The notes under the pieces: model-generated | What the model was told of the DNA's origin: nothing | Database searches by the model: none | What the model saw: the letters and a program-made list of their open reading frames with translations, nothing else | Made by a program: the position numbers and the translations under genes | DNA from: Candidatus Thalassarchaeum sp. | Lineage (GTDB): Archaea > Thermoplasmatota > Poseidoniia > Poseidoniales > Thalassarchaeaceae | Assembly: GCA_016777225.1 (NCBI GenBank) | Contig: JADHRW010000002.1 | Span: forward strand, 1,284 to 65,283 | Length of the DNA: 64,000 bases | Direction: 5' to 3' | Shown here: piece after piece, positions 1-64,000 of the stretch | Layout: each line of letters starts with the position of its first letter | Position numbering within the stretch: the first letter of the stretch is position 1

Positions 1-1884
1 GAAAATCATCGAATTATCATCGACACCATCGCCACCACCGGAAGCGAAAGTCAAACCAGAAACGCTTGCAAGAGAGAAAGTACCACTCTGAGTAGAAGAA
101 ATTGTCATTGAAGTTAATGTCGTATCATCTACATCAGCAATAACTGAGCCAGTAATTGCCTTTGCAACGTCCTCATTAGTAGTGACATCAGCAGCAGTTC
201 CAGACCATGTAGGTACATCGTTTGCAGCAGCGAATGATGTTGTCATTACTGCAGCACCACTCGATGCATCTGAATCATCTTGTACAGTGTAAGTGAACGT
301 AACATCAGTGTTTGAGTTTGCAACTGGTGCTAATCTCAAATGTTGGATATGTGCAGCAAGAATAACATCATTAGCTGAAACATCAGTCCATGATGAACCA
401 TCAGTAGACTTCTCTAAGTCACCACTAGACTCAACTACAGTAATTGTAATTGACTTCAATGCTGTGTCTCCATCATCCACATCTGTGAATGGGAAATCAG
501 AAGTAGCATAGCCAGTGAAGGTAGTATCTTCAGTACCTGATTGAGTTGAAGGAGTCGAAGTAGTAGGTGCGTCATTAGCACCGTTTACTGTTACTGTTAC
601 AGTTATTGAATCAGTTGCTCCAGAGGAATCTGTTGCAACTGCAGTCAAAGTATCAGTCACTTGATCACCTACATCTAGTTGATCAGTATCAGTATCTGCG
701 TTACTTAGTGTGTAAGCCCAAACACCTGTTGCTTCGGTCAGAACCCATGAACCATATGTTCCAGTTAGAGTTTGCGTAGTACCAGCATCTGCACAGTTTG
801 TGCAAGACCAAGTGACTGTTTCGCCATCAGCATCAGTTACAACAAGTGTATCCGTAGCTGTATCTGTCGTATCAGCTACTGCTTCTGTAACTGCTCCTGT
901 GTTGTCAGAATTAGCGATTACAGGATCATCTCCAGCTGCTTCTACAGTAACTGTTGCCGCGATTGCGACTGTTACTGAATCATCTCCTGCTCCAGCAGTT
1001 CCGCCGTTATCTGTCATTGTAGTAATGGTTACTACACGGTTTCCAGCAGTTGGTGATTGGTCAACATTTTTGTATGCAATGCCTTCGATTAATGCTTCCA
1101 TTAATGCATTAGTAAGGCCTGCTGCTGGAGTTAATGTCACAGTAGCAGTATTACTAGTAACGGATACAGCACAAACAAGATTTTGGGCATTGTAAGTAGT
1201 TGTATCTGAGTAACCGTTTGTCAATTCACAGTCTCCACTATTTACTACTAGATATTCAGTAGTATCTGCTACATTGGTTACAGTTAGAACAAGTGAAGTG
1301 AATGTTTGAGTAGCCTGGGAATCAGAATCTGCTGCCGCAGCAGAGCTGTATAACACGAGGTTGCTACCATCTTCAGTGAATGTACCAGTTGCCCCTGTTG
1401 CAGTCAGAGTTGGTTCATCGTTTACCTCAGAAATGGTAATTGTGTAGCTTACTTGTGTTGTTTGGCCACCAGAAGTACCTTGGATAACTATGGTGTTAGC
1501 ACCAACATGAGCATCCAATGGAGTACCCGCTACAGTAGCAGTATTTGCAGAACTGCCACCATCTGTGAATGTAATCCAGCTAGAACAGCCAGAAGTACAT
1601 GCAAGGACGACATCTGTGCCGTCAATATCGTTCCACGTCATCGTGGAACTGTAGGCCACATCTTCAGTACCAGAATTCGTAGGACCTGCCAGGGAGACAG
1701 GGGCTGCGAAACTCTTCGAAGGAGTTTCTTCAAGAACGGTAGCTGTAGAGCTACCGCTGTCATCGTTTATCGCTCCAGCGATCATTACGATCATTATCGC
1801 GGCTGTTAGGCCAAACGCAACTCTTCGAATATCTCGAAGAGTAACGGTTTTCTCACTAGGGCGTGCGTCATTTTGTAGCGGCAT
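1..1884 (-). CDS. Large surface/secreted repeat protein, N-terminal 628 codons (VCBS/cadherin-like plus putative-Ig repeats); ORF runs off the window start
   Basis: Manual minus-strand translation from ATG at 1884 is open all the way to position 1 (628 codons) and is not in the ORF track. N-terminus MPLQNDARPSEKTVTLRDIRRVAFGLTAAIMIVMIAG is a signal anchor. It contains a VCBS-type block (TGTYGSWVLTEATGVWAYTLSNADTDTDQLDVGDQVTDTLTAVATDSSGATDSITVTVTVNGANDAP) and cadherin-like ...EVNDEP / ...AANDVP domain ends. Confidence 0.7.
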   Translation of the reverse strand, partial: MPLQNDARPSEKTVTLRDIRRVAFGLTAAIMIVMIAGAINDDSGSSTATVLEETPSKSFAAPVSLAGPTNSGTEDVAYSSTMTWNDIDGTDVVLACTSGCSSWITFTDGGSSANTATVAGTPLDAHVGANTIVIQGTSGGQTTQVSYTITISEVNDEPTLTATGATGTFTEDGSNLVLYSSAAAADSDSQATQTFTSLVLTVTNVADTTEYLVVNSGDCELTNGYSDTTTYNAQNLVCAVSVTSNTATVTLTPAAGLTNALMEALIEGIAYKNVDQSPTAGNRVVTITTMTDNGGTAGAGDDSVTVAIAATVTVEAAGDDPVIANSDNTGAVTEAVADTTDTATDTLVVTDADGETVTWSCTNCADAGTTQTLTGTYGSWVLTEATGVWAYTLSNADTDTDQLDVGDQVTDTLTAVATDSSGATDSITVTVTVNGANDAPTTSTPSTQSGTEDTTFTGYATSDFPFTDVDDGDTALKSITITVVESSGDLEKSTDGSSWTDVSANDVILAAHIQHLRLAPVANSNTDVTFTYTVQDDSDASSGAAVMTTSFAAANDVPTWSGTAADVTTNEDVAKAITGSVIADVDDTTLTSMTISSTQSGTFSLASVSGLTFASGGGDGVDDNSMIF

Positions 1885-2499
1885 GGCTGCAACCATATAG
1901 GTTGCCACGACTTAATACCATTTAGAAGATATCGGTCCATACCCTTTAGGGTAATAGAGTTAATATCAGGCCGATAATAAAATTTGTATCACAAGGAATC
2001 TTTGAAATCAAGCCTAAATCATAATAAAACGGCTGATAATCAATCAGATGGTAATACACATGTTTTATCAAAAAGCGAAGGTAAATTAAAATTGCTATTT
2101 CAGTTTCTTTTTCTGACTCTGTACAACGAATTTGGAAAAAATGAAAAACACCAGATCTTCTAAGGTAAATAAGAAAAATTATCCTATGAAATGAAGATAA
2201 ATATTCTATCAGGCCGAAGTAACTCTGAGATTCAAATAAGTGACATAATTGCTCCAGTTAGAGAAATATCCTTCGATTAGGCGATAGTAATTTTAAGATT
2301 AGATCGAAGGGTGTTTGTCAGCAGGTTCTGTGTAATATTCTAAATCTAGAAAAATGTGTTTCTTTGGAAGTTACAAACTCTCCTAACCCCCCCTTTGAGG
2401 TACTTTTTTGATAAAAATAACAAATTTAGTATTTAAAGGAAAAATATTAAATCTCTGAATTGAGTAATCATTTCCCAAAAGAGGGTTTGGAAATAAAAT

Positions 2500-2545
2500 A
2501 AAAAAAAGCCGGAACGCCGGGACTCGAAAGTCCCAGCGAACCGGT
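2500..2545 (-). terminator. Hairpin followed by U8 tract downstream of the 1646-aa gene
   Basis: On the minus strand, about 25 nt after the stop at 2570: accgg..gggacTTTCgagtccc..ccggc, an imperfect extended stem with a 6-bp GC-rich core, immediately followed by TTTTTTTT (plus-strand A-run 2500-2507). Confidence 0.45.
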
Positions 2546-2569
2546 TTACGTATTCATTGAACAACGAAT

Positions 2570-5500
2570 CTAAGCTTCGATATCGTCGTATTCTTCGCCG
2601 TCTTCTTCCATGAATTCTTCTGTGAAGTCTTCATCTTCACCGAACTCATCTTCATCACGACCACCACGAGCCTTGTTACCAAGGAACGCTAGTGCCATTA
2701 CAGCCAAACCTACTCCAGCGAATGGAAGAGGGTCAGCTTTCACGTCGTCTAGAAGACCAAGCGGTTCGCCATTATCACCTAATCCGTCACCATTGTTGTC
2801 GAATTGTTCTGTTGGATCCCACTTGAATGCGTCCTCTCCTGCTTGGATATCATTTTCATCCACAGGGTCGAGGTAACCGTCACCATCATCATCAGGGTCG
2901 ATTGCATTACAAAGGCCATCACCAATTATTACTTCAGGCATATCATCTGGAGTACCATAAACTCCATCTGCACCAGGACTTGTTTCATTGTCGATTGGCA
3001 TGACATTAGCATTTCTTGAGTCTCCTTGACCGCCAGCTGCAGCACAGATTACTTCTGTAACATCTAACCAACCATCACCGTCGTCATCTTGGTCAGTGTT
3101 GTCTCCAACATTGTCACCGTCAAGATCAATTTGCTCGCTTGGGTCCAGTGGGAAAGCATCGTCGATATCGATTGTTCCATCATTATCGTCATCACCGTCT
3201 GTTGCATCACAATCATTGTCACCATCATTATCTGCTGGGACTGAGAAAGCATCCATTGGGTCTGTTCCACAGTTAGGCTCGACTGAATCTAACCATCCGT
3301 CACCGTCGTCATCAGAATCACTATAGTCGCCAATTCCGTCACCATCTAAGTCAGTGTTTTCATTAGCATCGTATGGGAAAGCATCGTTAATATCGGCTAC
3401 TCCATCTCCATCATCGTCCGTGTCAACCTTGTCACAAATCATATCTCCATCGAAATCATCTGGTACGGAAGTAGAATCAAGTCCGTCACTTCCACAAGCT
3501 AATTCCTCAGCATCTGTCCATGAATCAGCGTCATCATTTAGATCAGCATTGTTTCCAACGCCGTCACCATCCGTGTCAACTGTTTCAAATGAGTCGTATG
3601 GGAATGCATCATCAACATCGAGAACTAAGTCGTTATCGTCGTCAATATCTGCATTGTCTCCAATACTGTCACCATCGAAATCAGCCCACTCACTAGGGTC
3701 TTCTGGGAAGACGTCGGCGTCATTATCGAATCCGTCACCATCAAGATCGTTATCAATTTCGTCACATATTCCGTCCAAATCTTGGTCGGTTGGTATGCTA
3801 GTCAAATCCATTGGGTCTGAAGCACATTCAACTTCAACTATATCCTCGTAGCCATCATTGTCATCATCTAAATCTGAATTATCGCCAATTCTGTCGCCGT
3901 CATTATCAGCCCATTCTGTACTATTCATTGGGAATTCATCAACTAGGTCATCGTATCCATCGTTGTCATCATCCATATCCATTATATCACAAACTGAGTC
4001 ATTATCGAAATCAGTTGGAACTGAAGCAGCATCGAATGGGTCAGTTAGACAATCGAATTCGTCAGTGTCATTCCACATATCGTTATCATTATCTAAGTCG
4101 CTGTTGTCACCAAGACCATCACCGTCATTATCAGTAGTTTCATTGAAATCATATGGGAAGTCATCTTCTGAGTCAATAACTCCATCTCCATCAGAATCCT
4201 GATCTAATGGGTCACATATTCCATCAGCATCTGTGTCATCAGGAACACTTGTTGCATTAAGTGGGTCTGAACCACAAGCTGTTTCCATGTCATCATACCA
4301 TCCATCTCCATCAGCATCTAATGTGTAGAATGTGATTGTTATGTTGTAATCCTGACCGTCATCTCCAGTTAAATAACCAGCCCAATTTCTAACACCAATC
4401 ATGTTAACTTGATCTCCATAGTAAGCACTAGTACTACTAGAGTTCCAAGATGGTGTTGAAGAACTATAAGTTGGTGCCCCATAAGCAATATTTGCGGAAC
4501 CTGTACCAAATATATCTAATAGTAGCCATGTATTATATCCAGGAGCGAAGTAAGATATCCCATCGTGCTGTAACAGAACATTATATCCAAAGTTTGCTGG
4601 AACGTCGAACGTGTATCTGTCAGTTGTATCAACATCTCCATGATTCCAACCTTCAAAGAAAAGAGTGTTGTTTGTCATGTTGTTGTAATCGTTAACATGT
4701 ATTGCATCACTTTCTCCAGAACCTGCATCTGCACCAGATCCAGCATCATCTTGTATACCGCCTTCAAGGTTTGCAAGTGAAAGGAACTGTAGATCCATAG
4801 TGTATGTCGTATCTACTGCACCATATGTGTAAATTCCAATAGTTAACCAACCACCAGTTGTTACCCATAGACCAGAAATTCCAGATGTTGAACCTGTGTT
4901 ACCGGACTGTTGTGATACGAAGTAGCCTAGGTTTGTTGGACTGCATGGTTGTGTCTGAATCATACATTTGTACATGTATGTGTATACATATTGTGGCGTT
5001 GATCCAGGTTCCCACGATACGTTCATTTGCAAGTATTTTCCAGATGGAACTAAAATATTGTAGTAATCTCTCTCGTCCCATAAATCTGAAATCCAACCAG
5101 TGCATGTACCGCCTACATCGTCAGCATCTCCATTTGCATCAATTTGTGTACTTGCATTTAACCAAGTGTTACCACCTGGATGAGTGTAGATATTGTCTGA
5201 TGCATCAACACCAGTTCCACAGTCATCAGGATTAGCTCCAGGTTCGTTAGCAGGAGTAATCATTGTAATATCAAGTGTGTATTCACCGCTTCCTCTATCT
5301 GTAGTTACTACAATGAATAGAGGTTGACCACCATAATTGTAAGGTGCACTGCAAGACTCTGGATTATCACCGTAAGAGCTGCATGCTGTGTATAATGAAG
5401 TTGTACTGTAAGGACTAGGATATTTGAGCTGTAACTCTAAATCATTCTGTATAGGGAATGTCAAATCAACCATCAAAGCATATCCTTGAGGGATATAAAT

Positions 5501-7510
5501 TTCATACATGTCGTAATTATCCCAACTGTCATGTCCATAACCAGTAAGAGTATTATTCATTGAAGGTATTACATTTGCACCTACTCTTGAAAAACTACTG
5601 TCATGAGCATCTACACCGAGACCTGCATCATTTTGGTATACGCTTTCTACTGGTTCTATAGATGCATTGAATATCGACCATGATAGTGTGTAGTTATGCT
5701 CCACATCATCAGGTAATGATGCAACCATAACTCGAAGCCATAATGTTGATTCTTCAGTCATCGCTGCATTCCATGTGTATGATTCGTTAGAAGCAACTGC
5801 TTGCGGGTTAAAACTAGTTGAGGTAGATAAAGTCGATGCAGCGCCATTATTATCCATATATTGGTATAAGTAGAAATTTTCATTATCATCTCCAGCAGTC
5901 CAATCAAGACGAGCCCAAAGGCCGTGGTATGCAGGTACTGTAAATTCGTACCAATCTTCATCATCGTAACCATCACAAGCCATTCCTTGAATTGTTCCCG
6001 ACATTCCCATTGAAGTCAAATCCATAGGAGATGCGTCCGGGTCAGTTGTATCGTCGTCTGCAGCATCTAAGCCAGATCCTGCATCATCTTGTATTCCACA
6101 TGGAGGAGGGACTGTAGGCGTTAGTTGGATTGTTAATTCATAACCTGCCCATGATGAAAAACCGTAATAATAGTCGACTTTGATGAAAACAGTAGTATTT
6201 GTCACTGCACCGCCTAAATCAATAAATTCTCCAGGTGTTCCAGTCCAAGCGTAAGCAATCATTCCAGTTTCGTCTATATTAGAGAAAACATACAAATCAA
6301 GATCTGCATTCTCTTCCCACTCTAATGTTATGTTGGACTGGAATCCTTCCGGTATTGTTAACGCCCAAAGATCACTTGAGTCTGTTGAACCAACCATTCC
6401 TGAACCACTATCAAATAAGGTAAATGCATCACCAGTCAACTCCCCTGTCACAGAACCAAGAGATGAAACTACTGCTAGGTGCATACCACCATCGCCCCAA
6501 CTGTCAGCTAGATTAATTGTCCAAGCACCTGCAATAGTGTCAGAATATGGACCTGTAGTACCGGTTGCATAGTTGCTAAATCCTGAGGTCACAGAGTATG
6601 ATGTCCCTGATGGACTTGTAAGTGAGTAACTGCTCTCAGATGCCCATGCATCAGCAGTCCACTGAATTAGGAATTCCTCACTTGCATCAGTTGTTGTATA
6701 TGAATCTGATATTGAGCTCCACCACATACCTGCTGGATAGCCTGCAGGATTACTAGATGAACCACCCATTGCTGTATCACCTGAATCAAGCGCCATTGCA
6801 GGACCAGTTAATCCGATTAAACTATCTCCAGCTATACCATTATCTGCTGGATAGACGTCTACAGTCATTGTATAATCATTGTAAGTAGTGGCTGCATTCC
6901 GGTAACTTGTTACTAAAATTGTCATTTCATCTCCTGCTAGATCTACTGGGAAACTTGCGGAAGTTGAACCATAGTTCCCTGCTACTGACCCGTCAGTACC
7001 TAATGAAAGAGAACCTGTGTTGGAATAGTATCGGTAAGCCCATGCATTTCCACTAAAAGTACTGTAACTTGTTTGGTCAGTCCCTCCTATTGAGAAATAG
7101 TAAGCATAAGTATCAGAATACGTGTAAGAACCTGATGTTGAATGATTCCATTCCAAAGTTGCAGTAACCCCATAGCCTGCTGGTGCATCAATAAGATACA
7201 TATCTTTGTTAGCATCTAGTAAAGTACTAGTTGACGTAGTAACTATTTCACCGTAAAATGTCACTGACTCATTCGAGCCAGTCCAGTCGAAGAAATCTGT
7301 AATGTCAGCAGCTGTGCTGTAAGAATATCCTGCATCCGTCCCTAGGCAGGCATCATAACCTCCACAAGGTGTTGGAACCGAATCCATCACTACTTTCTCA
7401 CCCATTAATTCGGGTTCAGTAGGTATGTCCGCAAACGGGACCATAACTGAGGCAATCATCAAAAGGGCTAGCGTAACAGAGCGGAGGGTGTTGCTTTGCA
7501 TGGGTATCAC
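2570..7510 (-). CDS. Giant membrane-anchored surface protein: several PPC-like beta-sandwich domains, a thrombospondin type-3 (TSP3) Ca-binding repeat array, a C-terminal TM helix and an acidic tail
   Basis: 1646-aa ORF with an N-terminal signal (SVTLALLMIASVMVPFA). Recurrent domain-initial motifs DDAGSGLDA / NDAGLGVDA / DDCGTGVDA / QDDAGSGADA are each followed by a D..D.Y.F...dLdLy-type sandwich. The C-terminal half is DxDxDGxxDxxD repeats. TM PLPFAGVGLAVMALAFLG is followed by an Asp/Glu-rich tail. The first codon at 7510 is GTG; an ATG at 7501 is an alternative start. Confidence 0.85.
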   Translation of the reverse strand: MIPMQSNTLRSVTLALLMIASVMVPFADIPTEPELMGEKVVMDSVPTPCGGYDACLGTDAGYSYSTAADITDFFDWTGSNESVTFYGEIVTTSTSTLLDANKDMYLIDAPAGYGVTATLEWNHSTSGSYTYSDTYAYYFSIGGTDQTSYSTFSGNAWAYRYYSNTGSLSLGTDGSVAGNYGSTSASFPVDLAGDEMTILVTSYRNAATTYNDYTMTVDVYPADNGIAGDSLIGLTGPAMALDSGDTAMGGSSSNPAGYPAGMWWSSISDSYTTTDASEEFLIQWTADAWASESSYSLTSPSGTSYSVTSGFSNYATGTTGPYSDTIAGAWTINLADSWGDGGMHLAVVSSLGSVTGELTGDAFTLFDSGSGMVGSTDSSDLWALTIPEGFQSNITLEWEENADLDLYVFSNIDETGMIAYAWTGTPGEFIDLGGAVTNTTVFIKVDYYYGFSSWAGYELTIQLTPTVPPPCGIQDDAGSGLDAADDDTTDPDASPMDLTSMGMSGTIQGMACDGYDDEDWYEFTVPAYHGLWARLDWTAGDDNENFYLYQYMDNNGAASTLSTSTSFNPQAVASNESYTWNAAMTEESTLWLRVMVASLPDDVEHNYTLSWSIFNASIEPVESVYQNDAGLGVDAHDSSFSRVGANVIPSMNNTLTGYGHDSWDNYDMYEIYIPQGYALMVDLTFPIQNDLELQLKYPSPYSTTSLYTACSSYGDNPESCSAPYNYGGQPLFIVVTTDRGSGEYTLDITMITPANEPGANPDDCGTGVDASDNIYTHPGGNTWLNASTQIDANGDADDVGGTCTGWISDLWDERDYYNILVPSGKYLQMNVSWEPGSTPQYVYTYMYKCMIQTQPCSPTNLGYFVSQQSGNTGSTSGISGLWVTTGGWLTIGIYTYGAVDTTYTMDLQFLSLANLEGGIQDDAGSGADAGSGESDAIHVNDYNNMTNNTLFFEGWNHGDVDTTDRYTFDVPANFGYNVLLQHDGISYFAPGYNTWLLLDIFGTGSANIAYGAPTYSSSTPSWNSSSTSAYYGDQVNMIGVRNWAGYLTGDDGQDYNITITFYTLDADGDGWYDDMETACGSDPLNATSVPDDTDADGICDPLDQDSDGDGVIDSEDDFPYDFNETTDNDGDGLGDNSDLDNDNDMWNDTDEFDCLTDPFDAASVPTDFDNDSVCDIMDMDDDNDGYDDLVDEFPMNSTEWADNDGDRIGDNSDLDDDNDGYEDIVEVECASDPMDLTSIPTDQDLDGICDEIDNDLDGDGFDNDADVFPEDPSEWADFDGDSIGDNADIDDDNDLVLDVDDAFPYDSFETVDTDGDGVGNNADLNDDADSWTDAEELACGSDGLDSTSVPDDFDGDMICDKVDTDDDGDGVADINDAFPYDANENTDLDGDGIGDYSDSDDDGDGWLDSVEPNCGTDPMDAFSVPADNDGDNDCDATDGDDDNDGTIDIDDAFPLDPSEQIDLDGDNVGDNTDQDDDGDGWLDVTEVICAAAGGQGDSRNANVMPIDNETSPGADGVYGTPDDMPEVIIGDGLCNAIDPDDDGDGYLDPVDENDIQAGEDAFKWDPTEQFDNNGDGLGDNGEPLGLLDDVKADPLPFAGVGLAVMALAFLGNKARGGRDEDEFGEDEDFTEEFMEEDGEEYDDIEA
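2765..4322 (-). repeat. Coding super-repeat array (TSP3-type acidic Ca-binding loops plus Cys-pair module), about 70-75 aa period
   Basis: Repeated unit: ..CG[ST]DP....S[VI]P.D.D.DG.CD..D.DDDGDG..D..D.FP.D..E..D.DGDG.GDN.D.DDD.DG[WY].D. Confidence 0.8.
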
Positions 7511-7511
7511 T

Positions 7512-7541
7512 AACGTGCATCACACGTTGCAAAGGATATAA
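7512..7541 (-). promoter_or_regulatory. Putative TATA box plus inverted repeat upstream of the 1646-aa gene
   Basis: Minus strand reads cTTATATCC (7541-7534), then inverted repeat AACGTG-n5-CACGTT (7512-7528), then the start codons at 7510/7501. The spacing implies a very short or absent leader. Confidence 0.3.
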
Positions 7542-7724
7542 GAATACCGACAGATGCTCATTACTACACTGATTTATCCACGTATGTGTAAAATGATGCA
7601 TTGAGCCTCTATATCGCTATTTATTGTATATAAGTAACCATTAGTCTTTGAGCCATATCAAAAAATACACCCAATGTTTTATCCTTCAAGTTTGAAAAAA
7701 ATATTCATTTAATCTATCATGAAA

Positions 7725-10700
7725 TTATTTATTGGATTGATTATTTGTTAATTTTATCCAGGACTCGTCTTCTCTTTCTTCCCATACACCAATCCCTTGA
7801 CCAGTATACTGTAGAGGATCTGTATTCGTATAATCACCACCAGGTGGTAAGTCTTCCCAAGTTGAAACGATTTCAGGTACATTAACAGTAGTTGAAACAG
7901 ATTCAAATCCAGGTGGAGGTGGAGGTATCCTAGCACCAGATTGTATTTCTGGCATCGGAGGCGCCTCTGGTACTGAAGATTCAGGCAAAGGAGGCTTTTC
8001 TGGCATTGGTGGTGCCTCTGGTACTGAAGATTCAGGCATGGGAGGCTTTTCTGGCATTGGAGGCGCATCTGGTACTGAGTTATCTTCATCAAATACCATA
8101 TCTTGTTCTGTGTAATCAGTCATATCAGTACCTCTTTGATATGATAAAGCACTCTCAGGAGTACGCTTTTTTACAGTATATACTACTACTGAACCACCAA
8201 TCATAGCAATTATCACAAATAATATTAAAAATGTAGGTACAGGATTGAGAGCCATTTTGTCAGTAATAGATAATGGATACGCATTATCTCCCTTACCGTC
8301 ACCGTTACGATCTTCCCATTCAAGAGGGTCTTCAGGGAATTTATCGACTTGATTGAGAATATTATCTCCATCCTTATCGGCATCGAGTAAATCACAAGTA
8401 CCATCTCCATCTAAATCAGAAGGGATTGAATTACTTGACACAGAGCTTGTCTGGCATAATGCTTCTACGGTATCTGCCCATCCATCACCATCATCATCAG
8501 AATCTGTATTATCTCCCTTTCCATCTGAGTCAGTGTCCATTTGCTCAGTTGGGTCCATAGGGAATGCATCATCAATATCGGGAACCAAGTCATTATCATC
8601 GTCATTATCGACAAGATCACAAAGCCAGTCCTGATCAAAATCAAGAGGAATTGAACTACCATCTAGTGGATCAGTACCACAATTAGGCTCATAAATATCT
8701 AACCAATTGTCGCCATCATCATCATCATCGAAATTATCACCTATACCATCAAAATCGGTATCATCCCATTCTGCATTATCATTAGGGAACATATCTGAGA
8801 TATCGGGGACACCATCATTATCATCATCATCATCCACTAAATCACAGACACCATCAGCATCATAATCTACAGGTATTTGTAGAGAAGACATTGAGTCAGT
8901 ATTACATGATTCTTCATCTAAATCTGACCAGCCGTCGTTATCATCATCAGTATCTGAATTATCGCCGAGGCCGTCATTATCATTATCTACCCATTCTGTA
9001 GAATCTAGAGGAAAGGCATCGTATGCATCGGAAATAGAGTCTCCATCATCATCACCATCTAAATTATTGCCAATTCCATCGTTATCCGTATCAAACCATT
9101 CAGACATATCTGCAGGGAATGCATCTATTGCATTAGGATAATTATCCCCATCCATATCACCATCCATTAAATCACAAGAGCCGTCACCATCTAAGTCAGA
9201 AGGTATTGAGAAAGCACTTAGAGGATCTGAGTCGCATGAAGTCTCAATATTATCTGAATATCCATCTCCATCATCATCTGTATCCGCATTATTTCCTATG
9301 CCATCAAGGTCTGAATCATACCATTCTTCATCATTCATTGGGAATATATCTTCAGTATCTGCATATCCATCGTTGTCATCATCATCATCTATTGCATCAC
9401 AAGTAAGATCACTGTCAAAATCAGCAGGTATACTATTCCCAAGGAGTGGATCAGAACCGCATTCTAATTCTTCAGAGTCAGTAAAACCATCCCCATCATC
9501 GTCAGAATCAGCATTATTACCAATATTATCATTATCTGTATCCTCCCATTCAGATGAGTCGAGAGGGAAAGTATCATTCGCATCCTCGACGTTATCTCCA
9601 TCATCATCCATATCTAATGAGTCACAAAGACCGTCAGAATCAGTATCAACAGGTACACTATTATTATCTTCGGGATCGCTACCGCAATCTTCTTCTGTCA
9701 TATCATAGAAACCATCACCATCTGAATCTAGTGTAAAGAACCACCAAGACATTCCATAATCACCCTCACCAGAAGTTGCACGGACCTGAACTAAAACATC
9801 CATGCCTTCAACAATCATTCCAGGATAAGTCCCCGAGCCGTTTGAAGTTACATATTCTGGATTATTGACACTTGAATAATCAATAGTATTAGTCTGATCA
9901 TCACCTAAAATAACTTGAAAATCCACATTTGTAGCATTGAACCATACTGAAACAGCAACTCCATATCCCATTGGTACATTTGCCTGATAGTTGTCATTAA
10001 GATCATCATTTAGTGACCCCCAACCGTTGAAGCTATTGTTGACAGAAACCGCATTAATAAGTAAATTTGTAGGATTTAAGTAATCATTTGAGGCGTCTCC
10101 TCCAGTACCTGCATCATCTTGATTGTTAACAGGTGCATTAGTCATATCAACAAAATTAAATGATAAATTATAGTCATGAGAACCACTACCAAGAGTACCA
10201 TATGCAAGTGCTTTGAAAAATAAGTCACTACCTCCATAATTATTCACGGAAATATTCTCAGGATTATTGAACCAACTGTAAGTAATTATTGTACCTGAGT
10301 CATCATAAACTTCTAAATCTAAATCAGCAGTGGAATTCCAACTTAATGAAGCACTTACTCCAAAATTTGCTGGCATAGAGATCTTGTAATAATCACTAAC
10401 ATCAGTTGAATAAGTAACCTCACCCCAAAACGACATATTCGTAGCATTCAATACCATTGCAGAAGCCATTGTATCCCCTGCATCATTACCAGTCCCTGCA
10501 TCGTAACCATTTGTACCATTACCCGTACTGCCGCCACCTCCACCACCAGTAGAGAATATCCAGACTTGCAGCGTATATTGACCGCTACCGGTCCATTGTT
10601 CAATACGGATGTAGACTGTAGTTCCGCCTACATTAGTTCCATTAGAAGTGACTTCATCAGTACCTGTTGTAAAACTAGTGTCAATTGAACCACCACTACT

Positions 10701-10979
10701 ACTGTAAAGGTGAAGGTCGAAATCAGCACCAGAAGGAGAGTTTAATTGCACCACTATTCCAGTATTATTAGACATATTTACAGAGTAATAATCATCAACA
10801 TCCCCAGATGTACTTAAATTGCCATAATAACTTGCATTGGATGCTGGTATATTAGTTGCAGTCGATATAGAATCTCCAGCATCACCTCCTGTCCCTGCAT
10901 CGTTACCTAAAACAGGCATTGCGAGCATACTTAACATCAATATTGAAACTAAAATTGAGGTTCTCTTTTTACTAATCAT
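7725..10979 (-). CDS. Paralogous membrane-anchored surface protein: PPC-like domains, TSP3 repeat array, TM helix and a proline-rich cytoplasmic tail
   Basis: 1084-aa ORF with signal peptide (ILVSILMLSMLAMPVLG). Domain-initial motifs NDAGTGGDAGDS, YDAGTGNDAGDT and QDDAGTGGDASND. About 7 TSP3/Cys-pair super-repeats. TM VPTFLILFVIIAMIGGSVVVYTV. The tail carries 3x (SVPEAPPMPEKPPMPES) and IPPPPPGFES. Confidence 0.85.
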   Translation of the reverse strand: MISKKRTSILVSILMLSMLAMPVLGNDAGTGGDAGDSISTATNIPASNASYYGNLSTSGDVDDYYSVNMSNNTGIVVQLNSPSGADFDLHLYSSSGGSIDTSFTTGTDEVTSNGTNVGGTTVYIRIEQWTGSGQYTLQVWIFSTGGGGGGSTGNGTNGYDAGTGNDAGDTMASAMVLNATNMSFWGEVTYSTDVSDYYKISMPANFGVSASLSWNSTADLDLEVYDDSGTIITYSWFNNPENISVNNYGGSDLFFKALAYGTLGSGSHDYNLSFNFVDMTNAPVNNQDDAGTGGDASNDYLNPTNLLINAVSVNNSFNGWGSLNDDLNDNYQANVPMGYGVAVSVWFNATNVDFQVILGDDQTNTIDYSSVNNPEYVTSNGSGTYPGMIVEGMDVLVQVRATSGEGDYGMSWWFFTLDSDGDGFYDMTEEDCGSDPEDNNSVPVDTDSDGLCDSLDMDDDGDNVEDANDTFPLDSSEWEDTDNDNIGNNADSDDDGDGFTDSEELECGSDPLLGNSIPADFDSDLTCDAIDDDDDNDGYADTEDIFPMNDEEWYDSDLDGIGNNADTDDDGDGYSDNIETSCDSDPLSAFSIPSDLDGDGSCDLMDGDMDGDNYPNAIDAFPADMSEWFDTDNDGIGNNLDGDDDGDSISDAYDAFPLDSTEWVDNDNDGLGDNSDTDDDNDGWSDLDEESCNTDSMSSLQIPVDYDADGVCDLVDDDDDNDGVPDISDMFPNDNAEWDDTDFDGIGDNFDDDDDGDNWLDIYEPNCGTDPLDGSSIPLDFDQDWLCDLVDNDDDNDLVPDIDDAFPMDPTEQMDTDSDGKGDNTDSDDDGDGWADTVEALCQTSSVSSNSIPSDLDGDGTCDLLDADKDGDNILNQVDKFPEDPLEWEDRNGDGKGDNAYPLSITDKMALNPVPTFLILFVIIAMIGGSVVVYTVKKRTPESALSYQRGTDMTDYTEQDMVFDEDNSVPDAPPMPEKPPMPESSVPEAPPMPEKPPLPESSVPEAPPMPEIQSGARIPPPPPGFESVSTTVNVPEIVSTWEDLPPGGDYTNTDPLQYTGQGIGVWEEREDESWIKLTNNQSNK
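7947..8079 (-). repeat. 51-bp tandem repeat, about 2.6 copies, in-frame (17-aa Pro-rich unit)
   Basis: Units 7947-7997 and 7998-8048, plus a partial unit at 8049-8079, differ at only a few positions. They encode SVPEAPPMPEKPP[ML]PES in the cytoplasmic tail. Confidence 0.85.
8275..9731 (-). repeat. Coding super-repeat array (TSP3 plus Cys-pair module), about 75 aa period
   Basis: Runs from FTLDSDGDGFYD... to ...EWEDRNGDGKGDN. The first CGSDP-to-CGSDP distance, counted by hand, is 75 aa. Confidence 0.8.
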
Positions 10980-11028
10980 ACATCACGGAAGGGATACGAT
11001 GATTTTAAGTCTCTCTGAGAGAGAGATT

Positions 11029-11877
11029 TTAGTATTTATAGAATCCTTCACCTGATTTTCTACCCAACTTACCATCTTCTACCATTTTTACAAGTAATTT
11101 AGAAGGAGCATACTTATCATCTCCAAATCCATCATGAAGTACATTCATTATATGCAAAACGGTATCGTTTCCAATCAAATCTGATAGAGCTAATGGTCCT
11201 ATAGGATGATTCATCCCAAGTTTCATTATTCCATCAATTGCATCTGGTTCTGCAACACCTTCTTCCAATGTTAGAATCGCCTCATTAATCATAGGACATA
11301 GAATCCTATTAGATACAAAACCGGGAGAATCATTACAAGATAGAGCGGTTTTACCCATTTTCTCCGCTGCATTAACTACAGCAGAATTAACTTCATTAGA
11401 TGTTTTACTACCATTAATTATCTCTACAAGCCTCATGATAGGAACTGGATTCATGAAATGCATACCAATCACTCTATCTGGTCTTTTAGTAGCATTAGCA
11501 ATAGAATCTATACTGATACTTGAGGTATTAGTAGCAAGTATGGTTTCAGTTTTACACAAAGAGTCTAATTCTTTGAATAAAGCAGTTTTATATGCTAAAA
11601 CTTCAGGAATAGCTTCTACTACAAGGTCTGCTTCAGCAGCAGAAGAATTGTCAGTAGAAATACTGATTCTCGAAAGTGCAGATGCTGCTGCTTCACTAGT
11701 CATTTTTTCTTTACTAACCAACTTATTTAGAGATTTTTCTATAGCCGACATACCTTTTTCAACAAATTCTTGTTTTATATCAATCATTGTGACTTTGTAA
11801 CCCGCACAAGACGAGACTTGAGCAATACCGTTACCCATTTGTCCAGCGCCAATAATTGCAATATGCTCGATTGTCAT
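11029..11877 (-). CDS. hbd: 3-hydroxybutyryl/3-hydroxyacyl-CoA dehydrogenase
   Basis: N-terminal Rossmann motif IAIIGAGQMGNGIAQ. Family blocks ATNTSS, GMHFMNPVP, DSPGFVSNR and the C-terminal GRKSGEGFY. Confidence 0.9.
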   Translation of the reverse strand: MTIEHIAIIGAGQMGNGIAQVSSCAGYKVTMIDIKQEFVEKGMSAIEKSLNKLVSKEKMTSEAAASALSRISISTDNSSAAEADLVVEAIPEVLAYKTALFKELDSLCKTETILATNTSSISIDSIANATKRPDRVIGMHFMNPVPIMRLVEIINGSKTSNEVNSAVVNAAEKMGKTALSCNDSPGFVSNRILCPMINEAILTLEEGVAEPDAIDGIMKLGMNHPIGPLALSDLIGNDTVLHIMNVLHDGFGDDKYAPSKLLVKMVEDGKLGRKSGEGFYKY

Positions 11878-11915
11878 ATTACACTCGAGACACCAATAAG
11901 AAATTAGTCTTCTGC

Positions 11916-14900
11916 TTAGTCAAGGTCAATCATATCATCATCATTATTGTCAGAAATTGAATAAATCGTATGATTTGCTTCTTTCCAAGTGGCTAATTCT
12001 TCAGCCTCTGTAATATCTTGATTAACTGTATTCCAATCAATCTCATTATCATTGGAGGGAGACATATTCAATAATTCATTGATTTCTTCAAAAGATTCCT
12101 CAAGAGATTCTAGACTCTGATTTTTTTTCTTTCTTTGTCGTAAAGACCCTCTCAGTATAATAGTAGTACTGATTAAAGCTAGGATTCCAAGGAAACCCGC
12201 TAAGAAATACCAGAGCATAGGACCTTGGTTCTGTGCATCATCAATAGCCCAGTCAATCCAATCTAGGTTAGTGACCTGAATTGAATAACTATTCCTATTA
12301 TTCACTGCATCGGTAGAAATTCCTTGGATTAAGTGGCTGCCTATTGTATCTTGCACAGATATTTGAATATTAAAAGTGCCAGAACTATTACAAAAGAATT
12401 CTTGAGTCGCGATCACGCTCCAAATCATCACATAGGTGCCAGATTCGCATTCACCTTCTATGATTTTCATAGGATCTAATGTCGAGTTTCGAATATTAAT
12501 TTGGTTGAATAAAAGGATAGGAGCTATAGTATCTCGTGTAATTTGAAGTTCAAAGACATCAGTCTTGTCCAATGCTTCGATTTCAATAATATATTCATTG
12601 AGACCTTCTTCTAAATCAAATACTAATTGAACATGAGTAGATCCAGGTGCAATAAGGAATCTCTCATCAACACCTATTAATTGCCACCAAATATTCTGAT
12701 TCGGCCCTCTAGTTAGTAATGACATAACGTTGTCATCTGTTGTCATACTTCCATTCCAAGGGGCTAATACATCTGTCTGATATACAGACTCATTAAGAAT
12801 GTAAATCCTACAATCATTAAAGATATTTTCGTTGTACTGGCCTTCAGTTGAATCATAAGCCACTATACAAAACTCATGACTTCCAGTAACTTCTAAATCA
12901 AAATTAGAAGTACCTGTATCATCGTTCCACTCATTTATTTGTAAACCGTTATGAGTGAAATAAGCATGTACTAATTCATTAGAAGACCAAGTCATAGTTT
13001 GACGATGATCTAGTAATTCTAAACCTAGAGATGGAGAAAGACTCCAATCAATAATAGGTATTGTACGATCTAGATTCAAATTCCATTGCTCTGTGACAGA
13101 ATTGCCAGCCCAATCAATTAAATCTAATGTAACTACAAAATTACCATCAGAGATATTTGATAGATTAACTTGGACTTCAGTAGTTTTCGTCTTATCAATA
13201 ACCGCTTCTTCTGTAACAAAAATACTCGGCATATCAATTACAGAATCACAAATTTCTAGACTTTCTGAAGGATTAGATACCTTCAGACACCAATCTTTGA
13301 CATCTACGGACATGTTTAGACCAAATATTGAATTTGTGATATTTAGCGTGTTATACATGTCATTAACGGAATTCCTATGACTATTTTGATCATCTATGTA
13401 AAATGATTCTAATTCAGGAACTTCAGTATCAAAAATTACCATATGACTACTTGAGATACTATTGCCCGCCGAATCGATTGAAGTAATCGTGAATTCATTT
13501 TCTGCAGATATCAGATAATATTCATTTACACCTCCATCAGAAGAATAATCGACACCGATTTCACTAGGAATTAAGCCTACTGTCCAATTAGCAAATCCAT
13601 AATTATCGAAATTAGAAATTAGAGTACCATCTTGGAATACACTGACACCAGGTTCAGTCTGAATTACCAAATTAATATATGGATTATTCGTAATCTCAGG
13701 GATTCCATAGAGGAATAATGGGGGGGCAGTGGTATCATAATTTACAGATAACCATGTTTCATTAAATAACCCTGACTTATCAGTTATATTGACGCCATAA
13801 TCATGCCACTGCTCTACAGAGGGGATTGTTGAATTAATCCATACTTCCCTGAACGAAATATTCTCTGGCATTGCAAAATGATTACCAGAATTCCAAATAT
13901 CCGTCAAATTATGATACATTAATGTGGTATCTAATGCTTCAACTAAATCAGCATTGGGAATTGTAGTTTGATTATTAATCGCATACCAATTTAGGTCATC
14001 TAAAGTGAATCCAATACCCGTATCTAGAGCATGAATCTCAATTGCTAATGTATCATTAGTTTGAGTCATGTTTTCGGGAGTAGAAAATTCAATAATAGGC
14101 TCTATTTCTAGCAACTCATAAGTATATGGAAGTTGTAATTTAATACCGCCAATTAGAGTAATTTCCACTTCACCTTTCCAAATACCAGCAACTTCGGGCC
14201 TATCAAATGCTAAGTTGATTTGATGCGCGCTAGAAGGAACTTCTCCGGCTAATGTTTGGGAACCGTTAGGCCAAATTGAATCGATCTCAATACTAGTTAG
14301 TTCAATCTGTTCAGTAATTACTAATTCATCCCCGCCAACCATATCAATATCTATCCAAAATTGAACATCTCCAGAAACTGAGTAACCGTGCACTGCGGCT
14401 GCATATTGACCATTTTCAACATCGCTTAGTTGGATACTCTCTGAAGAGCTACCCGACCATGAACGTGATACCTCTTCACCAGATGTAAATATACCATCAT
14501 CGTTATCGTCATAGAATAAGAATAGATCTAAATCAGCGGAATCATATGCATCCATAGTAATACTCAATTCAGAGACTTCATCAACCGTAAAATTATGCCA
14601 CCAAGAGGAGGTCATTTTATCGCTGGAAACGTCTTGATATGCCGTTTCATTATCGAAATAAATTGGCTGCGTCCACCCATAAGCAGATACCGATTCTACG
14701 TCCATTGGCACTGTAGATACCACATGAACTGCATCAACACCGTCACCCTCTGACCAATCACTAACTGATTGAGAAAAACCTTCAGCTTCTGCTGCAACAT
14801 ACCCTACAGAGATATTCAATGCATTATCATTTGTTGATACTCCATGAAGCGCTGTATGGAGAACCATTTGATGAGTTCCGGCTAATGCAGGTACAGTGAA

Positions 14901-17900
14901 TACCTCCCTAGAAGTATCTGTATAGGTCCCCCAGTTATGTTTACCACTACCTGCATGATTATTCACAGAGCGTGAAGTAATACTGAATGTAGATTCACCA
15001 TATGAATCTGGATCATCCGATGAATAACCATGAGGTGTTTCATCTAACCACAATATGTCAATATCAGTATATGGATTATCATCCCAATTAACGTCAAGAA
15101 TTACGGTACCACCAGTGTCCCATTCCTGGGGCCAATCAACAGTTAAAAAGCGCCAATCTCCACTCTCTGCACGCCAATTCCATCTGGTGGCACCACTAAT
15201 CCATTCTTCATCATAAAGAGTTTGATTTGACACATTGCCATCCAATGGTTTTGGAGTTATCTCAAAAGGTCCAGACCAAGGCACATTTGTAACCACAGGT
15301 AATGTCCAATTACGGTGAGATATAGTAGATGAAGTTAAATTATTATATTCGAATGATTCTATTAAAACACCATGCTGATGCAGACCAGATTCTGCATTAA
15401 TTGGTACTTGAATATCCATGGTTACAGTATTGCTACTATTGGCATGCACTACAGAGCTAGAAGGAAGAGAAAGCCATTCATCATCACCACTACCGAATGC
15501 TGTCCAATCAACCTCTATTCGTACAGGGTCATCGGATAAATCTCCATTATGATTCCATACACCAAGGAAAATACCATCCCTAGCATCTTCAAATGGATTA
15601 CCAACTCTAACTTCTGCATTAGGCCCATTTGACCACCAGTATGTGACTTCTTCTAACTCGCTTGATTCAGTCCAATCTTCAGAATCAACCATTGAATCAT
15701 TATCGAAATCCTCGACATAAATTCCATCTCCATCATTATCACTCCATCTGTAAATTTGTAAAAATACTCTTTCCTCACTATTTTTATCCATATTAGCATC
15801 AAAAGCCGAATATTCTATAGTTGCTCTAGCCCGTAGTTGCCTAGTTTCTTCGGGAAGTTGGATTGTCGATGAATTTGTTATGTGAAGAGGGATCAGTAAA
15901 TCAGGTCTATCTCCTTGATGCCCATCCCAACTATCGTTTGCACCCGATTCACTGCCATTTCCTGTACTATTCCACACTAAAACCTCATGAAGAACAGGAT
16001 CAAATGCAGTCGAAGTATATCTTAATAGAATATCTGAATCACCATGATTAGTGAACTCTAAATCAACTGATTGCGTTTCACCGGGGAACATATAATTGAT
16101 ATTAGCATCCCTATGTTTCCCTTGGAAAGTCCCACTATTCCATTGTGCAGGACTCAACCACCAACTACCATTATCACCTTCTAATGTAGAGATAGCACGC
16201 GAAGCATTGAACCATCCACCCCCTTGAATAAATGGTTCATATCCCCTATCATCAGAGGTAGATAAAACAAAATCTCTAAGTGTTTGAGAGTCAGGATATT
16301 CCCCTTGATTTTCTTGCCACGCTTCAGCAACTAAAGCCAGTAAACCTGCAGCAACAGGTGTTGCTAAACTAGTTCCTCCCCATGATGACCATGCAGAATT
16401 AGCATTATCTCTAAGATTTAATGGTTGATCGCCGGTAGCAGACCATCCTACTGCCACTATGTCAGGGTCCATCCTACCTACAACATTCGGACCTCTGTTA
16501 GACCAAGGGGCGCTTTGTCCCCATGAATCGCTAGAACGTGAACTAAAAGCACCTACAGAGAAAATCCCATGGGCTGCTCCAGGGACTTTAGTAGTACCAA
16601 ATCCGTGTCCACCGTTACCTATTGCTACTGAATACGAGGCCTCGTCATTGTACACTCTAGTCAACCAATCAAGATATAATGAATATCCGTCGGCTCCTGA
16701 TTCATCAATACTCGAATAACCAAATGAAAACGACCCTATATCTGCTTGATCATATTTTGTATCTGACTTACCGTCATTACCCTCAGCAATCCATCGCCAA
16801 GCATCAAGTGAATTACCACCTGAATAATGATTACCAATTGATGCAATAGTTGCATTGGGTGCCATCCCTAGCACGCGCCCATCGTCTACTACTCCTTGGG
16901 CGGCAATAGCACTAGCACACAATGTCCCATGATTACCTGAATCTAGCATGAATAAAGTCAAATTACCCGGTCCTGCAATACGATTTTGATAACCATGCCT
17001 GATAGAATATGTTTCACCATAAGGAACACCATGTATCCCATCGGATATCCAATAAACTAATCCTCCGGATACATCCCATAAACCGTCTCCATCAGTATCT
17101 AAGCCAGTCGTTTCAGAACCGGGTATAATGGCTTTTTCATCACTAAAATCACCATCAACATCCATATCAACATAAGCTGTTTGATAGACTTCAGATATGT
17201 TTTCATCAATGATGATAATCGGGACATCGGTACCTACTTTTGAACGGAGAGTTGAATCAGGATGTTCGCCTAAATGATATATTCCAGATAAAGAGACTGG
17301 GAGACCAGATATATTGTAACCAGAAATATCGAGTAAACCATCTGAATTATTATCATAATCTAAAGTTGAAGTATCGGCATACCAAGTGTTTGACTGCGGA
17401 TATGATTGACCATTTACTAGATATGAATACATACTATTATGATCAAACATCATTGGCCATCCGGACCAATCAGAACGAATATCATCTACTCGTGCTTGTG
17501 TACCATCTAAATCAGGATGAGCAAAATCCACACCAGTATCTGCAACTGCTACAATCATACCTTCACCAGTATAACCTCTATCCCATGCATCATTGGCTCC
17601 ATGTATTTCTCCAGATCTAACAGTTTCAGGTTCAGAATCAGGTTTTTCGAAAGGAATGGTGTCATATGGTTCTGGATTATTCTGTGCATCTAGTATTGAT
17701 ATTACGCCAGGAACACTGGGTAACTTGTGAAATATCTCAGATGGCATCCAAAAAGTCCTATGGTCTATTTCACCAGATGTAGGATCGAAACTTTGGAAAG
17801 TTTCACTATTTTTTGCACCAGCTTGTTGGTCAAATGCATTATTTTGTAATTGCCAATGATTAAGTTCGGCAAGAGACCAAGTAATAACAGTAACACGAAT

Positions 17901-18113
17901 CTTGTCATCTCCATTATTTATTCTAGAGAAAAGAGAGTCTTCGACCCAGGGATCCCCCGGAGAAGGAAATGAAGGTACTTTCTCATCTGATAAAACAGTA
18001 AATATCGTTTCTTCACTAATATCATAATTCGAATTAGGTTCAGAAACTAACATTAGAGATAAAGACGAAGTCATCATCAGAAGTGCTATAACTACAGCAC
18101 GGCTCTGATACAT
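11916..18113 (-). CDS. Giant subtilisin-family (S8) serine protease, secreted, with a C-terminal TM anchor and cytoplasmic tail
   Basis: 2065-aa ORF with signal anchor (VVIALLMMTSSLSLMLV). Catalytic blocks VAVADTGVDFAHPDL (Asp), GNHGTLCASAIAAQG (His) and WGGTSLATPVAAGLLALV (Ser). Near the C-terminus is TM MLWYFLAGFLGILALISTTIIL followed by RGSLRQRKKK. Confidence 0.9.
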   Translation of the reverse strand: MYQSRAVVIALLMMTSSLSLMLVSEPNSNYDISEETIFTVLSDEKVPSFPSPGDPWVEDSLFSRINNGDDKIRVTVITWSLAELNHWQLQNNAFDQQAGAKNSETFQSFDPTSGEIDHRTFWMPSEIFHKLPSVPGVISILDAQNNPEPYDTIPFEKPDSEPETVRSGEIHGANDAWDRGYTGEGMIVAVADTGVDFAHPDLDGTQARVDDIRSDWSGWPMMFDHNSMYSYLVNGQSYPQSNTWYADTSTLDYDNNSDGLLDISGYNISGLPVSLSGIYHLGEHPDSTLRSKVGTDVPIIIIDENISEVYQTAYVDMDVDGDFSDEKAIIPGSETTGLDTDGDGLWDVSGGLVYWISDGIHGVPYGETYSIRHGYQNRIAGPGNLTLFMLDSGNHGTLCASAIAAQGVVDDGRVLGMAPNATIASIGNHYSGGNSLDAWRWIAEGNDGKSDTKYDQADIGSFSFGYSSIDESGADGYSLYLDWLTRVYNDEASYSVAIGNGGHGFGTTKVPGAAHGIFSVGAFSSRSSDSWGQSAPWSNRGPNVVGRMDPDIVAVGWSATGDQPLNLRDNANSAWSSWGGTSLATPVAAGLLALVAEAWQENQGEYPDSQTLRDFVLSTSDDRGYEPFIQGGGWFNASRAISTLEGDNGSWWLSPAQWNSGTFQGKHRDANINYMFPGETQSVDLEFTNHGDSDILLRYTSTAFDPVLHEVLVWNSTGNGSESGANDSWDGHQGDRPDLLIPLHITNSSTIQLPEETRQLRARATIEYSAFDANMDKNSEERVFLQIYRWSDNDGDGIYVEDFDNDSMVDSEDWTESSELEEVTYWWSNGPNAEVRVGNPFEDARDGIFLGVWNHNGDLSDDPVRIEVDWTAFGSGDDEWLSLPSSSVVHANSSNTVTMDIQVPINAESGLHQHGVLIESFEYNNLTSSTISHRNWTLPVVTNVPWSGPFEITPKPLDGNVSNQTLYDEEWISGATRWNWRAESGDWRFLTVDWPQEWDTGGTVILDVNWDDNPYTDIDILWLDETPHGYSSDDPDSYGESTFSITSRSVNNHAGSGKHNWGTYTDTSREVFTVPALAGTHQMVLHTALHGVSTNDNALNISVGYVAAEAEGFSQSVSDWSEGDGVDAVHVVSTVPMDVESVSAYGWTQPIYFDNETAYQDVSSDKMTSSWWHNFTVDEVSELSITMDAYDSADLDLFLFYDDNDDGIFTSGEEVSRSWSGSSSESIQLSDVENGQYAAAVHGYSVSGDVQFWIDIDMVGGDELVITEQIELTSIEIDSIWPNGSQTLAGEVPSSAHQINLAFDRPEVAGIWKGEVEITLIGGIKLQLPYTYELLEIEPIIEFSTPENMTQTNDTLAIEIHALDTGIGFTLDDLNWYAINNQTTIPNADLVEALDTTLMYHNLTDIWNSGNHFAMPENISFREVWINSTIPSVEQWHDYGVNITDKSGLFNETWLSVNYDTTAPPLFLYGIPEITNNPYINLVIQTEPGVSVFQDGTLISNFDNYGFANWTVGLIPSEIGVDYSSDGGVNEYYLISAENEFTITSIDSAGNSISSSHMVIFDTEVPELESFYIDDQNSHRNSVNDMYNTLNITNSIFGLNMSVDVKDWCLKVSNPSESLEICDSVIDMPSIFVTEEAVIDKTKTTEVQVNLSNISDGNFVVTLDLIDWAGNSVTEQWNLNLDRTIPIIDWSLSPSLGLELLDHRQTMTWSSNELVHAYFTHNGLQINEWNDDTGTSNFDLEVTGSHEFCIVAYDSTEGQYNENIFNDCRIYILNESVYQTDVLAPWNGSMTTDDNVMSLLTRGPNQNIWWQLIGVDERFLIAPGSTHVQLVFDLEEGLNEYIIEIEALDKTDVFELQITRDTIAPILLFNQINIRNSTLDPMKIIEGECESGTYVMIWSVIATQEFFCNSSGTFNIQISVQDTIGSHLIQGISTDAVNNRNSYSIQVTNLDWIDWAIDDAQNQGPMLWYFLAGFLGILALISTTIILRGSLRQRKKKNQSLESLEESFEEINELLNMSPSNDNEIDWNTVNQDITEAEELATWKEANHTIYSISDNNDDDMIDLD

Positions 18114-18200
18114 ACTCCTTGCGAAATTACTGCTGACTTGTATTTACCGGCCACGTGTTCCGTCATAATCAAAGAGTAAGAGTTGTTCGAAGAGCCCACT

Positions 18201-18276
18201 AGTCCCGTAGTGTAGTGGTCCATCATGGAGGATTTTGGTTCCTCCGACCCTGGTTCGAATCCGGGCGGGACTACCA
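18201..18276 (+). tRNA. tRNA-Gln(UUG), CCA encoded
   Basis: Hand-folded cloverleaf. Acceptor AGTCCCG/CGGGACT, anticodon arm GAGGA-TTTTGGT-TCCTC, T arm CCTGG-TTCGAAT-CCGGG, discriminator A then CCA. Confidence 0.9.
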
Positions 18277-18285
18277 AAAAAACAA

Positions 18286-19533
18286 TTATTCTTCGATTTT
18301 TTCGGGCATTTTAGCTAAATCGCGAGTAATATTTTTTTGATGGCTTTCTAATGTCCCTCCACCTATTTCAAGAAGTTTCGAATCTCTCCAAAGTCTTTCA
18401 ACAACATATTCTCCAACGTAACCATATCCGCCCATTACCTGAATCGCTCTATCGGCGATATTTTTAGCAGCGGTAGTGGAATATAACTTGACACCATCTG
18501 TATCTAATCGATTACCAGATTTAGATAAATCAGTATTACGTGCTGTATCATAAATATACGAACGCATGGCTCTATATTCTGCCCAAGATTCACCTATATG
18601 GCGCTGGATTTGTCCGAAATCTCTAATTTCAGAACCAAATGCTTCTCTCTCAGATGCATAACGATTCATTGCTGATAGGCTACGACGTGCAATTCCTAAT
18701 GCCATTGCTGCAAGACCAATTCTCTCGATTTCTAAATTCCTCATCATATGAATCATAGATTCCCCTGGGCCTCCGACAACATTTCCAGCAGGAACTATAC
18801 AATTATCAAAGACTAATTCAGCTGTATTAGAGGCTCTCATCCCAGTTTTATCATATATTTTCTGACCAACTGAAAACCCTGGCATTCCTTTTTCAACAAG
18901 AAATGTTGTAATTTCCGCACGTCCTTTTGAGTCAGTACCTGTTCTTGCATATAGCCAGCAAATATCTGCAGGAGTACTATGCTCATCTACTGACCCATTA
19001 GTAATCCACATTTTTCTTCCATTAATTACCCAATTACCATCTGAGTCTTTTACAGCAACTGTCTGCATTCCCAATACATCTGTACCATAGCCGGGCTCAC
19101 TCATTGCCATACAACCAATCCACTCTCCACTGCAAACCTTTGGTAAAATTCGAGATTTTTGTGCCTCACTACCATTATGCGCTAGATTATTTACCATTAA
19201 TTGAGCATGAGCTAAGTATGCTAAACAAAAACCGGGGTCTGAGTAAGATAACTCCTCATTTACAATAGCCACAGCAGTAGCATCCATTCCAGAACCACCA
19301 TATTCCTCTGACACGCTAATGCCCAGAAGACCGTAATCACCTAATTTACGGAATAAATCTTGATTAAATTTCTCATTCTTGTCATATTCTAGTGCTTGAG
19401 GCTCAACCTCTTCCAATACAAAATCACGAATCATCTTCCTTAGCATCGTGTGTTCTTCAGTAGGGTTCGCTAAATCTATGCTCTGCCAGTCACTGTCCAT
19501 AGACCTACGACGAATGTTTGCCGTATATGGCAT
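18286..19533 (-). CDS. Acyl-CoA dehydrogenase, isovaleryl-CoA dehydrogenase-like
   Basis: Blocks match the IVD pattern recalled from memory: YGGSGMD, AQKSRILPKVCSGEWIGCMAMSEPGYGTDV, INGRKMWITNG, and the C-terminal LLEIGGGT (Gly where MCAD has its catalytic Glu, as in IVD). The longest ORF starts with GTG at 19584. ATG at 19533 or 19500 is the more likely start. Confidence 0.85.
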   Translation of the reverse strand: MPYTANIRRRSMDSDWQSIDLANPTEEHTMLRKMIRDFVLEEVEPQALEYDKNEKFNQDLFRKLGDYGLLGISVSEEYGGSGMDATAVAIVNEELSYSDPGFCLAYLAHAQLMVNNLAHNGSEAQKSRILPKVCSGEWIGCMAMSEPGYGTDVLGMQTVAVKDSDGNWVINGRKMWITNGSVDEHSTPADICWLYARTGTDSKGRAEITTFLVEKGMPGFSVGQKIYDKTGMRASNTAELVFDNCIVPAGNVVGGPGESMIHMMRNLEIERIGLAAMALGIARRSLSAMNRYASEREAFGSEIRDFGQIQRHIGESWAEYRAMRSYIYDTARNTDLSKSGNRLDTDGVKLYSTTAAKNIADRAIQVMGGYGYVGEYVVERLWRDSKLLEIGGGTLESHQKNITRDLAKMPEKIEE

Positions 19534-19587
19534 TCGATGCGTGAGTTGTACAATTTTAGTCTCAGTCGTAATTAATATACACACAAA

Positions 19588-20916
19588 TCAAGGAGTTACT
19601 CTGCGACTATCTCTCGGAAATGGAATTACTTCGCGAATATGATCTGCGCCAGATAGCCAAGTACATACCCTATCTACACCCAATCCAAAACCACCGTGAG
19701 GGACGCCTCCATATCTGCGGGTGTCGATATAAAATTCATATGGTTCACGAGGAGTTCCTTCTTCATCAATACGTTCAAGAATTTCTTTTTCAGACCATGT
19801 CCTTTCGCCACCGCCTATTATTTCGCCATATCCTTCTGGAGCCAGTAAATCATGACAAAGAACATATTTTGGGTCTTCGGGATCTGGACGATGATAAAAT
19901 GGTTTAGCAATTCTTGGGTAATGAGTTAGGAAATGAGGAACTTCAAAATCAGCTGTCAGGATTTTTTCTTTAGAATAATCTAAGTCTTGTCCCCATTCAA
20001 CATCCACCCCTTTACTTTGAAGTATTTCTATTGCCTCATCGTAACGAATTATTGGATATGGAGTATCAGCATATCTAGCAATTAATTCTAAATCTCGGCC
20101 TATACTTGCTAATTCATCTGATCTTTCATCTAATAATGTACTAGCGATATGGCGGACAACTCCTTCTCCATGCTTCATTACTTCGTTATTAGATGCCCAA
20201 GCGATTTCCATTTCTGCATGCCAGAATTCTGTAAGATGACGACGTGTACGTGATTTTTCAGCTCTGAATGAAGGAGCCATCGTATACAGCCTCTCAAGGG
20301 CTGGCATAGCAGCCTCTGCATAAAGTTGCCACGATTGAGTCAAGTATGCTTTACGACCAAAGTATGGCACTTCAAATAGAGTACTACCACCTTCTACTGC
20401 TCCTGCTACAAAATTTGGAGCCTGGTATTCAATGAAATCACGATTACGGAAATATGAGTGTATAGCTCCAAAAACAGATGAACGAATTTTAAGCATGGTA
20501 GTCATTCTACTTGTTCGAAGATATAGATGCCGATTATCTAGTAAGAATTCAGTTTCGCCGCCGTCTGCCTCTGACATTGCTGACTCTGTAATAGGGAATG
20601 GCCTATCAGGATTAACTGCACCAACTATTTCCCCACTTGTAATCTGTATTTCATGACCATGTTCTCTATCGGTGGCTTCTACTTTACCTCTCAAAATAAC
20701 ACTAGATTCAATTAAGGAGCCTTTCAATTCATCAAAGAAATCATCACCTAAAACAGCTCTTTTAGCTACACATTGAATTTTTCCTGTAGAATCTCTAATA
20801 ACAATAAATCGAATTTTATTAGAACCTCGAGAACGATGAATCCATCCCTTTAGTTCAATATCTTGGCCGTCATATTGACCAGCAAGAATGTCATTTATCC
20901 ATGTGTCTTTACTCAT
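19588..20916 (-). CDS. asnS: Class IIb aminoacyl-tRNA synthetase, most likely asparaginyl-tRNA synthetase (archaeal type)
   Basis: Motif 2 FRAEKSRTRRHLTEFWHAEMEIAW has the EFW..E.E pattern of AsnRS. LAPEGYGEIIGGGER. Motif 3 GGFGLGVDRV. The C-terminal FPRDSRRVTP is also reminiscent of archaeal AspRS, so Asp versus Asn specificity is not certain. Confidence 0.7.
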   Translation of the reverse strand: MSKDTWINDILAGQYDGQDIELKGWIHRSRGSNKIRFIVIRDSTGKIQCVAKRAVLGDDFFDELKGSLIESSVILRGKVEATDREHGHEIQITSGEIVGAVNPDRPFPITESAMSEADGGETEFLLDNRHLYLRTSRMTTMLKIRSSVFGAIHSYFRNRDFIEYQAPNFVAGAVEGGSTLFEVPYFGRKAYLTQSWQLYAEAAMPALERLYTMAPSFRAEKSRTRRHLTEFWHAEMEIAWASNNEVMKHGEGVVRHIASTLLDERSDELASIGRDLELIARYADTPYPIIRYDEAIEILQSKGVDVEWGQDLDYSKEKILTADFEVPHFLTHYPRIAKPFYHRPDPEDPKYVLCHDLLAPEGYGEIIGGGERTWSEKEILERIDEEGTPREPYEFYIDTRRYGGVPHGGFGLGVDRVCTWLSGADHIREVIPFPRDSRRVTP

Positions 20917-21034
20917 GTGGCTCGAATCTCCGTGTTTGTGCGTTGGGCCACCAGCATATCAAAGTCAGCCCTAGTACCTCAGTATAATACCCGGGAAATA
21001 AGCCATACAAACCACCAAAATCTGGTGATAAGCA

Positions 21035-21111
21035 TGGCGGGTCTGACGGGGTTCGAACCCGCGACCCCCGGGTTAAAAGCCCGGTGCTCTACCTGACTAA
21101 GCTACAGACCC
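21035..21111 (-). tRNA. tRNA-Lys(UUU), CCA encoded
   Basis: Reverse complement GGGTCTGTAGCTTAGTCAGGTAGAGCACCGGGCTTTTAACCCGGGGGTCGCGGGTTCGAACCCCGTCAGACCCGCCA. Anticodon loop is CTTTTAA. Confidence 0.9.
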
Positions 21112-21133
21112 AGCCTCGCGACAAAGCACCCCT

Positions 21134-21142
21134 CTATAATTA
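21134..21142 (-). promoter_or_regulatory. TATA box of tRNA-Lys(UUU)
   Basis: Minus strand TAATTATAG ends 22 nt upstream of tRNA position 1. The identical element sits upstream of the second Lys gene. Confidence 0.5.
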
Positions 21143-21183
21143 CAACGGGTAAGCAAATACATCGCTTACGCCTAGCAAATTGT

Positions 21184-21260
21184 TGGCGGGTCTGACGGGG
21201 TTCGAACCCGCGGCCTTCCGGTTAAGAGCCGGACGCTCTACCTGACTAAGCTACAGACCC
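21184..21260 (-). tRNA. tRNA-Lys(CUU), CCA encoded
   Basis: Reverse complement GGGTCTGTAGCTTAGTCAGGTAGAGCGTCCGGCTCTTAACCGGAAGGCCGCGGGTTCGAACCCCGTCAGACCCGCCA. Anticodon loop is CTCTTAA. Confidence 0.9.
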
Positions 21261-21282
21261 AGTCTCGCGACTTAGCGCCTAT

Positions 21283-21291
21283 CTATAATTA
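21283..21291 (-). promoter_or_regulatory. TATA box of tRNA-Lys(CUU)
   Basis: Same TAATTATAG element, same 22-nt spacing to the tRNA 5' end. Confidence 0.5.
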
Positions 21292-21309
21292 CAACGGCTA
21301 GAGAAATTG

Positions 21310-22011
21310 TTATCTTAGACACCCTGATTGATTGATTAAAGTCAGAACACCACCATTTGATGCTAAGACTACTGCATCACAAATATCTACGAAAAGCCCT
21401 ACTTCTACAACACCAGCAATACTCAAAAGAGTAATTTCTAAAGATTGAGGGTCAGAAATTGATGCACCAAATCTACAGTCTAGAATATATCCACCATTAT
21501 CGGTAATGAATGGAGAAGAGCCACCGCGCAATGAAACTTTACCGGGGCACATAGATGAAATCCGATCTCTAGTTCTTTCCCATTCAAATGGTAATACTTC
21601 TACTGGTAAATCAAATGCTCCAAGTACTGATACTTGTTTCCTATCATCAGCTACTACAACCATTGATTTAGATGATTGAGCAACTATTTTTTCTCTTGTC
21701 AGAGCACCACCTCCTCCTTTAATCAAAGAAAAATTATCATCGAATTCATCCGCGCCATCGATAATCAAATCTAAACCACCAGATTCTGCCAATGTGATCA
21801 AAGGAATTCCTACTTTTTCTGCTAGTTCTCTTGTAACCTCACTTGTTGGCACACCAACGACATTTAATCCTTCGTCAGATATTCTTCGCCCAATTTCGAT
21901 AACTGTATAATGAACAGTGGAACCGGTCCCTAAACCTAATTTCATACCATCTTTGATAAAATCACAAGCAGCAATACCTGCTTTTGATTTGAGTCTCTCG
22001 ACGTCGTCCAT
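21310..22011 (-). CDS. rpiA: Ribose-5-phosphate isomerase A
   Basis: Family blocks LGLGTGST, IDGADE, KGGGGALTREK. ATG at 22011 (MDDVERLK...) fits family length better than the longest ORF start at 22062. Confidence 0.9.
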   Translation of the reverse strand: MDDVERLKSKAGIAACDFIKDGMKLGLGTGSTVHYTVIEIGRRISDEGLNVVGVPTSEVTRELAEKVGIPLITLAESGGLDLIIDGADEFDDNFSLIKGGGGALTREKIVAQSSKSMVVVADDRKQVSVLGAFDLPVEVLPFEWERTRDRISSMCPGKVSLRGGSSPFITDNGGYILDCRFGASISDPQSLEITLLSIAGVVEVGLFVDICDAVVLASNGGVLTLINQSGCLR

Positions 22012-22107
22012 GATGATTTCGAGAAGGTAGAGTATCATGATGTTTTCCAATATAATATACATTATCGGTTAATATGTATGACCGAGAAGTTCATTCGAAG
22101 AGAGCGT

Positions 22108-22425
22108 TTCGAAGATTCGAGGGAGCAGGAGGGTCACTGACAGTGTACGACACTGAGGAAAGTCCCCTCTCCAAGATGCAAGCGGTCCGGTTAACGCCGG
22201 AGATCTGGGAAGGTCGGCTCTGTAATAGAAACGAACTGCATCAGATGTGTACTGTGAATCCGAAAGGAAGAGGTTGTCTGATTGTAGATGGAACGAGCAA
22301 CCCCGCTGGAGCAAGTCCAAGCAGTCCTGTATGGCATCAACAGGGACAGGTAGGACGCTAAGTTGAATGTGACCAGCTGAAAAGTGAACAGAAAGGGGCT
22401 TACTCCCTGCACCCTCACTTTCGAA
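22108..22425 (+). ncRNA. rnpB: RNase P RNA (archaeal type-A-like); ends approximate
   Basis: Universal CR-I GAGGAAAGTCC at 22155-22165. CR-V-like ACAGAAAGGGGCTTAC at 22388-22403. The 5' GAGGGAGCAGGAG (22119-) pairs with the 3' CTCCCTGCACCCTC (22404-22416), and flanking TTCGAA/TTCGAA gives P1/P2-like closure. Local GC rise. Only short, mutually overlapping ORFs on both strands. Confidence 0.85.
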
Positions 22426-22455
22426 TATAATGCGTAGCGTATAAAGTTAGAATAA

Positions 22456-25400
22456 TCAAATTGAGTCATCGAATATAACGGCATTCAATATAGGCTCTGA
22501 TAAAGAACCACTATCTTCGTAATCTAGCCATGAACCTTTGCCCATAATCTGAGAGGTAAATTCTTTCTGGAGAACAATAATAGAAGGTAGAAGAATAGAG
22601 CTTGTTAACAAAGCAAGTATTAGCAATACCATCATTAGCACAAAAAAGTTCTGTAAACCAGGTATCGATACGAATAATCCGGCAGAAAGTCCGGCACATG
22701 TAGTTGCAGTCGTTTCGAATATTGTTTGTCCTGTCTTTGATACTGATTTGACTATTCCAGCAGGAGTCTCGCCCTCGTCTTTTATCCGATCTACAATATG
22801 TATAGAGTCATCAACTCCAATTCCAAATACAATCGTTCCAATCATTGCAGTAAATACATTCACACCCACGCCACCAAATCTCATCAGTATTGGCTGCCAT
22901 AATACAACCACGGCTACAGCAGACATGGTGAAAATTGCCAATCTCGGCGATCTGAATAAGAATGCCATAGTAATTAGTAGAATGAACATAGTCCAAATTG
23001 TAGTCAGGCTCTGAGCTCTATGTATTCCTGAATTGATATCAATAGACACAGGTAAACCACCTGTAAGTAATGAATTATACGTATTATCTACATCTATCGC
23101 TGTGCACTTCAGAACTGTGATGCACTTATCCTCACCTTGGAGTATATCATCGATTGCATTTCGAAGAACAGTAGCATCTTCAAGATTAATATAAGGTTGG
23201 TTTGCATAAACTAATGTTTTTGTTTCTCCCATGCCATTATCTGCATTCATTAACATAGAACGTATTTCTGGAGAAAGTGTATCAAAAGCAATATTTACCA
23301 TATCCTCTCTACTAGAAACTGAATATGCCCAACACTCAGGGCTCAAAGGATTTTCAAGAGGATTTGACTTATCCCAACATTCATCATGTAAAATTTCCCA
23401 AAGGCTTTGGTCATAAATTTCTAGACCCGATAAATTCACATCAACATGAATTGCTTTGAGGACATTAACTAAACTGATTGTATCTGTTTCGGGAACATTG
23501 TCTACAAATATTTGTAAATTCTCAATAGAATCTAATATTGGTAAATCGCGTATTGGAGCTGTACCATTTACCACACCTCTTTCTTCAGCATTAACTATGA
23601 ACATATTCACTTGGCCGCCCTCAAATACTGCACTATATTCACGTAAAGTTTCATATGACTCAAGATTAGGAGGGACTTCATCTGGACCTGCTTGTATTTG
23701 TTGCCCCATTGTTTCTGCAAAAACCACTGCCCCATAACCAGAGAATCCTACTGCAATCAGAATTACCAAAAGAGTAGCACGGACTGGAATCTCACCTATC
23801 CTATCCCAAAGTCTATCGAACATTTTGTTGGGACCTTTTCTATACTTAAGCAATTCAACCAAAGCAGGAACCATTATCATTGACATGAAGAAAGTAACTA
23901 CAATACCTAATAGAAGAGTAATTCCAACTGTACGCATTGGCTGTATAGGTACTAAGAAAGTCCAAGTTAAGACGCTGAAACCAATTATTGTAGTCAAAGC
24001 AGAGAGTAAAATAGCATTCCCGGTAGTCAAAGCAGCTTTGACAGTAGCTGTTAGACTAATCATTGGATCCCAAGGATCAATATTCTCTATCTCTATTCCA
24101 TCTCTATTAGATGCCCATGCCTTTTCTAAACGTTCTTCTATTATTTCCACTCGATTTTCTTCTATTCGATTTGTTAAATGTAAAGAGTAGTCGACCCCTA
24201 AACCAACAAGTATTGGGCCTGCTGAAATTATCATTGGAGTCAGCATTACATCGAAAATAACAGTGATACCGAATGTAATTGCTAAACTCATCGCAATAGG
24301 TAATCCACCAACAATTATCACTTTCGGGTTCCTATGGAGAATAAGCATAGTTAGACAAACAAGTACTGCACTTATTGGGAGCATTGTGTCTACTAATTCA
24401 TCATAAATAGAATCCGAAACATCGTGAAGAACTGGAGTTAAACCTGTAATAGTAACGGCTTTTCTTTGAGGAATATCCTCAATTCGCTCTAAATCCATAG
24501 TAGTTGTAGGATTGGAGTAATAACGATAACATAATTCGCAATTAGACAATGATTCTTCATAAATCAACTTATCAGCATATGCAATGAAAGCCTTGTGATC
24601 TTTAACTAAACCATTTTTCGTATCTTCTCTTGATGGGATATCGGTACCTTCCATATCAAAAATAATACCCATTACTATGACACCAGTGTCCCATATTCCG
24701 TCATTATTAGTATCCCTAACAAAAGATTCCAATAAAGAACCTGTTTGATCTACTAAATTGTCAATTCTTTCTTGTTCATCCGGTATAGAATAACCTTCAT
24801 ATGGGTTTAAATTAGATACCGCACAATCTTCACTTTGACCAGTAGGAAGACCGTACTTTTCAACAGCACAGTTAAATCGATAACTTGAAGAGTTTGCCTC
24901 TTTAATTATCTGAGAGGGGGAGAGAATCCAGATTACTCCATCTATTTCACCTCTATCATCCTTGTACTGATCTAACCCCGACTGATAACCACCCTTTCCT
25001 TTGTTTTTATCATCACCCTCTAACCAAGATAATTGTTGAAGAATATTAGCATCAGTTATGTTTTCATCACCATGCTCATTTCCGGTTGCGGCATTATTTG
25101 TTTGAATATAGAGAATGAAAATATCGGTTGCCCATGGTGCTTCACGAACATCTAACAGTAACTCTGTTGAATCTGCTCCATCTGGAAGATATATCTCTAC
25201 ATCTCCATTAATTTGTTGTTCAAAACTCATAGCATCTTTACCAATTAATGCAGTTGTTAAAAGAAGTAAGGCAATTATGAAGCCGGGACTTCTCAAAACA
25301 GCGGAATAGGTTAATTCCGCTATACGTATTGAAGTAGATGTTGCAACATTATTAGCATCTTCTAATAATTGAGCACTCGTTTCGTATACATCACCCAATG

Positions 25401-25617
25401 GACTGGCAAATACGGATTTTTTGAATGTAATTGAAGCATCCCTGATTGGAGATAAAAATTTGTAAAAACGTTCCCTAAAAACAACTTCGTCATCTATGTC
25501 AATGACTGTTTTAGGAGCATCCTGTTCGCCACTAGGCACATCTTCCACATACGCTGCCCTTAGTGGAACCAAATGAAATAATCGCATGTAATTATACAAA
25601 GACTTTGAAATAAGCAT
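22456..25617 (-). CDS. RND-superfamily membrane transporter (COG1033 / MMPL / HpnN-like, sterol-sensing-domain-type TM bundles)
   Basis: 1053 aa in two halves. Each half has a large extracytoplasmic loop followed by about 5 TM helices with the diagnostic GLGVDYSLHL and GIGVDDSIHI motifs. Confidence 0.85.
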   Translation of the reverse strand: MLISKSLYNYMRLFHLVPLRAAYVEDVPSGEQDAPKTVIDIDDEVVFRERFYKFLSPIRDASITFKKSVFASPLGDVYETSAQLLEDANNVATSTSIRIAELTYSAVLRSPGFIIALLLLTTALIGKDAMSFEQQINGDVEIYLPDGADSTELLLDVREAPWATDIFILYIQTNNAATGNEHGDENITDANILQQLSWLEGDDKNKGKGGYQSGLDQYKDDRGEIDGVIWILSPSQIIKEANSSSYRFNCAVEKYGLPTGQSEDCAVSNLNPYEGYSIPDEQERIDNLVDQTGSLLESFVRDTNNDGIWDTGVIVMGIIFDMEGTDIPSREDTKNGLVKDHKAFIAYADKLIYEESLSNCELCYRYYSNPTTTMDLERIEDIPQRKAVTITGLTPVLHDVSDSIYDELVDTMLPISAVLVCLTMLILHRNPKVIIVGGLPIAMSLAITFGITVIFDVMLTPMIISAGPILVGLGVDYSLHLTNRIEENRVEIIEERLEKAWASNRDGIEIENIDPWDPMISLTATVKAALTTGNAILLSALTTIIGFSVLTWTFLVPIQPMRTVGITLLLGIVVTFFMSMIMVPALVELLKYRKGPNKMFDRLWDRIGEIPVRATLLVILIAVGFSGYGAVVFAETMGQQIQAGPDEVPPNLESYETLREYSAVFEGGQVNMFIVNAEERGVVNGTAPIRDLPILDSIENLQIFVDNVPETDTISLVNVLKAIHVDVNLSGLEIYDQSLWEILHDECWDKSNPLENPLSPECWAYSVSSREDMVNIAFDTLSPEIRSMLMNADNGMGETKTLVYANQPYINLEDATVLRNAIDDILQGEDKCITVLKCTAIDVDNTYNSLLTGGLPVSIDINSGIHRAQSLTTIWTMFILLITMAFLFRSPRLAIFTMSAVAVVVLWQPILMRFGGVGVNVFTAMIGTIVFGIGVDDSIHIVDRIKDEGETPAGIVKSVSKTGQTIFETTATTCAGLSAGLFVSIPGLQNFFVLMMVLLILALLTSSILLPSIIVLQKEFTSQIMGKGSWLDYEDSGSLSEPILNAVIFDDSI

Positions 25618-25735
25618 AATTTTTTATTTTCTAAGTAACTAAATTTATTTAAAATATCTATATTTTTTTTCTCCAACATACAGAGCGAGTATACGAATTA
25701 CTGAAAGTTAATGAGTGTCTCGGCTAAATGATAAT

Positions 25736-26422
25736 ATGGCGAGACGCAGGAAATCTTTAGCTCCAAAAGGAAGAGATGATGATGTCAGAATAATTGCAGG
25801 ATTTGCATTAGGTTCTATACTTACTGCGATAATGATACTAGTAGTTGTAATAGCACCACCTGCTACTATTGGACCCAGTGAAGGTGAACTAGCACCAGAT
25901 TTTAGCACAGACGCATATAGCGGTGCTAATTGGGAAAATTTCAGACTTTCAGATTCTTTTGATTATGAATGGAATGCTGATGAACAAGGAGAATGGATAT
26001 TGATTCAGTTCATAGATACTGATTGCCCATATTGCTGGACTGAGGGAGAAACTATGAGTAGTCTGCATTCACAATGGTCAAATGATGTAGAATTCATAAC
26101 GATAGCAGTTGAACTTTCGATTAATGGACATGACAGTGACCGGGCTGAAATAGAGGCTTTTCGGGATAAAACTAATTATGGGACTGATGACAATGATGGG
26201 AATGGTTGTAATTCAGGTAGAGATAATTGTATTAATCGCCCAGGAACAGTACATAACTGGGTTTATGCCGAGGCCACGAGTGGAATAATGAGCGATTGGG
26301 AAATCACTGGAACACCATTCTTAGCGATATTACAACCTGATGGATATGTTGCATGGAATCAATATGAGAATGATGAAAGTATTGAGGATGCTATGGAAAG
26401 ATTAGTTGGTGGTTCTCAATGA
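25736..26422 (+). CDS. Membrane-anchored thioredoxin-fold thiol:disulfide oxidoreductase (TlpA/redoxin-like, CPYC)
   Basis: N-terminal TM (IIAGFALGSILTAIMILVVVIA), then WILIQFIDTDCPYCWTEGE. The longest ORF begins at GTG 25715; the ATG is at 25736. Its stop overlaps the next start (ATGA). Confidence 0.75.
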   Translation: MARRRKSLAPKGRDDDVRIIAGFALGSILTAIMILVVVIAPPATIGPSEGELAPDFSTDAYSGANWENFRLSDSFDYEWNADEQGEWILIQFIDTDCPYCWTEGETMSSLHSQWSNDVEFITIAVELSINGHDSDRAEIEAFRDKTNYGTDDNDGNGCNSGRDNCINRPGTVHNWVYAEATSGIMSDWEITGTPFLAILQPDGYVAWNQYENDESIEDAMERLVGGSQ

Positions 26423-26988
26423 ATGAGGCTTTAACTGACCCTATTTTGTTAAGTTTTATTGCAGGTCTTGGAATTAGTGGATATTATATGACAAGAGATA
26501 ATTTCAAAACTACAAGTCTTCTAATCTCATCATTATTATTTGCAGGAATAGGAATAGTTTCTTCAAGTTATACGTATATAATTCATAATAAAATGGTAGT
26601 TCAAGGAACTACTTCATTCTGTTCATCAGAAGGCATTGTTCAATGTGGATCTGTAATTGGAGACCCTACATGGAATAACCTGTTTGGAGTCCCATGGGGA
26701 ATATTTGGAATAATTTCATTTGCTTTATTGATATATTTGAGTTTGTCATTATATCTTGACAGACATGCTAAATGGGCAGAAAGTTACTTACAATATTCAT
26801 GGTGGGCAGGGTTAGCAGGATTACCTTTTGTTGCTTTATTAGTGATAATTGAATTAACACAAGTTGAAGGTGCCCCACATATATGCCCTTTCTGTACAGT
26901 AGCACATGTTTCTTTAATTGGATATGTGTTAACAATTTACTATCTAAAAAATAATCAAATGAATGGCAAATGGGTAGATTCGGAGTGA
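26419..26988 (+). CDS. Vitamin K epoxide reductase (VKOR) family membrane protein
   Basis: Polytopic protein. The loop Cys pair and downstream block FCSSEGIVQCGSVIGDPTWNNLFGVPWGIFG match the pattern C-x7-C ... GxP. There is an intramembrane CxxC (HICPFCTVAH). Confidence 0.8.
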   Translation: MNEALTDPILLSFIAGLGISGYYMTRDNFKTTSLLISSLLFAGIGIVSSSYTYIIHNKMVVQGTTSFCSSEGIVQCGSVIGDPTWNNLFGVPWGIFGIISFALLIYLSLSLYLDRHAKWAESYLQYSWWAGLAGLPFVALLVIIELTQVEGAPHICPFCTVAHVSLIGYVLTIYYLKNNQMNGKWVDSE

Positions 26989-27935
26989 TGAAAATGGAAT
27001 TAGTTACAGGAGGAGCAGGTTTTATTGGTTCGCACTTAGTAGATTCTTTGGTATCTAAAGGTCTAAAAGTTCGAGTATTAGATAATTTTAGTAGTGGTCG
27101 AGAAGAATTTCTCGAACATCATTCAGGAACAAATAATGTAGAAATAGTTGTTGCTGACTTACTAGATTTAGATGCTGTTAAAGAAGCAATGAAAGGAGTA
27201 CATACAGTACACCATCTAGCTGCAAATCCAGATATCAGATTAGGGACTGAAATAACGGATACGGATCTACAACAAGGAACTATTGCTACATACAATGTAC
27301 TAGAGGCAATGCGTCATAATGATGTTAAAAGAATCTCATTCTCTTCATCGAGTGCAATATATGGTGAAGCAAGTGTTATGCCAACTCCTGAGACATATGG
27401 GCCAGTTTTACCAATCTCACTTTATGGTGCGTCTAAATTAGCCTCTGAGGCTTTGATTAGCGCATGGTGTGGCACATTTGGAGGTGAGGCATGGATACAT
27501 AGATTTGCAAATATTGTTGGTCCAAGAGGAACTCATGGAGTGATTTATGATTTCATACATAAACTGAAAAAAGATCCAACTAGATTAGAAGTTCTAGGTA
27601 ATGGATTACAAGAAAAATCATATATGTCGACAGAAGATTGTGTTAGAGCAATGGGGCATTTAATTGATAACGCACCAGATAGAGTCAGTCTATACAATTT
27701 AGGAACTGGCGACACGTGTTCAGTTAGAAGAATTGCAGAAATTGTTGTAGAAGAAAGTGGTTTGGAAAATGTTTCAATTGAATATACAGGAGGAGATAGA
27801 GGTTGGGCAGGAGATGTTCCAAAAACATCACTTGATGTAGAGTATTTATTTTCAACTAATTTTCAGCCAAAAATGCAGTCAGAAGACGCAATAAGATACA
27901 CTGTCATAGAATTGATTAAAGAGATTGGTCTTTAA
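26988..27935 (+). CDS. NAD-dependent nucleoside-diphosphate-sugar epimerase/dehydratase
   Basis: MKMELVTGGAGFIGSHLV Rossmann motif and YGASKLASE (YxxxK). ATG 26988 overlaps the VKOR stop (TGATG). The longest ORF starts at 26970. Confidence 0.85.
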   Translation: MKMELVTGGAGFIGSHLVDSLVSKGLKVRVLDNFSSGREEFLEHHSGTNNVEIVVADLLDLDAVKEAMKGVHTVHHLAANPDIRLGTEITDTDLQQGTIATYNVLEAMRHNDVKRISFSSSSAIYGEASVMPTPETYGPVLPISLYGASKLASEALISAWCGTFGGEAWIHRFANIVGPRGTHGVIYDFIHKLKKDPTRLEVLGNGLQEKSYMSTEDCVRAMGHLIDNAPDRVSLYNLGTGDTCSVRRIAEIVVEESGLENVSIEYTGGDRGWAGDVPKTSLDVEYLFSTNFQPKMQSEDAIRYTVIELIKEIGL

Positions 27936-28839
27936 GTAAAATCATAGTAGAAATTAATATTATTATCAAAATAGGTACAAAAATACTGATTCCATTATTG
28001 TTTGAAGATTCTCCTAGTGAAATAGCAACTGCACCTAATGTAGACCTCTCTCCATCTATTATATATTCATGTGCAGCAACAATAGATACGTCATTTATAT
28101 CTTCATTAACTAATAAATAATTCAGGTTAATTGTGTATCCATCAGAATTTTTCACCATAGAAACATTAGAAAAACCCGAATTGAAATTAGAATCAGATAG
28201 CACTATATCTGCAGATTGGTTTTCATGAAAATCAATATTTAGATACCCCCTTGGCACATCTTCATGAAGTGTAATTCCATTTGTAGCTAATGACTGATTA
28301 ATCGTCATATCTGACAATAGAAAAATACTTCCTTGAGAATTATTGATATTGCTATTAGGTCGAAAATTAATGATTAATTTGAGAGAATTAGTAGTTATTT
28401 CCTCAGATACAGAGATTGAAATCATAGTATCTTTATCTCTAAGTCCTTCCGAATTAAGTAATGCTCTATCTAAATCAACTGGTGCAACTAATCCCTTTAT
28501 CTCATTACCACTATCAAACCAAAATGAAGGTGCTAAATTTAGACCATCGTCATAGTTAGATAATCTTTCAGTGGTTATTGAATCCCCAAGTGGATCACTT
28601 ACAGGATCGTGCAACGCAATTCTAATTATTCGTGAACCTCGATCGTCTACGAAATTACTAATCCAAGGATCTACCTTAGCACAAACATCGCACCAAGTAG
28701 CAGTATACTGTTCCATTATTACTGAATTACCACCTTCGATAAACCAATTATCATTATCTTCTTCCGCTATAGAAATAGTAGGAATGAAAATCATGAACAA
28801 CAAAAAAATTGCAATATAGAATCTTGATTTTTCTCTCAT
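27916..28839 (-). CDS. Secreted/anchored thioredoxin-like protein (WCDVC) with C-terminal TM
   Basis: Start at ATG 28839 gives MREKSRFYIAIFLLFMIFIPTISIA (signal). Then EQYTATWCDVCAKVDPW. C-terminal TM ISIFVPILIIILISTMILL. The longest ORF (to 28980) would overlap rlmE. Confidence 0.6.
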   Translation of the reverse strand: MREKSRFYIAIFLLFMIFIPTISIAEEDNDNWFIEGGNSVIMEQYTATWCDVCAKVDPWISNFVDDRGSRIIRIALHDPVSDPLGDSITTERLSNYDDGLNLAPSFWFDSGNEIKGLVAPVDLDRALLNSEGLRDKDTMISISVSEEITTNSLKLIINFRPNSNINNSQGSIFLLSDMTINQSLATNGITLHEDVPRGYLNIDFHENQSADIVLSDSNFNSGFSNVSMVKNSDGYTINLNYLLVNEDINDVSIVAAHEYIIDGERSTLGAVAISLGESSNNNGISIFVPILIIILISTMILLKDQSL

Positions 28840-28895
28840 CTGAATAGTCCTAAACGGTTCCACTTCATAACTAAGAGGCCTGACGATGCTCACAG

Positions 28896-29642
28896 ATGAG
28901 TAAGCGCTGGTACCAAGAAAACCGCCGTGACCCTTGGCGCAGGCAGGCCAAATCAAAGGGCTACAGGGCGCGATCAGCATACAAGTTGAAACAAATACAA
29001 GATAGATTCGATATTATTAGAAAGGGAGATTATGTACTTGACATAGGCTGTCATCCGGGAGGTTGGACTCAAGTCGCTGTGGAAGAAGTTGGTGAGGATG
29101 GATACGTAGTAGGAGTAGATTTACTTTCTACATCACCAGTGGAAGGAGCAACAATAATAATTGGAGATATAACTAACCCTAAGACTATAGAGCAAATTGA
29201 TAAAGAATTAGAAGGACATTTTCTCAATTGTGTAATTAGTGATATCTCTCCAAGACTAACCGGCAGATATGATACAGATCAGGCAATATCACTAGAGCTC
29301 TCAACAATGGTCCTAGATGCCGCCATGCCAATACTTACACCTGGTGGCTCATTTGTAACAAAAATATTCCAAGGAGTTGGAATTGAAGGATTAATAGATG
29401 CTGCTAAAATGAGATTTTCTAGTGTACAAAGATACGCACCCACTGCCTCTAGAAGTTCATCATCAGAAACCTATCTAGTGTGTAGAAATAAATTACCAAA
29501 AGTAAGAAAAGAATCACTAGGAAGAACTGCGTATGAACAATTGAAAGATCATCTAAAAGACCTAGATATTGTCATAGAAGTGGAAGATGAAGATCAAGTA
29601 GAAACTAAAATTGGATATAGAAAATATACTAAATCCGAATAA
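28896..29642 (+). CDS. rlmE: 23S rRNA (uridine-2'-O)-methyltransferase RlmE/FtsJ
   Basis: RSAYKLKQIQDRFDIIRKGDYVLDIGCHPGGWTQV; VISDISP; FVTKIFQG. Confidence 0.9.
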   Translation: MSKRWYQENRRDPWRRQAKSKGYRARSAYKLKQIQDRFDIIRKGDYVLDIGCHPGGWTQVAVEEVGEDGYVVGVDLLSTSPVEGATIIIGDITNPKTIEQIDKELEGHFLNCVISDISPRLTGRYDTDQAISLELSTMVLDAAMPILTPGGSFVTKIFQGVGIEGLIDAAKMRFSSVQRYAPTASRSSSSETYLVCRNKLPKVRKESLGRTAYEQLKDHLKDLDIVIEVEDEDQVETKIGYRKYTKSE

Positions 29643-29669
29643 TCAGAAAATACCTGCATCCGGGAAACC

Positions 29670-29677
29670 TATAAATA
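29670..29677 (+). promoter_or_regulatory. Putative TATA box of the rhodopsin gene
   Basis: aaaccTATAAATAcc lies about 37 nt upstream of ATG 29714. Confidence 0.35.
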
Positions 29678-29713
29678 CCAATCATATTTTAGTAAATATA
29701 GGGGAACCTAATA

Positions 29714-30559
29714 ATGAGTACAACTCGATTATCAAATATTAGCCTAAGAACGAATGCCATAGTAGCCGGAGCCACTATGCTTGCACTAATGCTGGTGCAA
29801 ACAGTAAGTGCAGGAACAGTAAATCCAGCGGCACAAGATTATAGTAATTTAGAAATGTTAACCTTCTTTACTTTCTTCGTTGGTTACATTGCAATGGGTG
29901 CTGCGTTTGTATTCTTCATTGTTGAGAGAAATAATGTTGCTCCACAATTTAGAACAACTATGACAATCTCTGCATTGATTGTAGGTATTGCTGCTATGCA
30001 CTACTACTACATGAGAGGAGTTTACATCGAACACGATGTTGTAAGTATTCAATACAGATACATGGACTGGATTATTACAGTCCCACTAATGGCTCTAAAA
30101 TTCCCAAGTCTAGTAGGTAAAGATGCTATCACTGATTCAAAAGTTGCAGGCTTAGGATTCACTGGAATTTGTTTCTTAGGTGCTCTAATAATGATCGGGT
30201 TCGGATATGCAGGAGAAGCTGGCTTAATGGATGGAATGATTGCATTAGTTCTTGGAGGAATGGGATGGGCTATGATTATCGTAGCAACCGGAACTCCATG
30301 GACAGAAGGCAAAGGAGTAGATAACAGTAAAATCGCTCCTGAGTTGATGTGGTCAACAAACGCTCTAAGATGGTTTATTGTAGTAGGATGGATTATTTAC
30401 CCAATCGGTTACTTATTCAGCCCAGAGGTTGCTATCCTAGATAATGTAAATCAAGAAACAATGGCTGTTCTTTACAACATTGCTGACATGATTAACAAGA
30501 TCGGTTTCGGTGTTGTTGCATGGATGGGTGCTAAGAAAGCAACCGAAATGATGGCTTAA
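29714..30559 (+). CDS. Proteorhodopsin-family microbial rhodopsin (light-driven pump type)
   Basis: Seven hydrophobic segments. Helix C RYMDWIITVPLMALKF. Helix G LYNIADMINKIGFG with retinal Lys (K262) and counterion Asp (D258). PR-type MHYYYMRGVY and WIIYPIGY. Confidence 0.9.
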   Translation: MSTTRLSNISLRTNAIVAGATMLALMLVQTVSAGTVNPAAQDYSNLEMLTFFTFFVGYIAMGAAFVFFIVERNNVAPQFRTTMTISALIVGIAAMHYYYMRGVYIEHDVVSIQYRYMDWIITVPLMALKFPSLVGKDAITDSKVAGLGFTGICFLGALIMIGFGYAGEAGLMDGMIALVLGGMGWAMIIVATGTPWTEGKGVDNSKIAPELMWSTNALRWFIVVGWIIYPIGYLFSPEVAILDNVNQETMAVLYNIADMINKIGFGVVAWMGAKKATEMMA

Positions 30560-30595
30560 ATTTAGAAATGAATTAAACTTTCAGAAATACGTAAA

Positions 30596-30629
30596 GGAAA
30601 GGCTGGGGAATTAAAACCTCAGCCTTTCC
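30596..30629. terminator. 13-bp stem hairpin between convergent rhodopsin and cupin genes
   Basis: GGAAAGGCTGGGG-aattaaaa-CCTCAGCCTTTCC (one G-U pair), flanked by AT-rich runs. It could act for both convergent transcripts. Confidence 0.5.
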
Positions 30630-30647
30630 CTAAATTTTAAATTAATA

Positions 30648-31115
30648 TCATTCAGACTTTCTATCGTAAGGCACTATGTTCTGCCATTCTGATGCATCAG
30701 ATCTAGAAACAATCGCTTCAACCCAATCTGTTTCGGAGCAATTGAAAACCTCATGAGGTAGCCCAGGCTCAATATAGAACATATCTCCTGCACTGTGGAC
30801 TACGGAATTACGACAACCAGGACCGAACTCATGTCTAACGCTTCCTTTGAGTAAAAATACCATAACATCAAAATCCACATGAATATGCGCTTTAGCTATA
30901 CCAGCAGGAGGTATGAATGCTTTATTCATTGAAAGCTTAGTAGATGGTGTATTTTTAGCGGAAAGACCTGCCCCATACTGAATATTATTCCATCCTCTAA
31001 CTTTGTGAACTTCACGTAGACCATGGATGCCCCCTACATCCTCTACATACTTCTTCAAATCTGTTTGTTCACCGTTCAATGTCAATTCTTCTTCACTCAT
31101 TCTATCACGGAACAT
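30648..31115 (-). CDS. Cupin-domain protein
   Basis: Cupin motif 1 KAHIHVDFDVMVFLLKG and motif 2 GDMFYIEPGLPHEVFN. Confidence 0.7.
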   Translation of the reverse strand: MFRDRMSEEELTLNGEQTDLKKYVEDVGGIHGLREVHKVRGWNNIQYGAGLSAKNTPSTKLSMNKAFIPPAGIAKAHIHVDFDVMVFLLKGSVRHEFGPGCRNSVVHSAGDMFYIEPGLPHEVFNCSETDWVEAIVSRSDASEWQNIVPYDRKSE

Positions 31116-31248
31116 TGGAACAGGTGATTACTTACAAAATGACCTATCTGAGGCTTGAAACAGCATACTGAGGAGAGTTTTCTATTCACTCCGCTCAATC
31201 AAGCCTAAAAAGGGGTGGTCGCTCGCCTACTTCATCCGAGGGAATAAT

Positions 31249-31416
31249 ATGGTAAGTAGAGCAAAAGTATGTACATCATCTGGGGTACCTCTAGTGGACA
31301 ATAAAAGCACCGCTTTTCCATGTCCTGATTGTGGCACCTCGATAGGTAGAAGCGCACAATGTCGTTCACAGGCAGTTGCTTATATTTGCCCGAATTGTGG
31401 GTTTCAAGGTCCTTGA
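31249..31416 (+). CDS. Small Zn-ribbon protein (COG2888-type, conserved partner of aEF-1beta)
   Basis: 55-aa ORF below the track cutoff: MVSRAKVCTSSGVPLVDNKSTAFPCPDCGTSIGRSAQCRSQAVAYICPNCGFQGP. It has CPxCG ... CPNCGFxGP motifs and sits directly upstream of aEF-1beta, as in other archaea. Confidence 0.75.
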   Translation: MVSRAKVCTSSGVPLVDNKSTAFPCPDCGTSIGRSAQCRSQAVAYICPNCGFQGP

Positions 31417-31429
31417 ATAGGTGTTAATT

Positions 31430-31696
31430 ATGGGTCATGTCGTTGTAAAGTATAAGGTAACTATCAATAATCCTGAAGAGGGAACACCAGATTATCAATC
31501 AATAGCAGAAGTTATTGAATCTTTCGAAGAAGTGCAAGCAGTTGAGATCAAACCACTGGCTTTTGGAATGATGTATATTGAAGTACAAGTAGTCTTGGGC
31601 GAAGGAGAAGGTATTGTTGATGAATTCGAAGAAAGAGTCAGGGCGGTTAATTCTTTAGTTGGACAAATAGAAGCATTAGAAATGGGACGACTTTAG
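31430..31696 (+). CDS. ef1b: Translation elongation factor aEF-1 beta
   Basis: MGHVVVKYKVTINNPEE...KPLAFGMMYIEVQVVLGEGEG... matches the aEF-1beta pattern at about 88 aa. ATG 31430 is preferred over GTG 31421. Confidence 0.85.
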   Translation: MGHVVVKYKVTINNPEEGTPDYQSIAEVIESFEEVQAVEIKPLAFGMMYIEVQVVLGEGEGIVDEFEERVRAVNSLVGQIEALEMGRL

Positions 31697-31721
31697 TCAG
31701 CACCATAGAATCCATATTTTT

Positions 31722-33119
31722 TCAGTAATGATCTAATGGTGAACGCATTAGTTCACGCATCAACACAGTTGCATATGTGCCTGGTGGAAGTATAAATTTA
31801 ACCCGCATATTTGCACCATCATAGCTCCATAAATCTCCTTCACTAGGGCCTTCTTCCCATCTTCTAGATACCGAGGATTCAGGAATTTCAGGCACCTCTT
31901 CTATAGAAAAGTCACGAAACATCACAGACAGAGGCCTTCGTGTACCACTAGTAGTTAGACGAGGTATCGCTGAAACACGCCATTCAATTGAATCTAAATT
32001 TGTAGTCATGAGAGCCTTCTTTTCGACATCTCCCGGTTTTCCATTAGCTATTATTACATCATTACCAGGAAGGAGACCAGTGACCGCTAGTCTGCCTAGA
32101 GAACAATTTCTTCTACATCTTTCTAAATTTGTCTCGCTAACTTCAGCTAACTTTCCAATATCTATTCGTCCACTAGCCAATATTGGTGCCACTAAATCAC
32201 CAATTACAGGTTCAACTAAACTAATATCAGATTCCAGACGGCCGGCAAGTGCATGATTGAACGCTAAAGATTGTAAAGAATGAACAGTAAGTAATTGTAA
32301 CGAGGTGGGCATTGTTTTGTACGCTTTGATCCAGTTATCAGGTTGATTTTGTAGGCTTTCTAGTATATTTCTTTCATAACCTAAATGTTTTGGGATTATC
32401 TCAAGACATTTCTCTGGATCTTTGGTTTCTCGCCACATTTCCCTTACTTTATCAGTTTCATCACCATCATTAAGGCCCTTCATCCCAAGATACAAATTAA
32501 CTGCTTCTTCAAAGTCACCAGAAACCACAGCTCGACCTACTTCAGGAGTAACTGGTCGCGTAGACCCAAAACGTTGAGGACCTATCCAATTAGGAAAGAT
32601 ATTTTTACCTAATTTATCGGACATTTTAGAAACTAAATCTAATACTCTACGCATGGCTTCTTTTCCTTCAAGAGGCGAACCATCATTGTCGCAACACCCC
32701 CTAACGGTAATTGAAAAACGATTCCCATCATGATCAGACATTCCAATCTTCTGGTGAGTTCTACCCAAAATCTCTAATGTAGAGTCGGGAATACTTACTT
32801 CCTCGACTCTTTTTTGAGGAGCATCAATTACTAATAATTGAGTAGTTATTGCACGTTTATCTTTCAAACCAGAAGAAAATATACGATTTCTATTTATTCC
32901 ACATGCCCTTGATAATCTTTTAAGATATCTGTTAGTTTCCCAATTTACTAATGTGGCTCTGACTACTGTAAATCGTCCTTTAGGATCTAATGCAGGTATT
33001 GATGATACCTCTTCTACTCTAAAATCTTCTACACGTACTTTCAAAATTCCGCCGATACCCTGACCTTCAACAGCGCCAGCGCCGAAACCAAGGTATTCTT
33101 CAATGGACTGATTATCCAT
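31722..33119 (-). CDS. truD: tRNA pseudouridine synthase TruD/Pus7
   Basis: GGILKVRVEDFRVEE; GLKDKRAITTQ (catalytic Asp block); PNWIGPQRFG. Confidence 0.9.
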   Translation of the reverse strand: MDNQSIEEYLGFGAGAVEGQGIGGILKVRVEDFRVEEVSSIPALDPKGRFTVVRATLVNWETNRYLKRLSRACGINRNRIFSSGLKDKRAITTQLLVIDAPQKRVEEVSIPDSTLEILGRTHQKIGMSDHDGNRFSITVRGCCDNDGSPLEGKEAMRRVLDLVSKMSDKLGKNIFPNWIGPQRFGSTRPVTPEVGRAVVSGDFEEAVNLYLGMKGLNDGDETDKVREMWRETKDPEKCLEIIPKHLGYERNILESLQNQPDNWIKAYKTMPTSLQLLTVHSLQSLAFNHALAGRLESDISLVEPVIGDLVAPILASGRIDIGKLAEVSETNLERCRRNCSLGRLAVTGLLPGNDVIIANGKPGDVEKKALMTTNLDSIEWRVSAIPRLTTSGTRRPLSVMFRDFSIEEVPEIPESSVSRRWEEGPSEGDLWSYDGANMRVKFILPPGTYATVLMRELMRSPLDHY

Positions 33120-33132
33120 AATACAACAACGC

Positions 33133-33390
33133 TTACAATTTGAGATTAGAGAATTCTTTGTTTATTCCGCTGCAAAGATCACGGAAAACTTTCTCCGCTT
33201 TTTTACCCTTAATACAACGAACATAAAGCTCAGGTTCATCCAAATCAGGGTGCTTTTGAAAATAGTTTGCATACTCTACATCTTTACTATCATTCAGTCG
33301 TGAACGGAACAATTGCAGGGTTGAATGGTTCTCTCCGATAATTCTGAGACGAAGTTCGGTTCCTTCGTTTTTTAGCACCTTGATTGGCAT
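33133..33390 (-). CDS. rpoL: DNA-directed RNA polymerase subunit L (Rpo11)
   Basis: MPIKVLKNEGTELRLRIIGENHSTLQLFRSRL...VEYANYFQKHPDLDEPELYV, 85 aa from ATG 33390. The upstream extension to 33480 is unlikely. Confidence 0.85.
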   Translation of the reverse strand: MPIKVLKNEGTELRLRIIGENHSTLQLFRSRLNDSKDVEYANYFQKHPDLDEPELYVRCIKGKKAEKVFRDLCSGINKEFSNLKL

Positions 33391-33501
33391 AAGACAACCG
33401 CACGACTCGCCACTCCTTTTTGAGGGCTTGCCTCCGAATGGAGGACCTTGTGGGTCCATGAAACGGTCTAAGTTTAACACCGATATTGATTCGGCCGTGT
33501 A

Positions 33502-36060
33502 ATGGAGGGGCGCGAATCAAGAGAAGAAAGGTTTGCAGAAACATTTGGTAGGTTGGCCCCAGCCATCCTTTTTGTCAGTCTATTATTGACTGTTGTAACC
33601 GCTTCTGCACTACTTCCTTTACCAGAATTTACAACTGATCTTTCATCATTTGCACCTGAAAATGATGCAAAAGATGCAGAAGAACGTATGGATTTAGTAA
33701 TGACTAAAACACCAAACAGAATTTATGTCCAAGTTAACCCCAGCGAAGATGGAGCAAATATCTTAGAAATTGGTGCTTTGAAACAAATGACATATGATTT
33801 GGAAAGAATTAATTTGATTTATGGAGAAGATATCATATCACATATAAATATCGCAAATATTCTAGACAACATCCTGAAGGAAAGAGATAATCAAAGTAGG
33901 ACGATTCAAGATTTTCAAGAATGGGATGATTTGCTAGCAGCAATAATTAACGATGATGAAGATTGTACAGATGCAGTAGGTAATGATCAGGCTATAGCGT
34001 CGGCTACATTTGCTAGAGATGCTCTACTTAATACTGATTTTGAGTATCTATCAGTTTGTGATTGGATAATAGGACAGGGGGGGTCATCTACACCAGTGGC
34101 ATCTAGTACAATGTGGGTAATAGAAATTAATGGTGCTTTAGACTCGAAAGAAAGACAGGTTTTGGCTAAACAAATCAGAGAATACCTGACAGAGAATGTT
34201 AGTGTAGATCTAAACTCAGTCATAAATTATGGAGTCATCTCTGATGATTTAATTAGTAATGACATAAACGATACTACTCTGGATAATTTCATTTGGTTAC
34301 TTCTATTTGCAATTATCGTAGTTGTATTTGTTCTTGCCATAGTTTTCCGTTCATTCTTGATGATTGCGGCGCCATTACTCGGACTTTCTGCAGCGTTAAT
34401 ATGGACTTATGGCATAATAACACTAATAGGTAGACCTTTTTCAATTCTCGAGGTTGCTGTAGCACCTGTAGTCTTTGGATTAGGGATAGATTATGCAATA
34501 CATCTACAGAGAGGATATGAAGAAGCTAGGAAAAAAACTTCATCGGCAGCTCATGCATGGATTAAATCATTCTCAATTATTAGAGTTGCATTAACACTGG
34601 CAGTTGTAACCACAGTATCTGCATTCTTAGCCAGTTCACTATCTCCCTTACCCCCGCTACAAACCTTTGGAATAACATTGGCATTAGGCGTGGTTTGCGC
34701 ATTTGTTGCAAGTACTGTGACAGTAGGTGCGTTACACGTAGTTGTTGAAAAAACAGCTGGGGTGAATAAGAGAAAATCAATAGACATTTCCAAATTCGCT
34801 AAGTTAGCCACTAATATACAGCAAAGAAATACTGCACGGATACTACTAATTGTTGTCATATTAACAACAAGTTCAGTATTTTTAGCAGGTACTAGATTAG
34901 ATACTAGTTTCGAATTAACAGATTTCTTATCTGAAGATGACATGCCCATAATGGAAGTTAGATCGGATATTTATGAATCATATGATGCTGCGGCATGGAA
35001 ATCTGTGACAATACTCATTGAACCAAGTAGTGGTGAAGATTCACTAAATGGAGAAAGAGATATTCTTAGAGGTTTAGAATTCCTAGATTTAAGAATTTCC
35101 GCCATACCAGATGTAGTCACTCCAATAACTACGAATTCACAAAGACCTTCGTATGATGGTCTATATCCTATACTCAGAGACGCTGTTGAAATGAATTCGT
35201 CTTTCGGTGAAACATATCATTTAGGTATTTTTGATGGAGAAATAGATGTAATAGATGGCTTCCAAGAGGGAGATATTTCAGCAGCCATTTATTATCTATT
35301 GCAGAATAATTCGATTGGAGAGCCACTACGAGGTCAAACATGGGCAGAAAGAACATCGATGCATGTTGCATTAACAGACGATGATTCATCCCTGAGATAT
35401 CTGAAAATTAGAGTAGATGTCATAGCTGAGACAAGTGAACAAACATCTAATCTGGCTGAAGAGTTTGAAAAACAGGCTGCTTTAATTGAATCAGAGGGAT
35501 ATATTAATGGAAATGTACATATTGGTGGTGAGGTAATGATGATCCATAGTATATTCTCAGGATTAGTGGTTTCACAAGTTGAGTCTACAGGGGTTAGTCT
35601 ACTAGTATCTATCTTAGTATTATTTGTATTGACTAGAAGATTAGGGCAGTCCCTAGTAGTTATATTACCTGTAGGAATTGCTGGATCATGGGTTGTTGGT
35701 TCTATGGCAATACTCGGGTTAAATTGGAATGTCTTGACAATTATGATTACTGCCTTAACCGTTGGTTTAGGCATAGATTATTCTATACATGTATGGAGGA
35801 GTTTTGAAGCCAATCGTAATTCAGGATTAGGTGTTTGGGATTCAATGAGAAATATGTATGCCACTACTGGAACCGCATTAATTATGTCTGCTGGCACCAC
35901 TATTTGTGGATTTTTGGTTTTGAAATTATCTCCAATTCCCGTCATACAAGACTTTGGGATAGTAAGTTCTATTTCCGTGGCTTTCTCATTAATATTAGCA
36001 TTATTTGTATTACCAGGACTTTTGGCTGCAGAAGTTAGAACTTCAAATCAAAATAATTAG
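33502..36060 (+). CDS. RND-superfamily membrane transporter (COG1033 / MMPL / HpnN-like), paralog of 22456-25617
   Basis: 852 aa with the same two-half architecture. Motifs GLGIDYAIHL and GLGIDYSIHV. Confidence 0.85.
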   Translation: MEGRESREERFAETFGRLAPAILFVSLLLTVVTASALLPLPEFTTDLSSFAPENDAKDAEERMDLVMTKTPNRIYVQVNPSEDGANILEIGALKQMTYDLERINLIYGEDIISHINIANILDNILKERDNQSRTIQDFQEWDDLLAAIINDDEDCTDAVGNDQAIASATFARDALLNTDFEYLSVCDWIIGQGGSSTPVASSTMWVIEINGALDSKERQVLAKQIREYLTENVSVDLNSVINYGVISDDLISNDINDTTLDNFIWLLLFAIIVVVFVLAIVFRSFLMIAAPLLGLSAALIWTYGIITLIGRPFSILEVAVAPVVFGLGIDYAIHLQRGYEEARKKTSSAAHAWIKSFSIIRVALTLAVVTTVSAFLASSLSPLPPLQTFGITLALGVVCAFVASTVTVGALHVVVEKTAGVNKRKSIDISKFAKLATNIQQRNTARILLIVVILTTSSVFLAGTRLDTSFELTDFLSEDDMPIMEVRSDIYESYDAAAWKSVTILIEPSSGEDSLNGERDILRGLEFLDLRISAIPDVVTPITTNSQRPSYDGLYPILRDAVEMNSSFGETYHLGIFDGEIDVIDGFQEGDISAAIYYLLQNNSIGEPLRGQTWAERTSMHVALTDDDSSLRYLKIRVDVIAETSEQTSNLAEEFEKQAALIESEGYINGNVHIGGEVMMIHSIFSGLVVSQVESTGVSLLVSILVLFVLTRRLGQSLVVILPVGIAGSWVVGSMAILGLNWNVLTIMITALTVGLGIDYSIHVWRSFEANRNSGLGVWDSMRNMYATTGTALIMSAGTTICGFLVLKLSPIPVIQDFGIVSSISVAFSLILALFVLPGLLAAEVRTSNQNN

Positions 36061-36647
36061 ATGGCTTCTATTAAAGAAACAATCTCAACCATGTCTAATC
36101 CTTGCTCTCGAGCCACTAATGCCAAAGCCATCCACAAGGTAACTGGACCTAATGAACGCCTTTTTCTTTGAGCGCGCCGAACAACCTCTCGATTTTCAAG
36201 TCGTGATAGTTGGGCAATTAATTTAATCAAATTAGGAATATTTGCTTCAGAACGATCAGGAGGTCGTTCGACAACTTGAGGAAATTTCGATTCAGATTCA
36301 ACGACTTTAACTACTATTTTAGAGGGTAATGATTCATCAATATTTAATATTACATCTTCTCTTTGTGATATGAAATCTGAAGGATTAGAAATTTTTCTAA
36401 GAATTGGCCTCCATCCAAGTCCAGGTGGAATTTTATTTATTCCATCGGCGGGTTTTAAGATATCATCCTCATTAATTAACCAACCAGATTGCAATAATTT
36501 TTTAATTACTAATTCTGCATCATTAGGTTTCATCCATTGTAATTCCAGAGACCATAAACGAATTAAATCAGAAATCTCAATATGATTAAATTCTGAAAAG
36601 CTAATAAAAAGTAAGCGAGATATCTCTTCAATTGAGTCATCGGACAT
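36057..36647 (-). CDS. Hypothetical protein (archaeal conserved-type, two helical modules)
   Basis: 196-aa ORF with codon usage like its neighbours. No family motif recognised with confidence. Confidence 0.55.
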   Translation of the reverse strand: MSDDSIEEISRLLFISFSEFNHIEISDLIRLWSLELQWMKPNDAELVIKKLLQSGWLINEDDILKPADGINKIPPGLGWRPILRKISNPSDFISQREDVILNIDESLPSKIVVKVVESESKFPQVVERPPDRSEANIPNLIKLIAQLSRLENREVVRRAQRKRRSLGPVTLWMALALVAREQGLDMVEIVSLIEAI

Positions 36648-36726
36648 ATTAACATATTATCTGAACATACAATATGACTTGATTGTTTCTAAATATTTTC
36701 TGAACATTTGTACCGTCAATTGAATA

Positions 36727-37968
36727 ATGAACGCCCCATCCGCACCTACGATTGTTATGGCAAATGAGTACGTTGCAAGAGACCCGCGTACTGGTAAGGT
36801 AATTCAAAAGAGGGAAAAATCAGTAGAACACGACATCAGATCTCTTGAACCAATAGATGGAGCATGGCGAAGAATACCTGTTTATGAAATTCTAAAATTA
36901 GCTAGTGGAGATATTGAATATTTACAATTATCCCTAACTAATGGTGGAGGGTTTGTAAATAGAATTGATGGGATAAAAGCATTAAGCAGAGTTTATGAAA
37001 ATTTAATACCTAAAGCTCATGAAATTTTACTTGAAGTATTAGACGATGATTTAGCAGAAATAAGAATTGCAGGTTTAGAAGTCATGCCTAGTTTTTCCCT
37101 AAAACTACATACAGATCTAATGATTTATCTATCTGATAGGCTAAAAGATACTGAAATTGATGTGAGATTAACAGCAATGCAAGCACTTCAAAAGATGTCT
37201 CCTATTTTTCCTTCGGGCTGTGAAGATATTTTGAGAAGAGAATTAAGACATGAAGATAAAGTGCATCGAAAAAGTGCCTTTGAGGCACTAAAACTGACGA
37301 GTGTGGCATGGCCTGAAGCTGGGTGCTTGCATTTGGATGAACTGATAAGAGAGGAAGAAGTTGATTTGAGGAGAAGAGGGTCGAAAATTTTACGTAATAT
37401 TGCCGCTAAAGGTGGGCCTACGGGATGGGACCTGATTGGATGGTCATTAGATGACGAAGATGTGCAAGTAAGAAGAAACGCCTCACAATGCTTAGTTACA
37501 CTAACTAATTCAGAACCAAGGATTGCTTTGATACTTGTGGAACATGCATTGAATGATGAAGATACAACTGTACGTAATTCTGTTATTCGCGCTATGAAGA
37601 AATTAGATATGCAAAGTCCGAGAGTAACGGATATGATACTACGTGGAGCAAGATCTAGAGACCTGAATCTTAGAAATGCTTGCATTAGTCAACTATCTAT
37701 CATTTTAACAGGAGATCGGTTAAGAGAAAGTGCAGCCGAATTACTTCGTCAAGAAACTGATCCAAAACTTCGAAAACGACTTGCTGCTCTATCGGTTGAC
37801 CTTGAGTTGGATGGCACGGAAACTGAGAAAAATAGATTCTTAGCACCTGTTGATAAAGTCGATGATGATGATGATATGGATTTCACATTACCAATTAGGC
37901 CGGATAAGCCGAAGGGTGAACATGATAAACAGAAGGCAAGTCGGTCAAAACCTGAGGACTTACGATGA
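36727..37968 (+). CDS. HEAT/PBS-lyase-like repeat protein
   Basis: Repeated D(E/A)D..VR..A...L units (DTEIDVRLTAMQAL, DEDVQVRRNASQCL, DEDTTVRNSVIRAM, SRDLNLRNACISQL) and a basic/acidic C-terminal tail. Confidence 0.7.
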   Translation: MNAPSAPTIVMANEYVARDPRTGKVIQKREKSVEHDIRSLEPIDGAWRRIPVYEILKLASGDIEYLQLSLTNGGGFVNRIDGIKALSRVYENLIPKAHEILLEVLDDDLAEIRIAGLEVMPSFSLKLHTDLMIYLSDRLKDTEIDVRLTAMQALQKMSPIFPSGCEDILRRELRHEDKVHRKSAFEALKLTSVAWPEAGCLHLDELIREEEVDLRRRGSKILRNIAAKGGPTGWDLIGWSLDDEDVQVRRNASQCLVTLTNSEPRIALILVEHALNDEDTTVRNSVIRAMKKLDMQSPRVTDMILRGARSRDLNLRNACISQLSIILTGDRLRESAAELLRQETDPKLRKRLAALSVDLELDGTETEKNRFLAPVDKVDDDDDMDFTLPIRPDKPKGEHDKQKASRSKPEDLR

Positions 37969-38249
37969 GTGAACAGTTTGACGAAAAGCTCGAACAATTT
38001 GAACGCCTATGGGAGGGTGTTACACCAAACGGAATTAATAGACAAAAGTCTTTAAAATTCCAACAATATATGCGTCAACATGTACTACAGAAGTTCCATA
38101 AAAAGACAAATGATCAATTTGCTTCTGCAGACAAAGGTCACTTTAATCATAACTTTTCTTCAAAAGATCAATACCTAACAAAAGAGAACTGTAAAAAGTA
38201 CTGGATGGGAGAACTACAGAAGGAAATAAAAGACTCCGAATCCTTCTGA
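37965..38249 (+). CDS. Hypothetical small protein
   Basis: 94-aa ORF. Its start overlaps the HEAT-gene stop (ATGA), which suggests coupling. No motif recognised. Confidence 0.45.
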   Translation: MSEQFDEKLEQFERLWEGVTPNGINRQKSLKFQQYMRQHVLQKFHKKTNDQFASADKGHFNHNFSSKDQYLTKENCKKYWMGELQKEIKDSESF

Positions 38250-38258
38250 GGCGATTAA

Positions 38259-39671
38259 ATGTCAATTTTTGAGAAGTGGAACCTAGAAACATCAATTCTA
38301 GACGCTATAAAATCTCGAGGTTGGACAGAACCTACAGAAATACAGATTGACGCAATACCCTTCGCAAGAAAAGGAAGAGATATTGTAGGTCAAGCAAAAA
38401 CTGGTTCCGGTAAAACTGCAGCTTTTGGTATACCAATTATTGAGAAATGTCAAAATATTGGGACACCACAATCAATAATACTCTGCCCTACAAGAGAACT
38501 TGCAGTTCAAGTTGCTGAAGAGATGAATTTACTCCAAGGAAATAAAGGCTTAAAAATTATTACAGTTTATGGGGGGACTGATATTGAGAAACAAGCAAAA
38601 AAGTTATCAAATGGATGCGATATTATCGTAGGAACTCCAGGTAGAGTCATTGATATGAATAAAAGAGGGCATCTTAATCTACAAGAAATTTCAATATTCT
38701 GTCTTGATGAAGCTGATAGAATGTTAGACATGGGATTTTTCCCAGATATTCTTTGGGTAATAGAAAAAATGCCAAATCGGAGCCAGAACTTACTATTCAG
38801 TGCGACATTCCCCGAAGAGGTCCTAAATGTTGCTGAGGAGTTCATGAATAACGCTGAACATGTAATGAGCGATGATTTAGAGGTAGATATACCTGAGATT
38901 GACCTATATGCAGTACGCATAGGTAGAGGAAATAAACTCTGGGTTTTAGGGAGAATAATTGCTAATATGACCGAAGAAGGACAAATGCTAATTTTCAGTA
39001 ATACAAAGCGCATGGTAGATGTAATTGTAGAAAGATTAGGTAAATTTCAAATGAGAGCTGTAGGGATACATGGGGATATGCCTCAGAACAAGAGAGAAAA
39101 ACTCCTGAATGATTTTAGGTCTGGTAAAGAAAAGATTGTAGTAGCTACTGATGTTGCTGCTAGAGGACTGGACGTAGATGGAATTACAGTTGTTGTAAAC
39201 TATGATTTACCAGATGATACAGAATCATTTGTGCATAGAATAGGTAGAACTGGAAGAATGGGTCGTAAAGGAGAAGCTTGGAGCCTTGTATCTAAAGAAG
39301 ATAGAGGAAGTGTCGAGAAAATATGTTCGACATGGGGTTTGACTATACCTTTTGTAGATGCACCTTCACTACCTGAGGGAATAGAAAGAGACCCTGTACG
39401 TAAAAGAGACGATTGGGATGAAGTTGCAGATTCTTTCGGAATGGTAAGAATAAATCTTGATATTGGCCAGAATGATTTGACGAAAAGAGCTTTGTCGGAT
39501 TGGATAGTTAGATTAGCAAAAATTCCTGAAATAGTAGTAGGGGAAATAACTCAATCAAATGATTCATCCGAAGTTGAAATTCATGTTGCAAAGGTAGCTT
39601 ATGTAATCGATGTGATAAAGGCGAGAGATTATAATGGCCGAAAAATTAAACCAGTAATTGTTGAGCCATGA
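38259..39671 (+). CDS. DEAD-box ATP-dependent RNA helicase with C-terminal RNA-binding extension
   Basis: Q motif (GWTEPTEIQ), AKTGSGKTAAF, PTRELA, TPGR, DEAD, SAT, HRIGRTGR. Confidence 0.9.
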   Translation: MSIFEKWNLETSILDAIKSRGWTEPTEIQIDAIPFARKGRDIVGQAKTGSGKTAAFGIPIIEKCQNIGTPQSIILCPTRELAVQVAEEMNLLQGNKGLKIITVYGGTDIEKQAKKLSNGCDIIVGTPGRVIDMNKRGHLNLQEISIFCLDEADRMLDMGFFPDILWVIEKMPNRSQNLLFSATFPEEVLNVAEEFMNNAEHVMSDDLEVDIPEIDLYAVRIGRGNKLWVLGRIIANMTEEGQMLIFSNTKRMVDVIVERLGKFQMRAVGIHGDMPQNKREKLLNDFRSGKEKIVVATDVAARGLDVDGITVVVNYDLPDDTESFVHRIGRTGRMGRKGEAWSLVSKEDRGSVEKICSTWGLTIPFVDAPSLPEGIERDPVRKRDDWDEVADSFGMVRINLDIGQNDLTKRALSDWIVRLAKIPEIVVGEITQSNDSSEVEIHVAKVAYVIDVIKARDYNGRKIKPVIVEP

Positions 39672-39680
39672 GGGAGAAAA

Positions 39681-39923
39681 ATGTCTGAATCTATTTCAGA
39701 AGATAAAATAATCATTCTTGATTTGCTAGGTTTTTTTTGTCCAGTACCTATCCATGAAACACGTAAAGTTTTAGATAAATTAGACAATGGAGTTATCATT
39801 GAAGTATTATGTGATGATCCCGAGACTAAGCACGATATGCCAGCCTTATGCAATAGATTAAATGTGGAATTAATTAATTTTACTGAAAAATCAGGAGAAT
39901 TTATTTACAGAATTAAAAAATGA
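39681..39923 (+). CDS. TusA/SirA-like sulfur-carrier protein
   Basis: LDLLGFFCPVPIHETRKVL (CPxP active-site motif), 80 aa. Confidence 0.8.
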   Translation: MSESISEDKIIILDLLGFFCPVPIHETRKVLDKLDNGVIIEVLCDDPETKHDMPALCNRLNVELINFTEKSGEFIYRIKK

Positions 39924-39941
39924 ATATAATGAGGGAATCGT

Positions 39942-40589
39942 ATGGAGTCAAATCATAAAATTGAAATTCAAGAAAAAAAAGATGTCCCTGCAGATGCTCG
40001 TTTACCCACAAAGTATGGTGAGTTTAGAATACGTATTTTTCATGAAAACTCTACTGGTTTAGACCATGTTGCGTTGACATTAGGAGAAATGTCTGGACCA
40101 GATCCAGTACTAGTCAGATTACATTCAGAATGTATCACAGGAGACTCTTTTGGAAGTACAAGATGTGATTGTGGCTCTCAATTAGAATATACATTACAAG
40201 AGATACAAAGAAAAGGATGGGGCTGCCTATTATATCTCAGACAAGAAGGAAGAGGTATTGGCTTGCATGCAAAGATACAAGCATACAATTTACAGGATAA
40301 AGGAGCAGATACATTGGATGCTAATCTAATGCTTGGTTTACCTGGAGATGCTAGAGATTATTCTATAGCGTCAAAAATATTTACTAGTTTAGGAATTGAA
40401 AAAGTCTCGCTATTAACAAATAATCCAGATAAAGTAAAGAAATTAGAAAAACTAGGGATAAAAGTCTCGGAAAGAGTTCCAGTTATAGTCGGAGTTAGAA
40501 GTGAGAATATACATTATTTACAAACAAAAAGTATCAAGATGGGGCATCACATCACATCTAGTGATTTAGAAAATAACTCAATTAATTAA
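39942..40589 (+). CDS. ribA: GTP cyclohydrolase II
   Basis: VRLHSECITGDSFGSTRCDCGSQLE; LYLRQEGRGIGL; TNNPDK. Confidence 0.9.
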   Translation: MESNHKIEIQEKKDVPADARLPTKYGEFRIRIFHENSTGLDHVALTLGEMSGPDPVLVRLHSECITGDSFGSTRCDCGSQLEYTLQEIQRKGWGCLLYLRQEGRGIGLHAKIQAYNLQDKGADTLDANLMLGLPGDARDYSIASKIFTSLGIEKVSLLTNNPDKVKKLEKLGIKVSERVPVIVGVRSENIHYLQTKSIKMGHHITSSDLENNSIN

Positions 40590-40605
40590 TAATAATTACC
40601 CAAAA

Positions 40606-40681
40606 TGGGGCCGTGACCGGGAATTGAACCCGGGCCGGCGGGACCACAACCCACCGTGCTAACCTCTACACCATCACAGCC
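40606..40681 (-). tRNA. tRNA-His(GUG) with genome-encoded G-1 and CCA
   Basis: Reverse complement G-GCTGTGA-TG-GTGT-AGAGGTTA-GCAC-G-GTGGG-TTGTGGT-CCCGC-..-CCGGG-TTCAATT-CCCGG-TCACGGC-C-CCA. The extra 5' G pairs with discriminator C73. Confidence 0.9.
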
Positions 40682-40790
40682 ATCTTGGTAATCACTCGAG
40701 AGTAGAGGTGTATTTCAAGCGTTCCAATCAGCGCATAGGATAATCATATCACCAACGCATTCAAGCGGTGGTCAGGTTCGTATACAAATA

Positions 40791-43187
40791 ATGACGAAGG
40801 CGGGCGGTCTCGTGGTATTTCTTGTCAGTATATTTATGTTAGCACCAATAATGCCAATTATTCAAGCAGATACTGTTATCTCATCCGAATCTGTAGAACT
40901 ATTATCTGCAGGAGATTTTGATGACCCAAATCAATGGGAGATAACCAGTACCTCTGGATTTAGTAATAATCCTGCAGATTATACTCTTGGTATGGTCGCA
41001 GATAATGAATTATCTTTTACTCATGAAAGACCTAGTAATTTTCTGACACAGACTGCTTGGGCTAGTAATAGCCCAACAAGTTCGAATTACAGTCTGGGAG
41101 AACCCGATACATATTACAGCTGGTCAAAAGGTCCAGATATTACATTAGGAGGATTTGATTATACTGGACTATACGATAAAGAGATTGAGAATGTTTCTTT
41201 ATTGTTATATTTCGAAATCCCTAACGCACTATATCAAGATACAGTCAGAGTAATATTAGAGAATACTGGTTCGGATAAATTGGTCAGAGAGTTTGCCCAT
41301 ACATCCTCAGGGGTCTTTCGAATGAATAATCCTTTAGTAATAAATATGGATGAACTAGTAGATTGGGATTGGAATAAAATTGTAAACTCACAATTTACAA
41401 TCGATTATGTGTCGCAAGGCACAAATGATGATTCAGAAGTAAGGTTAGACGCCCTTGGCATTCGAGTTAAGTACCATATGCCATGGTACTCTTTTGAGAA
41501 TATTAAAGCAAATCATGAATGGAATATTGAGAATTTACCTGTTATTGACATCTCACCATATGATGGGGAGACTAATGGACTAATAATTGAGTCATGTGGC
41601 CTGATACCTGATGAGTCAGAGCAATCTTACTGGACTTTTGATGTAGATGTGCCATTTGGTCAAGAATTAGGGAGAATACATGTATATTCCACAGGTAACT
41701 ATACAATAGGCGTAATTCCAGATAACTTAGATGGCGAATATTCACCAAAACAGTCAGGAGATTTATTAGATAATCCAAGTGTGAAACAACATGTAAGAAT
41801 TGATGTCGAAGATGGTTGTTTAGAAGCAGTAAGGATTGATGTTAATGATCCACAACTAATAGTAAATGGTAGAATTACAGGTTCAATTGAAGGTCTTTCA
41901 AGTACAAGTAATCTTAAATTTGCAATAGGTGAATACATTGTAGAAACTATTCCAATAGATACAGGATACTTCTCATTCAGTGTTCCAATCGGACATGCAT
42001 TTCCATTAGATAATACTGAGACAAGTGTAGGAATAGCATCTAGATTTCAATGGTCATCGGATGGAAGTGCTGAAACTACCATCACTCATATCGATTCGAT
42101 GACAATTAGTGGAGGATACGATTTAGAGTATGATTATTCTCCAAATTGTCAAAATATTGCAAATTTGGAAATGACTGAGGATGAGGGTGGATTTCTAGTA
42201 TCTTTACCGTGTCAAGATGATATGACTGAAAGAGAAAATTTAGTAGTAATAGTAGCTAGTTCTAATGAATCTATAATTTCTGCTAGTTCAATATATAGCT
42301 CTGAACAAAATCTCAATTTCATCCAATTACAAACAATTACAGATGCATCTGGAGAGTGCAAAGTAACTGTCAATGTTTATGATGATAGTGGGAGCCAAGA
42401 AAATGTCTGGACAGGAATATTCACAGTAACTGTAAGTCCAGTTTTAGATAAACCAATTATAGATGATTTACCGATTATTGTTTACATGGATTTAGGAGAC
42501 ACGCTAGTTGTTCCAATGGATATATATGATTCAGACTCCAGTGACTTTGAGATAACAACTAGTAAATCATGGGCAACAGTAGATGAGGATAATAACTTAA
42601 TATTAAAACCAGTAGATTCTGGGCTTCATTCAATTGTTATTACAGTAAATGACAGTGCAAGTGAGGTTTCAGAGAGCTTGAAAGTTGATGTATCTGCAAA
42701 ATCAGATTTGTTAGTTGAATCTGTATCTGTAAGAAAGAATGGAGCAGAGATATCCGATGCCAACGACGGAGATATTGTAGAGATTTTTGCCTATATTAGG
42801 AATGAGGGGAGAGGTGTTGCAAATGGCATAGATGTTAGATGCTATGTCAACGAAGTACTGATAGATACCAAGAAAGTAGATATATTACAGCCAGGTGCTT
42901 TAATTAGTGCCGTATGTGATACCGCATTATCAGGTAACGATCAAGAAAATATAATTAGAATCATAGTAGATAGTACACTCTCAATAGAGGAATCAAATGA
43001 AGATAATAATCAAGAAGAAATTGTAATATTCATCTCATCACCTAATACAGGAATCTCTGATGATTCAGAAAATATCAATAAAGAACCGATTATAATGGCT
43101 CTATCAGTTGCAGTAATATTAGTTGCAATCGCTGTTTTGCAGTTGAGTCCAAGCCGAATCAGAAAACCATTCAATAAGAGAAAGTAA
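40791..43187 (+). CDS. Large surface protein with CARDB-like domain and C-terminal TM anchor
   Basis: 798 aa with signal (LVVFLVSIFMLAPIMPIIQA). CARDB-like block DLLVESVSVRKNGAEISDANDGDIVEIFAYIRNEGRGVANGIDVRCYVN. C-terminal TM IIMALSVAVILVAIAVL followed by a basic end. Confidence 0.75.
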   Translation: MTKAGGLVVFLVSIFMLAPIMPIIQADTVISSESVELLSAGDFDDPNQWEITSTSGFSNNPADYTLGMVADNELSFTHERPSNFLTQTAWASNSPTSSNYSLGEPDTYYSWSKGPDITLGGFDYTGLYDKEIENVSLLLYFEIPNALYQDTVRVILENTGSDKLVREFAHTSSGVFRMNNPLVINMDELVDWDWNKIVNSQFTIDYVSQGTNDDSEVRLDALGIRVKYHMPWYSFENIKANHEWNIENLPVIDISPYDGETNGLIIESCGLIPDESEQSYWTFDVDVPFGQELGRIHVYSTGNYTIGVIPDNLDGEYSPKQSGDLLDNPSVKQHVRIDVEDGCLEAVRIDVNDPQLIVNGRITGSIEGLSSTSNLKFAIGEYIVETIPIDTGYFSFSVPIGHAFPLDNTETSVGIASRFQWSSDGSAETTITHIDSMTISGGYDLEYDYSPNCQNIANLEMTEDEGGFLVSLPCQDDMTERENLVVIVASSNESIISASSIYSSEQNLNFIQLQTITDASGECKVTVNVYDDSGSQENVWTGIFTVTVSPVLDKPIIDDLPIIVYMDLGDTLVVPMDIYDSDSSDFEITTSKSWATVDEDNNLILKPVDSGLHSIVITVNDSASEVSESLKVDVSAKSDLLVESVSVRKNGAEISDANDGDIVEIFAYIRNEGRGVANGIDVRCYVNEVLIDTKKVDILQPGALISAVCDTALSGNDQENIIRIIVDSTLSIEESNEDNNQEEIVIFISSPNTGISDDSENINKEPIIMALSVAVILVAIAVLQLSPSRIRKPFNKRK

Positions 43188-43216
43188 AGCCAGAATGAGC
43201 ATACATTCGGCTGATA

Positions 43217-43381
43217 ATGTCTCTTCTTCGGGTAATAGTTATACCATGTACAATGACGAAAGAAGAATACCGCGCGCAGTTTCTTAGTGAAGTTGAACCG
43301 GTGGTGTGTGTTAGAATGATGAAACTAAAGATTCGTTTAGAAACTGAAGAATGGGTTTATGAAGAACATGAAATGATTTGA
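43217..43381 (+). CDS. Possible small ORF (54 aa), hypothetical
   Basis: MSLLRVIVIPCTMTKEEYRAQFLSEVEPVVCVRMMKLKIRLETEEWVYEEHEMI. It fills the gap before convergent cbf5. No other support. Confidence 0.25.
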   Translation: MSLLRVIVIPCTMTKEEYRAQFLSEVEPVVCVRMMKLKIRLETEEWVYEEHEMI

Positions 43382-43385
43382 AATT

Positions 43386-44360
43386 TCAGTTCTGTTTAGA
43401 CCAATTTTGCGGATAAATTCCAGTTGGCATAAGTACGCTCTTAGCTACTGCTACCTGTCCCTTAGTCATATTCAAAACCTCATCAATATCTACACTAGTA
43501 TTAGCTACTGCAACAGCTTCTCCTTTCATGCTACTAATTACTACTAAGGAACCTGAACTAATCCCTGATGAAGCATTAACAACACCGGGTCTAGCAAGTG
43601 GAGCCCCATGTGTCATAGCAGCAACAGCGCCATCCTTAATCATTATACTGGGAATTTTCGCAAGTATAGTTTCAACGGGAGTTAATAGTTTTCTCAAACT
43701 TCTTTCATCATTATGCTCCTTCCAAAGGAAAATTGCATCTGCTAATTGATGCATATTACATGCCATACTCTCATCAAAAATACTAGTTCTATCACGATGT
43801 AATTCTAACATTTCACAAGATGTATTGAGTAGTAATCCAATATCCCTAGTTAATGTCCTGATATATGTTCCAGCGACACAAGAAATCTCCACTGCAGCAA
43901 TTCTAGAACTACTATCGAAATCAAGTAGACTTAGTGAAGTGATTGTTCTTGTACGAACTTGAACTTTCACTGCAGATTCTTTAGGAGGAACATTATATAT
44001 TTCACCTACTAAACTATTCAGAAGTTCTTCTAATTCATTAGAATCAATATCTCTTCCAAAACGAATTATTGAGATATATCGCTTATCACCCTTGAGAATT
44101 ATGTCAGTAAGTCTTGTTGCTCTCCCGCATAGTATTGTCAGTAACCCTGTTGCCATAGGGTCTAAAGTCCCCCCATGACCTATTTTCGAAATTCCTAGAA
44201 TATTTCTGATCCAAGCAGTTAATTGATGACTAGTAGGTCCTCGAGGTTTCTTAACTAACAATATCCCTGAGCCCAGTAATTCATCTAAAGACCGCTCAGA
44301 AGGTACTGAACCAAATTTAGGATTAGTTACTGCATCTTTATCAAAAATTATCCTACTCAT
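43386..44360 (-). CDS. cbf5: H/ACA RNP pseudouridine synthase Cbf5 (TruB family) with PUA domain
   Basis: KPRGPTSHQ; GHGGTLDPMATGLL (catalytic Asp); C-terminal PUA-like region. ATG at 44360 lies 1 nt after the cmk stop. GTG 44369 is the longest start. Confidence 0.9.
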   Translation of the reverse strand: MSRIIFDKDAVTNPKFGSVPSERSLDELLGSGILLVKKPRGPTSHQLTAWIRNILGISKIGHGGTLDPMATGLLTILCGRATRLTDIILKGDKRYISIIRFGRDIDSNELEELLNSLVGEIYNVPPKESAVKVQVRTRTITSLSLLDFDSSSRIAAVEISCVAGTYIRTLTRDIGLLLNTSCEMLELHRDRTSIFDESMACNMHQLADAIFLWKEHNDERSLRKLLTPVETILAKIPSIMIKDGAVAAMTHGAPLARPGVVNASSGISSGSLVVISSMKGEAVAVANTSVDIDEVLNMTKGQVAVAKSVLMPTGIYPQNWSKQN

Positions 44361-44361
44361 T

Positions 44362-44928
44362 TTAATCACTCCTCAAACAGTTATCTACTAGAGCGTACAC
44401 TTCATCTGCATTTATATCATCAGCATTAATGATTAGACTATAAGGACTCATGTCATCTAAATCAATATCATAAAGAATTCGATACCTTTCTTTATCATCC
44501 ATTTGTCTTTTTTGTGATAATTGAAGTTGAGTTTCAAAATCACCACCCTCTCTATTTTGAATTCTACGCGCACATTCTTCGGGACTAACATTAACCCAAA
44601 TACGCAGGCAATCTATCTCCATCATGTGGGCCCACCAACCAGATAATCTACTTTCAATAATTTCAGAACCTTTGGTGTCTTGAAGTTCTTTCTTTAGAAT
44701 GGAATCGAGAGAGCGATCTACATCTAAATCTTCTTTACAGAGAACACTAAATTGACCCACAGTTAAGCCTCTACGCTGAGCTTCTGACCGAAATATGTCA
44801 CCTCCATTCAGAGATTTCCAAGAATATTCATCCACAATTCTCCTTACTAATGTGGATGTTCCACTTCCAGGAGGACCACTGACTGTGACTATAACCAAGA
44901 GCTCATCTCCATTCGGTTCTACAAACAT
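44362..44928 (-). CDS. cmk: Cytidylate kinase, archaeal type
   Basis: P-loop VSGPPGSGTST. Sits in the conserved archaeal order DUF106-cmk-cbf5. ATG 44928 overlaps the upstream gene by 26 nt. A TTG at 44898 (giving M-VIVTVSGPPGSG) would remove the overlap and fits family N-termini. Confidence 0.8.
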   Translation of the reverse strand: MFVEPNGDELLVIVTVSGPPGSGTSTLVRRIVDEYSWKSLNGGDIFRSEAQRRGLTVGQFSVLCKEDLDVDRSLDSILKKELQDTKGSEIIESRLSGWWAHMMEIDCLRIWVNVSPEECARRIQNREGGDFETQLQLSQKRQMDDKERYRILYDIDLDDMSPYSLIINADDINADEVYALVDNCLRSD

Positions 44929-45841
44929 CACAGCGCAATTTACCTTGTGCGGTTCTACTAATCATATCAGAATCACAAGAAGGACAAATAGTTCCTTTCT
45001 GAGGGGGGGCTACATGTTGATTACCACCTGTACGTTTTAATGATTCAGAAGATTGGACACCTGTTTTCCTAGGGCCTGCTCTCTTTCTTTGAGTTCTACG
45101 TGTTCTGTTATCTGAATTAGATTTTGATTTTTCTTCTTCAAGAAGATATAGTAAAGGCTCAGGTATCAAATCACCAGAAAGAACCACAGGATGAGTCTTG
45201 TAACGTAAAAGTTTCAGGTGTCTGTCAACAATTCTCCCAAGAGGAGCACTCATTGTGATATATGTGGCAATCCATGCAGGGAATATCCACATGATTTTAT
45301 TTTCAAAGCCCCACATTGGTTGCCAAGGTAGACTAACATAGTCGACTCTAAAATCAAGAACAGTATCTGCCATCCAACTAAATATTCCTATAATGAAAAT
45401 CATAGTAAACATCATTGGTTTCATCATAGCACCTTGCATTGCCATTTGTTCGGGCATCATCTCCATCTGCAATTTCTGCATTTTATCAATCTGAGCAGTG
45501 TCTCTTGACATTCTAGCCTCTCGCATTTGCTGACTAATTTGTTTACTTCTGTGGCTATGATGAGCTTGTTTCAAAGGATCCATAAAAAATGAACGTATTA
45601 CAGTATTTACAATCATTATACTAGAACCCAAGATAAAAACAGTCGGGACGAAGAATTGTTCAAGCCCTAATCGACCAAAAAGAAGAGGTTCTATTACAGT
45701 ACCAGCTCCATCTGATAGCGAATTCCTAAGACCAGGGAATAACATTAAACCCATCATCATAATCATTAGAAAAAGCATCGGCAGCATTGCTGAACCCATG
45801 CCAGCAGGCTGAGCATTACCATCAGCACCGGCATCTACCAT
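44903..45841 (-). CDS. DUF106 / EMC3-TMCO1-like archaeal YidC/Oxa1-type insertase with C-terminal basic tail and Zn ribbon
   Basis: TM1, then a Met/Gln-rich coiled segment QMREARMSRDTAQIDKMQKLQMEMMPEQMAMQGAMMKPMMFTMIFIIGIFSW (the DUF106 hallmark), then 2 more TMs. After that comes KSKSNSDNRTRRTQRKRAGPRKTG... and CPSCDSDMISRTAQGKLRCDVCRTEW. ATG 45841 is preferred over GTG 45874. Confidence 0.75.
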   Translation of the reverse strand: MVDAGADGNAQPAGMGSAMLPMLFLMIMMMGLMLFPGLRNSLSDGAGTVIEPLLFGRLGLEQFFVPTVFILGSSIMIVNTVIRSFFMDPLKQAHHSHRSKQISQQMREARMSRDTAQIDKMQKLQMEMMPEQMAMQGAMMKPMMFTMIFIIGIFSWMADTVLDFRVDYVSLPWQPMWGFENKIMWIFPAWIATYITMSAPLGRIVDRHLKLLRYKTHPVVLSGDLIPEPLLYLLEEEKSKSNSDNRTRRTQRKRAGPRKTGVQSSESLKRTGGNQHVAPPQKGTICPSCDSDMISRTAQGKLRCDVCRTEWR

Positions 45842-45906
45842 GATACGATGGCTTCGGATACATTGAATGAACACTTCGGTAAGCGAACGTCAAGTAAATT
45901 CATAAA

Positions 45907-48519
45907 TTATTTGAATGAATAACCACAAACTACACACGTAGAGGCCCCTATTTCTGAGTCAGACATACAAATTGGACAACTATTTTCAGGTATCTCTTTT
46001 ATCTCAGGCTCTGTAACTATCTCTTCGTTAATTATCTCTTCAGAGTTATCAGTTGAATCAAGAACCTGTTCTATAGATTCTGATTCCTCATCAAGAGGCG
46101 CTACTATGATCTCTTTGATTTCATTAGATTTTTTTGAAAGAGGAAGTGTAATTAAAGGAGTTTCAGGTACTGATTCGGCCCATTCAGGTACATTTGGTTC
46201 CTCGTCAACCTCTTTTCCGAATGTAGCACCGTGGAAATCTTGAGCATCAGATACTTTGTATTCTGCTTCAGTATCTCCTTGAATCTCATAAACTACTTCG
46301 ATTCTTTCATCTTTTTCAATTCGACCTACAAACCAAGTAACTTTATTGCCATCTCTTGCAGATTCTTTAGTGAAGGAAGCATCTTTTTCACCATTGATAT
46401 TAGATTTTACAGAAGAACTCTCGATTGAAAATGTACCAGGGACAATATCGTGTAATGCTAAATCATCCAGAGCACTATCTGACGTATTATGGAACATTAG
46501 TAAGATTTCATATCTTCCAGGTCCGCCGCCAGGAAACACTTCTTTACCAGTACTAATTTGTCGTCTTCGATGCACTACACGGATTACAGGAGGTCTTTCA
46601 ACTGTTCTTGTTGCTACGGGACCGAAACGTTCCATACTAAAGTCTGAACGAATTGGTGCTGCAAGAATTTTATTCTGTGGAGAAGGGTCAGGAGCGTGTA
46701 ATGGATATCGAATAACCATTGTTTTACCAGGCTTAAGTCCTAGTCTAGAAGAGGTCCCAACAGTAATTCTCAAAGCATGCCCCGGATTATCAGGAGAAAT
46801 CATTTTCTCTTCTATTTGATTACCATTTATCACTTCAATACGGTACTGTTCCTCGCTTAAGTCGGCACCCTCTATTTCTACCTGAATATTTTCAAGTTTA
46901 GGTGGAACAAATATTCCGGGTACATCATCAATTATTCTCATGACATTTATTGTTGCAGAACCGGTGTTTTCAATTGTAGTAGTAACTTCTAAATCAGACG
47001 ATATATATGACTTAATTCTGGATATATCAAATCTTTTGAGAATTGTTGCATCAAGAATAGATAGTTGCTGTTCTGAAACTTGTATAGAACCAGAGGATTT
47101 AACCGAAACCCTTGGAAGAATAGAATATCTGACTTCTTGAGTGAAACTAGGTTGATCCTCAGATTCAACTCTTTTTTCCATTGATTCCCAACTTCCTTCA
47201 GGTGGAATATCTTGTCTGAGGTCGGATACATCTAAGATAGGAGATTCACGACCTGCTAATCTAACAGATGCTCCCGCAAGAGATACCACAAAAGAAGATT
47301 TATTTTCGAATACACACTTGCAATGCCATACACCGGGCCTATCATCTTCTTTGGCATTAACATAAGAAAACTGGCGTCCAGAACTTGAGACATTCTCAAA
47401 ATTAATACGTGAAACTGTAGATTCAGCATTATATTTAACAATAGACTTACCAGCAGGTATTTTCTCTACACCATCAATCAAAATCGTAGGTAAGATAACC
47501 AATTTTCTATTTTCTCCAATAGACATCCTTCCGATTTCCCATATAACAGTAGTTTCTTCTATGCTATATTCAGGTGAGCTTGGAATCTCAAAATTTGAAG
47601 GGAAAGAACGTTTGAGAACGACGTCTGTTAAAGAAACTGGAGAAATATTTTCAATGTCGATAGAGAAAAGTACTTCTTGCGCATTTTTTGAGTATACTAA
47701 AGACATACTAGATTCTTGATCTCTCTCTGGTTCAGTATCAATTTTTTCTTTGATTTCTAACATTCTAGGGCCATTTGAATTGTAAGGGATTGTGGTTTCT
47801 TCAGTCGCATCTAATTCACGAACTGTTACAGTTTTACCGCCTAAATCGGTAGCATCAGTATTAGTAAGTTCAATTTCAATATCCCATGCCCGGTGCTTTT
47901 TACTAGGATTTTTTAATATTAGTTCACCCTCTATTGTTTGTTTTATAGAACTACCATCGGGATTAATCAAAGATTCTTCTACTTCACTAAGGATTGCATG
48001 TAATTTGTCACCAGGAATTACATCAACCTCTGAAGATAAGCGCAGATTTGGAGTCTCTGATACTGAAACGGAAGGTGTATTGAATGATTCGAGAGCATCA
48101 GAAAGATTATTCAGGTTAATTTGTTCATCTTTAACAATAGTTTCTTCCATCTCCCAAATCTCAGAATCATTATTACTCGATTGAACAGGATTTGGGGAAT
48201 CTAAAACCTCTAATTTATCAGAAACTATCGATTCACCAGCGGATGAAGTAGTAGATTCAGTCAGACTAGATAATGATGGAAATTCTAAACCAGGAGGTGG
48301 GGGTGGAATAACCAAACCCGGTGGTAATGGCGGAATATTAGAATTAGGAGTTGCTGAAGAACCATTGATTAAATTATCAATTGTGTCTCTAATATCATCT
48401 AAAGAGTCATCAATTTTATCCTTAAGACTATTCTTTTCATCATCCTCAGGAGGTGGTGGTGGTGGTTGAAATTCAAACCCCGGAGGAGGGGGGGGAGGGG
48501 GCGGTAAATTATCAGACAT
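45907..48519 (-). CDS. Uncharacterised 870-aa protein with no signal peptide or TM segment seen by eye: polyproline N-terminus, about 4-5 DUF11/CARDB-like beta-sandwich repeats, C-terminal Zn ribbon
   Basis: N-terminus MSDNLPPPPPPPPGFEFQPPPPPPEDD, also PPLPPGLVIPPPPPGLEF. Repeat-domain signatures ...IENISPVSLTDVVLKRSFPSNFEI...TTVIWEIGRMSIGENRKL, TIENTGSATINVMRIIDDVPG, LMFHNTSDSALDDLALHDIVPGTF...KVTWFVGRIEKDERIEV. C-terminus CPICMSDSEIGASTCVVCGYSF. No hydrophobic segment of TM length seen. Confidence 0.8.
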   Translation of the reverse strand: MSDNLPPPPPPPPGFEFQPPPPPPEDDEKNSLKDKIDDSLDDIRDTIDNLINGSSATPNSNIPPLPPGLVIPPPPPGLEFPSLSSLTESTTSSAGESIVSDKLEVLDSPNPVQSSNNDSEIWEMEETIVKDEQINLNNLSDALESFNTPSVSVSETPNLRLSSEVDVIPGDKLHAILSEVEESLINPDGSSIKQTIEGELILKNPSKKHRAWDIEIELTNTDATDLGGKTVTVRELDATEETTIPYNSNGPRMLEIKEKIDTEPERDQESSMSLVYSKNAQEVLFSIDIENISPVSLTDVVLKRSFPSNFEIPSSPEYSIEETTVIWEIGRMSIGENRKLVILPTILIDGVEKIPAGKSIVKYNAESTVSRINFENVSSSGRQFSYVNAKEDDRPGVWHCKCVFENKSSFVVSLAGASVRLAGRESPILDVSDLRQDIPPEGSWESMEKRVESEDQPSFTQEVRYSILPRVSVKSSGSIQVSEQQLSILDATILKRFDISRIKSYISSDLEVTTTIENTGSATINVMRIIDDVPGIFVPPKLENIQVEIEGADLSEEQYRIEVINGNQIEEKMISPDNPGHALRITVGTSSRLGLKPGKTMVIRYPLHAPDPSPQNKILAAPIRSDFSMERFGPVATRTVERPPVIRVVHRRRQISTGKEVFPGGGPGRYEILLMFHNTSDSALDDLALHDIVPGTFSIESSSVKSNINGEKDASFTKESARDGNKVTWFVGRIEKDERIEVVYEIQGDTEAEYKVSDAQDFHGATFGKEVDEEPNVPEWAESVPETPLITLPLSKKSNEIKEIIVAPLDEESESIEQVLDSTDNSEEIINEEIVTEPEIKEIPENSCPICMSDSEIGASTCVVCGYSFK

Positions 48520-48599
48520 CCCAAATACACCGTGTAACTTGAACTGAGACGTAGGTTAGATTGGTTTAATCGTTCCTTGTAAGACATGTTCAAACAATT

Positions 48600-49484
48600 A
48601 TGATACGAATGGTTGAAGAATTAACTATGTCAGGGTTAAACATGAGTGCTCAAGACGCGACCGCCCCACCAGTAATTTTCGTAGTAGGGACCGCAGGTGC
48701 TGGAAAGAGTTCGCTTGTCACTGCATTTCAAAGATGGGCACGGTTTCTCGAGGTTGATGCTTTAACTATTAATCTAGATCCTGGAGCGGAAAGAGTACAT
48801 TATGACCCTGAATTTGACGTTAGAGACCTTATTTCACTATCTGATGTGATGTCTGAGTATGACTTAGGCCCAAATGGTGCTCAGATACTTGCTGCCGATT
48901 TAGTAGCTGCACAAGCCGAAGATGTATTTCAAGAGATAGATGGTTTATCTGGAGACATACTAGTTGTTGACACACCAGGGCAAGTTGAATTATTCGCATT
49001 TAGAGAGGCATCAAGTCATTTAGTAGAAGTAATTGGCCAAGGAAGAGCCTGTCTAATATTTTTATTCGACCCAATGTTATCACAAACACCGAGTGGATTT
49101 GTATCACAAATGCTTCTATCTTCAATAGTTCACTTCAGATTAGGTCTACCTACAGCGAATTTCTTATCTAAGTCCGACCTATTAGAACCAGAGGTTCTTG
49201 AAAGGATTATTGAGTGGGGAGAAAATTTGGATGTATTGGAAGCGGCTCTTTATGAAGAATCAGCGGCTCAAAGTTTAGATGCAGCACATTCAGGACAAAG
49301 AGCAGAATTCGCTATCGGACAACTCAGAATGATGCAACATGCGTCCATTCAGCCAGGATTAATACCATTATCCAGTGAAGAAGAAGAGGGATTAGCAGAT
49401 GTATTGACATTTGCCCAGTCTCTCTTTGGTGGCATGGCAGATTCTAGAGATGGTTTCCAAGGGGATATTGAACATGAGTTATGA
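48600..49484 (+). CDS. GPN-loop GTPase
   Basis: VVGTAGAGKSS (P-loop), NLDPGAE, LGPNGA (GPN loop), DTPGQVELF. Confidence 0.85.
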   Translation: MIRMVEELTMSGLNMSAQDATAPPVIFVVGTAGAGKSSLVTAFQRWARFLEVDALTINLDPGAERVHYDPEFDVRDLISLSDVMSEYDLGPNGAQILAADLVAAQAEDVFQEIDGLSGDILVVDTPGQVELFAFREASSHLVEVIGQGRACLIFLFDPMLSQTPSGFVSQMLLSSIVHFRLGLPTANFLSKSDLLEPEVLERIIEWGENLDVLEAALYEESAAQSLDAAHSGQRAEFAIGQLRMMQHASIQPGLIPLSSEEEEGLADVLTFAQSLFGGMADSRDGFQGDIEHEL

Positions 49485-50433
49485 TATAGAAAAAAGAGAT
49501 TTGATGGCTATTGATGATTTTCAAGAAGATCTGCCAGAAATTATCAATTGGGCTATAAACCTGAAGAATGATGAAGATTTTTCTGATAGTTTCAAACCAT
49601 TGGAAGGTATGACTATTGGTTCCATATATGAAAAACCATCTACGAGAACAAGAGTTTCTTTTGAAGTCGGTGTGAATAAATTAGGAGGTCAACCTTTGAC
49701 ACTACTTGCTAATGATATACAGTTAGGTAAAAGTGAGTCTGTTTCAGATACTGCAGCAGTTTTATCGAGATACTTAGATGGAATAACTTACAGATGTTTC
49801 AAACATTCCGATGCACAATTACTAGCCAGTAGTGCCACTATACCAGTGATTAATGCACTTTCGGATATGCATCACCCCTGTCAAGCAGCTGCTGATTTAA
49901 TGGTAATAACTGAAAATAAAAAAGATCTAAATGGTCACATATCATGGGTCGGCGATGGAAATAATGTATTACATGATTTATTATTAGCAGGAGTATCTTT
50001 AGGCCATGATGTGAAGTATGCTACGCCTGAAGGTATGGAACCGAATAGAGAAGTAATTGGAAGAGCCGAGAAGATAGCGAAACAAACTGGTGCAGAAATT
50101 ACCGCAACTAATGACCCAGTAGAAGCAGTCAGTGATGCTGGAGTAATATATACAGATATTTTTGTGTCAATGGGGGAAGAACACATTAAGGATAAATTTG
50201 CAGCTTTTGACGGATTTCAAGTAAATGAAGAACTTGTATCAAATGCTAAAGACAATTATCTGTTTATGCACTGCTTACCAGCACACAGAGGAGAAGAGGT
50301 TACAGATGCCGTAATTGACTCAAAAAATAGTATAGTTTTCGATCAGGCAGAGAATCGAATGTGGGCACAAATGTCGCTACTTACTTACATGTGTAATCCA
50401 ATAGCTTGGGAAGCATATCGCGATTTATATTAA
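49474..50433 (+). CDS. argF: Ornithine carbamoyltransferase
   Basis: STRTRVSFE, SDMHHPCQAAADL, HCLPAHRGEEVT. ATG 49474 (MSYDIEKRDL) is preferred over the longest start at 49411. Confidence 0.85.
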   Translation: MSYDIEKRDLMAIDDFQEDLPEIINWAINLKNDEDFSDSFKPLEGMTIGSIYEKPSTRTRVSFEVGVNKLGGQPLTLLANDIQLGKSESVSDTAAVLSRYLDGITYRCFKHSDAQLLASSATIPVINALSDMHHPCQAAADLMVITENKKDLNGHISWVGDGNNVLHDLLLAGVSLGHDVKYATPEGMEPNREVIGRAEKIAKQTGAEITATNDPVEAVSDAGVIYTDIFVSMGEEHIKDKFAAFDGFQVNEELVSNAKDNYLFMHCLPAHRGEEVTDAVIDSKNSIVFDQAENRMWAQMSLLTYMCNPIAWEAYRDLY

Positions 50434-51327
50434 TGCACTAATGATTAATCCTAAGAGGGAGAATTGCAGGGACCTCTTGATTAATAATTGAGCATTTCTA
50501 TCTTCAGAAAATGCTAATTTTCTTTTGACCTGAAATAAGATTAACAAGCCAGGAGTAATGAGAATCAAATGTTCCAAAGGGAATATTTCAAGTGCAAATG
50601 GTGCAAGAAGAGAAAACATAGTGAATAATAGAATTACCCAAGCAATAAGTCTTGTTTTTTCTATACCAATCCTCATTGCAAGGGTATTTCTACCCTTATC
50701 ACCATCTATATCTTCTATGTCTTTAATAATTTCACGGGCTAAATTATATGTAAAACCAATGGTAAATAGTGAAATTACTCTTGAATTAGTAAAATCGAAT
50801 ACACCTGCCCCACCGAATAAAATCACCATACCTACTGAGAGACTGATTGCAATATTACCTGGAAGTCCCCTATCTTTTAATTTAAGACTGAAGTTACTTG
50901 ATGATTCATAATTAATCAAGAGAAATATGGCCATTAACCAAATTAATATCGATGGTGCCCAATTTTCAAAACCATTTTCGAAATTAGTTGAGATATATCC
51001 AGCTAAAATTAGACTAACGAAAGAAATTAGCATTAGAGAGGAGGTCACTATTTTAGCATGATTAACAGATATTATACCACTAGGCAATGGACGATCTGGT
51101 TTATTTTCTTTATCTATCTCAACATCTAGAATATCATTTAGAGCATTCCAAGAACACATGAAAGCCCAAACAGACAAACCATGTAATACTGTTATTGATG
51201 CAAAATCCCCTTGAGGTATTTCACCTAGAGCTAATAATGACCCGAAGAAAACACCAATTAGTCCAGTTAATGAATTACCGAATCTGAATAAAGTAAACCA
51301 TGAACCAATAGTAGACTGGTCGCTCAT
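50425..51327 (-). CDS. UbiA-family prenyltransferase (digeranylgeranylglyceryl-phosphate synthase-like)
   Basis: Polytopic protein. First Asp-rich motif NALNDILDVEIDKENKPDRPLPSG; second motif REIIKDIEDIDGD. Confidence 0.8.
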   Translation of the reverse strand: MSDQSTIGSWFTLFRFGNSLTGLIGVFFGSLLALGEIPQGDFASITVLHGLSVWAFMCSWNALNDILDVEIDKENKPDRPLPSGIISVNHAKIVTSSLMLISFVSLILAGYISTNFENGFENWAPSILIWLMAIFLLINYESSSNFSLKLKDRGLPGNIAISLSVGMVILFGGAGVFDFTNSRVISLFTIGFTYNLAREIIKDIEDIDGDKGRNTLAMRIGIEKTRLIAWVILLFTMFSLLAPFALEIFPLEHLILITPGLLILFQVKRKLAFSEDRNAQLLIKRSLQFSLLGLIISALI

Positions 51328-51374
51328 GTATGTCTTACTAGACCATTAGACTTGACTGCTTCCCCGAAAAGTGC

Positions 51375-51623
51375 TCACACTATCGCAATTTTGACATGTA
51401 ATGACCAAATACAAACTGTGTAAATACTTCCTCTAAACTGTCCCCTTACATGACCTATTTTTTCAAAACGATTATCTTTGGCTAAAATATTACCAACTTG
51501 GTTCATTGTAGCTCCCCACTTGAAACGAGTATTGAGATGATCGAATATTTCTACAGTATTAGCGGTTTCATTTTTTTGAAGATAGATTTCAACTTCATTC
51601 CTAAGTCTACTAGTTCTTGACAT
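51375..51623 (-). CDS. Small hypothetical protein, winged-helix-like
   Basis: 82 aa from ATG 51623, which overlaps the upstream stop (TGATG). The helix-turn-helix-wing pattern (ANTVEIFDHL...ATMNQVGNILAK...FEKIGHVRGQFRGSIY) is judged by eye only. Confidence 0.45.
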   Translation of the reverse strand: MSRTSRLRNEVEIYLQKNETANTVEIFDHLNTRFKWGATMNQVGNILAKDNRFEKIGHVRGQFRGSIYTVCIWSLHVKIAIV

Positions 51624-51970
51624 CAAGCCAACTCCATTAGTTCGGATTTCGAATTAATATATCTAGAAACTAATCCATCCCATCCAGAAGAACTGATTTC
51701 AATGTTCTTTGATTTTTGAGATAGTGGCTCCCAAGAATCTGAGTTAATGTATTCATTAGAGTTCACTAGAGCAATATGAGTTGCTCTTTGGCTCTTAGAT
51801 TCTGTTTTATTAAGACTTGAAAAAGATACTATTCTACATGGTTCAGGTCTTTTCCTGTAAATTGTTACAGCTTGCGTGTTAAATTCTAGGCTCATGTTTT
51901 GTGGTTTGGTGCTTAGCATATGAACCAACATAAGAGAGGCATAACTAAAAGTGAAAGTGTACATAATCAA
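51623..51970 (-). CDS. Hypothetical protein
   Basis: 115-aa ORF (TTG at 51970, ATG at 51964; internal Met starts are possible). No motif recognised. Confidence 0.4.
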   Translation of the reverse strand: MIMYTFTFSYASLMLVHMLSTKPQNMSLEFNTQAVTIYRKRPEPCRIVSFSSLNKTESKSQRATHIALVNSNEYINSDSWEPLSQKSKNIEISSSGWDGLVSRYINSKSELMELA

Positions 51971-52024
51971 TTATGCGGCTCAAGCCACTCTTTTCTTAAA
52001 TGAAAGTAAACTCGAAGTGATAAG

Positions 52025-52100
52025 GCTCGTGTAGTGTAGTGGTCCATCATGAAGCCCTCTCGAGGCTTCGACCCGGGTTCAAATCCCGGCACGAGCACCA
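52025..52100 (+). tRNA. tRNA-Glu(CUC), CCA encoded
   Basis: Acceptor GCTCGTG/CACGAGC, anticodon arm AAGCC-CTCTCGA-GGCTT, T arm CCGGG-TTCAAAT-CCCGG, A-CCA. TTAAATG lies 22 nt upstream. Confidence 0.9.
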
Positions 52101-52165
52101 ATATTCTAGTTATTTAGGGATAATAATAGTCTTAAGCACCCCTTCGTTGGCGTAGTAAGGTCTGA

Positions 52166-53218
52166 ATGCGTGTAGAGCAAGATGTAAAACTAACCTTTGA
52201 AGATGTACTAATACGACCTAAGCGCAGTACGCTGGTTTCTAGGTCAGATGTTTCTCTTGAGAGAAAATTCAAGTTCAGACATTCGTCTACAACTTGGTCT
52301 GGCGTACCTATCGTGTCTGCAAATATGGATACTACTGGATTATTTTCAATAGCCAAAGTTTTACAAGAACATAAAATGATTACATGCCTACAAAAATTCT
52401 ATGCCACCAGAGAATATGCTGCTGCATGGGAAGATGGAATTGATCCCGATTTTATTGCTGCTACTTGTGGATCTACTGAAGAAAGTTTGACGCTTCTAGA
52501 AAGAAAGATGAATACTAATTCTGATATGAAATTTATCTGTATTGATGTTGCCAATGGATATAGAGAAATTTTCTTAGATTTCGTAAAAACAGTTAGAGAA
52601 AAATTTCCAGATAAAATAATCATTGCAGGAAATGTTGCAACCAGAGAAATGACAGAGGCACTCATTCTTGCTGGTGCTGATATAGTTAAGGTTGGAATTG
52701 GACCTGGTTCTGTTTGTACTACGAGAAAGGTTGCAGGAGTTGGTTATCCTCAATTAAGTGCTATTGCTGAATGTGCTGATGCAGCACATGGATTGGCAGG
52801 GCATGTCATGGCAGATGGAGGTTGTTCATCGCCAGGTCATGTCGCAAAGGCTTTTGCAGCAGGAGCCGACTTTGTAATGCTTGGAGGGATGTTTGCAGGC
52901 CATGATGAATCTGGTGGAGAAGTCGTAGAAGGTGCTAATGGAAAGATGTACAAATCATTCTATGGGATGTCATCCTCAAAAGCCATGGAAACTCATTATG
53001 GAGAAGTTGCTAAACATAGAGCACCTGAGGGTAAAGAAGTAAGGGTCCCATATAGAGGTCCTCTCGCAACATCCATACAAGAAATTCTAGGAGGCGTACG
53101 TTCGGCTTGTTCATATGTAGGCGCACGTAGAATCAAAGATCTACCAAAGTGTACTACGTTCATTAGAGTGACACAAACTACTAACGAAGTTTATCAACGA
53201 TTTAATGTTGAAGAATAG
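52166..53218 (+). CDS. guaC: GMP reductase (bacterial GuaC type)
   Basis: [35 protein letters not shown]..., [50 protein letters not shown]. Collinear with E. coli GuaC as recalled from memory. Confidence 0.9.
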
Positions 53219-53222
53219 TCAA

Positions 53223-54485
53223 CTAACAACTATTTACATTAGTCCAAGATTCTTCACTGCTTTCAGATTCATCATATAAGTAATATGATTCATAATTTAC
53301 CTCATTCGTTCCATCGTTAACTGATACAGATAGGGTATAACAACCATAATCACTCTCTGACCAATCTGATTTTGGAATAACTATATTCCCTTCGCCGATC
53401 TCGATATTTGACTCAGAGCCCATCAATGATATTTCAGAACCATAGAGACCTATATTGCTCATAGTACCTCCACCATATTTCCCGCCCATACTATCCCAAG
53501 TAGCTAGCCCGAATACTCCAATAGTAGATGAAGAACCACCTTCTACAGTTACAGTAGGGTATTCAATTGCAACACTATTTCCATCAAGGGAGAGAGTAGT
53601 GGTGAAGGAATAATCAGCATATGGTAAAGCTCCAGGTATTGAATCTAATGAACTTATTCCGATATATGCAGATAATGAAATACCCGAAACACAACGAGAC
53701 ATAGAACCACAATCATCCGAACTCTCAGACATAGATGGCTTAGCTGTAGAATAAACAGAAGTCACATCTCTGGAAAGGACTAAAGAATCGAGAACTATAT
53801 CTTGTATAACAGTATCACCATTATCAATATTAATATCCATTGTATATTCAGAAGATGGTAACGCATTACCTGAATAAAAATCCGAAGTCGCTATCGTGAA
53901 AATACCATATTCACCAAATCCATCGCTTCTATCGATATCAAATTGAATATCATTAGAAAACACTTCGCTACCTGCTCGATAAAGTGTCACTGAAGCATCA
54001 TGACTGCCACTACCTCCATTCTGACGAATCTTTACCTCTAATTCGTCTCCTGAATCATCGAAAGAAACATCTCCTAGAGAAATATCTCCGACTAGTATTG
54101 TAGCCAAAAGTAATGGAATTCCTAGTAAAAGTATGTAGGTACTGAAAATGGCAAAGGATTTTTTCATGTCTAAACCATTGCCACCAGCAAATGCTGGTAA
54201 TCCGAGATTAAGTTTCCACCATACGAAAGCCAAAGATGAAATCATAACTAAAGGTGAAAGAATAGTTAATGAGATAAAATCTAAGTAAACACCAAACCAC
54301 ATTACTACAAAAAATGGAAGAACTGCTCCATATGAAAGAGTAATCGCGACATCCTTTAATGATGACATATCTGAATCTTGAGAATCAGGAATAATTGTTG
54401 CCGCTACCAGTTCATTGGTAGCATCATTATCAGATCTTTGGTTTGTTGCCTTCTGTAAAAGTCCGCCATCGCTCATATGATTCAC
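53223..54485 (-). CDS. Hypothetical membrane protein with large extracytoplasmic C-terminal domain
   Basis: 420-aa ORF. About 4 TM segments in residues 45-135, then a Ser/Gly/Asp-rich soluble region. GTG at 54485, ATG at 54476. Confidence 0.6.
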   Translation of the reverse strand: MNHMSDGGLLQKATNQRSDNDATNELVAATIIPDSQDSDMSSLKDVAITLSYGAVLPFFVVMWFGVYLDFISLTILSPLVMISSLAFVWWKLNLGLPAFAGGNGLDMKKSFAIFSTYILLLGIPLLLATILVGDISLGDVSFDDSGDELEVKIRQNGGSGSHDASVTLYRAGSEVFSNDIQFDIDRSDGFGEYGIFTIATSDFYSGNALPSSEYTMDINIDNGDTVIQDIVLDSLVLSRDVTSVYSTAKPSMSESSDDCGSMSRCVSGISLSAYIGISSLDSIPGALPYADYSFTTTLSLDGNSVAIEYPTVTVEGGSSSTIGVFGLATWDSMGGKYGGGTMSNIGLYGSEISLMGSESNIEIGEGNIVIPKSDWSESDYGCYTLSVSVNDGTNEVNYESYYLYDESESSEESWTNVNSC

Positions 54486-54566
54486 TCCGAATTAGTATGG
54501 TACGACAAATAATGAGTTATCAACCCGTTGATTAATAGGTTCATTAATTGCCATTTAATCTAGTTA

Positions 54567-55511
54567 TTAGAACAAACGGGAATCGAGAACTCTCAATTCA
54601 CCATCATCATCTTCTTCTTCATCATCATATACTCTGAATCTGCCTGCAATCGCTGCTGCTGCGAGAGCTGTGATCATAGTAGTTCCAATCAACTCAAATC
54701 CAGGCAAGTAAACACCACGGATGTAAAGAGTAACTGATTGTATCTGAGAATTAGGTATTCCTTCAGTCCGGACTGAATAATCAGAAGTTGCTTTGAATTG
54801 CAAATTATAGTATTTATCAGTCCATCCTTGATTCTTAGGAGTGCGGATCTGTACCCTTACTTTCTCTGGTGGAGACTTAGATTCAATCTCAACGTTAACA
54901 AGAGGAAGACTGAGTGTGAAACCTTCATCGCTTAATTCATCATAATTCGCAATTTCGATATTCATTCTGTCTAAAGCATTTCCGTCATTGTAAACATCGT
55001 AAGAAACCATATAGTCAACTTTAGGCCTTAGTTGAATGAATGCTAGTTCTGAAGCAACTCTTAATCTACTAAATTGCTTAACTACTGCCAATACCTTGTA
55101 AGTTGTAGGAGTTCCAGGGTATGCCACTCCATTAGCTTGCGATACAGTAGCAGTGATTGAAATCTGATGTTGACCTTCAGCCATCTGTAAATCTCCTCTC
55201 AAAATTACTTGGAAACTGGTTGATAGACCAGATCCGACAGTCAAAGATGCAGGGCCTGCAGAAACTAATGCACCTGACTGGATAACAATATCAACCTTAA
55301 TCTGGTGAGCGGATGGATTTTCTAAATCACAATTTACTATTGATGTACGTGTTGAACCAGGATATGTCTCAATAGGCTGAGGATTTTCGCAGGTTAGAGA
55401 AACATCTGGAGTAACACCTTGAGCATGTACTGCGGCTGCTCCTGCCCACATACTTAGAAAGTAAACTGCCAGTAATATTAGGACAGGTCTAACTGAGCGG
55501 GCAGATGTCAT
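54567..55511 (-). CDS. Secreted two-domain protein with PGF-like C-terminal anchor and acidic tail
   Basis: Signal peptide (VLILLAVYFLSMWAGAAAVHA). C-terminus LPGFELIGTTMITALAAAAIAGRFRVYDDEEEDDDGELRVLDSRLF. Confidence 0.7.
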   Translation of the reverse strand: MTSARSVRPVLILLAVYFLSMWAGAAAVHAQGVTPDVSLTCENPQPIETYPGSTRTSIVNCDLENPSAHQIKVDIVIQSGALVSAGPASLTVGSGLSTSFQVILRGDLQMAEGQHQISITATVSQANGVAYPGTPTTYKVLAVVKQFSRLRVASELAFIQLRPKVDYMVSYDVYNDGNALDRMNIEIANYDELSDEGFTLSLPLVNVEIESKSPPEKVRVQIRTPKNQGWTDKYYNLQFKATSDYSVRTEGIPNSQIQSVTLYIRGVYLPGFELIGTTMITALAAAAIAGRFRVYDDEEEDDDGELRVLDSRLF

Positions 55512-55632
55512 ATCCCCAATCCCGTGTGAAACTCTATTTTAGGGTTCTCACTAATAGAGCATGAAAAACTAAAAACAATAATAGAAGTTTGAAAATGAAG
55601 AATACAGAAAAACGTCTAAAATAAGGAAAATT

Positions 55633-55709
55633 TGGTGGACCCGACCGGATTTGAACCGATGGCCACTCGGTTATGAGCCGAGCGCTCTAACCAACTGAGC
55701 TACGGGTCC
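55633..55709 (-). tRNA. tRNA with CAU anticodon (elongator Met or Ile2), CCA encoded
   Basis: Reverse complement GGACCCGTAGCTCAGTTGGTTAGAGCGCTCGGCTCATAACCGAGTGGCCATCGGTTCAAATCCGGTCGGGTCCACCA. It has G1-C72 and lacks the GGG/CCC anticodon stem, so it is not an initiator. Confidence 0.85.
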
Positions 55710-55787
55710 TATGACATGACTCGAATGCGACTTGGAAATGAACCTTATTATCGAACGATATTAAAAATTTGATTGAAAAATTATTTT

Positions 55788-55964
55788 TTAGATGAATAAT
55801 ATCCTAAAAATCCTAAAAAAAAACAATAATAGATAAAAAAGATAATTGGATGAATCTTTATTTTTTGAACGGCTCGAATCTAAAGGATAGATATCAAGAG
55901 TATCTCCAACTCCATCAGAATCGGTATCAATAATATTCCCTCTAATAATGAAAAATAATTCACA
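55788..55964 (-). pseudogene. Start-less remnant of a TSP3-repeat surface protein C-terminus
   Basis: Minus-strand frame open for 58 codons between stops, with no ATG: CELFFIIRGNIIDTDSDGVGDTLDIYPLDSSRSKNKDSSNYLFYLLLFFFRIFRILFI*. It contains one TSP3 loop (DTDSDGVGD..D..PLD) and a hydrophobic end. Confidence 0.4.
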
Positions 55965-56037
55965 TTAAGTGAAAAAAATTACATTAAGTTACCACTGTAA
56001 CACTTATGTCCTCTATCCTTCCGTATGGAGTTAGAGA

Positions 56038-58746
56038 GTGCATACTATGGCCATGGACGAAAAAATGAATAAAGCAACAATAATGTTAGTAATTGGAATT
56101 ATGTTAGTAGGAGTTAATGCGACAATAGTCACATCAACATTTGATGGATTAATTTCAGAAGGTATGGCAGATAATGTTGCTGCTGCATATGCACAAGATG
56201 AGCTAATTGATGATGATTGGAACGAATCTACTTCTGAAAAAGTATACTTCGGATATAATCTTACAGACATTGATGCATTATCAAGTGAAGACCCTTCCAA
56301 TGCATATACTAAGGTAGGACCATGGATTTACAACGTTACATCTCACAAAGAGCTCTTAGATTGGAATGAAGTTGAAGGAACTATGACATATTCAGAATAT
56401 GAAGTGTTTGAATGGTGTGGAGATTGTACATGGGAAGATAGAGATGGTACCATGGGAGATATTGGAAAAATATACGACTCTGTCCCAGGAACAAATGACT
56501 TCCAAAACGTCAATATCTTGTGGATGGCAGAAAGTATTGGAGCAATTGGACCAGTAGGTTTCGAATATGGAGAACCATTTGCTAAAGCCGGTTTTGCAAC
56601 AAATATGATGGAATTAGAGCTTTCAAGTAAGGCTCCAAGTATATGGTCAGCAGAAGACATTAGCAATAAATTATACGGTGCTGAAGCCGCGACACCGAGT
56701 TATGTAATGACAGAAGCATATGCAGTATGGAATGCTAGCGCAGGAGCAGGAATGATGGAGCCTGATTTTACATCTTCAGCGAATATGATTCTAGAAGATG
56801 CAGTTGACCCGTCAACTGGCATGTGCATTGCACTAACTTGTGACTATGGACCAATGCTAGTAGCTGGAATGGGTGAGCCAAATGAAGTAGTCACACCGAC
56901 CAGAGCTATGTTATACGGATATTCTGATATTTCAGAACCTGAGAGAACTCATATCGATTGGGCTGTATATGCACTGGCAGGTAGCACATTCTTAGCAAAT
57001 GGAGGTGGTGCTGATCTAACTACTACTGATAATAATAGAGAAAGGCTACTAGAAGTTAGTGGAGTAAATATTGCAAATCCTGCGGTTCTAGAATATCTAT
57101 TATTTGGGATAAATGAGGATGGTTTGGCAGAAGGAATAATTCAAGAAACTGACTTCAATGGATTGCCACTAAATGGTAATATTCTTTTCTTATTAGGTGC
57201 ACAGGGCGATGCTTTTAGCACTATGAGTACCTATGGAATAGGATTAACTCAACTTCTTGGATTAGCAGATTGGGCAGGTGCTTGGATTGGTATGCTTGGA
57301 ATTCCTGCTGAATTTCCGATGATACTTACAGGTAGTTCAGGGACAATGAACGCTAATGATTGGTGGATAGCATCGTTCGGCGGAGAAGAACCTCTAGCTG
57401 GCGGATATATCCCTCTAGGATTGAATATGGGGCCTTGGGAAGGACAAATTGATATGTCGAGTGAGGATGTAAGAAATGTACTTTACGATAGTCCATATGC
57501 ATTAGCATCAACTGGTTTTGGAGCCGAATTCATGTATGGAGAAGCAACAGGGAAGACTCTCCCTCAAGGTGCTGATGGTGCCGAAGTAGGAGGAACTGTA
57601 TCTGACTGGAATGATGAATATGTTGCTAATCTATATGGAATAACTGTATTAGAAGCACAATCAGTTAGAAATTATATCGCTAACTTCATGGTAGATGTAG
57701 TTGTACCTACTTTACTAACATTCCAGACTGGAGCAAGTGCTTACACAACTCAAACAGTAGACCAATGGTTGTTTGGTTCTTGTGATCCTGTTTTAGAATT
57801 CCAATTTGGTTCAGTTGCTTGCTATTCAAGTCTAGAAACCAATAAAACGTACTATGGTTCAGTATCAGAAGAATTCCCTAATGGGATATCAACTGGAGAT
57901 TACTCAGCATATGTGATGAGTATTGAAGGAGATACTATTGGTCAAAGATTAATGCAAGGATATGCTAATACAGATGGAGATGGACTGTGTGATTTCGATT
58001 ACTCAGCAAGTGGAGTATATCTGGGAGAAGACATTGAATGTACAGAAGGCCAAGTATATGGAATGACCGAATATCTAACTTGGAGGGCTCCTGCGAAAGA
58101 TGCTGCTAATTACGGACTTATGGAAGAGGCTGTAGGATCAAGTGTTGATTATGCAGTATTAGAGAATTCAATAGGAGCAATAGGTACTGCTGATGAATCA
58201 TTCAAGTATAACCTAGGAGGTTATGCAGTTGCAATGACAGAAGTTGGCGATAATGTAGAATTCAAAGGAATACCTATGGTTGAGCATAGTATCGTACTTG
58301 ATGCAACACAACACAATATTCAATCGAAATTAATTCCAACTAGTTTGTCACCAATTTCAGTGACTCCTGGTGTATTAGGATTATACTTTAATGGAAATGT
58401 TGACTTTAAAGTAGAACCTAATACTAATGCTGTGATGTATGGTCATGGAACATTGCAATTCGTTCTAGATATCAGAGGCTTAGGATATGATAGCCCTGAT
58501 CTAAGCGAGGGAGCAACTGATGCGTATCCTGTTTTTGAAATAGCAATTCATAGTGAAATCGGCGATGAGGATGCAGAAGATGTTAGAGGTGCAACAGATA
58601 GTATAGGAATAATGGGCTTTACAAGCTTAGATGCCCCTATGCCAATTCTCGCATTGAACCTTGTTCAATTGGTCGTTTATGTATTAGGACTTGGAATGTT
58701 GGCATATGGAGGAATGAATATGTCATCAAAGAATGAAGATGAGTAG
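56038..58746 (+). CDS. Two-TM ectodomain protein with CD36/SR-B/LIMP-2-family-like signature blocks (expanded ectodomain)
   Basis: 902-aa ORF (GTG 56038; ATG 56047). N-terminal TM ATIMLVIGIMLVGVNATIV and C-terminal TM ILALNLVQLVVYVLGLGMLAYGG. For the collinear motif matches to CD36-family blocks, see findings. High confidence as a CDS; the family call is moderate. Confidence 0.55.
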   Translation: MHTMAMDEKMNKATIMLVIGIMLVGVNATIVTSTFDGLISEGMADNVAAAYAQDELIDDDWNESTSEKVYFGYNLTDIDALSSEDPSNAYTKVGPWIYNVTSHKELLDWNEVEGTMTYSEYEVFEWCGDCTWEDRDGTMGDIGKIYDSVPGTNDFQNVNILWMAESIGAIGPVGFEYGEPFAKAGFATNMMELELSSKAPSIWSAEDISNKLYGAEAATPSYVMTEAYAVWNASAGAGMMEPDFTSSANMILEDAVDPSTGMCIALTCDYGPMLVAGMGEPNEVVTPTRAMLYGYSDISEPERTHIDWAVYALAGSTFLANGGGADLTTTDNNRERLLEVSGVNIANPAVLEYLLFGINEDGLAEGIIQETDFNGLPLNGNILFLLGAQGDAFSTMSTYGIGLTQLLGLADWAGAWIGMLGIPAEFPMILTGSSGTMNANDWWIASFGGEEPLAGGYIPLGLNMGPWEGQIDMSSEDVRNVLYDSPYALASTGFGAEFMYGEATGKTLPQGADGAEVGGTVSDWNDEYVANLYGITVLEAQSVRNYIANFMVDVVVPTLLTFQTGASAYTTQTVDQWLFGSCDPVLEFQFGSVACYSSLETNKTYYGSVSEEFPNGISTGDYSAYVMSIEGDTIGQRLMQGYANTDGDGLCDFDYSASGVYLGEDIECTEGQVYGMTEYLTWRAPAKDAANYGLMEEAVGSSVDYAVLENSIGAIGTADESFKYNLGGYAVAMTEVGDNVEFKGIPMVEHSIVLDATQHNIQSKLIPTSLSPISVTPGVLGLYFNGNVDFKVEPNTNAVMYGHGTLQFVLDIRGLGYDSPDLSEGATDAYPVFEIAIHSEIGDEDAEDVRGATDSIGIMGFTSLDAPMPILALNLVQLVVYVLGLGMLAYGGMNMSSKNEDE

Positions 58747-58826
58747 AAAATTGACTGTTCTTATTTTTCCCTTCATCACGAAGGGTTCAATCATTCACGC
58801 CCACCCCCTAGAATAGGAGGGCTTGG

Positions 58827-59897
58827 ATGAGACTGAGGTATATCGATCGTATACGAGCTATTGCTATACTATGTATGGTTCAAGTACATACTGCAGCAAT
58901 AATTCCTCCAGAGGGAATATCTGTTGAACATCCAATCGCATTTATTTCTGCCGCTATAGGAGGAATGGCAGCACCAATGTTTGTCACAATTTCAGGATGG
59001 GGGATATACCGTAGCGCCATCAGAAGAAGTGAATCAGGAAATAATAATATTTTTCCTTGGATTTCATGGATTGTTCCACGTATCACTATACTGACTATTT
59101 GTCAGTTATTAGTTAACTCAGCATTATTTATGGATAGGGGCGGAAGGTTTGATTGGATGACTCCCGGTGTACTGACTTTACTGGCATTAGCATCTCTTAT
59201 AGGTCCAGTAATAGTATATCTAACAAAGAAGCAACGATTTTCTATGATGCTATTGTTTATGATTTCACCAATGATAATTGGAGATCTTAATGGTGTAGAT
59301 CTATATTGGAGTGAAAGAGTATCATCAATTGGAATTGAAGAATGGATAGAGAGACTTCTGTTGAATGGTACTTATCCTGCATTACCTTGGTTAGCATTCA
59401 TATTTTTAGGAAGTTTGATAGATGAAGATAAAGAGAATTTAGACAATCAAAATAAGTTAGTCAAGGCTGGTCTAATCATAATTGCTATCAGTATGATTTA
59501 TTCACTATATGAAAGAATGCCATGGGCTCTTACAGAAGGAAATGCAATACTAACTTTTTTCCCAGCCAACTCCATGTTTATCCTTACTTCAGGTATATTC
59601 GTACTTATCTTATTCCGAATTTTAGAAGGTGGTGAAAAATCAGGAGGTGAACCCTTTGGAGGAGAAAAACTCTCTTGGTTAGAACCTGCAGGGAGATTAT
59701 CTTTAACAATATATGTAGCGCACTTTGTATTGCTGGGGGTTGTAGCATATGAAATGCAAAATCAATCTCGTTTGGAAATCTATACTGCATTTATATTGAC
59801 GATTTTTCATACATCTATATGGATTCCTTTATCTATATGGCATGAAAAATATATCCCTAAACTTTCATTTGAAGAACTTTTGAGTAGACTCAATTAG
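58827..59897 (+). CDS. DUF1624 / heparan-alpha-glucosaminide N-acetyltransferase-like polytopic membrane protein
   Basis: N-terminal RYIDRIRAIAILCMVQVHTAA (the R..siD..R..ai..M...H hallmark). About 9-10 TM segments. Confidence 0.65.
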   Translation: MRLRYIDRIRAIAILCMVQVHTAAIIPPEGISVEHPIAFISAAIGGMAAPMFVTISGWGIYRSAIRRSESGNNNIFPWISWIVPRITILTICQLLVNSALFMDRGGRFDWMTPGVLTLLALASLIGPVIVYLTKKQRFSMMLLFMISPMIIGDLNGVDLYWSERVSSIGIEEWIERLLLNGTYPALPWLAFIFLGSLIDEDKENLDNQNKLVKAGLIIIAISMIYSLYERMPWALTEGNAILTFFPANSMFILTSGIFVLILFRILEGGEKSGGEPFGGEKLSWLEPAGRLSLTIYVAHFVLLGVVAYEMQNQSRLEIYTAFILTIFHTSIWIPLSIWHEKYIPKLSFEELLSRLN

Positions 59898-62800
59898 TCT
59901 TGAAGGTAGTCTGTCGTCCAGCTTATGGGGCCAAACCAGCCTGTATTTTCATGATTTGATGCTTGCATTCTTCCGTAGTATGTAGTCCCCCAAGACAAAC
60001 CGGTTATCATGGTTGAATAATTACCAATAGAACTACTTCCTAAATCCAAACTACTAGCCCAACCAGTAGACTGATTTCCCATATCAATAGTTCCATAATA
60101 GAAAGTTAAAGATGTGTTAGTCCCATTATCATAAGTTTCCCAAGAGATATCTGTCGTACTTGTCGTCTCATCAGAAGATTCTAAATTTCGAATAATTGCA
60201 TCATATACAAAGAAATCACCACGAAGAGAGTCATTATTCCAAACAGGTAAATGATCTAGGGCATCATAAGTTTGCTGGTTTAGAGGGAATCCCCATGCAG
60301 CATGGTAAGGAGCGAGATTGTATCCAGTTGTATTAGAAAGATGCATTACCCAATAGTTGAACTCTTCAACATCACCTATTGGGACCTCATCATTAGGTAG
60401 GGTGTAGTAAAGACTCAAGGTTTCTGTTATTACATCCCAACCCCATTCTTCTTTAATGATTAAGAATGTATCTAGAGCGGTCCAAACTGACCAATTAGAA
60501 ATATTAGAACCATCCTCGAAATATGAACTCATCCTTGATTCTCTTTGTTGAGGATCTACTGCACTGTGGCCCTCGACTCCAACTAAATCTTCCATCAGAT
60601 AAACACTTGCAAAGTTACAACTGGTTTCGGTATTACCGGGTAATGTAGAAGGCATCCATTGATGATTATGACCAAGCTCATGGAACATCCCCCAGTCTCC
60701 ATTCTCACTCATATAAGTATAATTTACTACGTCAGGAACACTTAGATCATGAGCCATGAATGGATAACCAGAATGCATCCAACCAGCAGATATTTGGACA
60801 TCGAAAACTGCTCTTTCGACTCTAGGCCAAGGTTCAAATCCATACAGTTGGTGTTCCATATTGAGAGCAGTATCCCACCAATTCATTAGCTGACTAGGAT
60901 TATCAAGTTCACGTATTTCCGAACTAGGGACTGTCATAATGAAATTATTAGAGACCAACTCAGCCCATGGCGCGGGGTTTTCTTTTTCTGAATAAAGCCA
61001 TTCAAAATCAGAGGTATCGCCCAGTACAAACATCGGTGCACGAATTGCTCCAGAAATGGTCAACTCTAAATCGCCAAATACTGAACCAGCGGGAACTGAT
61101 ACATAGATAGGTCCTCCAAATGAATTCGCAACTTCAGTAGTAGTATTTTCAATCCCCCAATTCCTGTAAATTTTTGAGTGACGTTTGATAATATCTTTCC
61201 CCCATAAACTATCGGTATGAGCACCTATCAATATACTAAAGTCTAATTCAGAAGTTTCTTGATCAACTAAAACAGTAATTACTTCACCAGGAGGGGCATA
61301 TAATCCAGTTGACATCCTTATATTCGAACGGGCTCCAGAATAACCGAAGTCGCTAGGAAGTCCAGATTGATTACCATTGACTGTAACTGTACGACTTATT
61401 CTAGTAGCGTTAGATGATACAATGCCTGGAAATTCCACATGACTAGGATGTACTGGAAGTTCATCAGCAGGAAGATTCTGAGTAAGAGATTCTTCCAATC
61501 GCAATAAGATATCAGAAACTGGATCGGCCCCCAAATCATAACCTATTGAACTCCAAAGTGTACTGTATTCTATTATTGTCCAGCCTGTCGAATTTATCAA
61601 ACTTCTAAGAGGTGTCCAAAAATCGATAAAGTCTAATGGAAGAATTACAGTGCAGTCAGAAATAGATTTATATGCAATATTTGCATCATCATTTGATAAT
61701 TCAATACCATTTATACGAACATCTAAAACTGCTTCTATTGCATTATGTGGTGTATGTAATAGATCAGGTAATTCAAAATTAATATCATTATAACCCCATG
61801 AATTAGATACTAATAGACCAGTAGTTTTAGAAATTTTATTACCAGGATAATTATGTGTGACATCAGAATTAGAATAAGACCAATACCAAGAATGGCCGCC
61901 CATGATTAATCCCCCACCTTCTAATAGAAATTTTTCTATAGCAATATTATCACTATCATCGTGACCATTCCAAAATTCATCAACAAGACAATTGATTTCC
62001 GAAAGATCATCAGGAGTCACTGATAGGTGAACTTCATGTCCAGCAGCCCTCAAATCATTTTCCCAGTCATCAAATCCTGCAGCATAAGATAAACCCACGC
62101 TGGCCGATTCCCCACATGCCCATTCCACTGCTCGAAGTGTGAAATCATGATTTTCATCTACCCAGCTTTCATGACCATACCCTACTATTTTTCCACGGCC
62201 AACATGTCCAGCAGATACAACGGTATTATCTTCAGAATCTCTACCAACAGGAAACGACCATTCGCCAATCGGTAGAATAAGCGACGACCAGCCACCCCAG
62301 TCAGCATCTTCTATACCATACAAAAGTTCATTTTGATCAGATCTTAAATCATGTATAGCGATCCATATATTCAGACCTACAGCTCCACCAGTATTATTAG
62401 CCCAGATAGTATATTCTTTCCAATCAGTTCTAAAGTTAGGAATTCCTTCAATAGTGCCATTATCGAGTAAAGTTAGTCCAGAGGGTAAATCTGGATAAAC
62501 TTCCCAAGAATCTATAGATGGACCATTATTTGTGGCAGGAATCAATACACTATAGTTAGATCTTAATGCATATTCAGACTCTGGCCAAAATATTTCATCA
62601 GGAGGCAGGCTAGTGATACTAATAATTAGTTGAGTCGTGGTGTACCCTCCTGAATTATTAGCCCAAATTTGGTATGTAAAAGAATCTTGAAATTCCATAG
62701 CTATTCCAGAAATAATACCGTTTTCATTATTAAAATTTAGACCTAAAGGGAGACTAGGATAAATTTCCCAGTTTTCTGGTAAACCACCAGACCAAGAAGG

Positions 62801-63874
62801 AATAATATCAAAGATATCTTCATCTATAGTTAAGTCGAGTATGTATGGCTCATAACGTATATTTTCGGGAGCAATATCATTTACTGAAATAAGAATAGTT
62901 GTTGTAATAGAACCACCAGTATTTGTTGCAGTAACATAATGTTCTCTTATTGCATGTAATTCAGAAGGAGTACCCGATATTGAGCCATCATCTAAATCAA
63001 ATATAATCCCTTGAGGTAATGGTGGTTCAATCATCCATTCCATAATTTCGCCACCATCAACACTTGGTATTTCTTCTATTAATTCACCTAACAACCACTG
63101 AAATGGATGGCCGGAATAAAAAAGGTTTTCAGGAGTCTGATGAGTAGAGATTATTCTAAGAGTAGTTGAAACAGAACCGCCAGAATTAGATGCTGTAATG
63201 GTATAATTAGAATCAACTAATTGCTGGATGACGCCAGATATCTCTCCGTTATCTAAAATCTCTAAACCATCGGGTAAATTAGGTACTATTTCCCATCCTT
63301 CAATCTCACCACCAGAAGTCATAGGATTATTTATTCCACAGAATTCATTAAGTGTACAAAAAATCACATTATCCCCATAAATAATCATATTTGGTGGAGC
63401 AGGTAATATCTGTATATCAATAATAAATACACTAGAACCAACTGCATTGGTTGCAATTATTGTAAATCTAGTAGATATTAGTTCTATTTCTGGAGTTCCA
63501 GAAATAACTCCACTTTCAGCATCAATAGTTAGACCCTCTGGTAACCTTGGATTGACTAACCAGTTTTGAGGGCCATCTCCAGTAAAACTAGGCGTTAAGG
63601 TCTGAATTGTATCGCCTACAATCAAAAATAAGGATTCTTCACCGTAATCTAAATTATCAGGAGACGTCATTAATCTACAAGATTCACCAGTAAATATTTG
63701 ATTGAAGAAACAATCTTCTTCTGAAATTTCAATAATTTCACAACTAGGATCGTTGGGTTCTTGTTGGCAATCAATTTCTTCGATACTGGAGTCTTGACTC
63801 CAAGGAAGTGATAAACATCCCGGGGTCAACAGTAATAAAACCAATAGCAAAGCCAATGATTTAGGTGACTCCAT
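59894..63874 (-). CDS. Lipoprotein-type secreted M60-like (enhancin/TCAF-like) zinc metallopeptidase with putative-Ig (He_PIG) repeats and a C-terminal FN3-like domain
   Basis: 1326 aa. Signal plus lipobox-like LLLLTPGC. At least 5 repeats with LP[EDQLS]GL.(I/F)....G.ISG(TP). A central block GRGKIVGYGHESW...GGGLIMGGHSWYW. Zinc motif MFHELGHNHQW (HELGH at 60668-60682). C-terminal TDISWETYDNGTNTSLTFYYG...YYGRMQASN. Confidence 0.85.
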   Translation of the reverse strand: MESPKSLALLLVLLLLTPGCLSLPWSQDSSIEEIDCQQEPNDPSCEIIEISEEDCFFNQIFTGESCRLMTSPDNLDYGEESLFLIVGDTIQTLTPSFTGDGPQNWLVNPRLPEGLTIDAESGVISGTPEIELISTRFTIIATNAVGSSVFIIDIQILPAPPNMIIYGDNVIFCTLNEFCGINNPMTSGGEIEGWEIVPNLPDGLEILDNGEISGVIQQLVDSNYTITASNSGGSVSTTLRIISTHQTPENLFYSGHPFQWLLGELIEEIPSVDGGEIMEWMIEPPLPQGIIFDLDDGSISGTPSELHAIREHYVTATNTGGSITTTILISVNDIAPENIRYEPYILDLTIDEDIFDIIPSWSGGLPENWEIYPSLPLGLNFNNENGIISGIAMEFQDSFTYQIWANNSGGYTTTQLIISITSLPPDEIFWPESEYALRSNYSVLIPATNNGPSIDSWEVYPDLPSGLTLLDNGTIEGIPNFRTDWKEYTIWANNTGGAVGLNIWIAIHDLRSDQNELLYGIEDADWGGWSSLILPIGEWSFPVGRDSEDNTVVSAGHVGRGKIVGYGHESWVDENHDFTLRAVEWACGESASVGLSYAAGFDDWENDLRAAGHEVHLSVTPDDLSEINCLVDEFWNGHDDSDNIAIEKFLLEGGGLIMGGHSWYWSYSNSDVTHNYPGNKISKTTGLLVSNSWGYNDINFELPDLLHTPHNAIEAVLDVRINGIELSNDDANIAYKSISDCTVILPLDFIDFWTPLRSLINSTGWTIIEYSTLWSSIGYDLGADPVSDILLRLEESLTQNLPADELPVHPSHVEFPGIVSSNATRISRTVTVNGNQSGLPSDFGYSGARSNIRMSTGLYAPPGEVITVLVDQETSELDFSILIGAHTDSLWGKDIIKRHSKIYRNWGIENTTTEVANSFGGPIYVSVPAGSVFGDLELTISGAIRAPMFVLGDTSDFEWLYSEKENPAPWAELVSNNFIMTVPSSEIRELDNPSQLMNWWDTALNMEHQLYGFEPWPRVERAVFDVQISAGWMHSGYPFMAHDLSVPDVVNYTYMSENGDWGMFHELGHNHQWMPSTLPGNTETSCNFASVYLMEDLVGVEGHSAVDPQQRESRMSSYFEDGSNISNWSVWTALDTFLIIKEEWGWDVITETLSLYYTLPNDEVPIGDVEEFNYWVMHLSNTTGYNLAPYHAAWGFPLNQQTYDALDHLPVWNNDSLRGDFFVYDAIIRNLESSDETTSTTDISWETYDNGTNTSLTFYYGTIDMGNQSTGWASSLDLGSSSIGNYSTMITGLSWGTTYYGRMQASNHENTGWFGPISWTTDYLQD

Positions 63875-63916
63875 ATAGATGGTATGAAAGATTTCTTCAT
63901 AAAGTATATGTAAAAA

Positions 63917-64000
63917 TTATTCTAAACCAGGATAAGCAGGTCCACTTTCAAAACAATATTTTACAGTCTGATAATTTGATTTAAATGACTTGACATCAGA
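63917..64000 (-). CDS. 3' end of an unidentified gene entering from beyond the window
   Basis: Minus-strand frame open from 64000 to TAA at 63919-63917: ...SDVKSFKSNYQTVKYCFESGPAYPGLE*. Confidence 0.35.
   Translation of the reverse strand, partial: SDVKSFKSNYQTVKYCFESGPAYPGLE

What the first reader, a model, noticed from the sequence alone, without database searches (positions are those of the whole stretch)
45907..48519. Orphan 870-aa protein with no signal peptide: polyproline PPG-hydrophobic motifs, beta-sandwich repeats and a terminal Zn ribbon, upstream of the YidC-like insertase
I saw no signal peptide or TM segment, yet the core consists of domains of the DUF11/CARDB type normally found on cell surfaces.

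The N-terminal 80 aa carry three proline motifs: PPPPPPPPGFEF, PPLPPGLVI and PPPPPGLEF. The last 25 aa are a CxxC-x11-CxxC ribbon.

The gene sits 65 bp upstream of, and co-directional with, the DUF106 insertase, cmk and cbf5. This is the slot where other archaea carry secY/adk-linked genes. The insertase also ends in a Zn ribbon.

PPG followed by a hydrophobic residue is the ligand consensus of SMY2-type GYF domains in eukaryotes. I recognise no GYF, SH3, WW or profilin gene in this window, so the binding partner is unknown. I know of no described family with this architecture.
Basis: partly seen in the sequence, partly recalled or inferred. Interest (0 to 1): 0.6.

Follow-up and report, generated by a model that had tools for sequence, protein, structure and literature searches.

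The report
Archaeal mu-homology scaffold with polyproline motifs
This is not an orphan: it is a single-copy cytoplasmic protein found in every Marine Group II (Poseidoniales) genome sampled, and its folded core begins with a domain like the cargo-binding mu-homology domain of eukaryotic vesicle adaptors, a core shared with Asgard archaea, to which this order has added polyproline motifs and a zinc ribbon.

Summary
It has no signal peptide or TM segment, three PPG-hydrophobic polyproline motifs in a disordered N-terminus, and a C-terminal C4 zinc ribbon. It sits just upstream of the DUF106/EMC3-like insertase.

It is not an orphan. Orthologs occur in 31/31 sampled Poseidoniales genomes, one detected per genome, in fixed synteny. 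The ~600-aa core (residues ~165-790) belongs to a large cytoplasmic family. That family is present in 66/81 Asgard genomes (1-5 copies) and in a few other Thermoplasmatota families.

AlphaFold2 models the core at pLDDT ~97. Residues ~165-395 resemble the mu-homology domain of AP-2/AP-3/AP-4 mu and delta-COP. Three generic Ig-like sandwiches follow. The "DUF11" hit lies inside the mu-homology-like domain.

The polyproline motifs and zinc ribbon are Poseidoniales-only additions (104/120 and 120/120 orthologs; 0/98 distant relatives). No GYF, WW, SH3_1, profilin or AP sigma/longin gene was found.

Best reading: a cytoplasmic interaction scaffold or adaptor, probably acting at the membrane. The architecture is well supported. 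The function is inferred. Linkage to the insertase is specific to this order and is weak evidence.

The parts
45907..48519 (-). Whole ORF, 870 aa plus stop
   Evidence: Orthologs in 39/41 relatives and in 31/31 Poseidoniales of the class sample.
48040..48519 (-). Disordered N-terminal region (residues 1-160): 28% Pro in the first 90 residues, acidic, hypervariable in length between orthologs
   Evidence: AF2 pLDDT 31-58; composition; alignment A6.
48469..48504 (-). Polyproline motif 1: PPPPPPPPGFEF (residues 6-17)
48280..48333 (-). Polyproline motifs 2 and 3: PPLPPGLVI-PPPPPGLEF (residues 63-80)
47335..48027 (-). Mu-homology-domain-like domain (residues ~165-395)
   Evidence: pLDDT ~97. Foldseek hits to AP-2 mu2, AP-3 mu3A, AP-4 mu4, AP-1 mu1 and delta-COP MHD: E 2.5e-8 and weaker, target-normalised TM 0.56-0.74 for the isolated-MHD chains, rmsd 4-6 A for most. 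Family profile against PDB: the best 22 hits are all MHDs. 23/63 family members hit PF00928.
47458..47682 (-). Pfam DUF11 match (residues 280-354). It lies inside the second half of the MHD-like domain.
   Evidence: In relatives the same stretch is covered by PF00928 positions ~122-236.
46150..47334 (-). Three tandem Ig-like beta-sandwich domains (residues 396-790)
   Evidence: Separate AF2 model, pLDDT 94.5. Foldseek gives only generic tandem-Ig hits: integrin alpha legs, AgI/II C123, pilins. Weak bMG10 and Alpha_adaptinC2 hits at 667-756.
45988..46149 (-). Disordered acidic linker (residues 791-844, 30% Asp+Glu)
45910..45987 (-). C-terminal C4 zinc ribbon (residues 845-870; CPIC-x10-CVVC)
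   Evidence: pLDDT 78-90. Present in 120/120 orthologs and 0/98 distant relatives. Profile match to the C-terminal Zn ribbon of 9sfa_A, E 0.017.
44903..45874 (-). Downstream neighbour: DUF106/EMC3-TMCO1-like insertase with a basic tail and a C-terminal Zn ribbon (context, not shown to be a partner)
48600..49484 (+). Divergent upstream neighbour: GPN-loop GTPase (PF03029), conserved at this position in all seven Poseidoniales loci that reach it (context)

Best explanation
The gene encodes a cytoplasmic, modular interaction scaffold that is a single-copy core gene of Poseidoniales.

Its rigid core is a mu-homology-like domain (residues ~165-395) followed by three Ig-like sandwiches (396-790). 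This core is homologous over its full length to a family that is widespread and paralogous in Asgard archaea and patchy in other Thermoplasmatota.

Poseidoniales added two things to the core. The first is a disordered N-terminus carrying 1-6 copies of a short linear motif, PP(x)PPG-[L/F]-(acidic). The second is an acidic linker ending in a C4 zinc ribbon.

Inferred mechanism: as in eukaryotic MHD proteins, the beta-sandwich platform binds short peptide motifs of partner proteins, plausibly cytoplasmic tails of membrane proteins, at the inner face of the membrane. The multivalent proline motifs and the Zn ribbon would recruit or cross-link further partners.

Shown: anatomy, fold, conservation and phyletic pattern.

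Inferred: peptide binding, membrane proximity and the identity of all partners.
For: - No signal peptide or TM segment in the target, or in about 100 family members apart from two giant DUF11 surface proteins.
- Orthologs in 39/41 relatives and in 31/31 Poseidoniales of the class sample, one full-length ortholog detected per genome; 0/30 in sister orders.
- Whole-core homology at 22-30% identity, E down to about 1e-53 for the 22-30% relatives; 356 cluster representatives at E<=1e-3.
- PF00928 is hit by 23/63 family members. The best is E 1.9e-10 at 40.9 bits against a cut-off of 31.6, covering profile positions 12-236 of 259.
- In the family-profile search of PDB, the top 22 hits are all AP mu or delta-COP MHDs; best E 4e-4.
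- AF2 models the core at pLDDT ~97.
- Foldseek matches MHDs at TM 0.56-0.74 and rmsd mostly 4-6 A. The C-terminal half alone matches MHDs only at TM 0.19-0.29 and rmsd 14-22 A, which serves as an internal control.
- The family is present in 66/81 Asgard genomes, 1-5 copies each.
- In the tree, Poseidoniales are monophyletic (96), sister to other Thermoplasmatota (90), and that group is sister to one Asgard subfamily (93).
- The motif and Zn ribbon are conserved in the order only, and the motif far exceeds chance.
- Eme et al. 2023 report the mu C-terminal domain in Asgard.
Against: - The target itself gives no PF00928 hit at E<=1.
- A Poseidoniales-only profile reaches AP-2 mu only at E 1.7. 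The MHD call therefore rests on transitive homology plus a predicted structure.
- Sequence identity to MHDs is 8-14%. The MHD's second half overlaps DUF11, a common Ig-like fold, so deep convergence or generic sandwich similarity is not fully excluded.
- No ligand pocket could be checked.
- No other AP-complex part was found: PF01217 was absent in 21 genomes, without a positive control.
- No proline-motif reader was found.
- AF2 does not dock the N-terminal motifs onto the core; their pLDDT is below 60.
Confidence: 0.6

Rival explanations
1. It is an accessory factor of membrane-protein biogenesis. On this reading it works with the downstream DUF106/EMC3-like insertase, for example tethering it or its substrates or ribosomes through the Zn ribbon and proline motifs.
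For: - It lies immediately upstream of, and co-directional with, DUF106 in all ten Poseidoniales loci (MGIIa and MGIIb) that include the neighbourhood.
- Both proteins end in a C4 Zn ribbon.
- In other Thermoplasmatota families the ortholog lies next to a divergent Sec11-like signal peptidase I: TIGR02228 E 7e-9 (below its cut-off) and SEC11A in PDB E 4e-5. That is a second link to the secretory pathway.
Against: - The whole block UbiA-argF-GPN/target-DUF106-cmk-cbf5-CARDB is syntenic across the order, so the adjacency carries little specific information.
- Orthologs in other Thermoplasmatota and in Asgard are not near DUF106.
- The Sec11-like gene is convergent with the ortholog, so not co-transcribed.
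- Terminal Zn ribbons are common here: 31 proteins in this proteome.
- A TATA-like TTTATGAATTTA sits in the intergenic spacer, so DUF106 may have its own promoter (my inference).
Confidence: 0.15
2. The MHD resemblance is generic. On this reading the protein is a cytoplasmic string of four or five DUF11/Ig-like sandwiches with a structural role, such as a lattice, spacer or cytoskeletal linker, unrelated in descent and mode of action to adaptor mu subunits.
For: - The top Foldseek ranks are multi-Ig adhesins and integrin legs.
- DUF11 is hit by 59/63 members against 23/63 for PF00928.
- The Poseidoniales-only profile barely sees mu subunits.
- Identity to MHDs is about 10%.
Against: - The multi-Ig hits have poor TM (0.14-0.35) and rmsd 13-50 A, whereas the MHD hits superpose at rmsd mostly 4-6 A and TM up to 0.74.
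- PF00928 matches pass Pfam's curated cut-off and span both subdomains, positions 12-236 of 259.
- All of the best 22 PDB sequence hits are MHDs, not Ig domains.
Confidence: 0.15
3. It is a surface or S-layer-associated DUF11 protein exported by a non-classical route.
For: DUF11 and CARDB domains are typical of cell-surface proteins. The genome encodes many giant surface proteins, one of them (798 aa, CARDB) in the same syntenic block.
Against: - No signal peptide or TM segment in the target, or in about 100 relatives apart from two giant DUF11 surface proteins, across two phyla.
- A C4 Zn ribbon and long acidic and proline-rich disordered regions fit cytoplasmic proteins (established knowledge).
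- Genuine surface proteins of this genome do carry a signal peptide and a TM segment.
Confidence: 0.05

Closest known systems
Asgard archaeal proteins with the 'C-terminal domain of the mu subunit' (Pfam PF00928), listed as eukaryotic-signature-protein candidates by Eme et al. 2023 (PMC10307638)
   Same: - Homologous over the whole ~600-aa core (MHD-like domain plus three Ig-like sandwiches), 22-30% identity, E to about 1e-53.
- Cytoplasmic.
- Not fused to a longin domain.
- Function unknown.
   Different: - Asgard members lack the polyproline N-terminus and the Zn ribbon (0/98).
- They have 1-5 paralogs per genome.
- One subfamily sits in a conserved block with a BBS7/BBS2/ITFG2-like beta-propeller. 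No match at E<=1e-4 was found in 31 Poseidoniales genomes; the best hits were E ~1e-3 over about 90 residues.
Mu-homology domains of AP-1 to AP-4 mu, delta-COP, stonins and muniscins
   Same: Predicted fold of residues ~165-395 (TM 0.56-0.74). Sequence-profile similarity at family level. Location in a cytoplasmic protein with disordered, motif-rich regions.
   Different: - No N-terminal longin domain and no detectable partner subunits.
- Three extra Ig-like domains follow the MHD.
- About 10% identity.
- Ligand pockets (YxxPhi, WxxPhi, DPF) were not assessable.
SGIP1 / FCHo / Syp1 (muniscin-type layout: proline-rich disordered region followed by a muHD)
   Same: The same order of a proline-rich disordered segment and a mu-homology domain. 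This suggests the same logic: linear motifs recruit partners while the muHD acts as a hub.
   Different: This is analogy only. There is no F-BAR or membrane-binding module, the motif consensus differs, and the domain fusion is independent and specific to this order.
DUF11 (PF01345) / CARDB repeat proteins of prokaryotic cell surfaces
   Same: One stretch (residues 280-354) passes the DUF11 cut-off. The following domains are Ig-like sandwiches.
   Different: No export signal. A single hit rather than a repeat array. The hit is embedded in an MHD-like two-subdomain unit.

Membership tests
Mu-homology domain (Pfam PF00928 Adap_comp_sub) | Sequence match to the PF00928 model above its gathering score | tested here: not met
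   The target has no hit at E<=1. At family level, 23/63 members hit at E<=1e-3, and P0144 (40.9 bits) and P0165 (35.2 bits) exceed the 31.6-bit cut-off.
Mu-homology domain (Pfam PF00928 Adap_comp_sub) | All-beta fold of two sandwich subdomains, ~250-280 residues, superposable on solved MHDs | tested here: met
   AF2 pLDDT ~97. Foldseek to mu2, mu3A, mu4, mu1 and delta-COP: TM (target-normalised) 0.56-0.74, rmsd mostly 4-6 A. The C-terminal half, used as a control, matches MHDs poorly. This rests on a predicted structure only.
Mu-homology domain (Pfam PF00928 Adap_comp_sub) | Binds short linear motifs (YxxPhi, WxxPhi/WxW, DPF) or cargo tails | not testable with these tools
   No complex prediction or model coordinates were available.
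AP / COPI adaptor medium subunit | N-terminal longin domain fused to the MHD | tested here: not met
   The N-terminus is a disordered proline-rich region. No PF01217 hit in the protein.
AP / COPI adaptor medium subunit | Partner subunits (sigma/longin small chain, large adaptins) encoded in the genome | tested here: inconclusive
   PF01217 was absent from 21 Poseidoniales genomes, but no control genome rang.
Asgard/Thermoplasmatota MHD-plus-3-Ig core family (unnamed) | Full-length collinear homology of the ~600-aa core with its nearly invariant positions (E179, G198, N204, W327, P395, N406, S408, P457, G520, K659, N678) | tested here: met
DUF11 (PF01345) | Match above the gathering score | tested here: met
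   29.6 bits against a 24.6 cut-off, residues 280-354.
DUF11 (PF01345) | Typical context: exported or surface protein with tandem repeats | tested here: not met
   No signal peptide or TM segment. One hit only.
Ligand of SMY2-type GYF domains (PPG-hydrophobic) | A GYF-domain reader present in the organism | tested here: inconclusive
   PF02213 was absent from 21 genomes, but no positive control rang. The motif consensus PPG-[L/F] fits: 298 of 335.

The most novel reading that the evidence does not exclude
Poseidoniales may run a eukaryote-like short-linear-motif network under the membrane.

On this reading the mu-homology scaffold binds cytoplasmic tails of the giant type-I surface proteins. 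Its multivalent PPG-[L/F] motifs, which also occur in several membrane-protein tails, would be read by the order-specific tryptophan-rich tail module GLP[DE]GW[ST]M[ED]QW..YG.

This would be a primitive cargo-adaptor or clustering system outside Asgard. It would imply that the mu-homology adaptor principle predates, or spread beyond, the Asgard-eukaryote lineage.
Probability: 0.12. Interest if true: 0.85.

Novelty: new variant of a known kind. Interest (0 to 1): 0.6.

Why it matters
The mu-homology domain is the cargo- and partner-binding hub of eukaryotic coat adaptors. In archaea I found it reported only from Asgard, as a candidate eukaryotic signature protein.

This report shows the same full-length core as an apparently indispensable single-copy gene in Marine Group II, one of the most abundant archaeal groups in the surface ocean, and in a few other Thermoplasmatota.

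Two consequences follow.
- It tempers the 'Asgard-specific' reading of this signature protein.
- It offers a simpler system, one gene copy per genome with order-specific proline motifs and a zinc ribbon as handles, for asking what an archaeal mu-homology protein binds.

It also flags a conserved, multivalent proline motif in an organism with no recognisable proline-recognition domain.

Tried and rejected
- The search for related loci with the broad alignments A1 and A2 failed because no stretch was conserved enough. A narrower Asgard sub-alignment worked.
- The direct PDB sequence search with the target gave nothing relevant.
- The Poseidoniales-only profile reaches AP-2 mu only at E 1.7. Sequence evidence for the MHD therefore needs the wider family.
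- The C-terminal half alone gives only generic Ig hits. No convincing adaptin-ear assignment emerged despite weak Alpha_adaptinC2, bMG10 and gamma-ear hits.
- The Asgard BBS7-like propeller partner gave no match at E<=1e-4 in 31 Poseidoniales genomes; the best hits were E ~1e-3 over about 90 residues.
- The 142-aa Asgard neighbour that earlier notes call longin-like gave no Pfam or PDB sequence hit here. I did not adopt that label.
- GYF, profilin, WW, SH3_1 and Clat_adaptor_s were all negative in 21 genomes. Only SH3_1 had controls that rang.
- The tryptophan-rich tails and the other polyproline proteins have no Pfam family.
- Literature searches for mu-homology, muniscin or PF00928 together with Asgard or archaea found nothing specific. 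The Poseidoniales-specific families paper does not mention this protein.
- The idea that the two adjacent C-terminal Zn ribbons are special was dropped. 31 proteins of this proteome have terminal CxxC...CxxC ribbons.
Full report
**Observation**

The ORF at 45907-48519 on the minus strand encodes 870 aa from an ATG. The highest 19-residue Kyte-Doolittle mean is 1.16, far below a membrane helix. The first 90 residues are 28% proline and net acidic, so I see no signal peptide or TM segment. No dedicated predictor was available.

The three motifs are present as described: PPPPPPPPGFEF at 6-17, PPLPPGLVI at 63-71 and PPPPPGLEF at 72-80.

Pfam gives one significant hit, DUF11 at 280-354 (29.6 bits, cut-off 24.6). 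There are weak bMG10 and Alpha_adaptinC2 hits at 667-756.

Downstream on the same strand lie an EMC3/TMCO1-like (DUF106) protein that also ends in a Zn ribbon, then cmk and cbf5. A GPN-loop GTPase lies divergently upstream.

**Not an orphan**

The word-indexed search returned 545 homologs at E<=0.001. All 120 listed are unnamed or 'hypothetical' proteins, and the source names that exist are of Marine Group II type (Thalassarchaeaceae, Euryarchaeota).

In whole genomes the gene is found in 39 of 41 relatives and in all 31 Poseidoniales of a class-level sample. One full-length ortholog was detected per genome; in two genomes the gene is split over short contigs. It is found in none of 30 genomes of the sister orders.

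Gene order is fixed in both families of the order: UbiA-argF-GPN, divergent to target-DUF106-cmk-cbf5, then a 798-aa CARDB surface protein.

**A wider family**

An exhaustive phmmer search of 1.84 billion cluster representatives found 356 proteins at E<=1e-3. Many of them, 580-750 aa long, align with residues ~170-760 of the target at 22-30% identity.

None of the ~100 checked has a signal peptide or TM segment, a polyproline motif or a Zn ribbon. The only exceptions are two giant bona fide DUF11 surface proteins.

A degenerate-pattern scan of GTDB species genomes with one subfamily returned 80 loci. Nearly all of those with an informative title are named Promethearchaeota (Loki-, Hermod-, Hod- and Odin-labelled MAGs).

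A family profile hits 66 of 81 genomes of that phylum with 1-5 full-length copies.

Within Thermoplasmatota the profile finds full-length members in all Poseidoniales and in four other families (codes f19, f11, f43, f44). Elsewhere it finds only DUF11 fragments.

In a maximum-likelihood tree (IQ-TREE quick search, LG+G4, SH-aLRT support):
- Poseidoniales are monophyletic (96).
- They group with the other Thermoplasmatota (90).
- This group is sister to one of at least three Asgard paralog clades (93).

The pattern fits either old vertical descent with losses or one ancient transfer. I cannot tell which.

**What the core is**

Several distant members match Pfam Adap_comp_sub (PF00928, the mu-homology domain of adaptor medium subunits) above its curated cut-off. 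P0144 scores E 1.9e-10 and 40.9 bits against 31.6, covering model positions 12-236 of 259. In all, 23 of 63 aligned members match at E<=1e-3. The DUF11 hit falls in the second half of that match.

A profile of the 63 sequences, searched against all PDB sequences, returns AP-3 mu, AP-2 mu and delta-COP as its best 22 hits (best E 4e-4).

AlphaFold2 with a 109-sequence alignment models residues 160-790 at pLDDT ~97. Residues 1-136 and 791-840 are disordered, and the Zn ribbon is folded.

Foldseek against the PDB finds the isolated MHDs of mu2, mu3A and mu4 at target-normalised TM 0.56-0.74, most at rmsd 4-6 A; mu1 and delta-COP match within longer chains at lower normalised TM. Higher-ranked multi-Ig adhesins and integrin legs superpose poorly (TM 0.14-0.35, rmsd 13-50 A).

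As a control I modelled residues 395-790 alone (pLDDT 94.5). It matches only generic tandem Ig structures, and matches MHDs badly (TM 0.19-0.29, rmsd 14-22 A). The MHD likeness therefore belongs to residues ~165-395, and three Ig-like sandwiches follow.

Caveat: the target itself does not hit PF00928, and a Poseidoniales-only profile reaches AP-2 mu only at E 1.7. For this protein the assignment is transitive and structure-based.

**Order-specific additions**

Of 120 Poseidoniales orthologs, 104 carry at least one strict PP(x)PPG-hydrophobic motif (median 2, maximum 6). The motif is always N-terminal of the core, in a region that is otherwise hypervariable in length and sequence. PPG is followed by L or F in 298 of 335 cases.

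All 120 end in a CxxC...CxxC ribbon. None of 98 distant relatives has either feature.

In this proteome PPPPG+hydrophobic is expected 0.04 times and observed 6 times. This is the signature of a functional short linear motif.

I found no reader. GYF, WW, profilin and SH3_1 models hit nothing in 21 Poseidoniales genomes, with the caveat that only SH3_1 rang in control genomes.

**Context and function**

The adjacency to DUF106 is real but weakly informative, for two reasons. The whole block is syntenic in the order. Orthologs elsewhere have other neighbours:
- In other Thermoplasmatota: a PfkB kinase, a divergent Sec11-like signal peptidase I (convergent) and NFACT (divergent).
- In Asgard: a DUF4147/MOFRL protein upstream and a BBS7/BBS2/ITFG2-like beta-propeller downstream, in 54 and 56 of 57 loci respectively.

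That propeller gave no match at E<=1e-4 in Poseidoniales; the best hits were E ~1e-3 over about 90 residues. No AP sigma/longin domain was found either.

Two independent neighbours from the membrane and secretory-protein pathway (insertase, signal peptidase), plus a coat-like propeller in Asgard, hint at a role at the membrane. That hint is my inference, not a result.

My best reading is a cytoplasmic interaction scaffold. The MHD/Ig platform would bind partner motifs, and the proline motifs and Zn ribbon would recruit further partners. Anatomy and homology carry about 0.85 confidence. The adaptor mechanism carries about 0.35-0.4.

**Comparison with the known**

Eme et al. [quoted passage not shown] A 2026 preprint notes that most coat and adaptor signature proteins fall in structural clusters shared with other prokaryotes.

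I found no paper describing this family in Poseidoniales or its polyproline/Zn-ribbon form.

Earlier notes of this scan reached the same MHD reading on another Poseidoniales genome and described the Asgard three-gene block. I treated these as leads and re-derived the evidence here.

**Verdict**

This is a new, order-specific variant of the archaeal mu-homology family, of real but moderate interest. Its function is still inferred.

Noticed in passing
own genome C7:127839-132608(-), C8:74435-77605(-), C10:175991-179566(-) (outside the window): Three giant type-I surface proteins each have a signal peptide, one TM segment near the C-terminus and a cytoplasmic tail ending in a shared motif, GLP[DE]GW[ST]M[ED]QW..YG. 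The DNA pattern for GW[ST]x[DE]QW hits 28/28 Poseidoniales genomes (1-12 copies each). It gives 7 single hits in 123 other Thermoplasmatota genomes. No Pfam family matches.
   Followed up: partly
window 7725-10979 (-) and own genome C8:252045-253049(-), C5:21765-22553(-), C17:81455-82558(-): Other proteins carry the same or related proline motifs. One is a 1084-aa surface protein whose cytoplasmic tail has three PPMPE-type repeats plus PPPPPGF. One is a 334-aa membrane protein ending in 3x PPMPPPPGL. One is an acidic 262-aa protein with PPLPPGI plus a P7 run. One is a 367-aa protein with an N-terminal Zn ribbon, (EP)n and polyproline. This suggests a shared, unidentified motif reader.
   Followed up: partly
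MGIIa orthologs P0123, P0125, P0126, P0129 (alignment A6, columns ~1225-1275): MGIIa (Poseidoniaceae) orthologs carry an insert in the C-terminal linker with an EF-hand-like loop (D-x-D-x-N-G-Y-L-x-x-x-E; less regular in P0123). The insert is absent from the window's protein and other MGIIb orthologs.
   Followed up: no
L038-L116 (Asgard loci), e.g. L052:5926-12206: A conserved Asgard block: a DUF4147/MOFRL protein, the MHD-family protein and a BBS7/BBS2_Mid/Itfg2-like beta-propeller (83 bits to PF23743) lie on one strand, with a convergent 142-aa protein. The flanking proteins are each present in 54-56 of 57 loci. The 142-aa protein gave no Pfam or PDB sequence hit.
   Followed up: partly
L028-L036 (other Thermoplasmatota): Orthologs there are flanked by a divergent Sec11-like signal peptidase I with long charged extensions (convergent) and by an NFACT/Rqc2-type protein (divergent). 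This arrangement is conserved across two families.
   Followed up: partly
window 44903-45874 (-): The DUF106/EMC3-like insertase has a ~90-aa extension with an Arg/Lys-rich tail and a CPSC-x15-CDVC ribbon. Terminal C4 ribbons are frequent in this proteome: 31 proteins.
   Followed up: partly
window 49411-50433 (+) vs 48600-49484 (+): The listed argF ORF starts at a TTG that overlaps the end of the GPN GTPase gene by 74 nt. The true start is probably further downstream.
   Followed up: no

Follow-up and report, generated by a model that had tools for sequence, protein, structure and literature searches.

CD36-type proteins in eukaryotes and prokaryotes

The animal class B scavenger receptors LIMP-2/SCARB2, CD36 and SR-BI (PF01130; 4F7B, 4Q4B and 5LGD) are the described proteins closest to the one reported here, with which they share a hairpin topology. 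A 2023 survey of the evolution of the CD36 domain covered 165 eukaryotic genomes and transcriptomes and did not include prokaryotes (PMC10715195), and the prokaryotic relatives discussed in the literature that we searched are actinobacterial proteins only, recognised by structure alone (PMC8972800). These DUF3068/PorA proteins (PF11271), LmcA and PgfA (MSMEG_0317 and Rv0227c; 7N3V and 7SHW), share their fold and topology with CD36. Their characterisation identified them as periplasmic carriers of lipids (PMC8972800, PMC9678360), and actinobacteria are described as the only group in which their family occurs (PMC9678360). LmcA is an elongated β-barrel with internal cavities that is CD36-like by structure, the cavity of CD36 itself binding palmitate (PMC8972800), while PgfA binds trehalose monomycolate (PMC9678360). 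The statement in the preliminary description that all characterised members are eukaryotic is thus correct for PF01130, but not for the fold, given the bacterial proteins.

Our analysis of a 64-kb stretch of DNA from Candidatus Thalassarchaeum sp. of Marine Group II (MGII), hereafter the window, reveals that the supposedly eukaryotic CD36 family also exists in archaea. A search of the literature on CD36 in archaea and prokaryotes returned no paper describing archaeal CD36 proteins. One relative of the protein is already labelled "CD36 family protein" by NCBI, and the novelty therefore lies in the recognition and analysis of the archaeal members and not in their first detection, since databases flag the domain automatically.

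A divergent CD36-family protein in MGII archaea

The gene and its surroundings are summarised in Table 1. The ORF opens with a GTG codon and specifies 902 aa; the identical protein in public gene calls has 899 aa, matching an in-frame ATG at 56047, which is probably the true start. Kyte-Doolittle hydropathy of the whole protein reveals two hydrophobic segments only, one near each end. Both align with the transmembrane (TM) helices of CD36 proteins in hhalign comparisons, and long terminal helices are also present in the AlphaFold2 (AF2) model. The CD36-like topology proposed in the preliminary description is thus borne out: a TM helix at either end, short tails and one large domain between them, which we infer to face the outside. 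This domain comprises ~830 residues between the TM helices, where animal CD36 proteins have ~400-430. The protein is very acidic.

Table 1. Features of the CD36-family gene and its conserved neighbours, with positions in the window.
Feature	Position	Strand	Evidence
420-aa uncharacterised membrane-anchored protein	53223..54485	-	no Pfam family; same order in 54/80 loci
314-aa uncharacterised protein, hydrophobic segment near each end, divergent	54567..55511	-	no Pfam family; upstream in 59/80 loci
CD36-family gene	56038..58746	+	ORF call; identical 899-aa public proteins; PF01130 above gathering score
N-terminal TM helix, ~aa 13-34, after a 12-residue tail	56074..56139	+	hydropathy; AF2 helix 8-52; hhalign match to CD36 TM1
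CD36 core, N-terminal part, ~aa 61-160, β-strands with G-P-x-x-Y	56218..56517	+	Pfam; hhalign; AF2 strands 63-158
Inserted all-helical domain, ~aa 161-565 (~400 aa)	56518..57732	+	AF2 secondary structure; hhalign nulls; conservation
CD36 core, C-terminal part, ~aa 566-860, with WLFG, KGIP, VEPxT and PVFEI...DEDAE blocks	57733..58617	+	hhalign
C-terminal TM helix, ~aa 864-889, then a 13-residue tail	58627..58704	+	hydropathy; AF2 helix 870-901; aligned with LIMP-2 TM2
Polytopic membrane acyltransferase (Acyl_transf_3 / HGSNAT_cat), downstream, co-directional	58827..59897	+	Pfam; same strand downstream in 67/80 loci
1326-aa secreted M60-like (enhancin-type) metallopeptidase with Ig-like He_PIG domains, convergent	59894..63874	-	Pfam; same position and orientation in 60/80 loci

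The protein matches PF01130 with 30.6 bits (E = 1.7e-7), above the gathering cut-off of 26.5, a margin that is small for a single sequence, with the best stretch running from aa 19 to 126 against profile positions 2-110. The family match is general among its relatives, as PF01130 was found in all 32 of those tested, always above the gathering threshold (best E = 1.9e-10). Profile-profile comparison by hhalign lies well above the 50% probability line below which the preliminary description would have been abandoned: the N-terminal block aligned with CD36 profiles at 98.6% (E = 1e-15) and 96.9% (E = 2e-10), and the C-terminal core with eukaryotic CD36 at 87.8% (E = 3e-6). With the TM helices removed, aa 566-865 still aligned with the second part of LIMP-2 over 231 collinear columns with the blocks in register (E = 2e-5). 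In the reverse direction, a profile built from the MGII proteins alone retrieved true animal LIMP-2/CD36 proteins in three collinear blocks from 1.84 billion sequences, one of these matches being a coral LIMP-2-like protein which itself matches PF01130 at E = 9e-137. The invariant motif of the N-terminal core, G-P-x-x-Y (G94, P95 and Y98), is common to the MGII and CD36 alignments. Searches of PDB chain sequences with the single protein and with a 32-sequence profile gave no match, nor did an NCBIfam search. We consider it almost certain, on homology and architecture together, that the protein genuinely belongs to the CD36/LIMP-2/SR-BI family, though its divergence is high.

Comparison with the animal members indicates where this divergence lies. 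The barrel core of LIMP-2, CD36 and SR-BI is recovered by Pfam, hhalign and Foldseek, and the collinear motifs GPxxY, (L/W)L(W/F)G, KGI(P/D), (V/I)EPxTG and P(V/I)...E...D(E/D)xA are common to both, with sequence identity at ~12-16%, and at ~15% over the ~300 alignable positions. Differences comprise the archaeal host, the length of the ectodomain, a replaced apex and a smaller, lineage-specific β sub-insert within the C-terminal core (~aa 611-720). The GTDGTxF and PHF motifs of the family are degenerate or absent. Furthermore, the conserved ectodomain cysteines of the animal proteins are not kept: the near-invariant eukaryotic columns (C318, C324 and C335 of P0367) fall opposite gaps in the hhalign alignment, and the MGII protein carries different Cys pairs instead (127/130, 263/268, 582/595 and 651/668). 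The six motif blocks of the preliminary description lie exactly at residues 68-126, 288-301, 573-587, 741-754, 790-812 and 830-848, and five of the six pairings with CD36 are reproduced in the profile alignments. The sixth, the 'LYGY' block at 288-301 proposed as a second LWGY motif, falls within the insertion and has no counterpart in CD36; we regard it as a chance resemblance.

Other prokaryotic forms help to place the protein. The Asgard-type CD36-domain proteins (P0357 and P0258 from Promethearchaeota MAGs, together with P0365, P0368 and P0354) are uncharacterised, archaeal, ~810-960 aa long and contain PF01130; most of the present Asgard contigs are short or partial. The C-terminal core of the MGII protein aligns with them at 97.1% (E = 7e-11) without the TM helix and at 99.5% (E = 5e-23) with it. 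They are, however, much nearer to eukaryotic CD36 (100%, E = 3e-75) and retain the GTDGTQF and PHFL motifs that the MGII family has lost. They likewise carry a large insertion, after approximately position 144-160 of the CD36 profile, which bears no detectable relation to that of the MGII protein (2%, hhalign). The compact metagenomic proteins P0226 and P0240 (522-534 aa) possess the same two terminal TM helices, and both of their core halves align with the MGII family (96.1% and 97.2%, the latter for the C-terminal core), with EWLFGW and DDDAEEF motifs in common; they are devoid of the 400-aa insertion, having ~137 residues between the blocks as against ~448 in MGII, and match both PF01130 and PF11271. 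The MGII protein itself gave no match to PF11271 at E ≤ 10, and its 32 relatives none at E ≤ 0.01. LmcA and PgfA are, like the MGII protein, prokaryotic, membrane-anchored and extracytoplasmic, and are a plausible functional analogue of it as carriers of lipids between the membrane and the outer layers (PMC9678360), but the apex helix bundle is wholly missing in LmcA and hugely enlarged in the MGII protein.

Predicted fold and the inserted helical domain

A first AF2 run on a shallow alignment of 32 sequences reached a pLDDT of 46 and was not taken to a fold search. Adding 13 sequences, of which 12 were more divergent members found by a second search for homologues, raised this to 82.7, with a pTM of 0.74. 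The 13 best PDB matches of this model in Foldseek are all CD36 or LIMP-2, including 5LGD, 4F7B and 4Q4B, with E-values from 6e-6 to 7e-3, a probability of 1.00 and ~340 of ~390 target columns aligned; at E < 1e-2 the PDB returned nothing else. These matches represent fold recognition and not close superposition, with target-normalised TM-scores of 0.35-0.38 and an rmsd of 9-10 Å, the low global TM-score being due in part to the 400-aa insertion. The next matches, to LmcA (7SHW and 7N3V), are weak (E = 0.06-0.2, probability 0.6-0.87), and a viral structure library searched with the same model gave no match (best E = 0.36). The core is thus predicted to adopt the asymmetric β-barrel fold of CD36. 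The central claim of the preliminary description, namely an archaeal CD36/SR-BI/LIMP-2 homologue with a near-doubled ectodomain, finds agreement among Pfam, profile-profile comparison and AF2/Foldseek.

The preliminary description had attributed the extra length to an insertion or a partial internal duplication. The former holds: the added length is a single inserted helical domain, modelled as almost wholly helical with a pLDDT of ~85-95, which extends from the NI(L/P) end of the N-terminal block to the WLFG block, where animal CD36 and LIMP-2 carry their short ligand-binding apex helices. Duplication was ruled out by hhalign, in which comparison of the insertion with itself, with either half of the core, with the Asgard-type forms and with eukaryotic CD36 gave at most 2%. 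The insertion is conserved as strongly as the core (2.77 bits per column), yet neither a relative outside the MGII family nor, by Pfam, PDB sequence search or Foldseek, a known binding module could be detected for it. In place of the three-helix ligand-binding bundle at the apex of animal CD36 there is, therefore, a multi-helix domain of ~400 residues, which may hold equivalents of the bundle helices, the long modelled helices 170-213 and 537-564 being the candidates.

A conserved cell-surface locus and its possible roles

At least 254 related stretches occur in GTDB species genomes, and all of the 80 that were examined belong to Poseidoniales/MGII, in keeping with the conservation that the preliminary description had led us to look for. 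Across this order the CD36-family gene is found at 38-50% identity and in conserved synteny (counts over the 80 MGII loci are given in Table 1). The gene belongs to a conserved cell-surface locus, together with the acyltransferase, the M60 peptidase and the two membrane-anchored proteins. Extracytoplasmic glycans are the typical acylation targets of the Acyl_transf_3 family. In other lineages, LTD-PLD-PhoX proteins are among the neighbours of the CD36-family gene. The only gene of the MGII loci that P0226 and P0240 match is the CD36-like one. The 522-aa and 551-aa upstream genes of expanded loci were considered as a CD36 paralogue next door and rejected, as one matches no Pfam family significantly and the other resembles TctA. 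The β-oxidation genes to which the preliminary description drew attention are present in the window (3-hydroxyacyl-CoA dehydrogenase at 11029-11877 and acyl-CoA dehydrogenase at 18286-19584), but at a distance of ~37-45 kb from the CD36-family gene and outside the conserved locus, and lipid-catabolic genes are absent from the conserved neighbours in the 80 loci.

The explanation that we favour, with a probability of roughly 0.6 and by analogy with the characterised members of the fold, is that this divergent CD36-family protein acts as a membrane-anchored lipid-transfer tunnel. Its terminal helices anchor it in the cytoplasmic membrane, and between them lies the predicted full CD36 β-barrel core, split into aa 61-160 and 566-860 by the helical insertion. 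The enlarged apex domain would hold a partner or a lipid source, and the barrel would be a passive conduit by which hydrophobic molecules pass between what is bound at the apex and the membrane's outer face. The analogy with CD36, SR-BI, LIMP-2 and PgfA/LmcA gives this role of the barrel about even odds. Of the two directions of transfer, inward would be the likelier, with fatty acids or other lipids scavenged by a heterotroph that possesses β-oxidation enzymes, but this part of the explanation is tentative. CD36-type tunnels are bidirectional in principle, and the direction of transfer is therefore not fixed by the fold.

Two other roles for the protein deserve consideration. The protein might export endogenous lipids or lipid-linked glycans, taking them from the membrane to the S-layer or the cell surface, a role proposed for LmcA/PgfA acting with MmpL3. 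Indeed, the sole characterised prokaryotic proteins with the same fold and anchored topology traffic lipids and lipoglycans of the envelope (PMC8972800, PMC9678360), and LmcA ranks next after CD36/LIMP-2 among the structural matches, albeit weakly. Surface-related neighbours, such as the Acyl_transf_3 enzyme and the membrane-anchored proteins, and the near-universal presence of the gene in the order, like that of a housekeeping envelope gene, would fit such a carrier. Genes of MMPL type are also present in the window, but 20-30 kb away and not in synteny. Since the protein matches PF01130 and not PF11271/PorA, since MGII archaea are without a known lipoglycan pathway, and since the size and conservation of the apex domain point to a docking partner outside the cell, we judge an envelope-biogenesis carrier to be unlikely. 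It seems less probable still that the protein is an adhesin or receptor without transport, its barrel a rigid stalk and its 400-aa head a binding site for particles, vesicles, a secreted enzyme or the surfaces of algae or other cells. Ligands and proteins dock at the apex of the animal members, as in the CD36-PfEMP1 (5LGD) and LIMP-2-GCase (9FJF) complexes, both among the PDB entries matched by Foldseek, and it is the apex that is hugely elaborated and strongly conserved in MGII, alongside neighbours that encode large secreted hydrolases (M60, and LTD-PLD-PhoX in other lineages). The apex of LIMP-2 binds glucocerebrosidase. Adhesins, however, usually vary from lineage to lineage whereas this head is conserved, no known binding module was detected in it by the searches named above, and the barrel core is conserved equally with the head, beyond what a passive stalk would need.

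With regard to origin, recent horizontal transfer of a eukaryotic gene, such as a phytoplankton or protist CD36, might be suspected from the overwhelmingly eukaryotic distribution of PF01130 and from the habitat that MGII archaea share with phytoplankton. Such a transfer is very improbable. The identity and synteny reported above imply that the family is older than the diversification of at least the Thalassarchaeaceae, and the G+C content of the gene (0.38-0.40) is that of the remainder of the window. Moreover, the MGII proteins are far more divergent from eukaryotic CD36 (E ~1e-6 to 1e-10) than are the Asgard-type proteins, and lie nearer to other prokaryotic forms (E = 5e-23 and E = 4e-11). 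A spurious similarity, produced by TM helices or composition in a protein unrelated to CD36, might likewise have been suspected from a single-sequence Pfam score only 4 bits over the threshold and mainly from aa 19-126, which include TM1, as well as from the empty PDB sequence searches and the poor first AF2 model. It is effectively refuted by the alignment of the core without TM helices to both eukaryotic and Asgard-type proteins, by the three collinear blocks found reciprocally with GPxxY common to both, and by an independent structure search in which CD36/LIMP-2 alone appear at E < 1e-2. A broader and rather doubtful scenario is that the CD36 fold is an ancient archaeal invention, of which Asgard archaea hold near-eukaryotic versions and MGII a separate, deeply diverged lineage, the head of the MGII protein docking on vesicles, algal or particle surfaces while the barrel feeds lipids inward.

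The presence of PF01130 in a whole abundant order of uncultured marine archaea, as well as in Asgard MAGs, makes the origin of the family testable by phylogeny and relevant to eukaryogenesis. For the MGII archaea, which are predicted degraders of lipids and proteins, the protein is a concrete candidate for the acquisition of hydrophobic substrates. It also represents a natural experiment on the CD36 apex, in which the ligand-binding part is enlarged to a conserved domain of 400 residues, whose fold is unknown. If the ancient archaeal scenario were true, the surface ocean's most abundant archaea would have a contact-dependent device for scavenging lipids, and the scavenger receptors of animals would have a prokaryotic ancestor.

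Membership of the CD36 family

Public proteins identical to the CD36-like protein are called at 899 aa, which matches an in-frame ATG at 56047 (MAMDEK...), three codons downstream of the GTG at 56038 and more likely to be the start; the antisense ORFs 56031-56300 and 56343-56666 inside the gene are without support. Its best database match bears the name 'Candidatus Thalassarchaeum sp.', which assigns the window to a Marine Group II (Poseidoniales, MGIIb) archaeon. The protein is strongly acidic (D+E 14.4%, K+R 3.1%) and contains only two hydrophobic segments (~aa 13-34 and ~864-889), so that two membrane anchors enclose ~830 residues. To judge from the acidic composition, the secreted neighbours and all known members, this large domain probably faces outward.

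In Pfam the protein matches PF01130 (CD36) with 30.6 bits (E=1.7e-7; gathering cut-off 26.5), and its best-matching part, aa 19-126, pairs with profile positions 2-110. Since this single-sequence margin is small, further homology tests were performed. All 32 aligned relatives match PF01130 individually (best E=1.9e-10), and a profile built from 32 Marine Group II (MGII) proteins alone, searched against 1.84 billion representative proteins, retrieved 176 sequences, of which those outside the MGII family are true CD36 proteins, among them a 'lysosome membrane protein 2-like' protein of a coral, which aligns with PF01130 along its whole length (E=9e-137). The correspondence comprises three collinear blocks, with MGII profile positions 5-130, ~520-620 and ~770-870 aligned to CD36 residues ~20-144, 189-280 and 376-500. 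In hhalign comparisons, the N-terminal 132-134 columns match a mixed CD36 alignment at 98.6% (E=1e-15) and 24 annotated eukaryotic LIMP-2/SR-BI/CD36/SNMP1 proteins at 96.9% (E=2e-10); with this block taken out, the C-terminal block (aa 768-899) reaches 87.8% (E=3e-6). Residues 566-865, which include no TM helix, align with the second part of LIMP-2 over 231 collinear columns (E=2e-5), pairing TQTVDQWLFGSCDPVLE with TRTVHELLWGYKDELL, EFKGIPMVEH with SVKGIPVYRF, VEPNTNAVMYG with INPLTGIVVRA, and YPVFEIAIHSEIGDEDAED with FPIMYLNESVLVDDESAEKL. The MGII family also matches 12 long Asgard-type CD36-domain proteins (99.5%, E=5e-23, 288 columns; 97.1%, E=7e-11 with the TM helix left out), and these are, as a group, very close to eukaryotic CD36 (100%, E=3e-75). 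Via these archaeal intermediates, the link between the MGII and eukaryotic proteins is very strong. Sequence, topology, motifs and fold all place the protein in the CD36 family, as the preliminary description had proposed, and the six sequence blocks it quoted lie at exactly the residues it gave.

CD36-domain proteins are, going by the names of two NCBI MAGs, present in Asgard archaea too: P0258 and P0357 (L081:1-2437) come from Promethearchaeota MAGs, one of the two being on a 3.9-kb contig. Another Asgard-type protein, P0365 (L082:6001-8562), is encoded on a 430-kb gene-dense contig and adjoins an isolated L16/L10e-type ribosomal protein gene. We found no paper that counts CD36 among the 'eukaryotic signature proteins' of Asgard archaea.

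Fold and the 400-residue helical insertion

AlphaFold2 gave a pLDDT of 46 on the 32-sequence alignment; after enlargement by 13 sequences, 12 of them more divergent MGII-family members (30-43% identical), the mean pLDDT was 82.7 and the pTM 0.74, with values below 50 at the extreme termini only. The 13 best Foldseek matches of this model in the PDB are CD36 (5LGD) and LIMP-2/SCARB2 (4Q4B, 4Q4F, 4F7B, 4TW0, 9FJF, 5UPH), with E=6e-6 to 7e-3, probability 1.00 and ~340 columns on ~390-residue targets. These are followed by Mycobacterium smegmatis LmcA (7SHW, 7N3V; E=0.06-0.2), below which the PDB search gave no meaningful match; a viral structure library gave none. Superposition on CD36/LIMP-2 gave low target-normalised TM-scores (0.35-0.38) and an rmsd of 9-10 A for the whole chain with its large insertion, which limits what these values can tell; we read the result as a secure recognition of the CD36 fold rather than a close superposition. 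The secondary structure of the model and the alignments concur on the architecture (see table).

In the alignments, the N-terminal block stops at an NI(L/P) motif and the C-terminal block restarts just ahead of the WLFG/LLWGY motif. In the LIMP-2 structure this interval is occupied by the apex helices, which puts the 400-residue segment at the ligand-binding position of the animal receptors. The segment is independently bracketed by two compact prokaryotic proteins of metagenomic origin and 522-534 aa, P0226 and P0240, which have a TM helix at either end and align with both MGII core halves (96.1% and 97.2%), with ~137 residues between the halves as against ~448 in the MGII protein. The Asgard-type proteins have their own large insertion at a comparable place, but its sequence is unrelated to that of the MGII one. 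Across the MGII family, insertion and core show the same degree of conservation (2.77 versus 2.76-2.80 bits per column), which marks the insertion as a constrained functional domain; Foldseek found no significant PDB match for its fold. The preliminary description had suggested an insertion or a partial internal duplication. The latter is ruled out by hhalign, in which aa 160-565 score at most 2% when compared with each half of the core, with eukaryotic CD36 and with the Asgard-type proteins, or when the two halves of the segment are compared with each other. The second LWGY-like block it cited (288-301) falls within the insertion and matches nothing.

Where animal CD36/LIMP-2 proteins have a short bundle at the apex, the window protein carries a 400-aa domain, and its cysteine pattern departs from theirs; the GTDGTxF and PHF motifs of PF01130 members are weak or missing. 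The likeness to LmcA is structural and weak, and neither the protein nor its 32 relatives match PF11271 (actinobacterial DUF3068/PorA/LmcA).

Features of the window, the CD36-like protein and related loci (aa, residues of the CD36-like protein)
Feature	Coordinates	Strand	Remarks
3-hydroxyacyl-CoA dehydrogenase	11029-11877	-	beta-oxidation
Acyl-CoA dehydrogenase	18286-19584	-	beta-oxidation
MMPL/sterol-sensing-domain protein	22456-25617	-	
MMPL/sterol-sensing-domain protein	33502-36060	+	
420-aa membrane-anchored protein	53223-54485	-	no Pfam family; kept in 54/80 MGII loci
314-aa membrane-anchored protein	54567-55511	-	no Pfam family; kept in 59/80 MGII loci
CD36-like gene	56038..58746	+	902 aa from GTG
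Acyl_transf_3/HGSNAT-type polytopic acyltransferase	58827-59897	+	downstream; kept in 67/80 MGII loci
M60-like peptidase	59894..63874	-	kept in 60/80 MGII loci
TM1 + helical extension	aa 8-52		AlphaFold2 model
Beta-strands, N-terminal barrel part	aa 63-158		invariant G94-P95-x-x-Y98; model + alignments
Almost purely helical segment	aa 162-565		AlphaFold2, pLDDT mostly 85-95
Long helices flanking globular helical region	aa 170-213, 537-564		AlphaFold2; within aa 162-565
Beta-strands, remainder of barrel	aa 569-860		AlphaFold2 model
Lineage-specific sub-insert	~aa 611-720		Cys651/Cys668 pair; within aa 569-860
Helix	aa 843-853		AlphaFold2 model
TM2	aa 870 onwards		AlphaFold2 model
Expanded-form insertions	L016:10714-15185; L017:10873-16730; L016:4693-7926		many MGII lineages

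Distribution and neighbourhood

The first homologue search returned 332 proteins, the best 120 of which are mostly ~900 aa long, nearly all with precomputed PF01130 and, where named, from MGII/Thalassarchaeaceae MAGs. When each GTDB species was scanned through one genome, at least 254 stretches proved to encode a relative. The labels of the best 80 (38-89% identity) are without exception those of MAGs of Poseidoniales, Thalassarchaeaceae or MGII, or of generic Euryarchaeota/Thermoplasmatota. Throughout these 80 loci the gene order and orientation around the CD36-like gene are constant, many absent neighbours being explained by contig ends. The conserved locus is one of cell-surface and secreted proteins, and the two membrane-anchored proteins, transcribed divergently from the CD36-like gene, are candidate partners of its product. 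MGII loci occur in a compact form, that of the window, and an expanded one, which has a 522-aa protein and a TctA-like permease upstream and, between the CD36-like and acyltransferase genes, a pyrimidine-nucleoside phosphorylase and a secreted 1065-1526-aa enzyme with Lamin-tail domains, two PLD-like domains and sometimes a PhoX alkaline phosphatase. These additional genes could serve the scavenging of phospholipids or of extracellular nucleic acid and phosphate.

The acyltransferase also matches HGSNAT_cat, which is the catalytic domain of an acetyltransferase of the lysosomal membrane, and its gene adjoins that of a homologue of LIMP-2, itself a lysosomal membrane protein; this pairing is probably a coincidence, because the Acyl_transf_3 superfamily is widespread, but it is kept in 67 of the 80 loci. 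Elsewhere, the window encodes a bacteriorhodopsin-family protein (29714-30559, +; PF01036, E=3e-34), as expected in photoheterotrophic MGII, and an EMC3/TMCO1-like (Oxa1-superfamily) membrane protein (44903-45874, -) and a HEAT-repeat protein (36727-37968, +), of families better known from eukaryotes. Very large ORFs of 798-1646 aa (2570-7510, -; 7725-10979, -; 40791-43187, +; 45907-48519, -) have no Pfam match or only adhesin-type repeats (TSP3_bac, CARDB, DUF11), and giant putative surface proteins are numerous in the window. A 2065-aa subtilase-domain protein (11916-18113, -) is flanked by the two beta-oxidation dehydrogenase genes.

Proposed function and wider relationships

The function of the protein, which we infer entirely, is best read by analogy as that of a lipid conduit in either direction (probability roughly 0.5-0.7), in which the barrel would passively conduct hydrophobic molecules between whatever the enlarged apex binds and the outward side of the membrane. 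Such a model is established for CD36, SR-BI and LIMP-2: palmitate sits in the cavity of CD36, and LIMP-2 is spanned by cavities (PMC8972800). As to direction, we tentatively favour the scavenging of fatty acids or other lipids into the cell, because the host, a heterotroph, possesses beta-oxidation enzymes and because the apex seems made for docking on an external partner. The beta-oxidation genes to which the preliminary description appealed are indeed in the window, but 37-45 kb off and outside the conserved block, and the conserved locus contains no lipid-catabolic enzyme. That the head is purely an adhesin or docking domain seems to us quite improbable.

Outward carriage of the cell's own lipids, for export or envelope biogenesis, is the less likely direction, yet the best-studied prokaryotic analogue, PgfA/LmcA, works in this sense, together with MmpL3, an MMPL transporter (PMC9678360). 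Two large MMPL/sterol-sensing-domain (SSD; Patched-like RND) proteins encoded in the window would also suit export. In lysosomes, the SSD protein NPC1 and LIMP-2 act side by side. A pairing of a CD36-like with an SSD/RND protein in an archaeon would be of note.

Databases already flag the MGII family, with precomputed Pfam matches and the NCBI name 'CD36 family protein [Candidatus Thalassarchaeum sp.]' for the relative MCH2637922.1. We found no paper that brings CD36, in the present sense, into connection with MGII, Poseidoniales, Thermoplasmatota, Asgard lineages or prokaryotes; a 2023 survey of CD36-domain evolution covered eukaryotes only (PMC10715195), and the DUF3068 family has been described as exclusive to actinobacteria (PMC9678360). 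The compact proteins P0226 and P0240 match both PF01130 and PF11271 (PorA/DUF3068) and seem to bridge, at the level of sequence, the CD36 family of eukaryotes and the LmcA/PgfA family of actinobacteria, a link reported so far from structure only.
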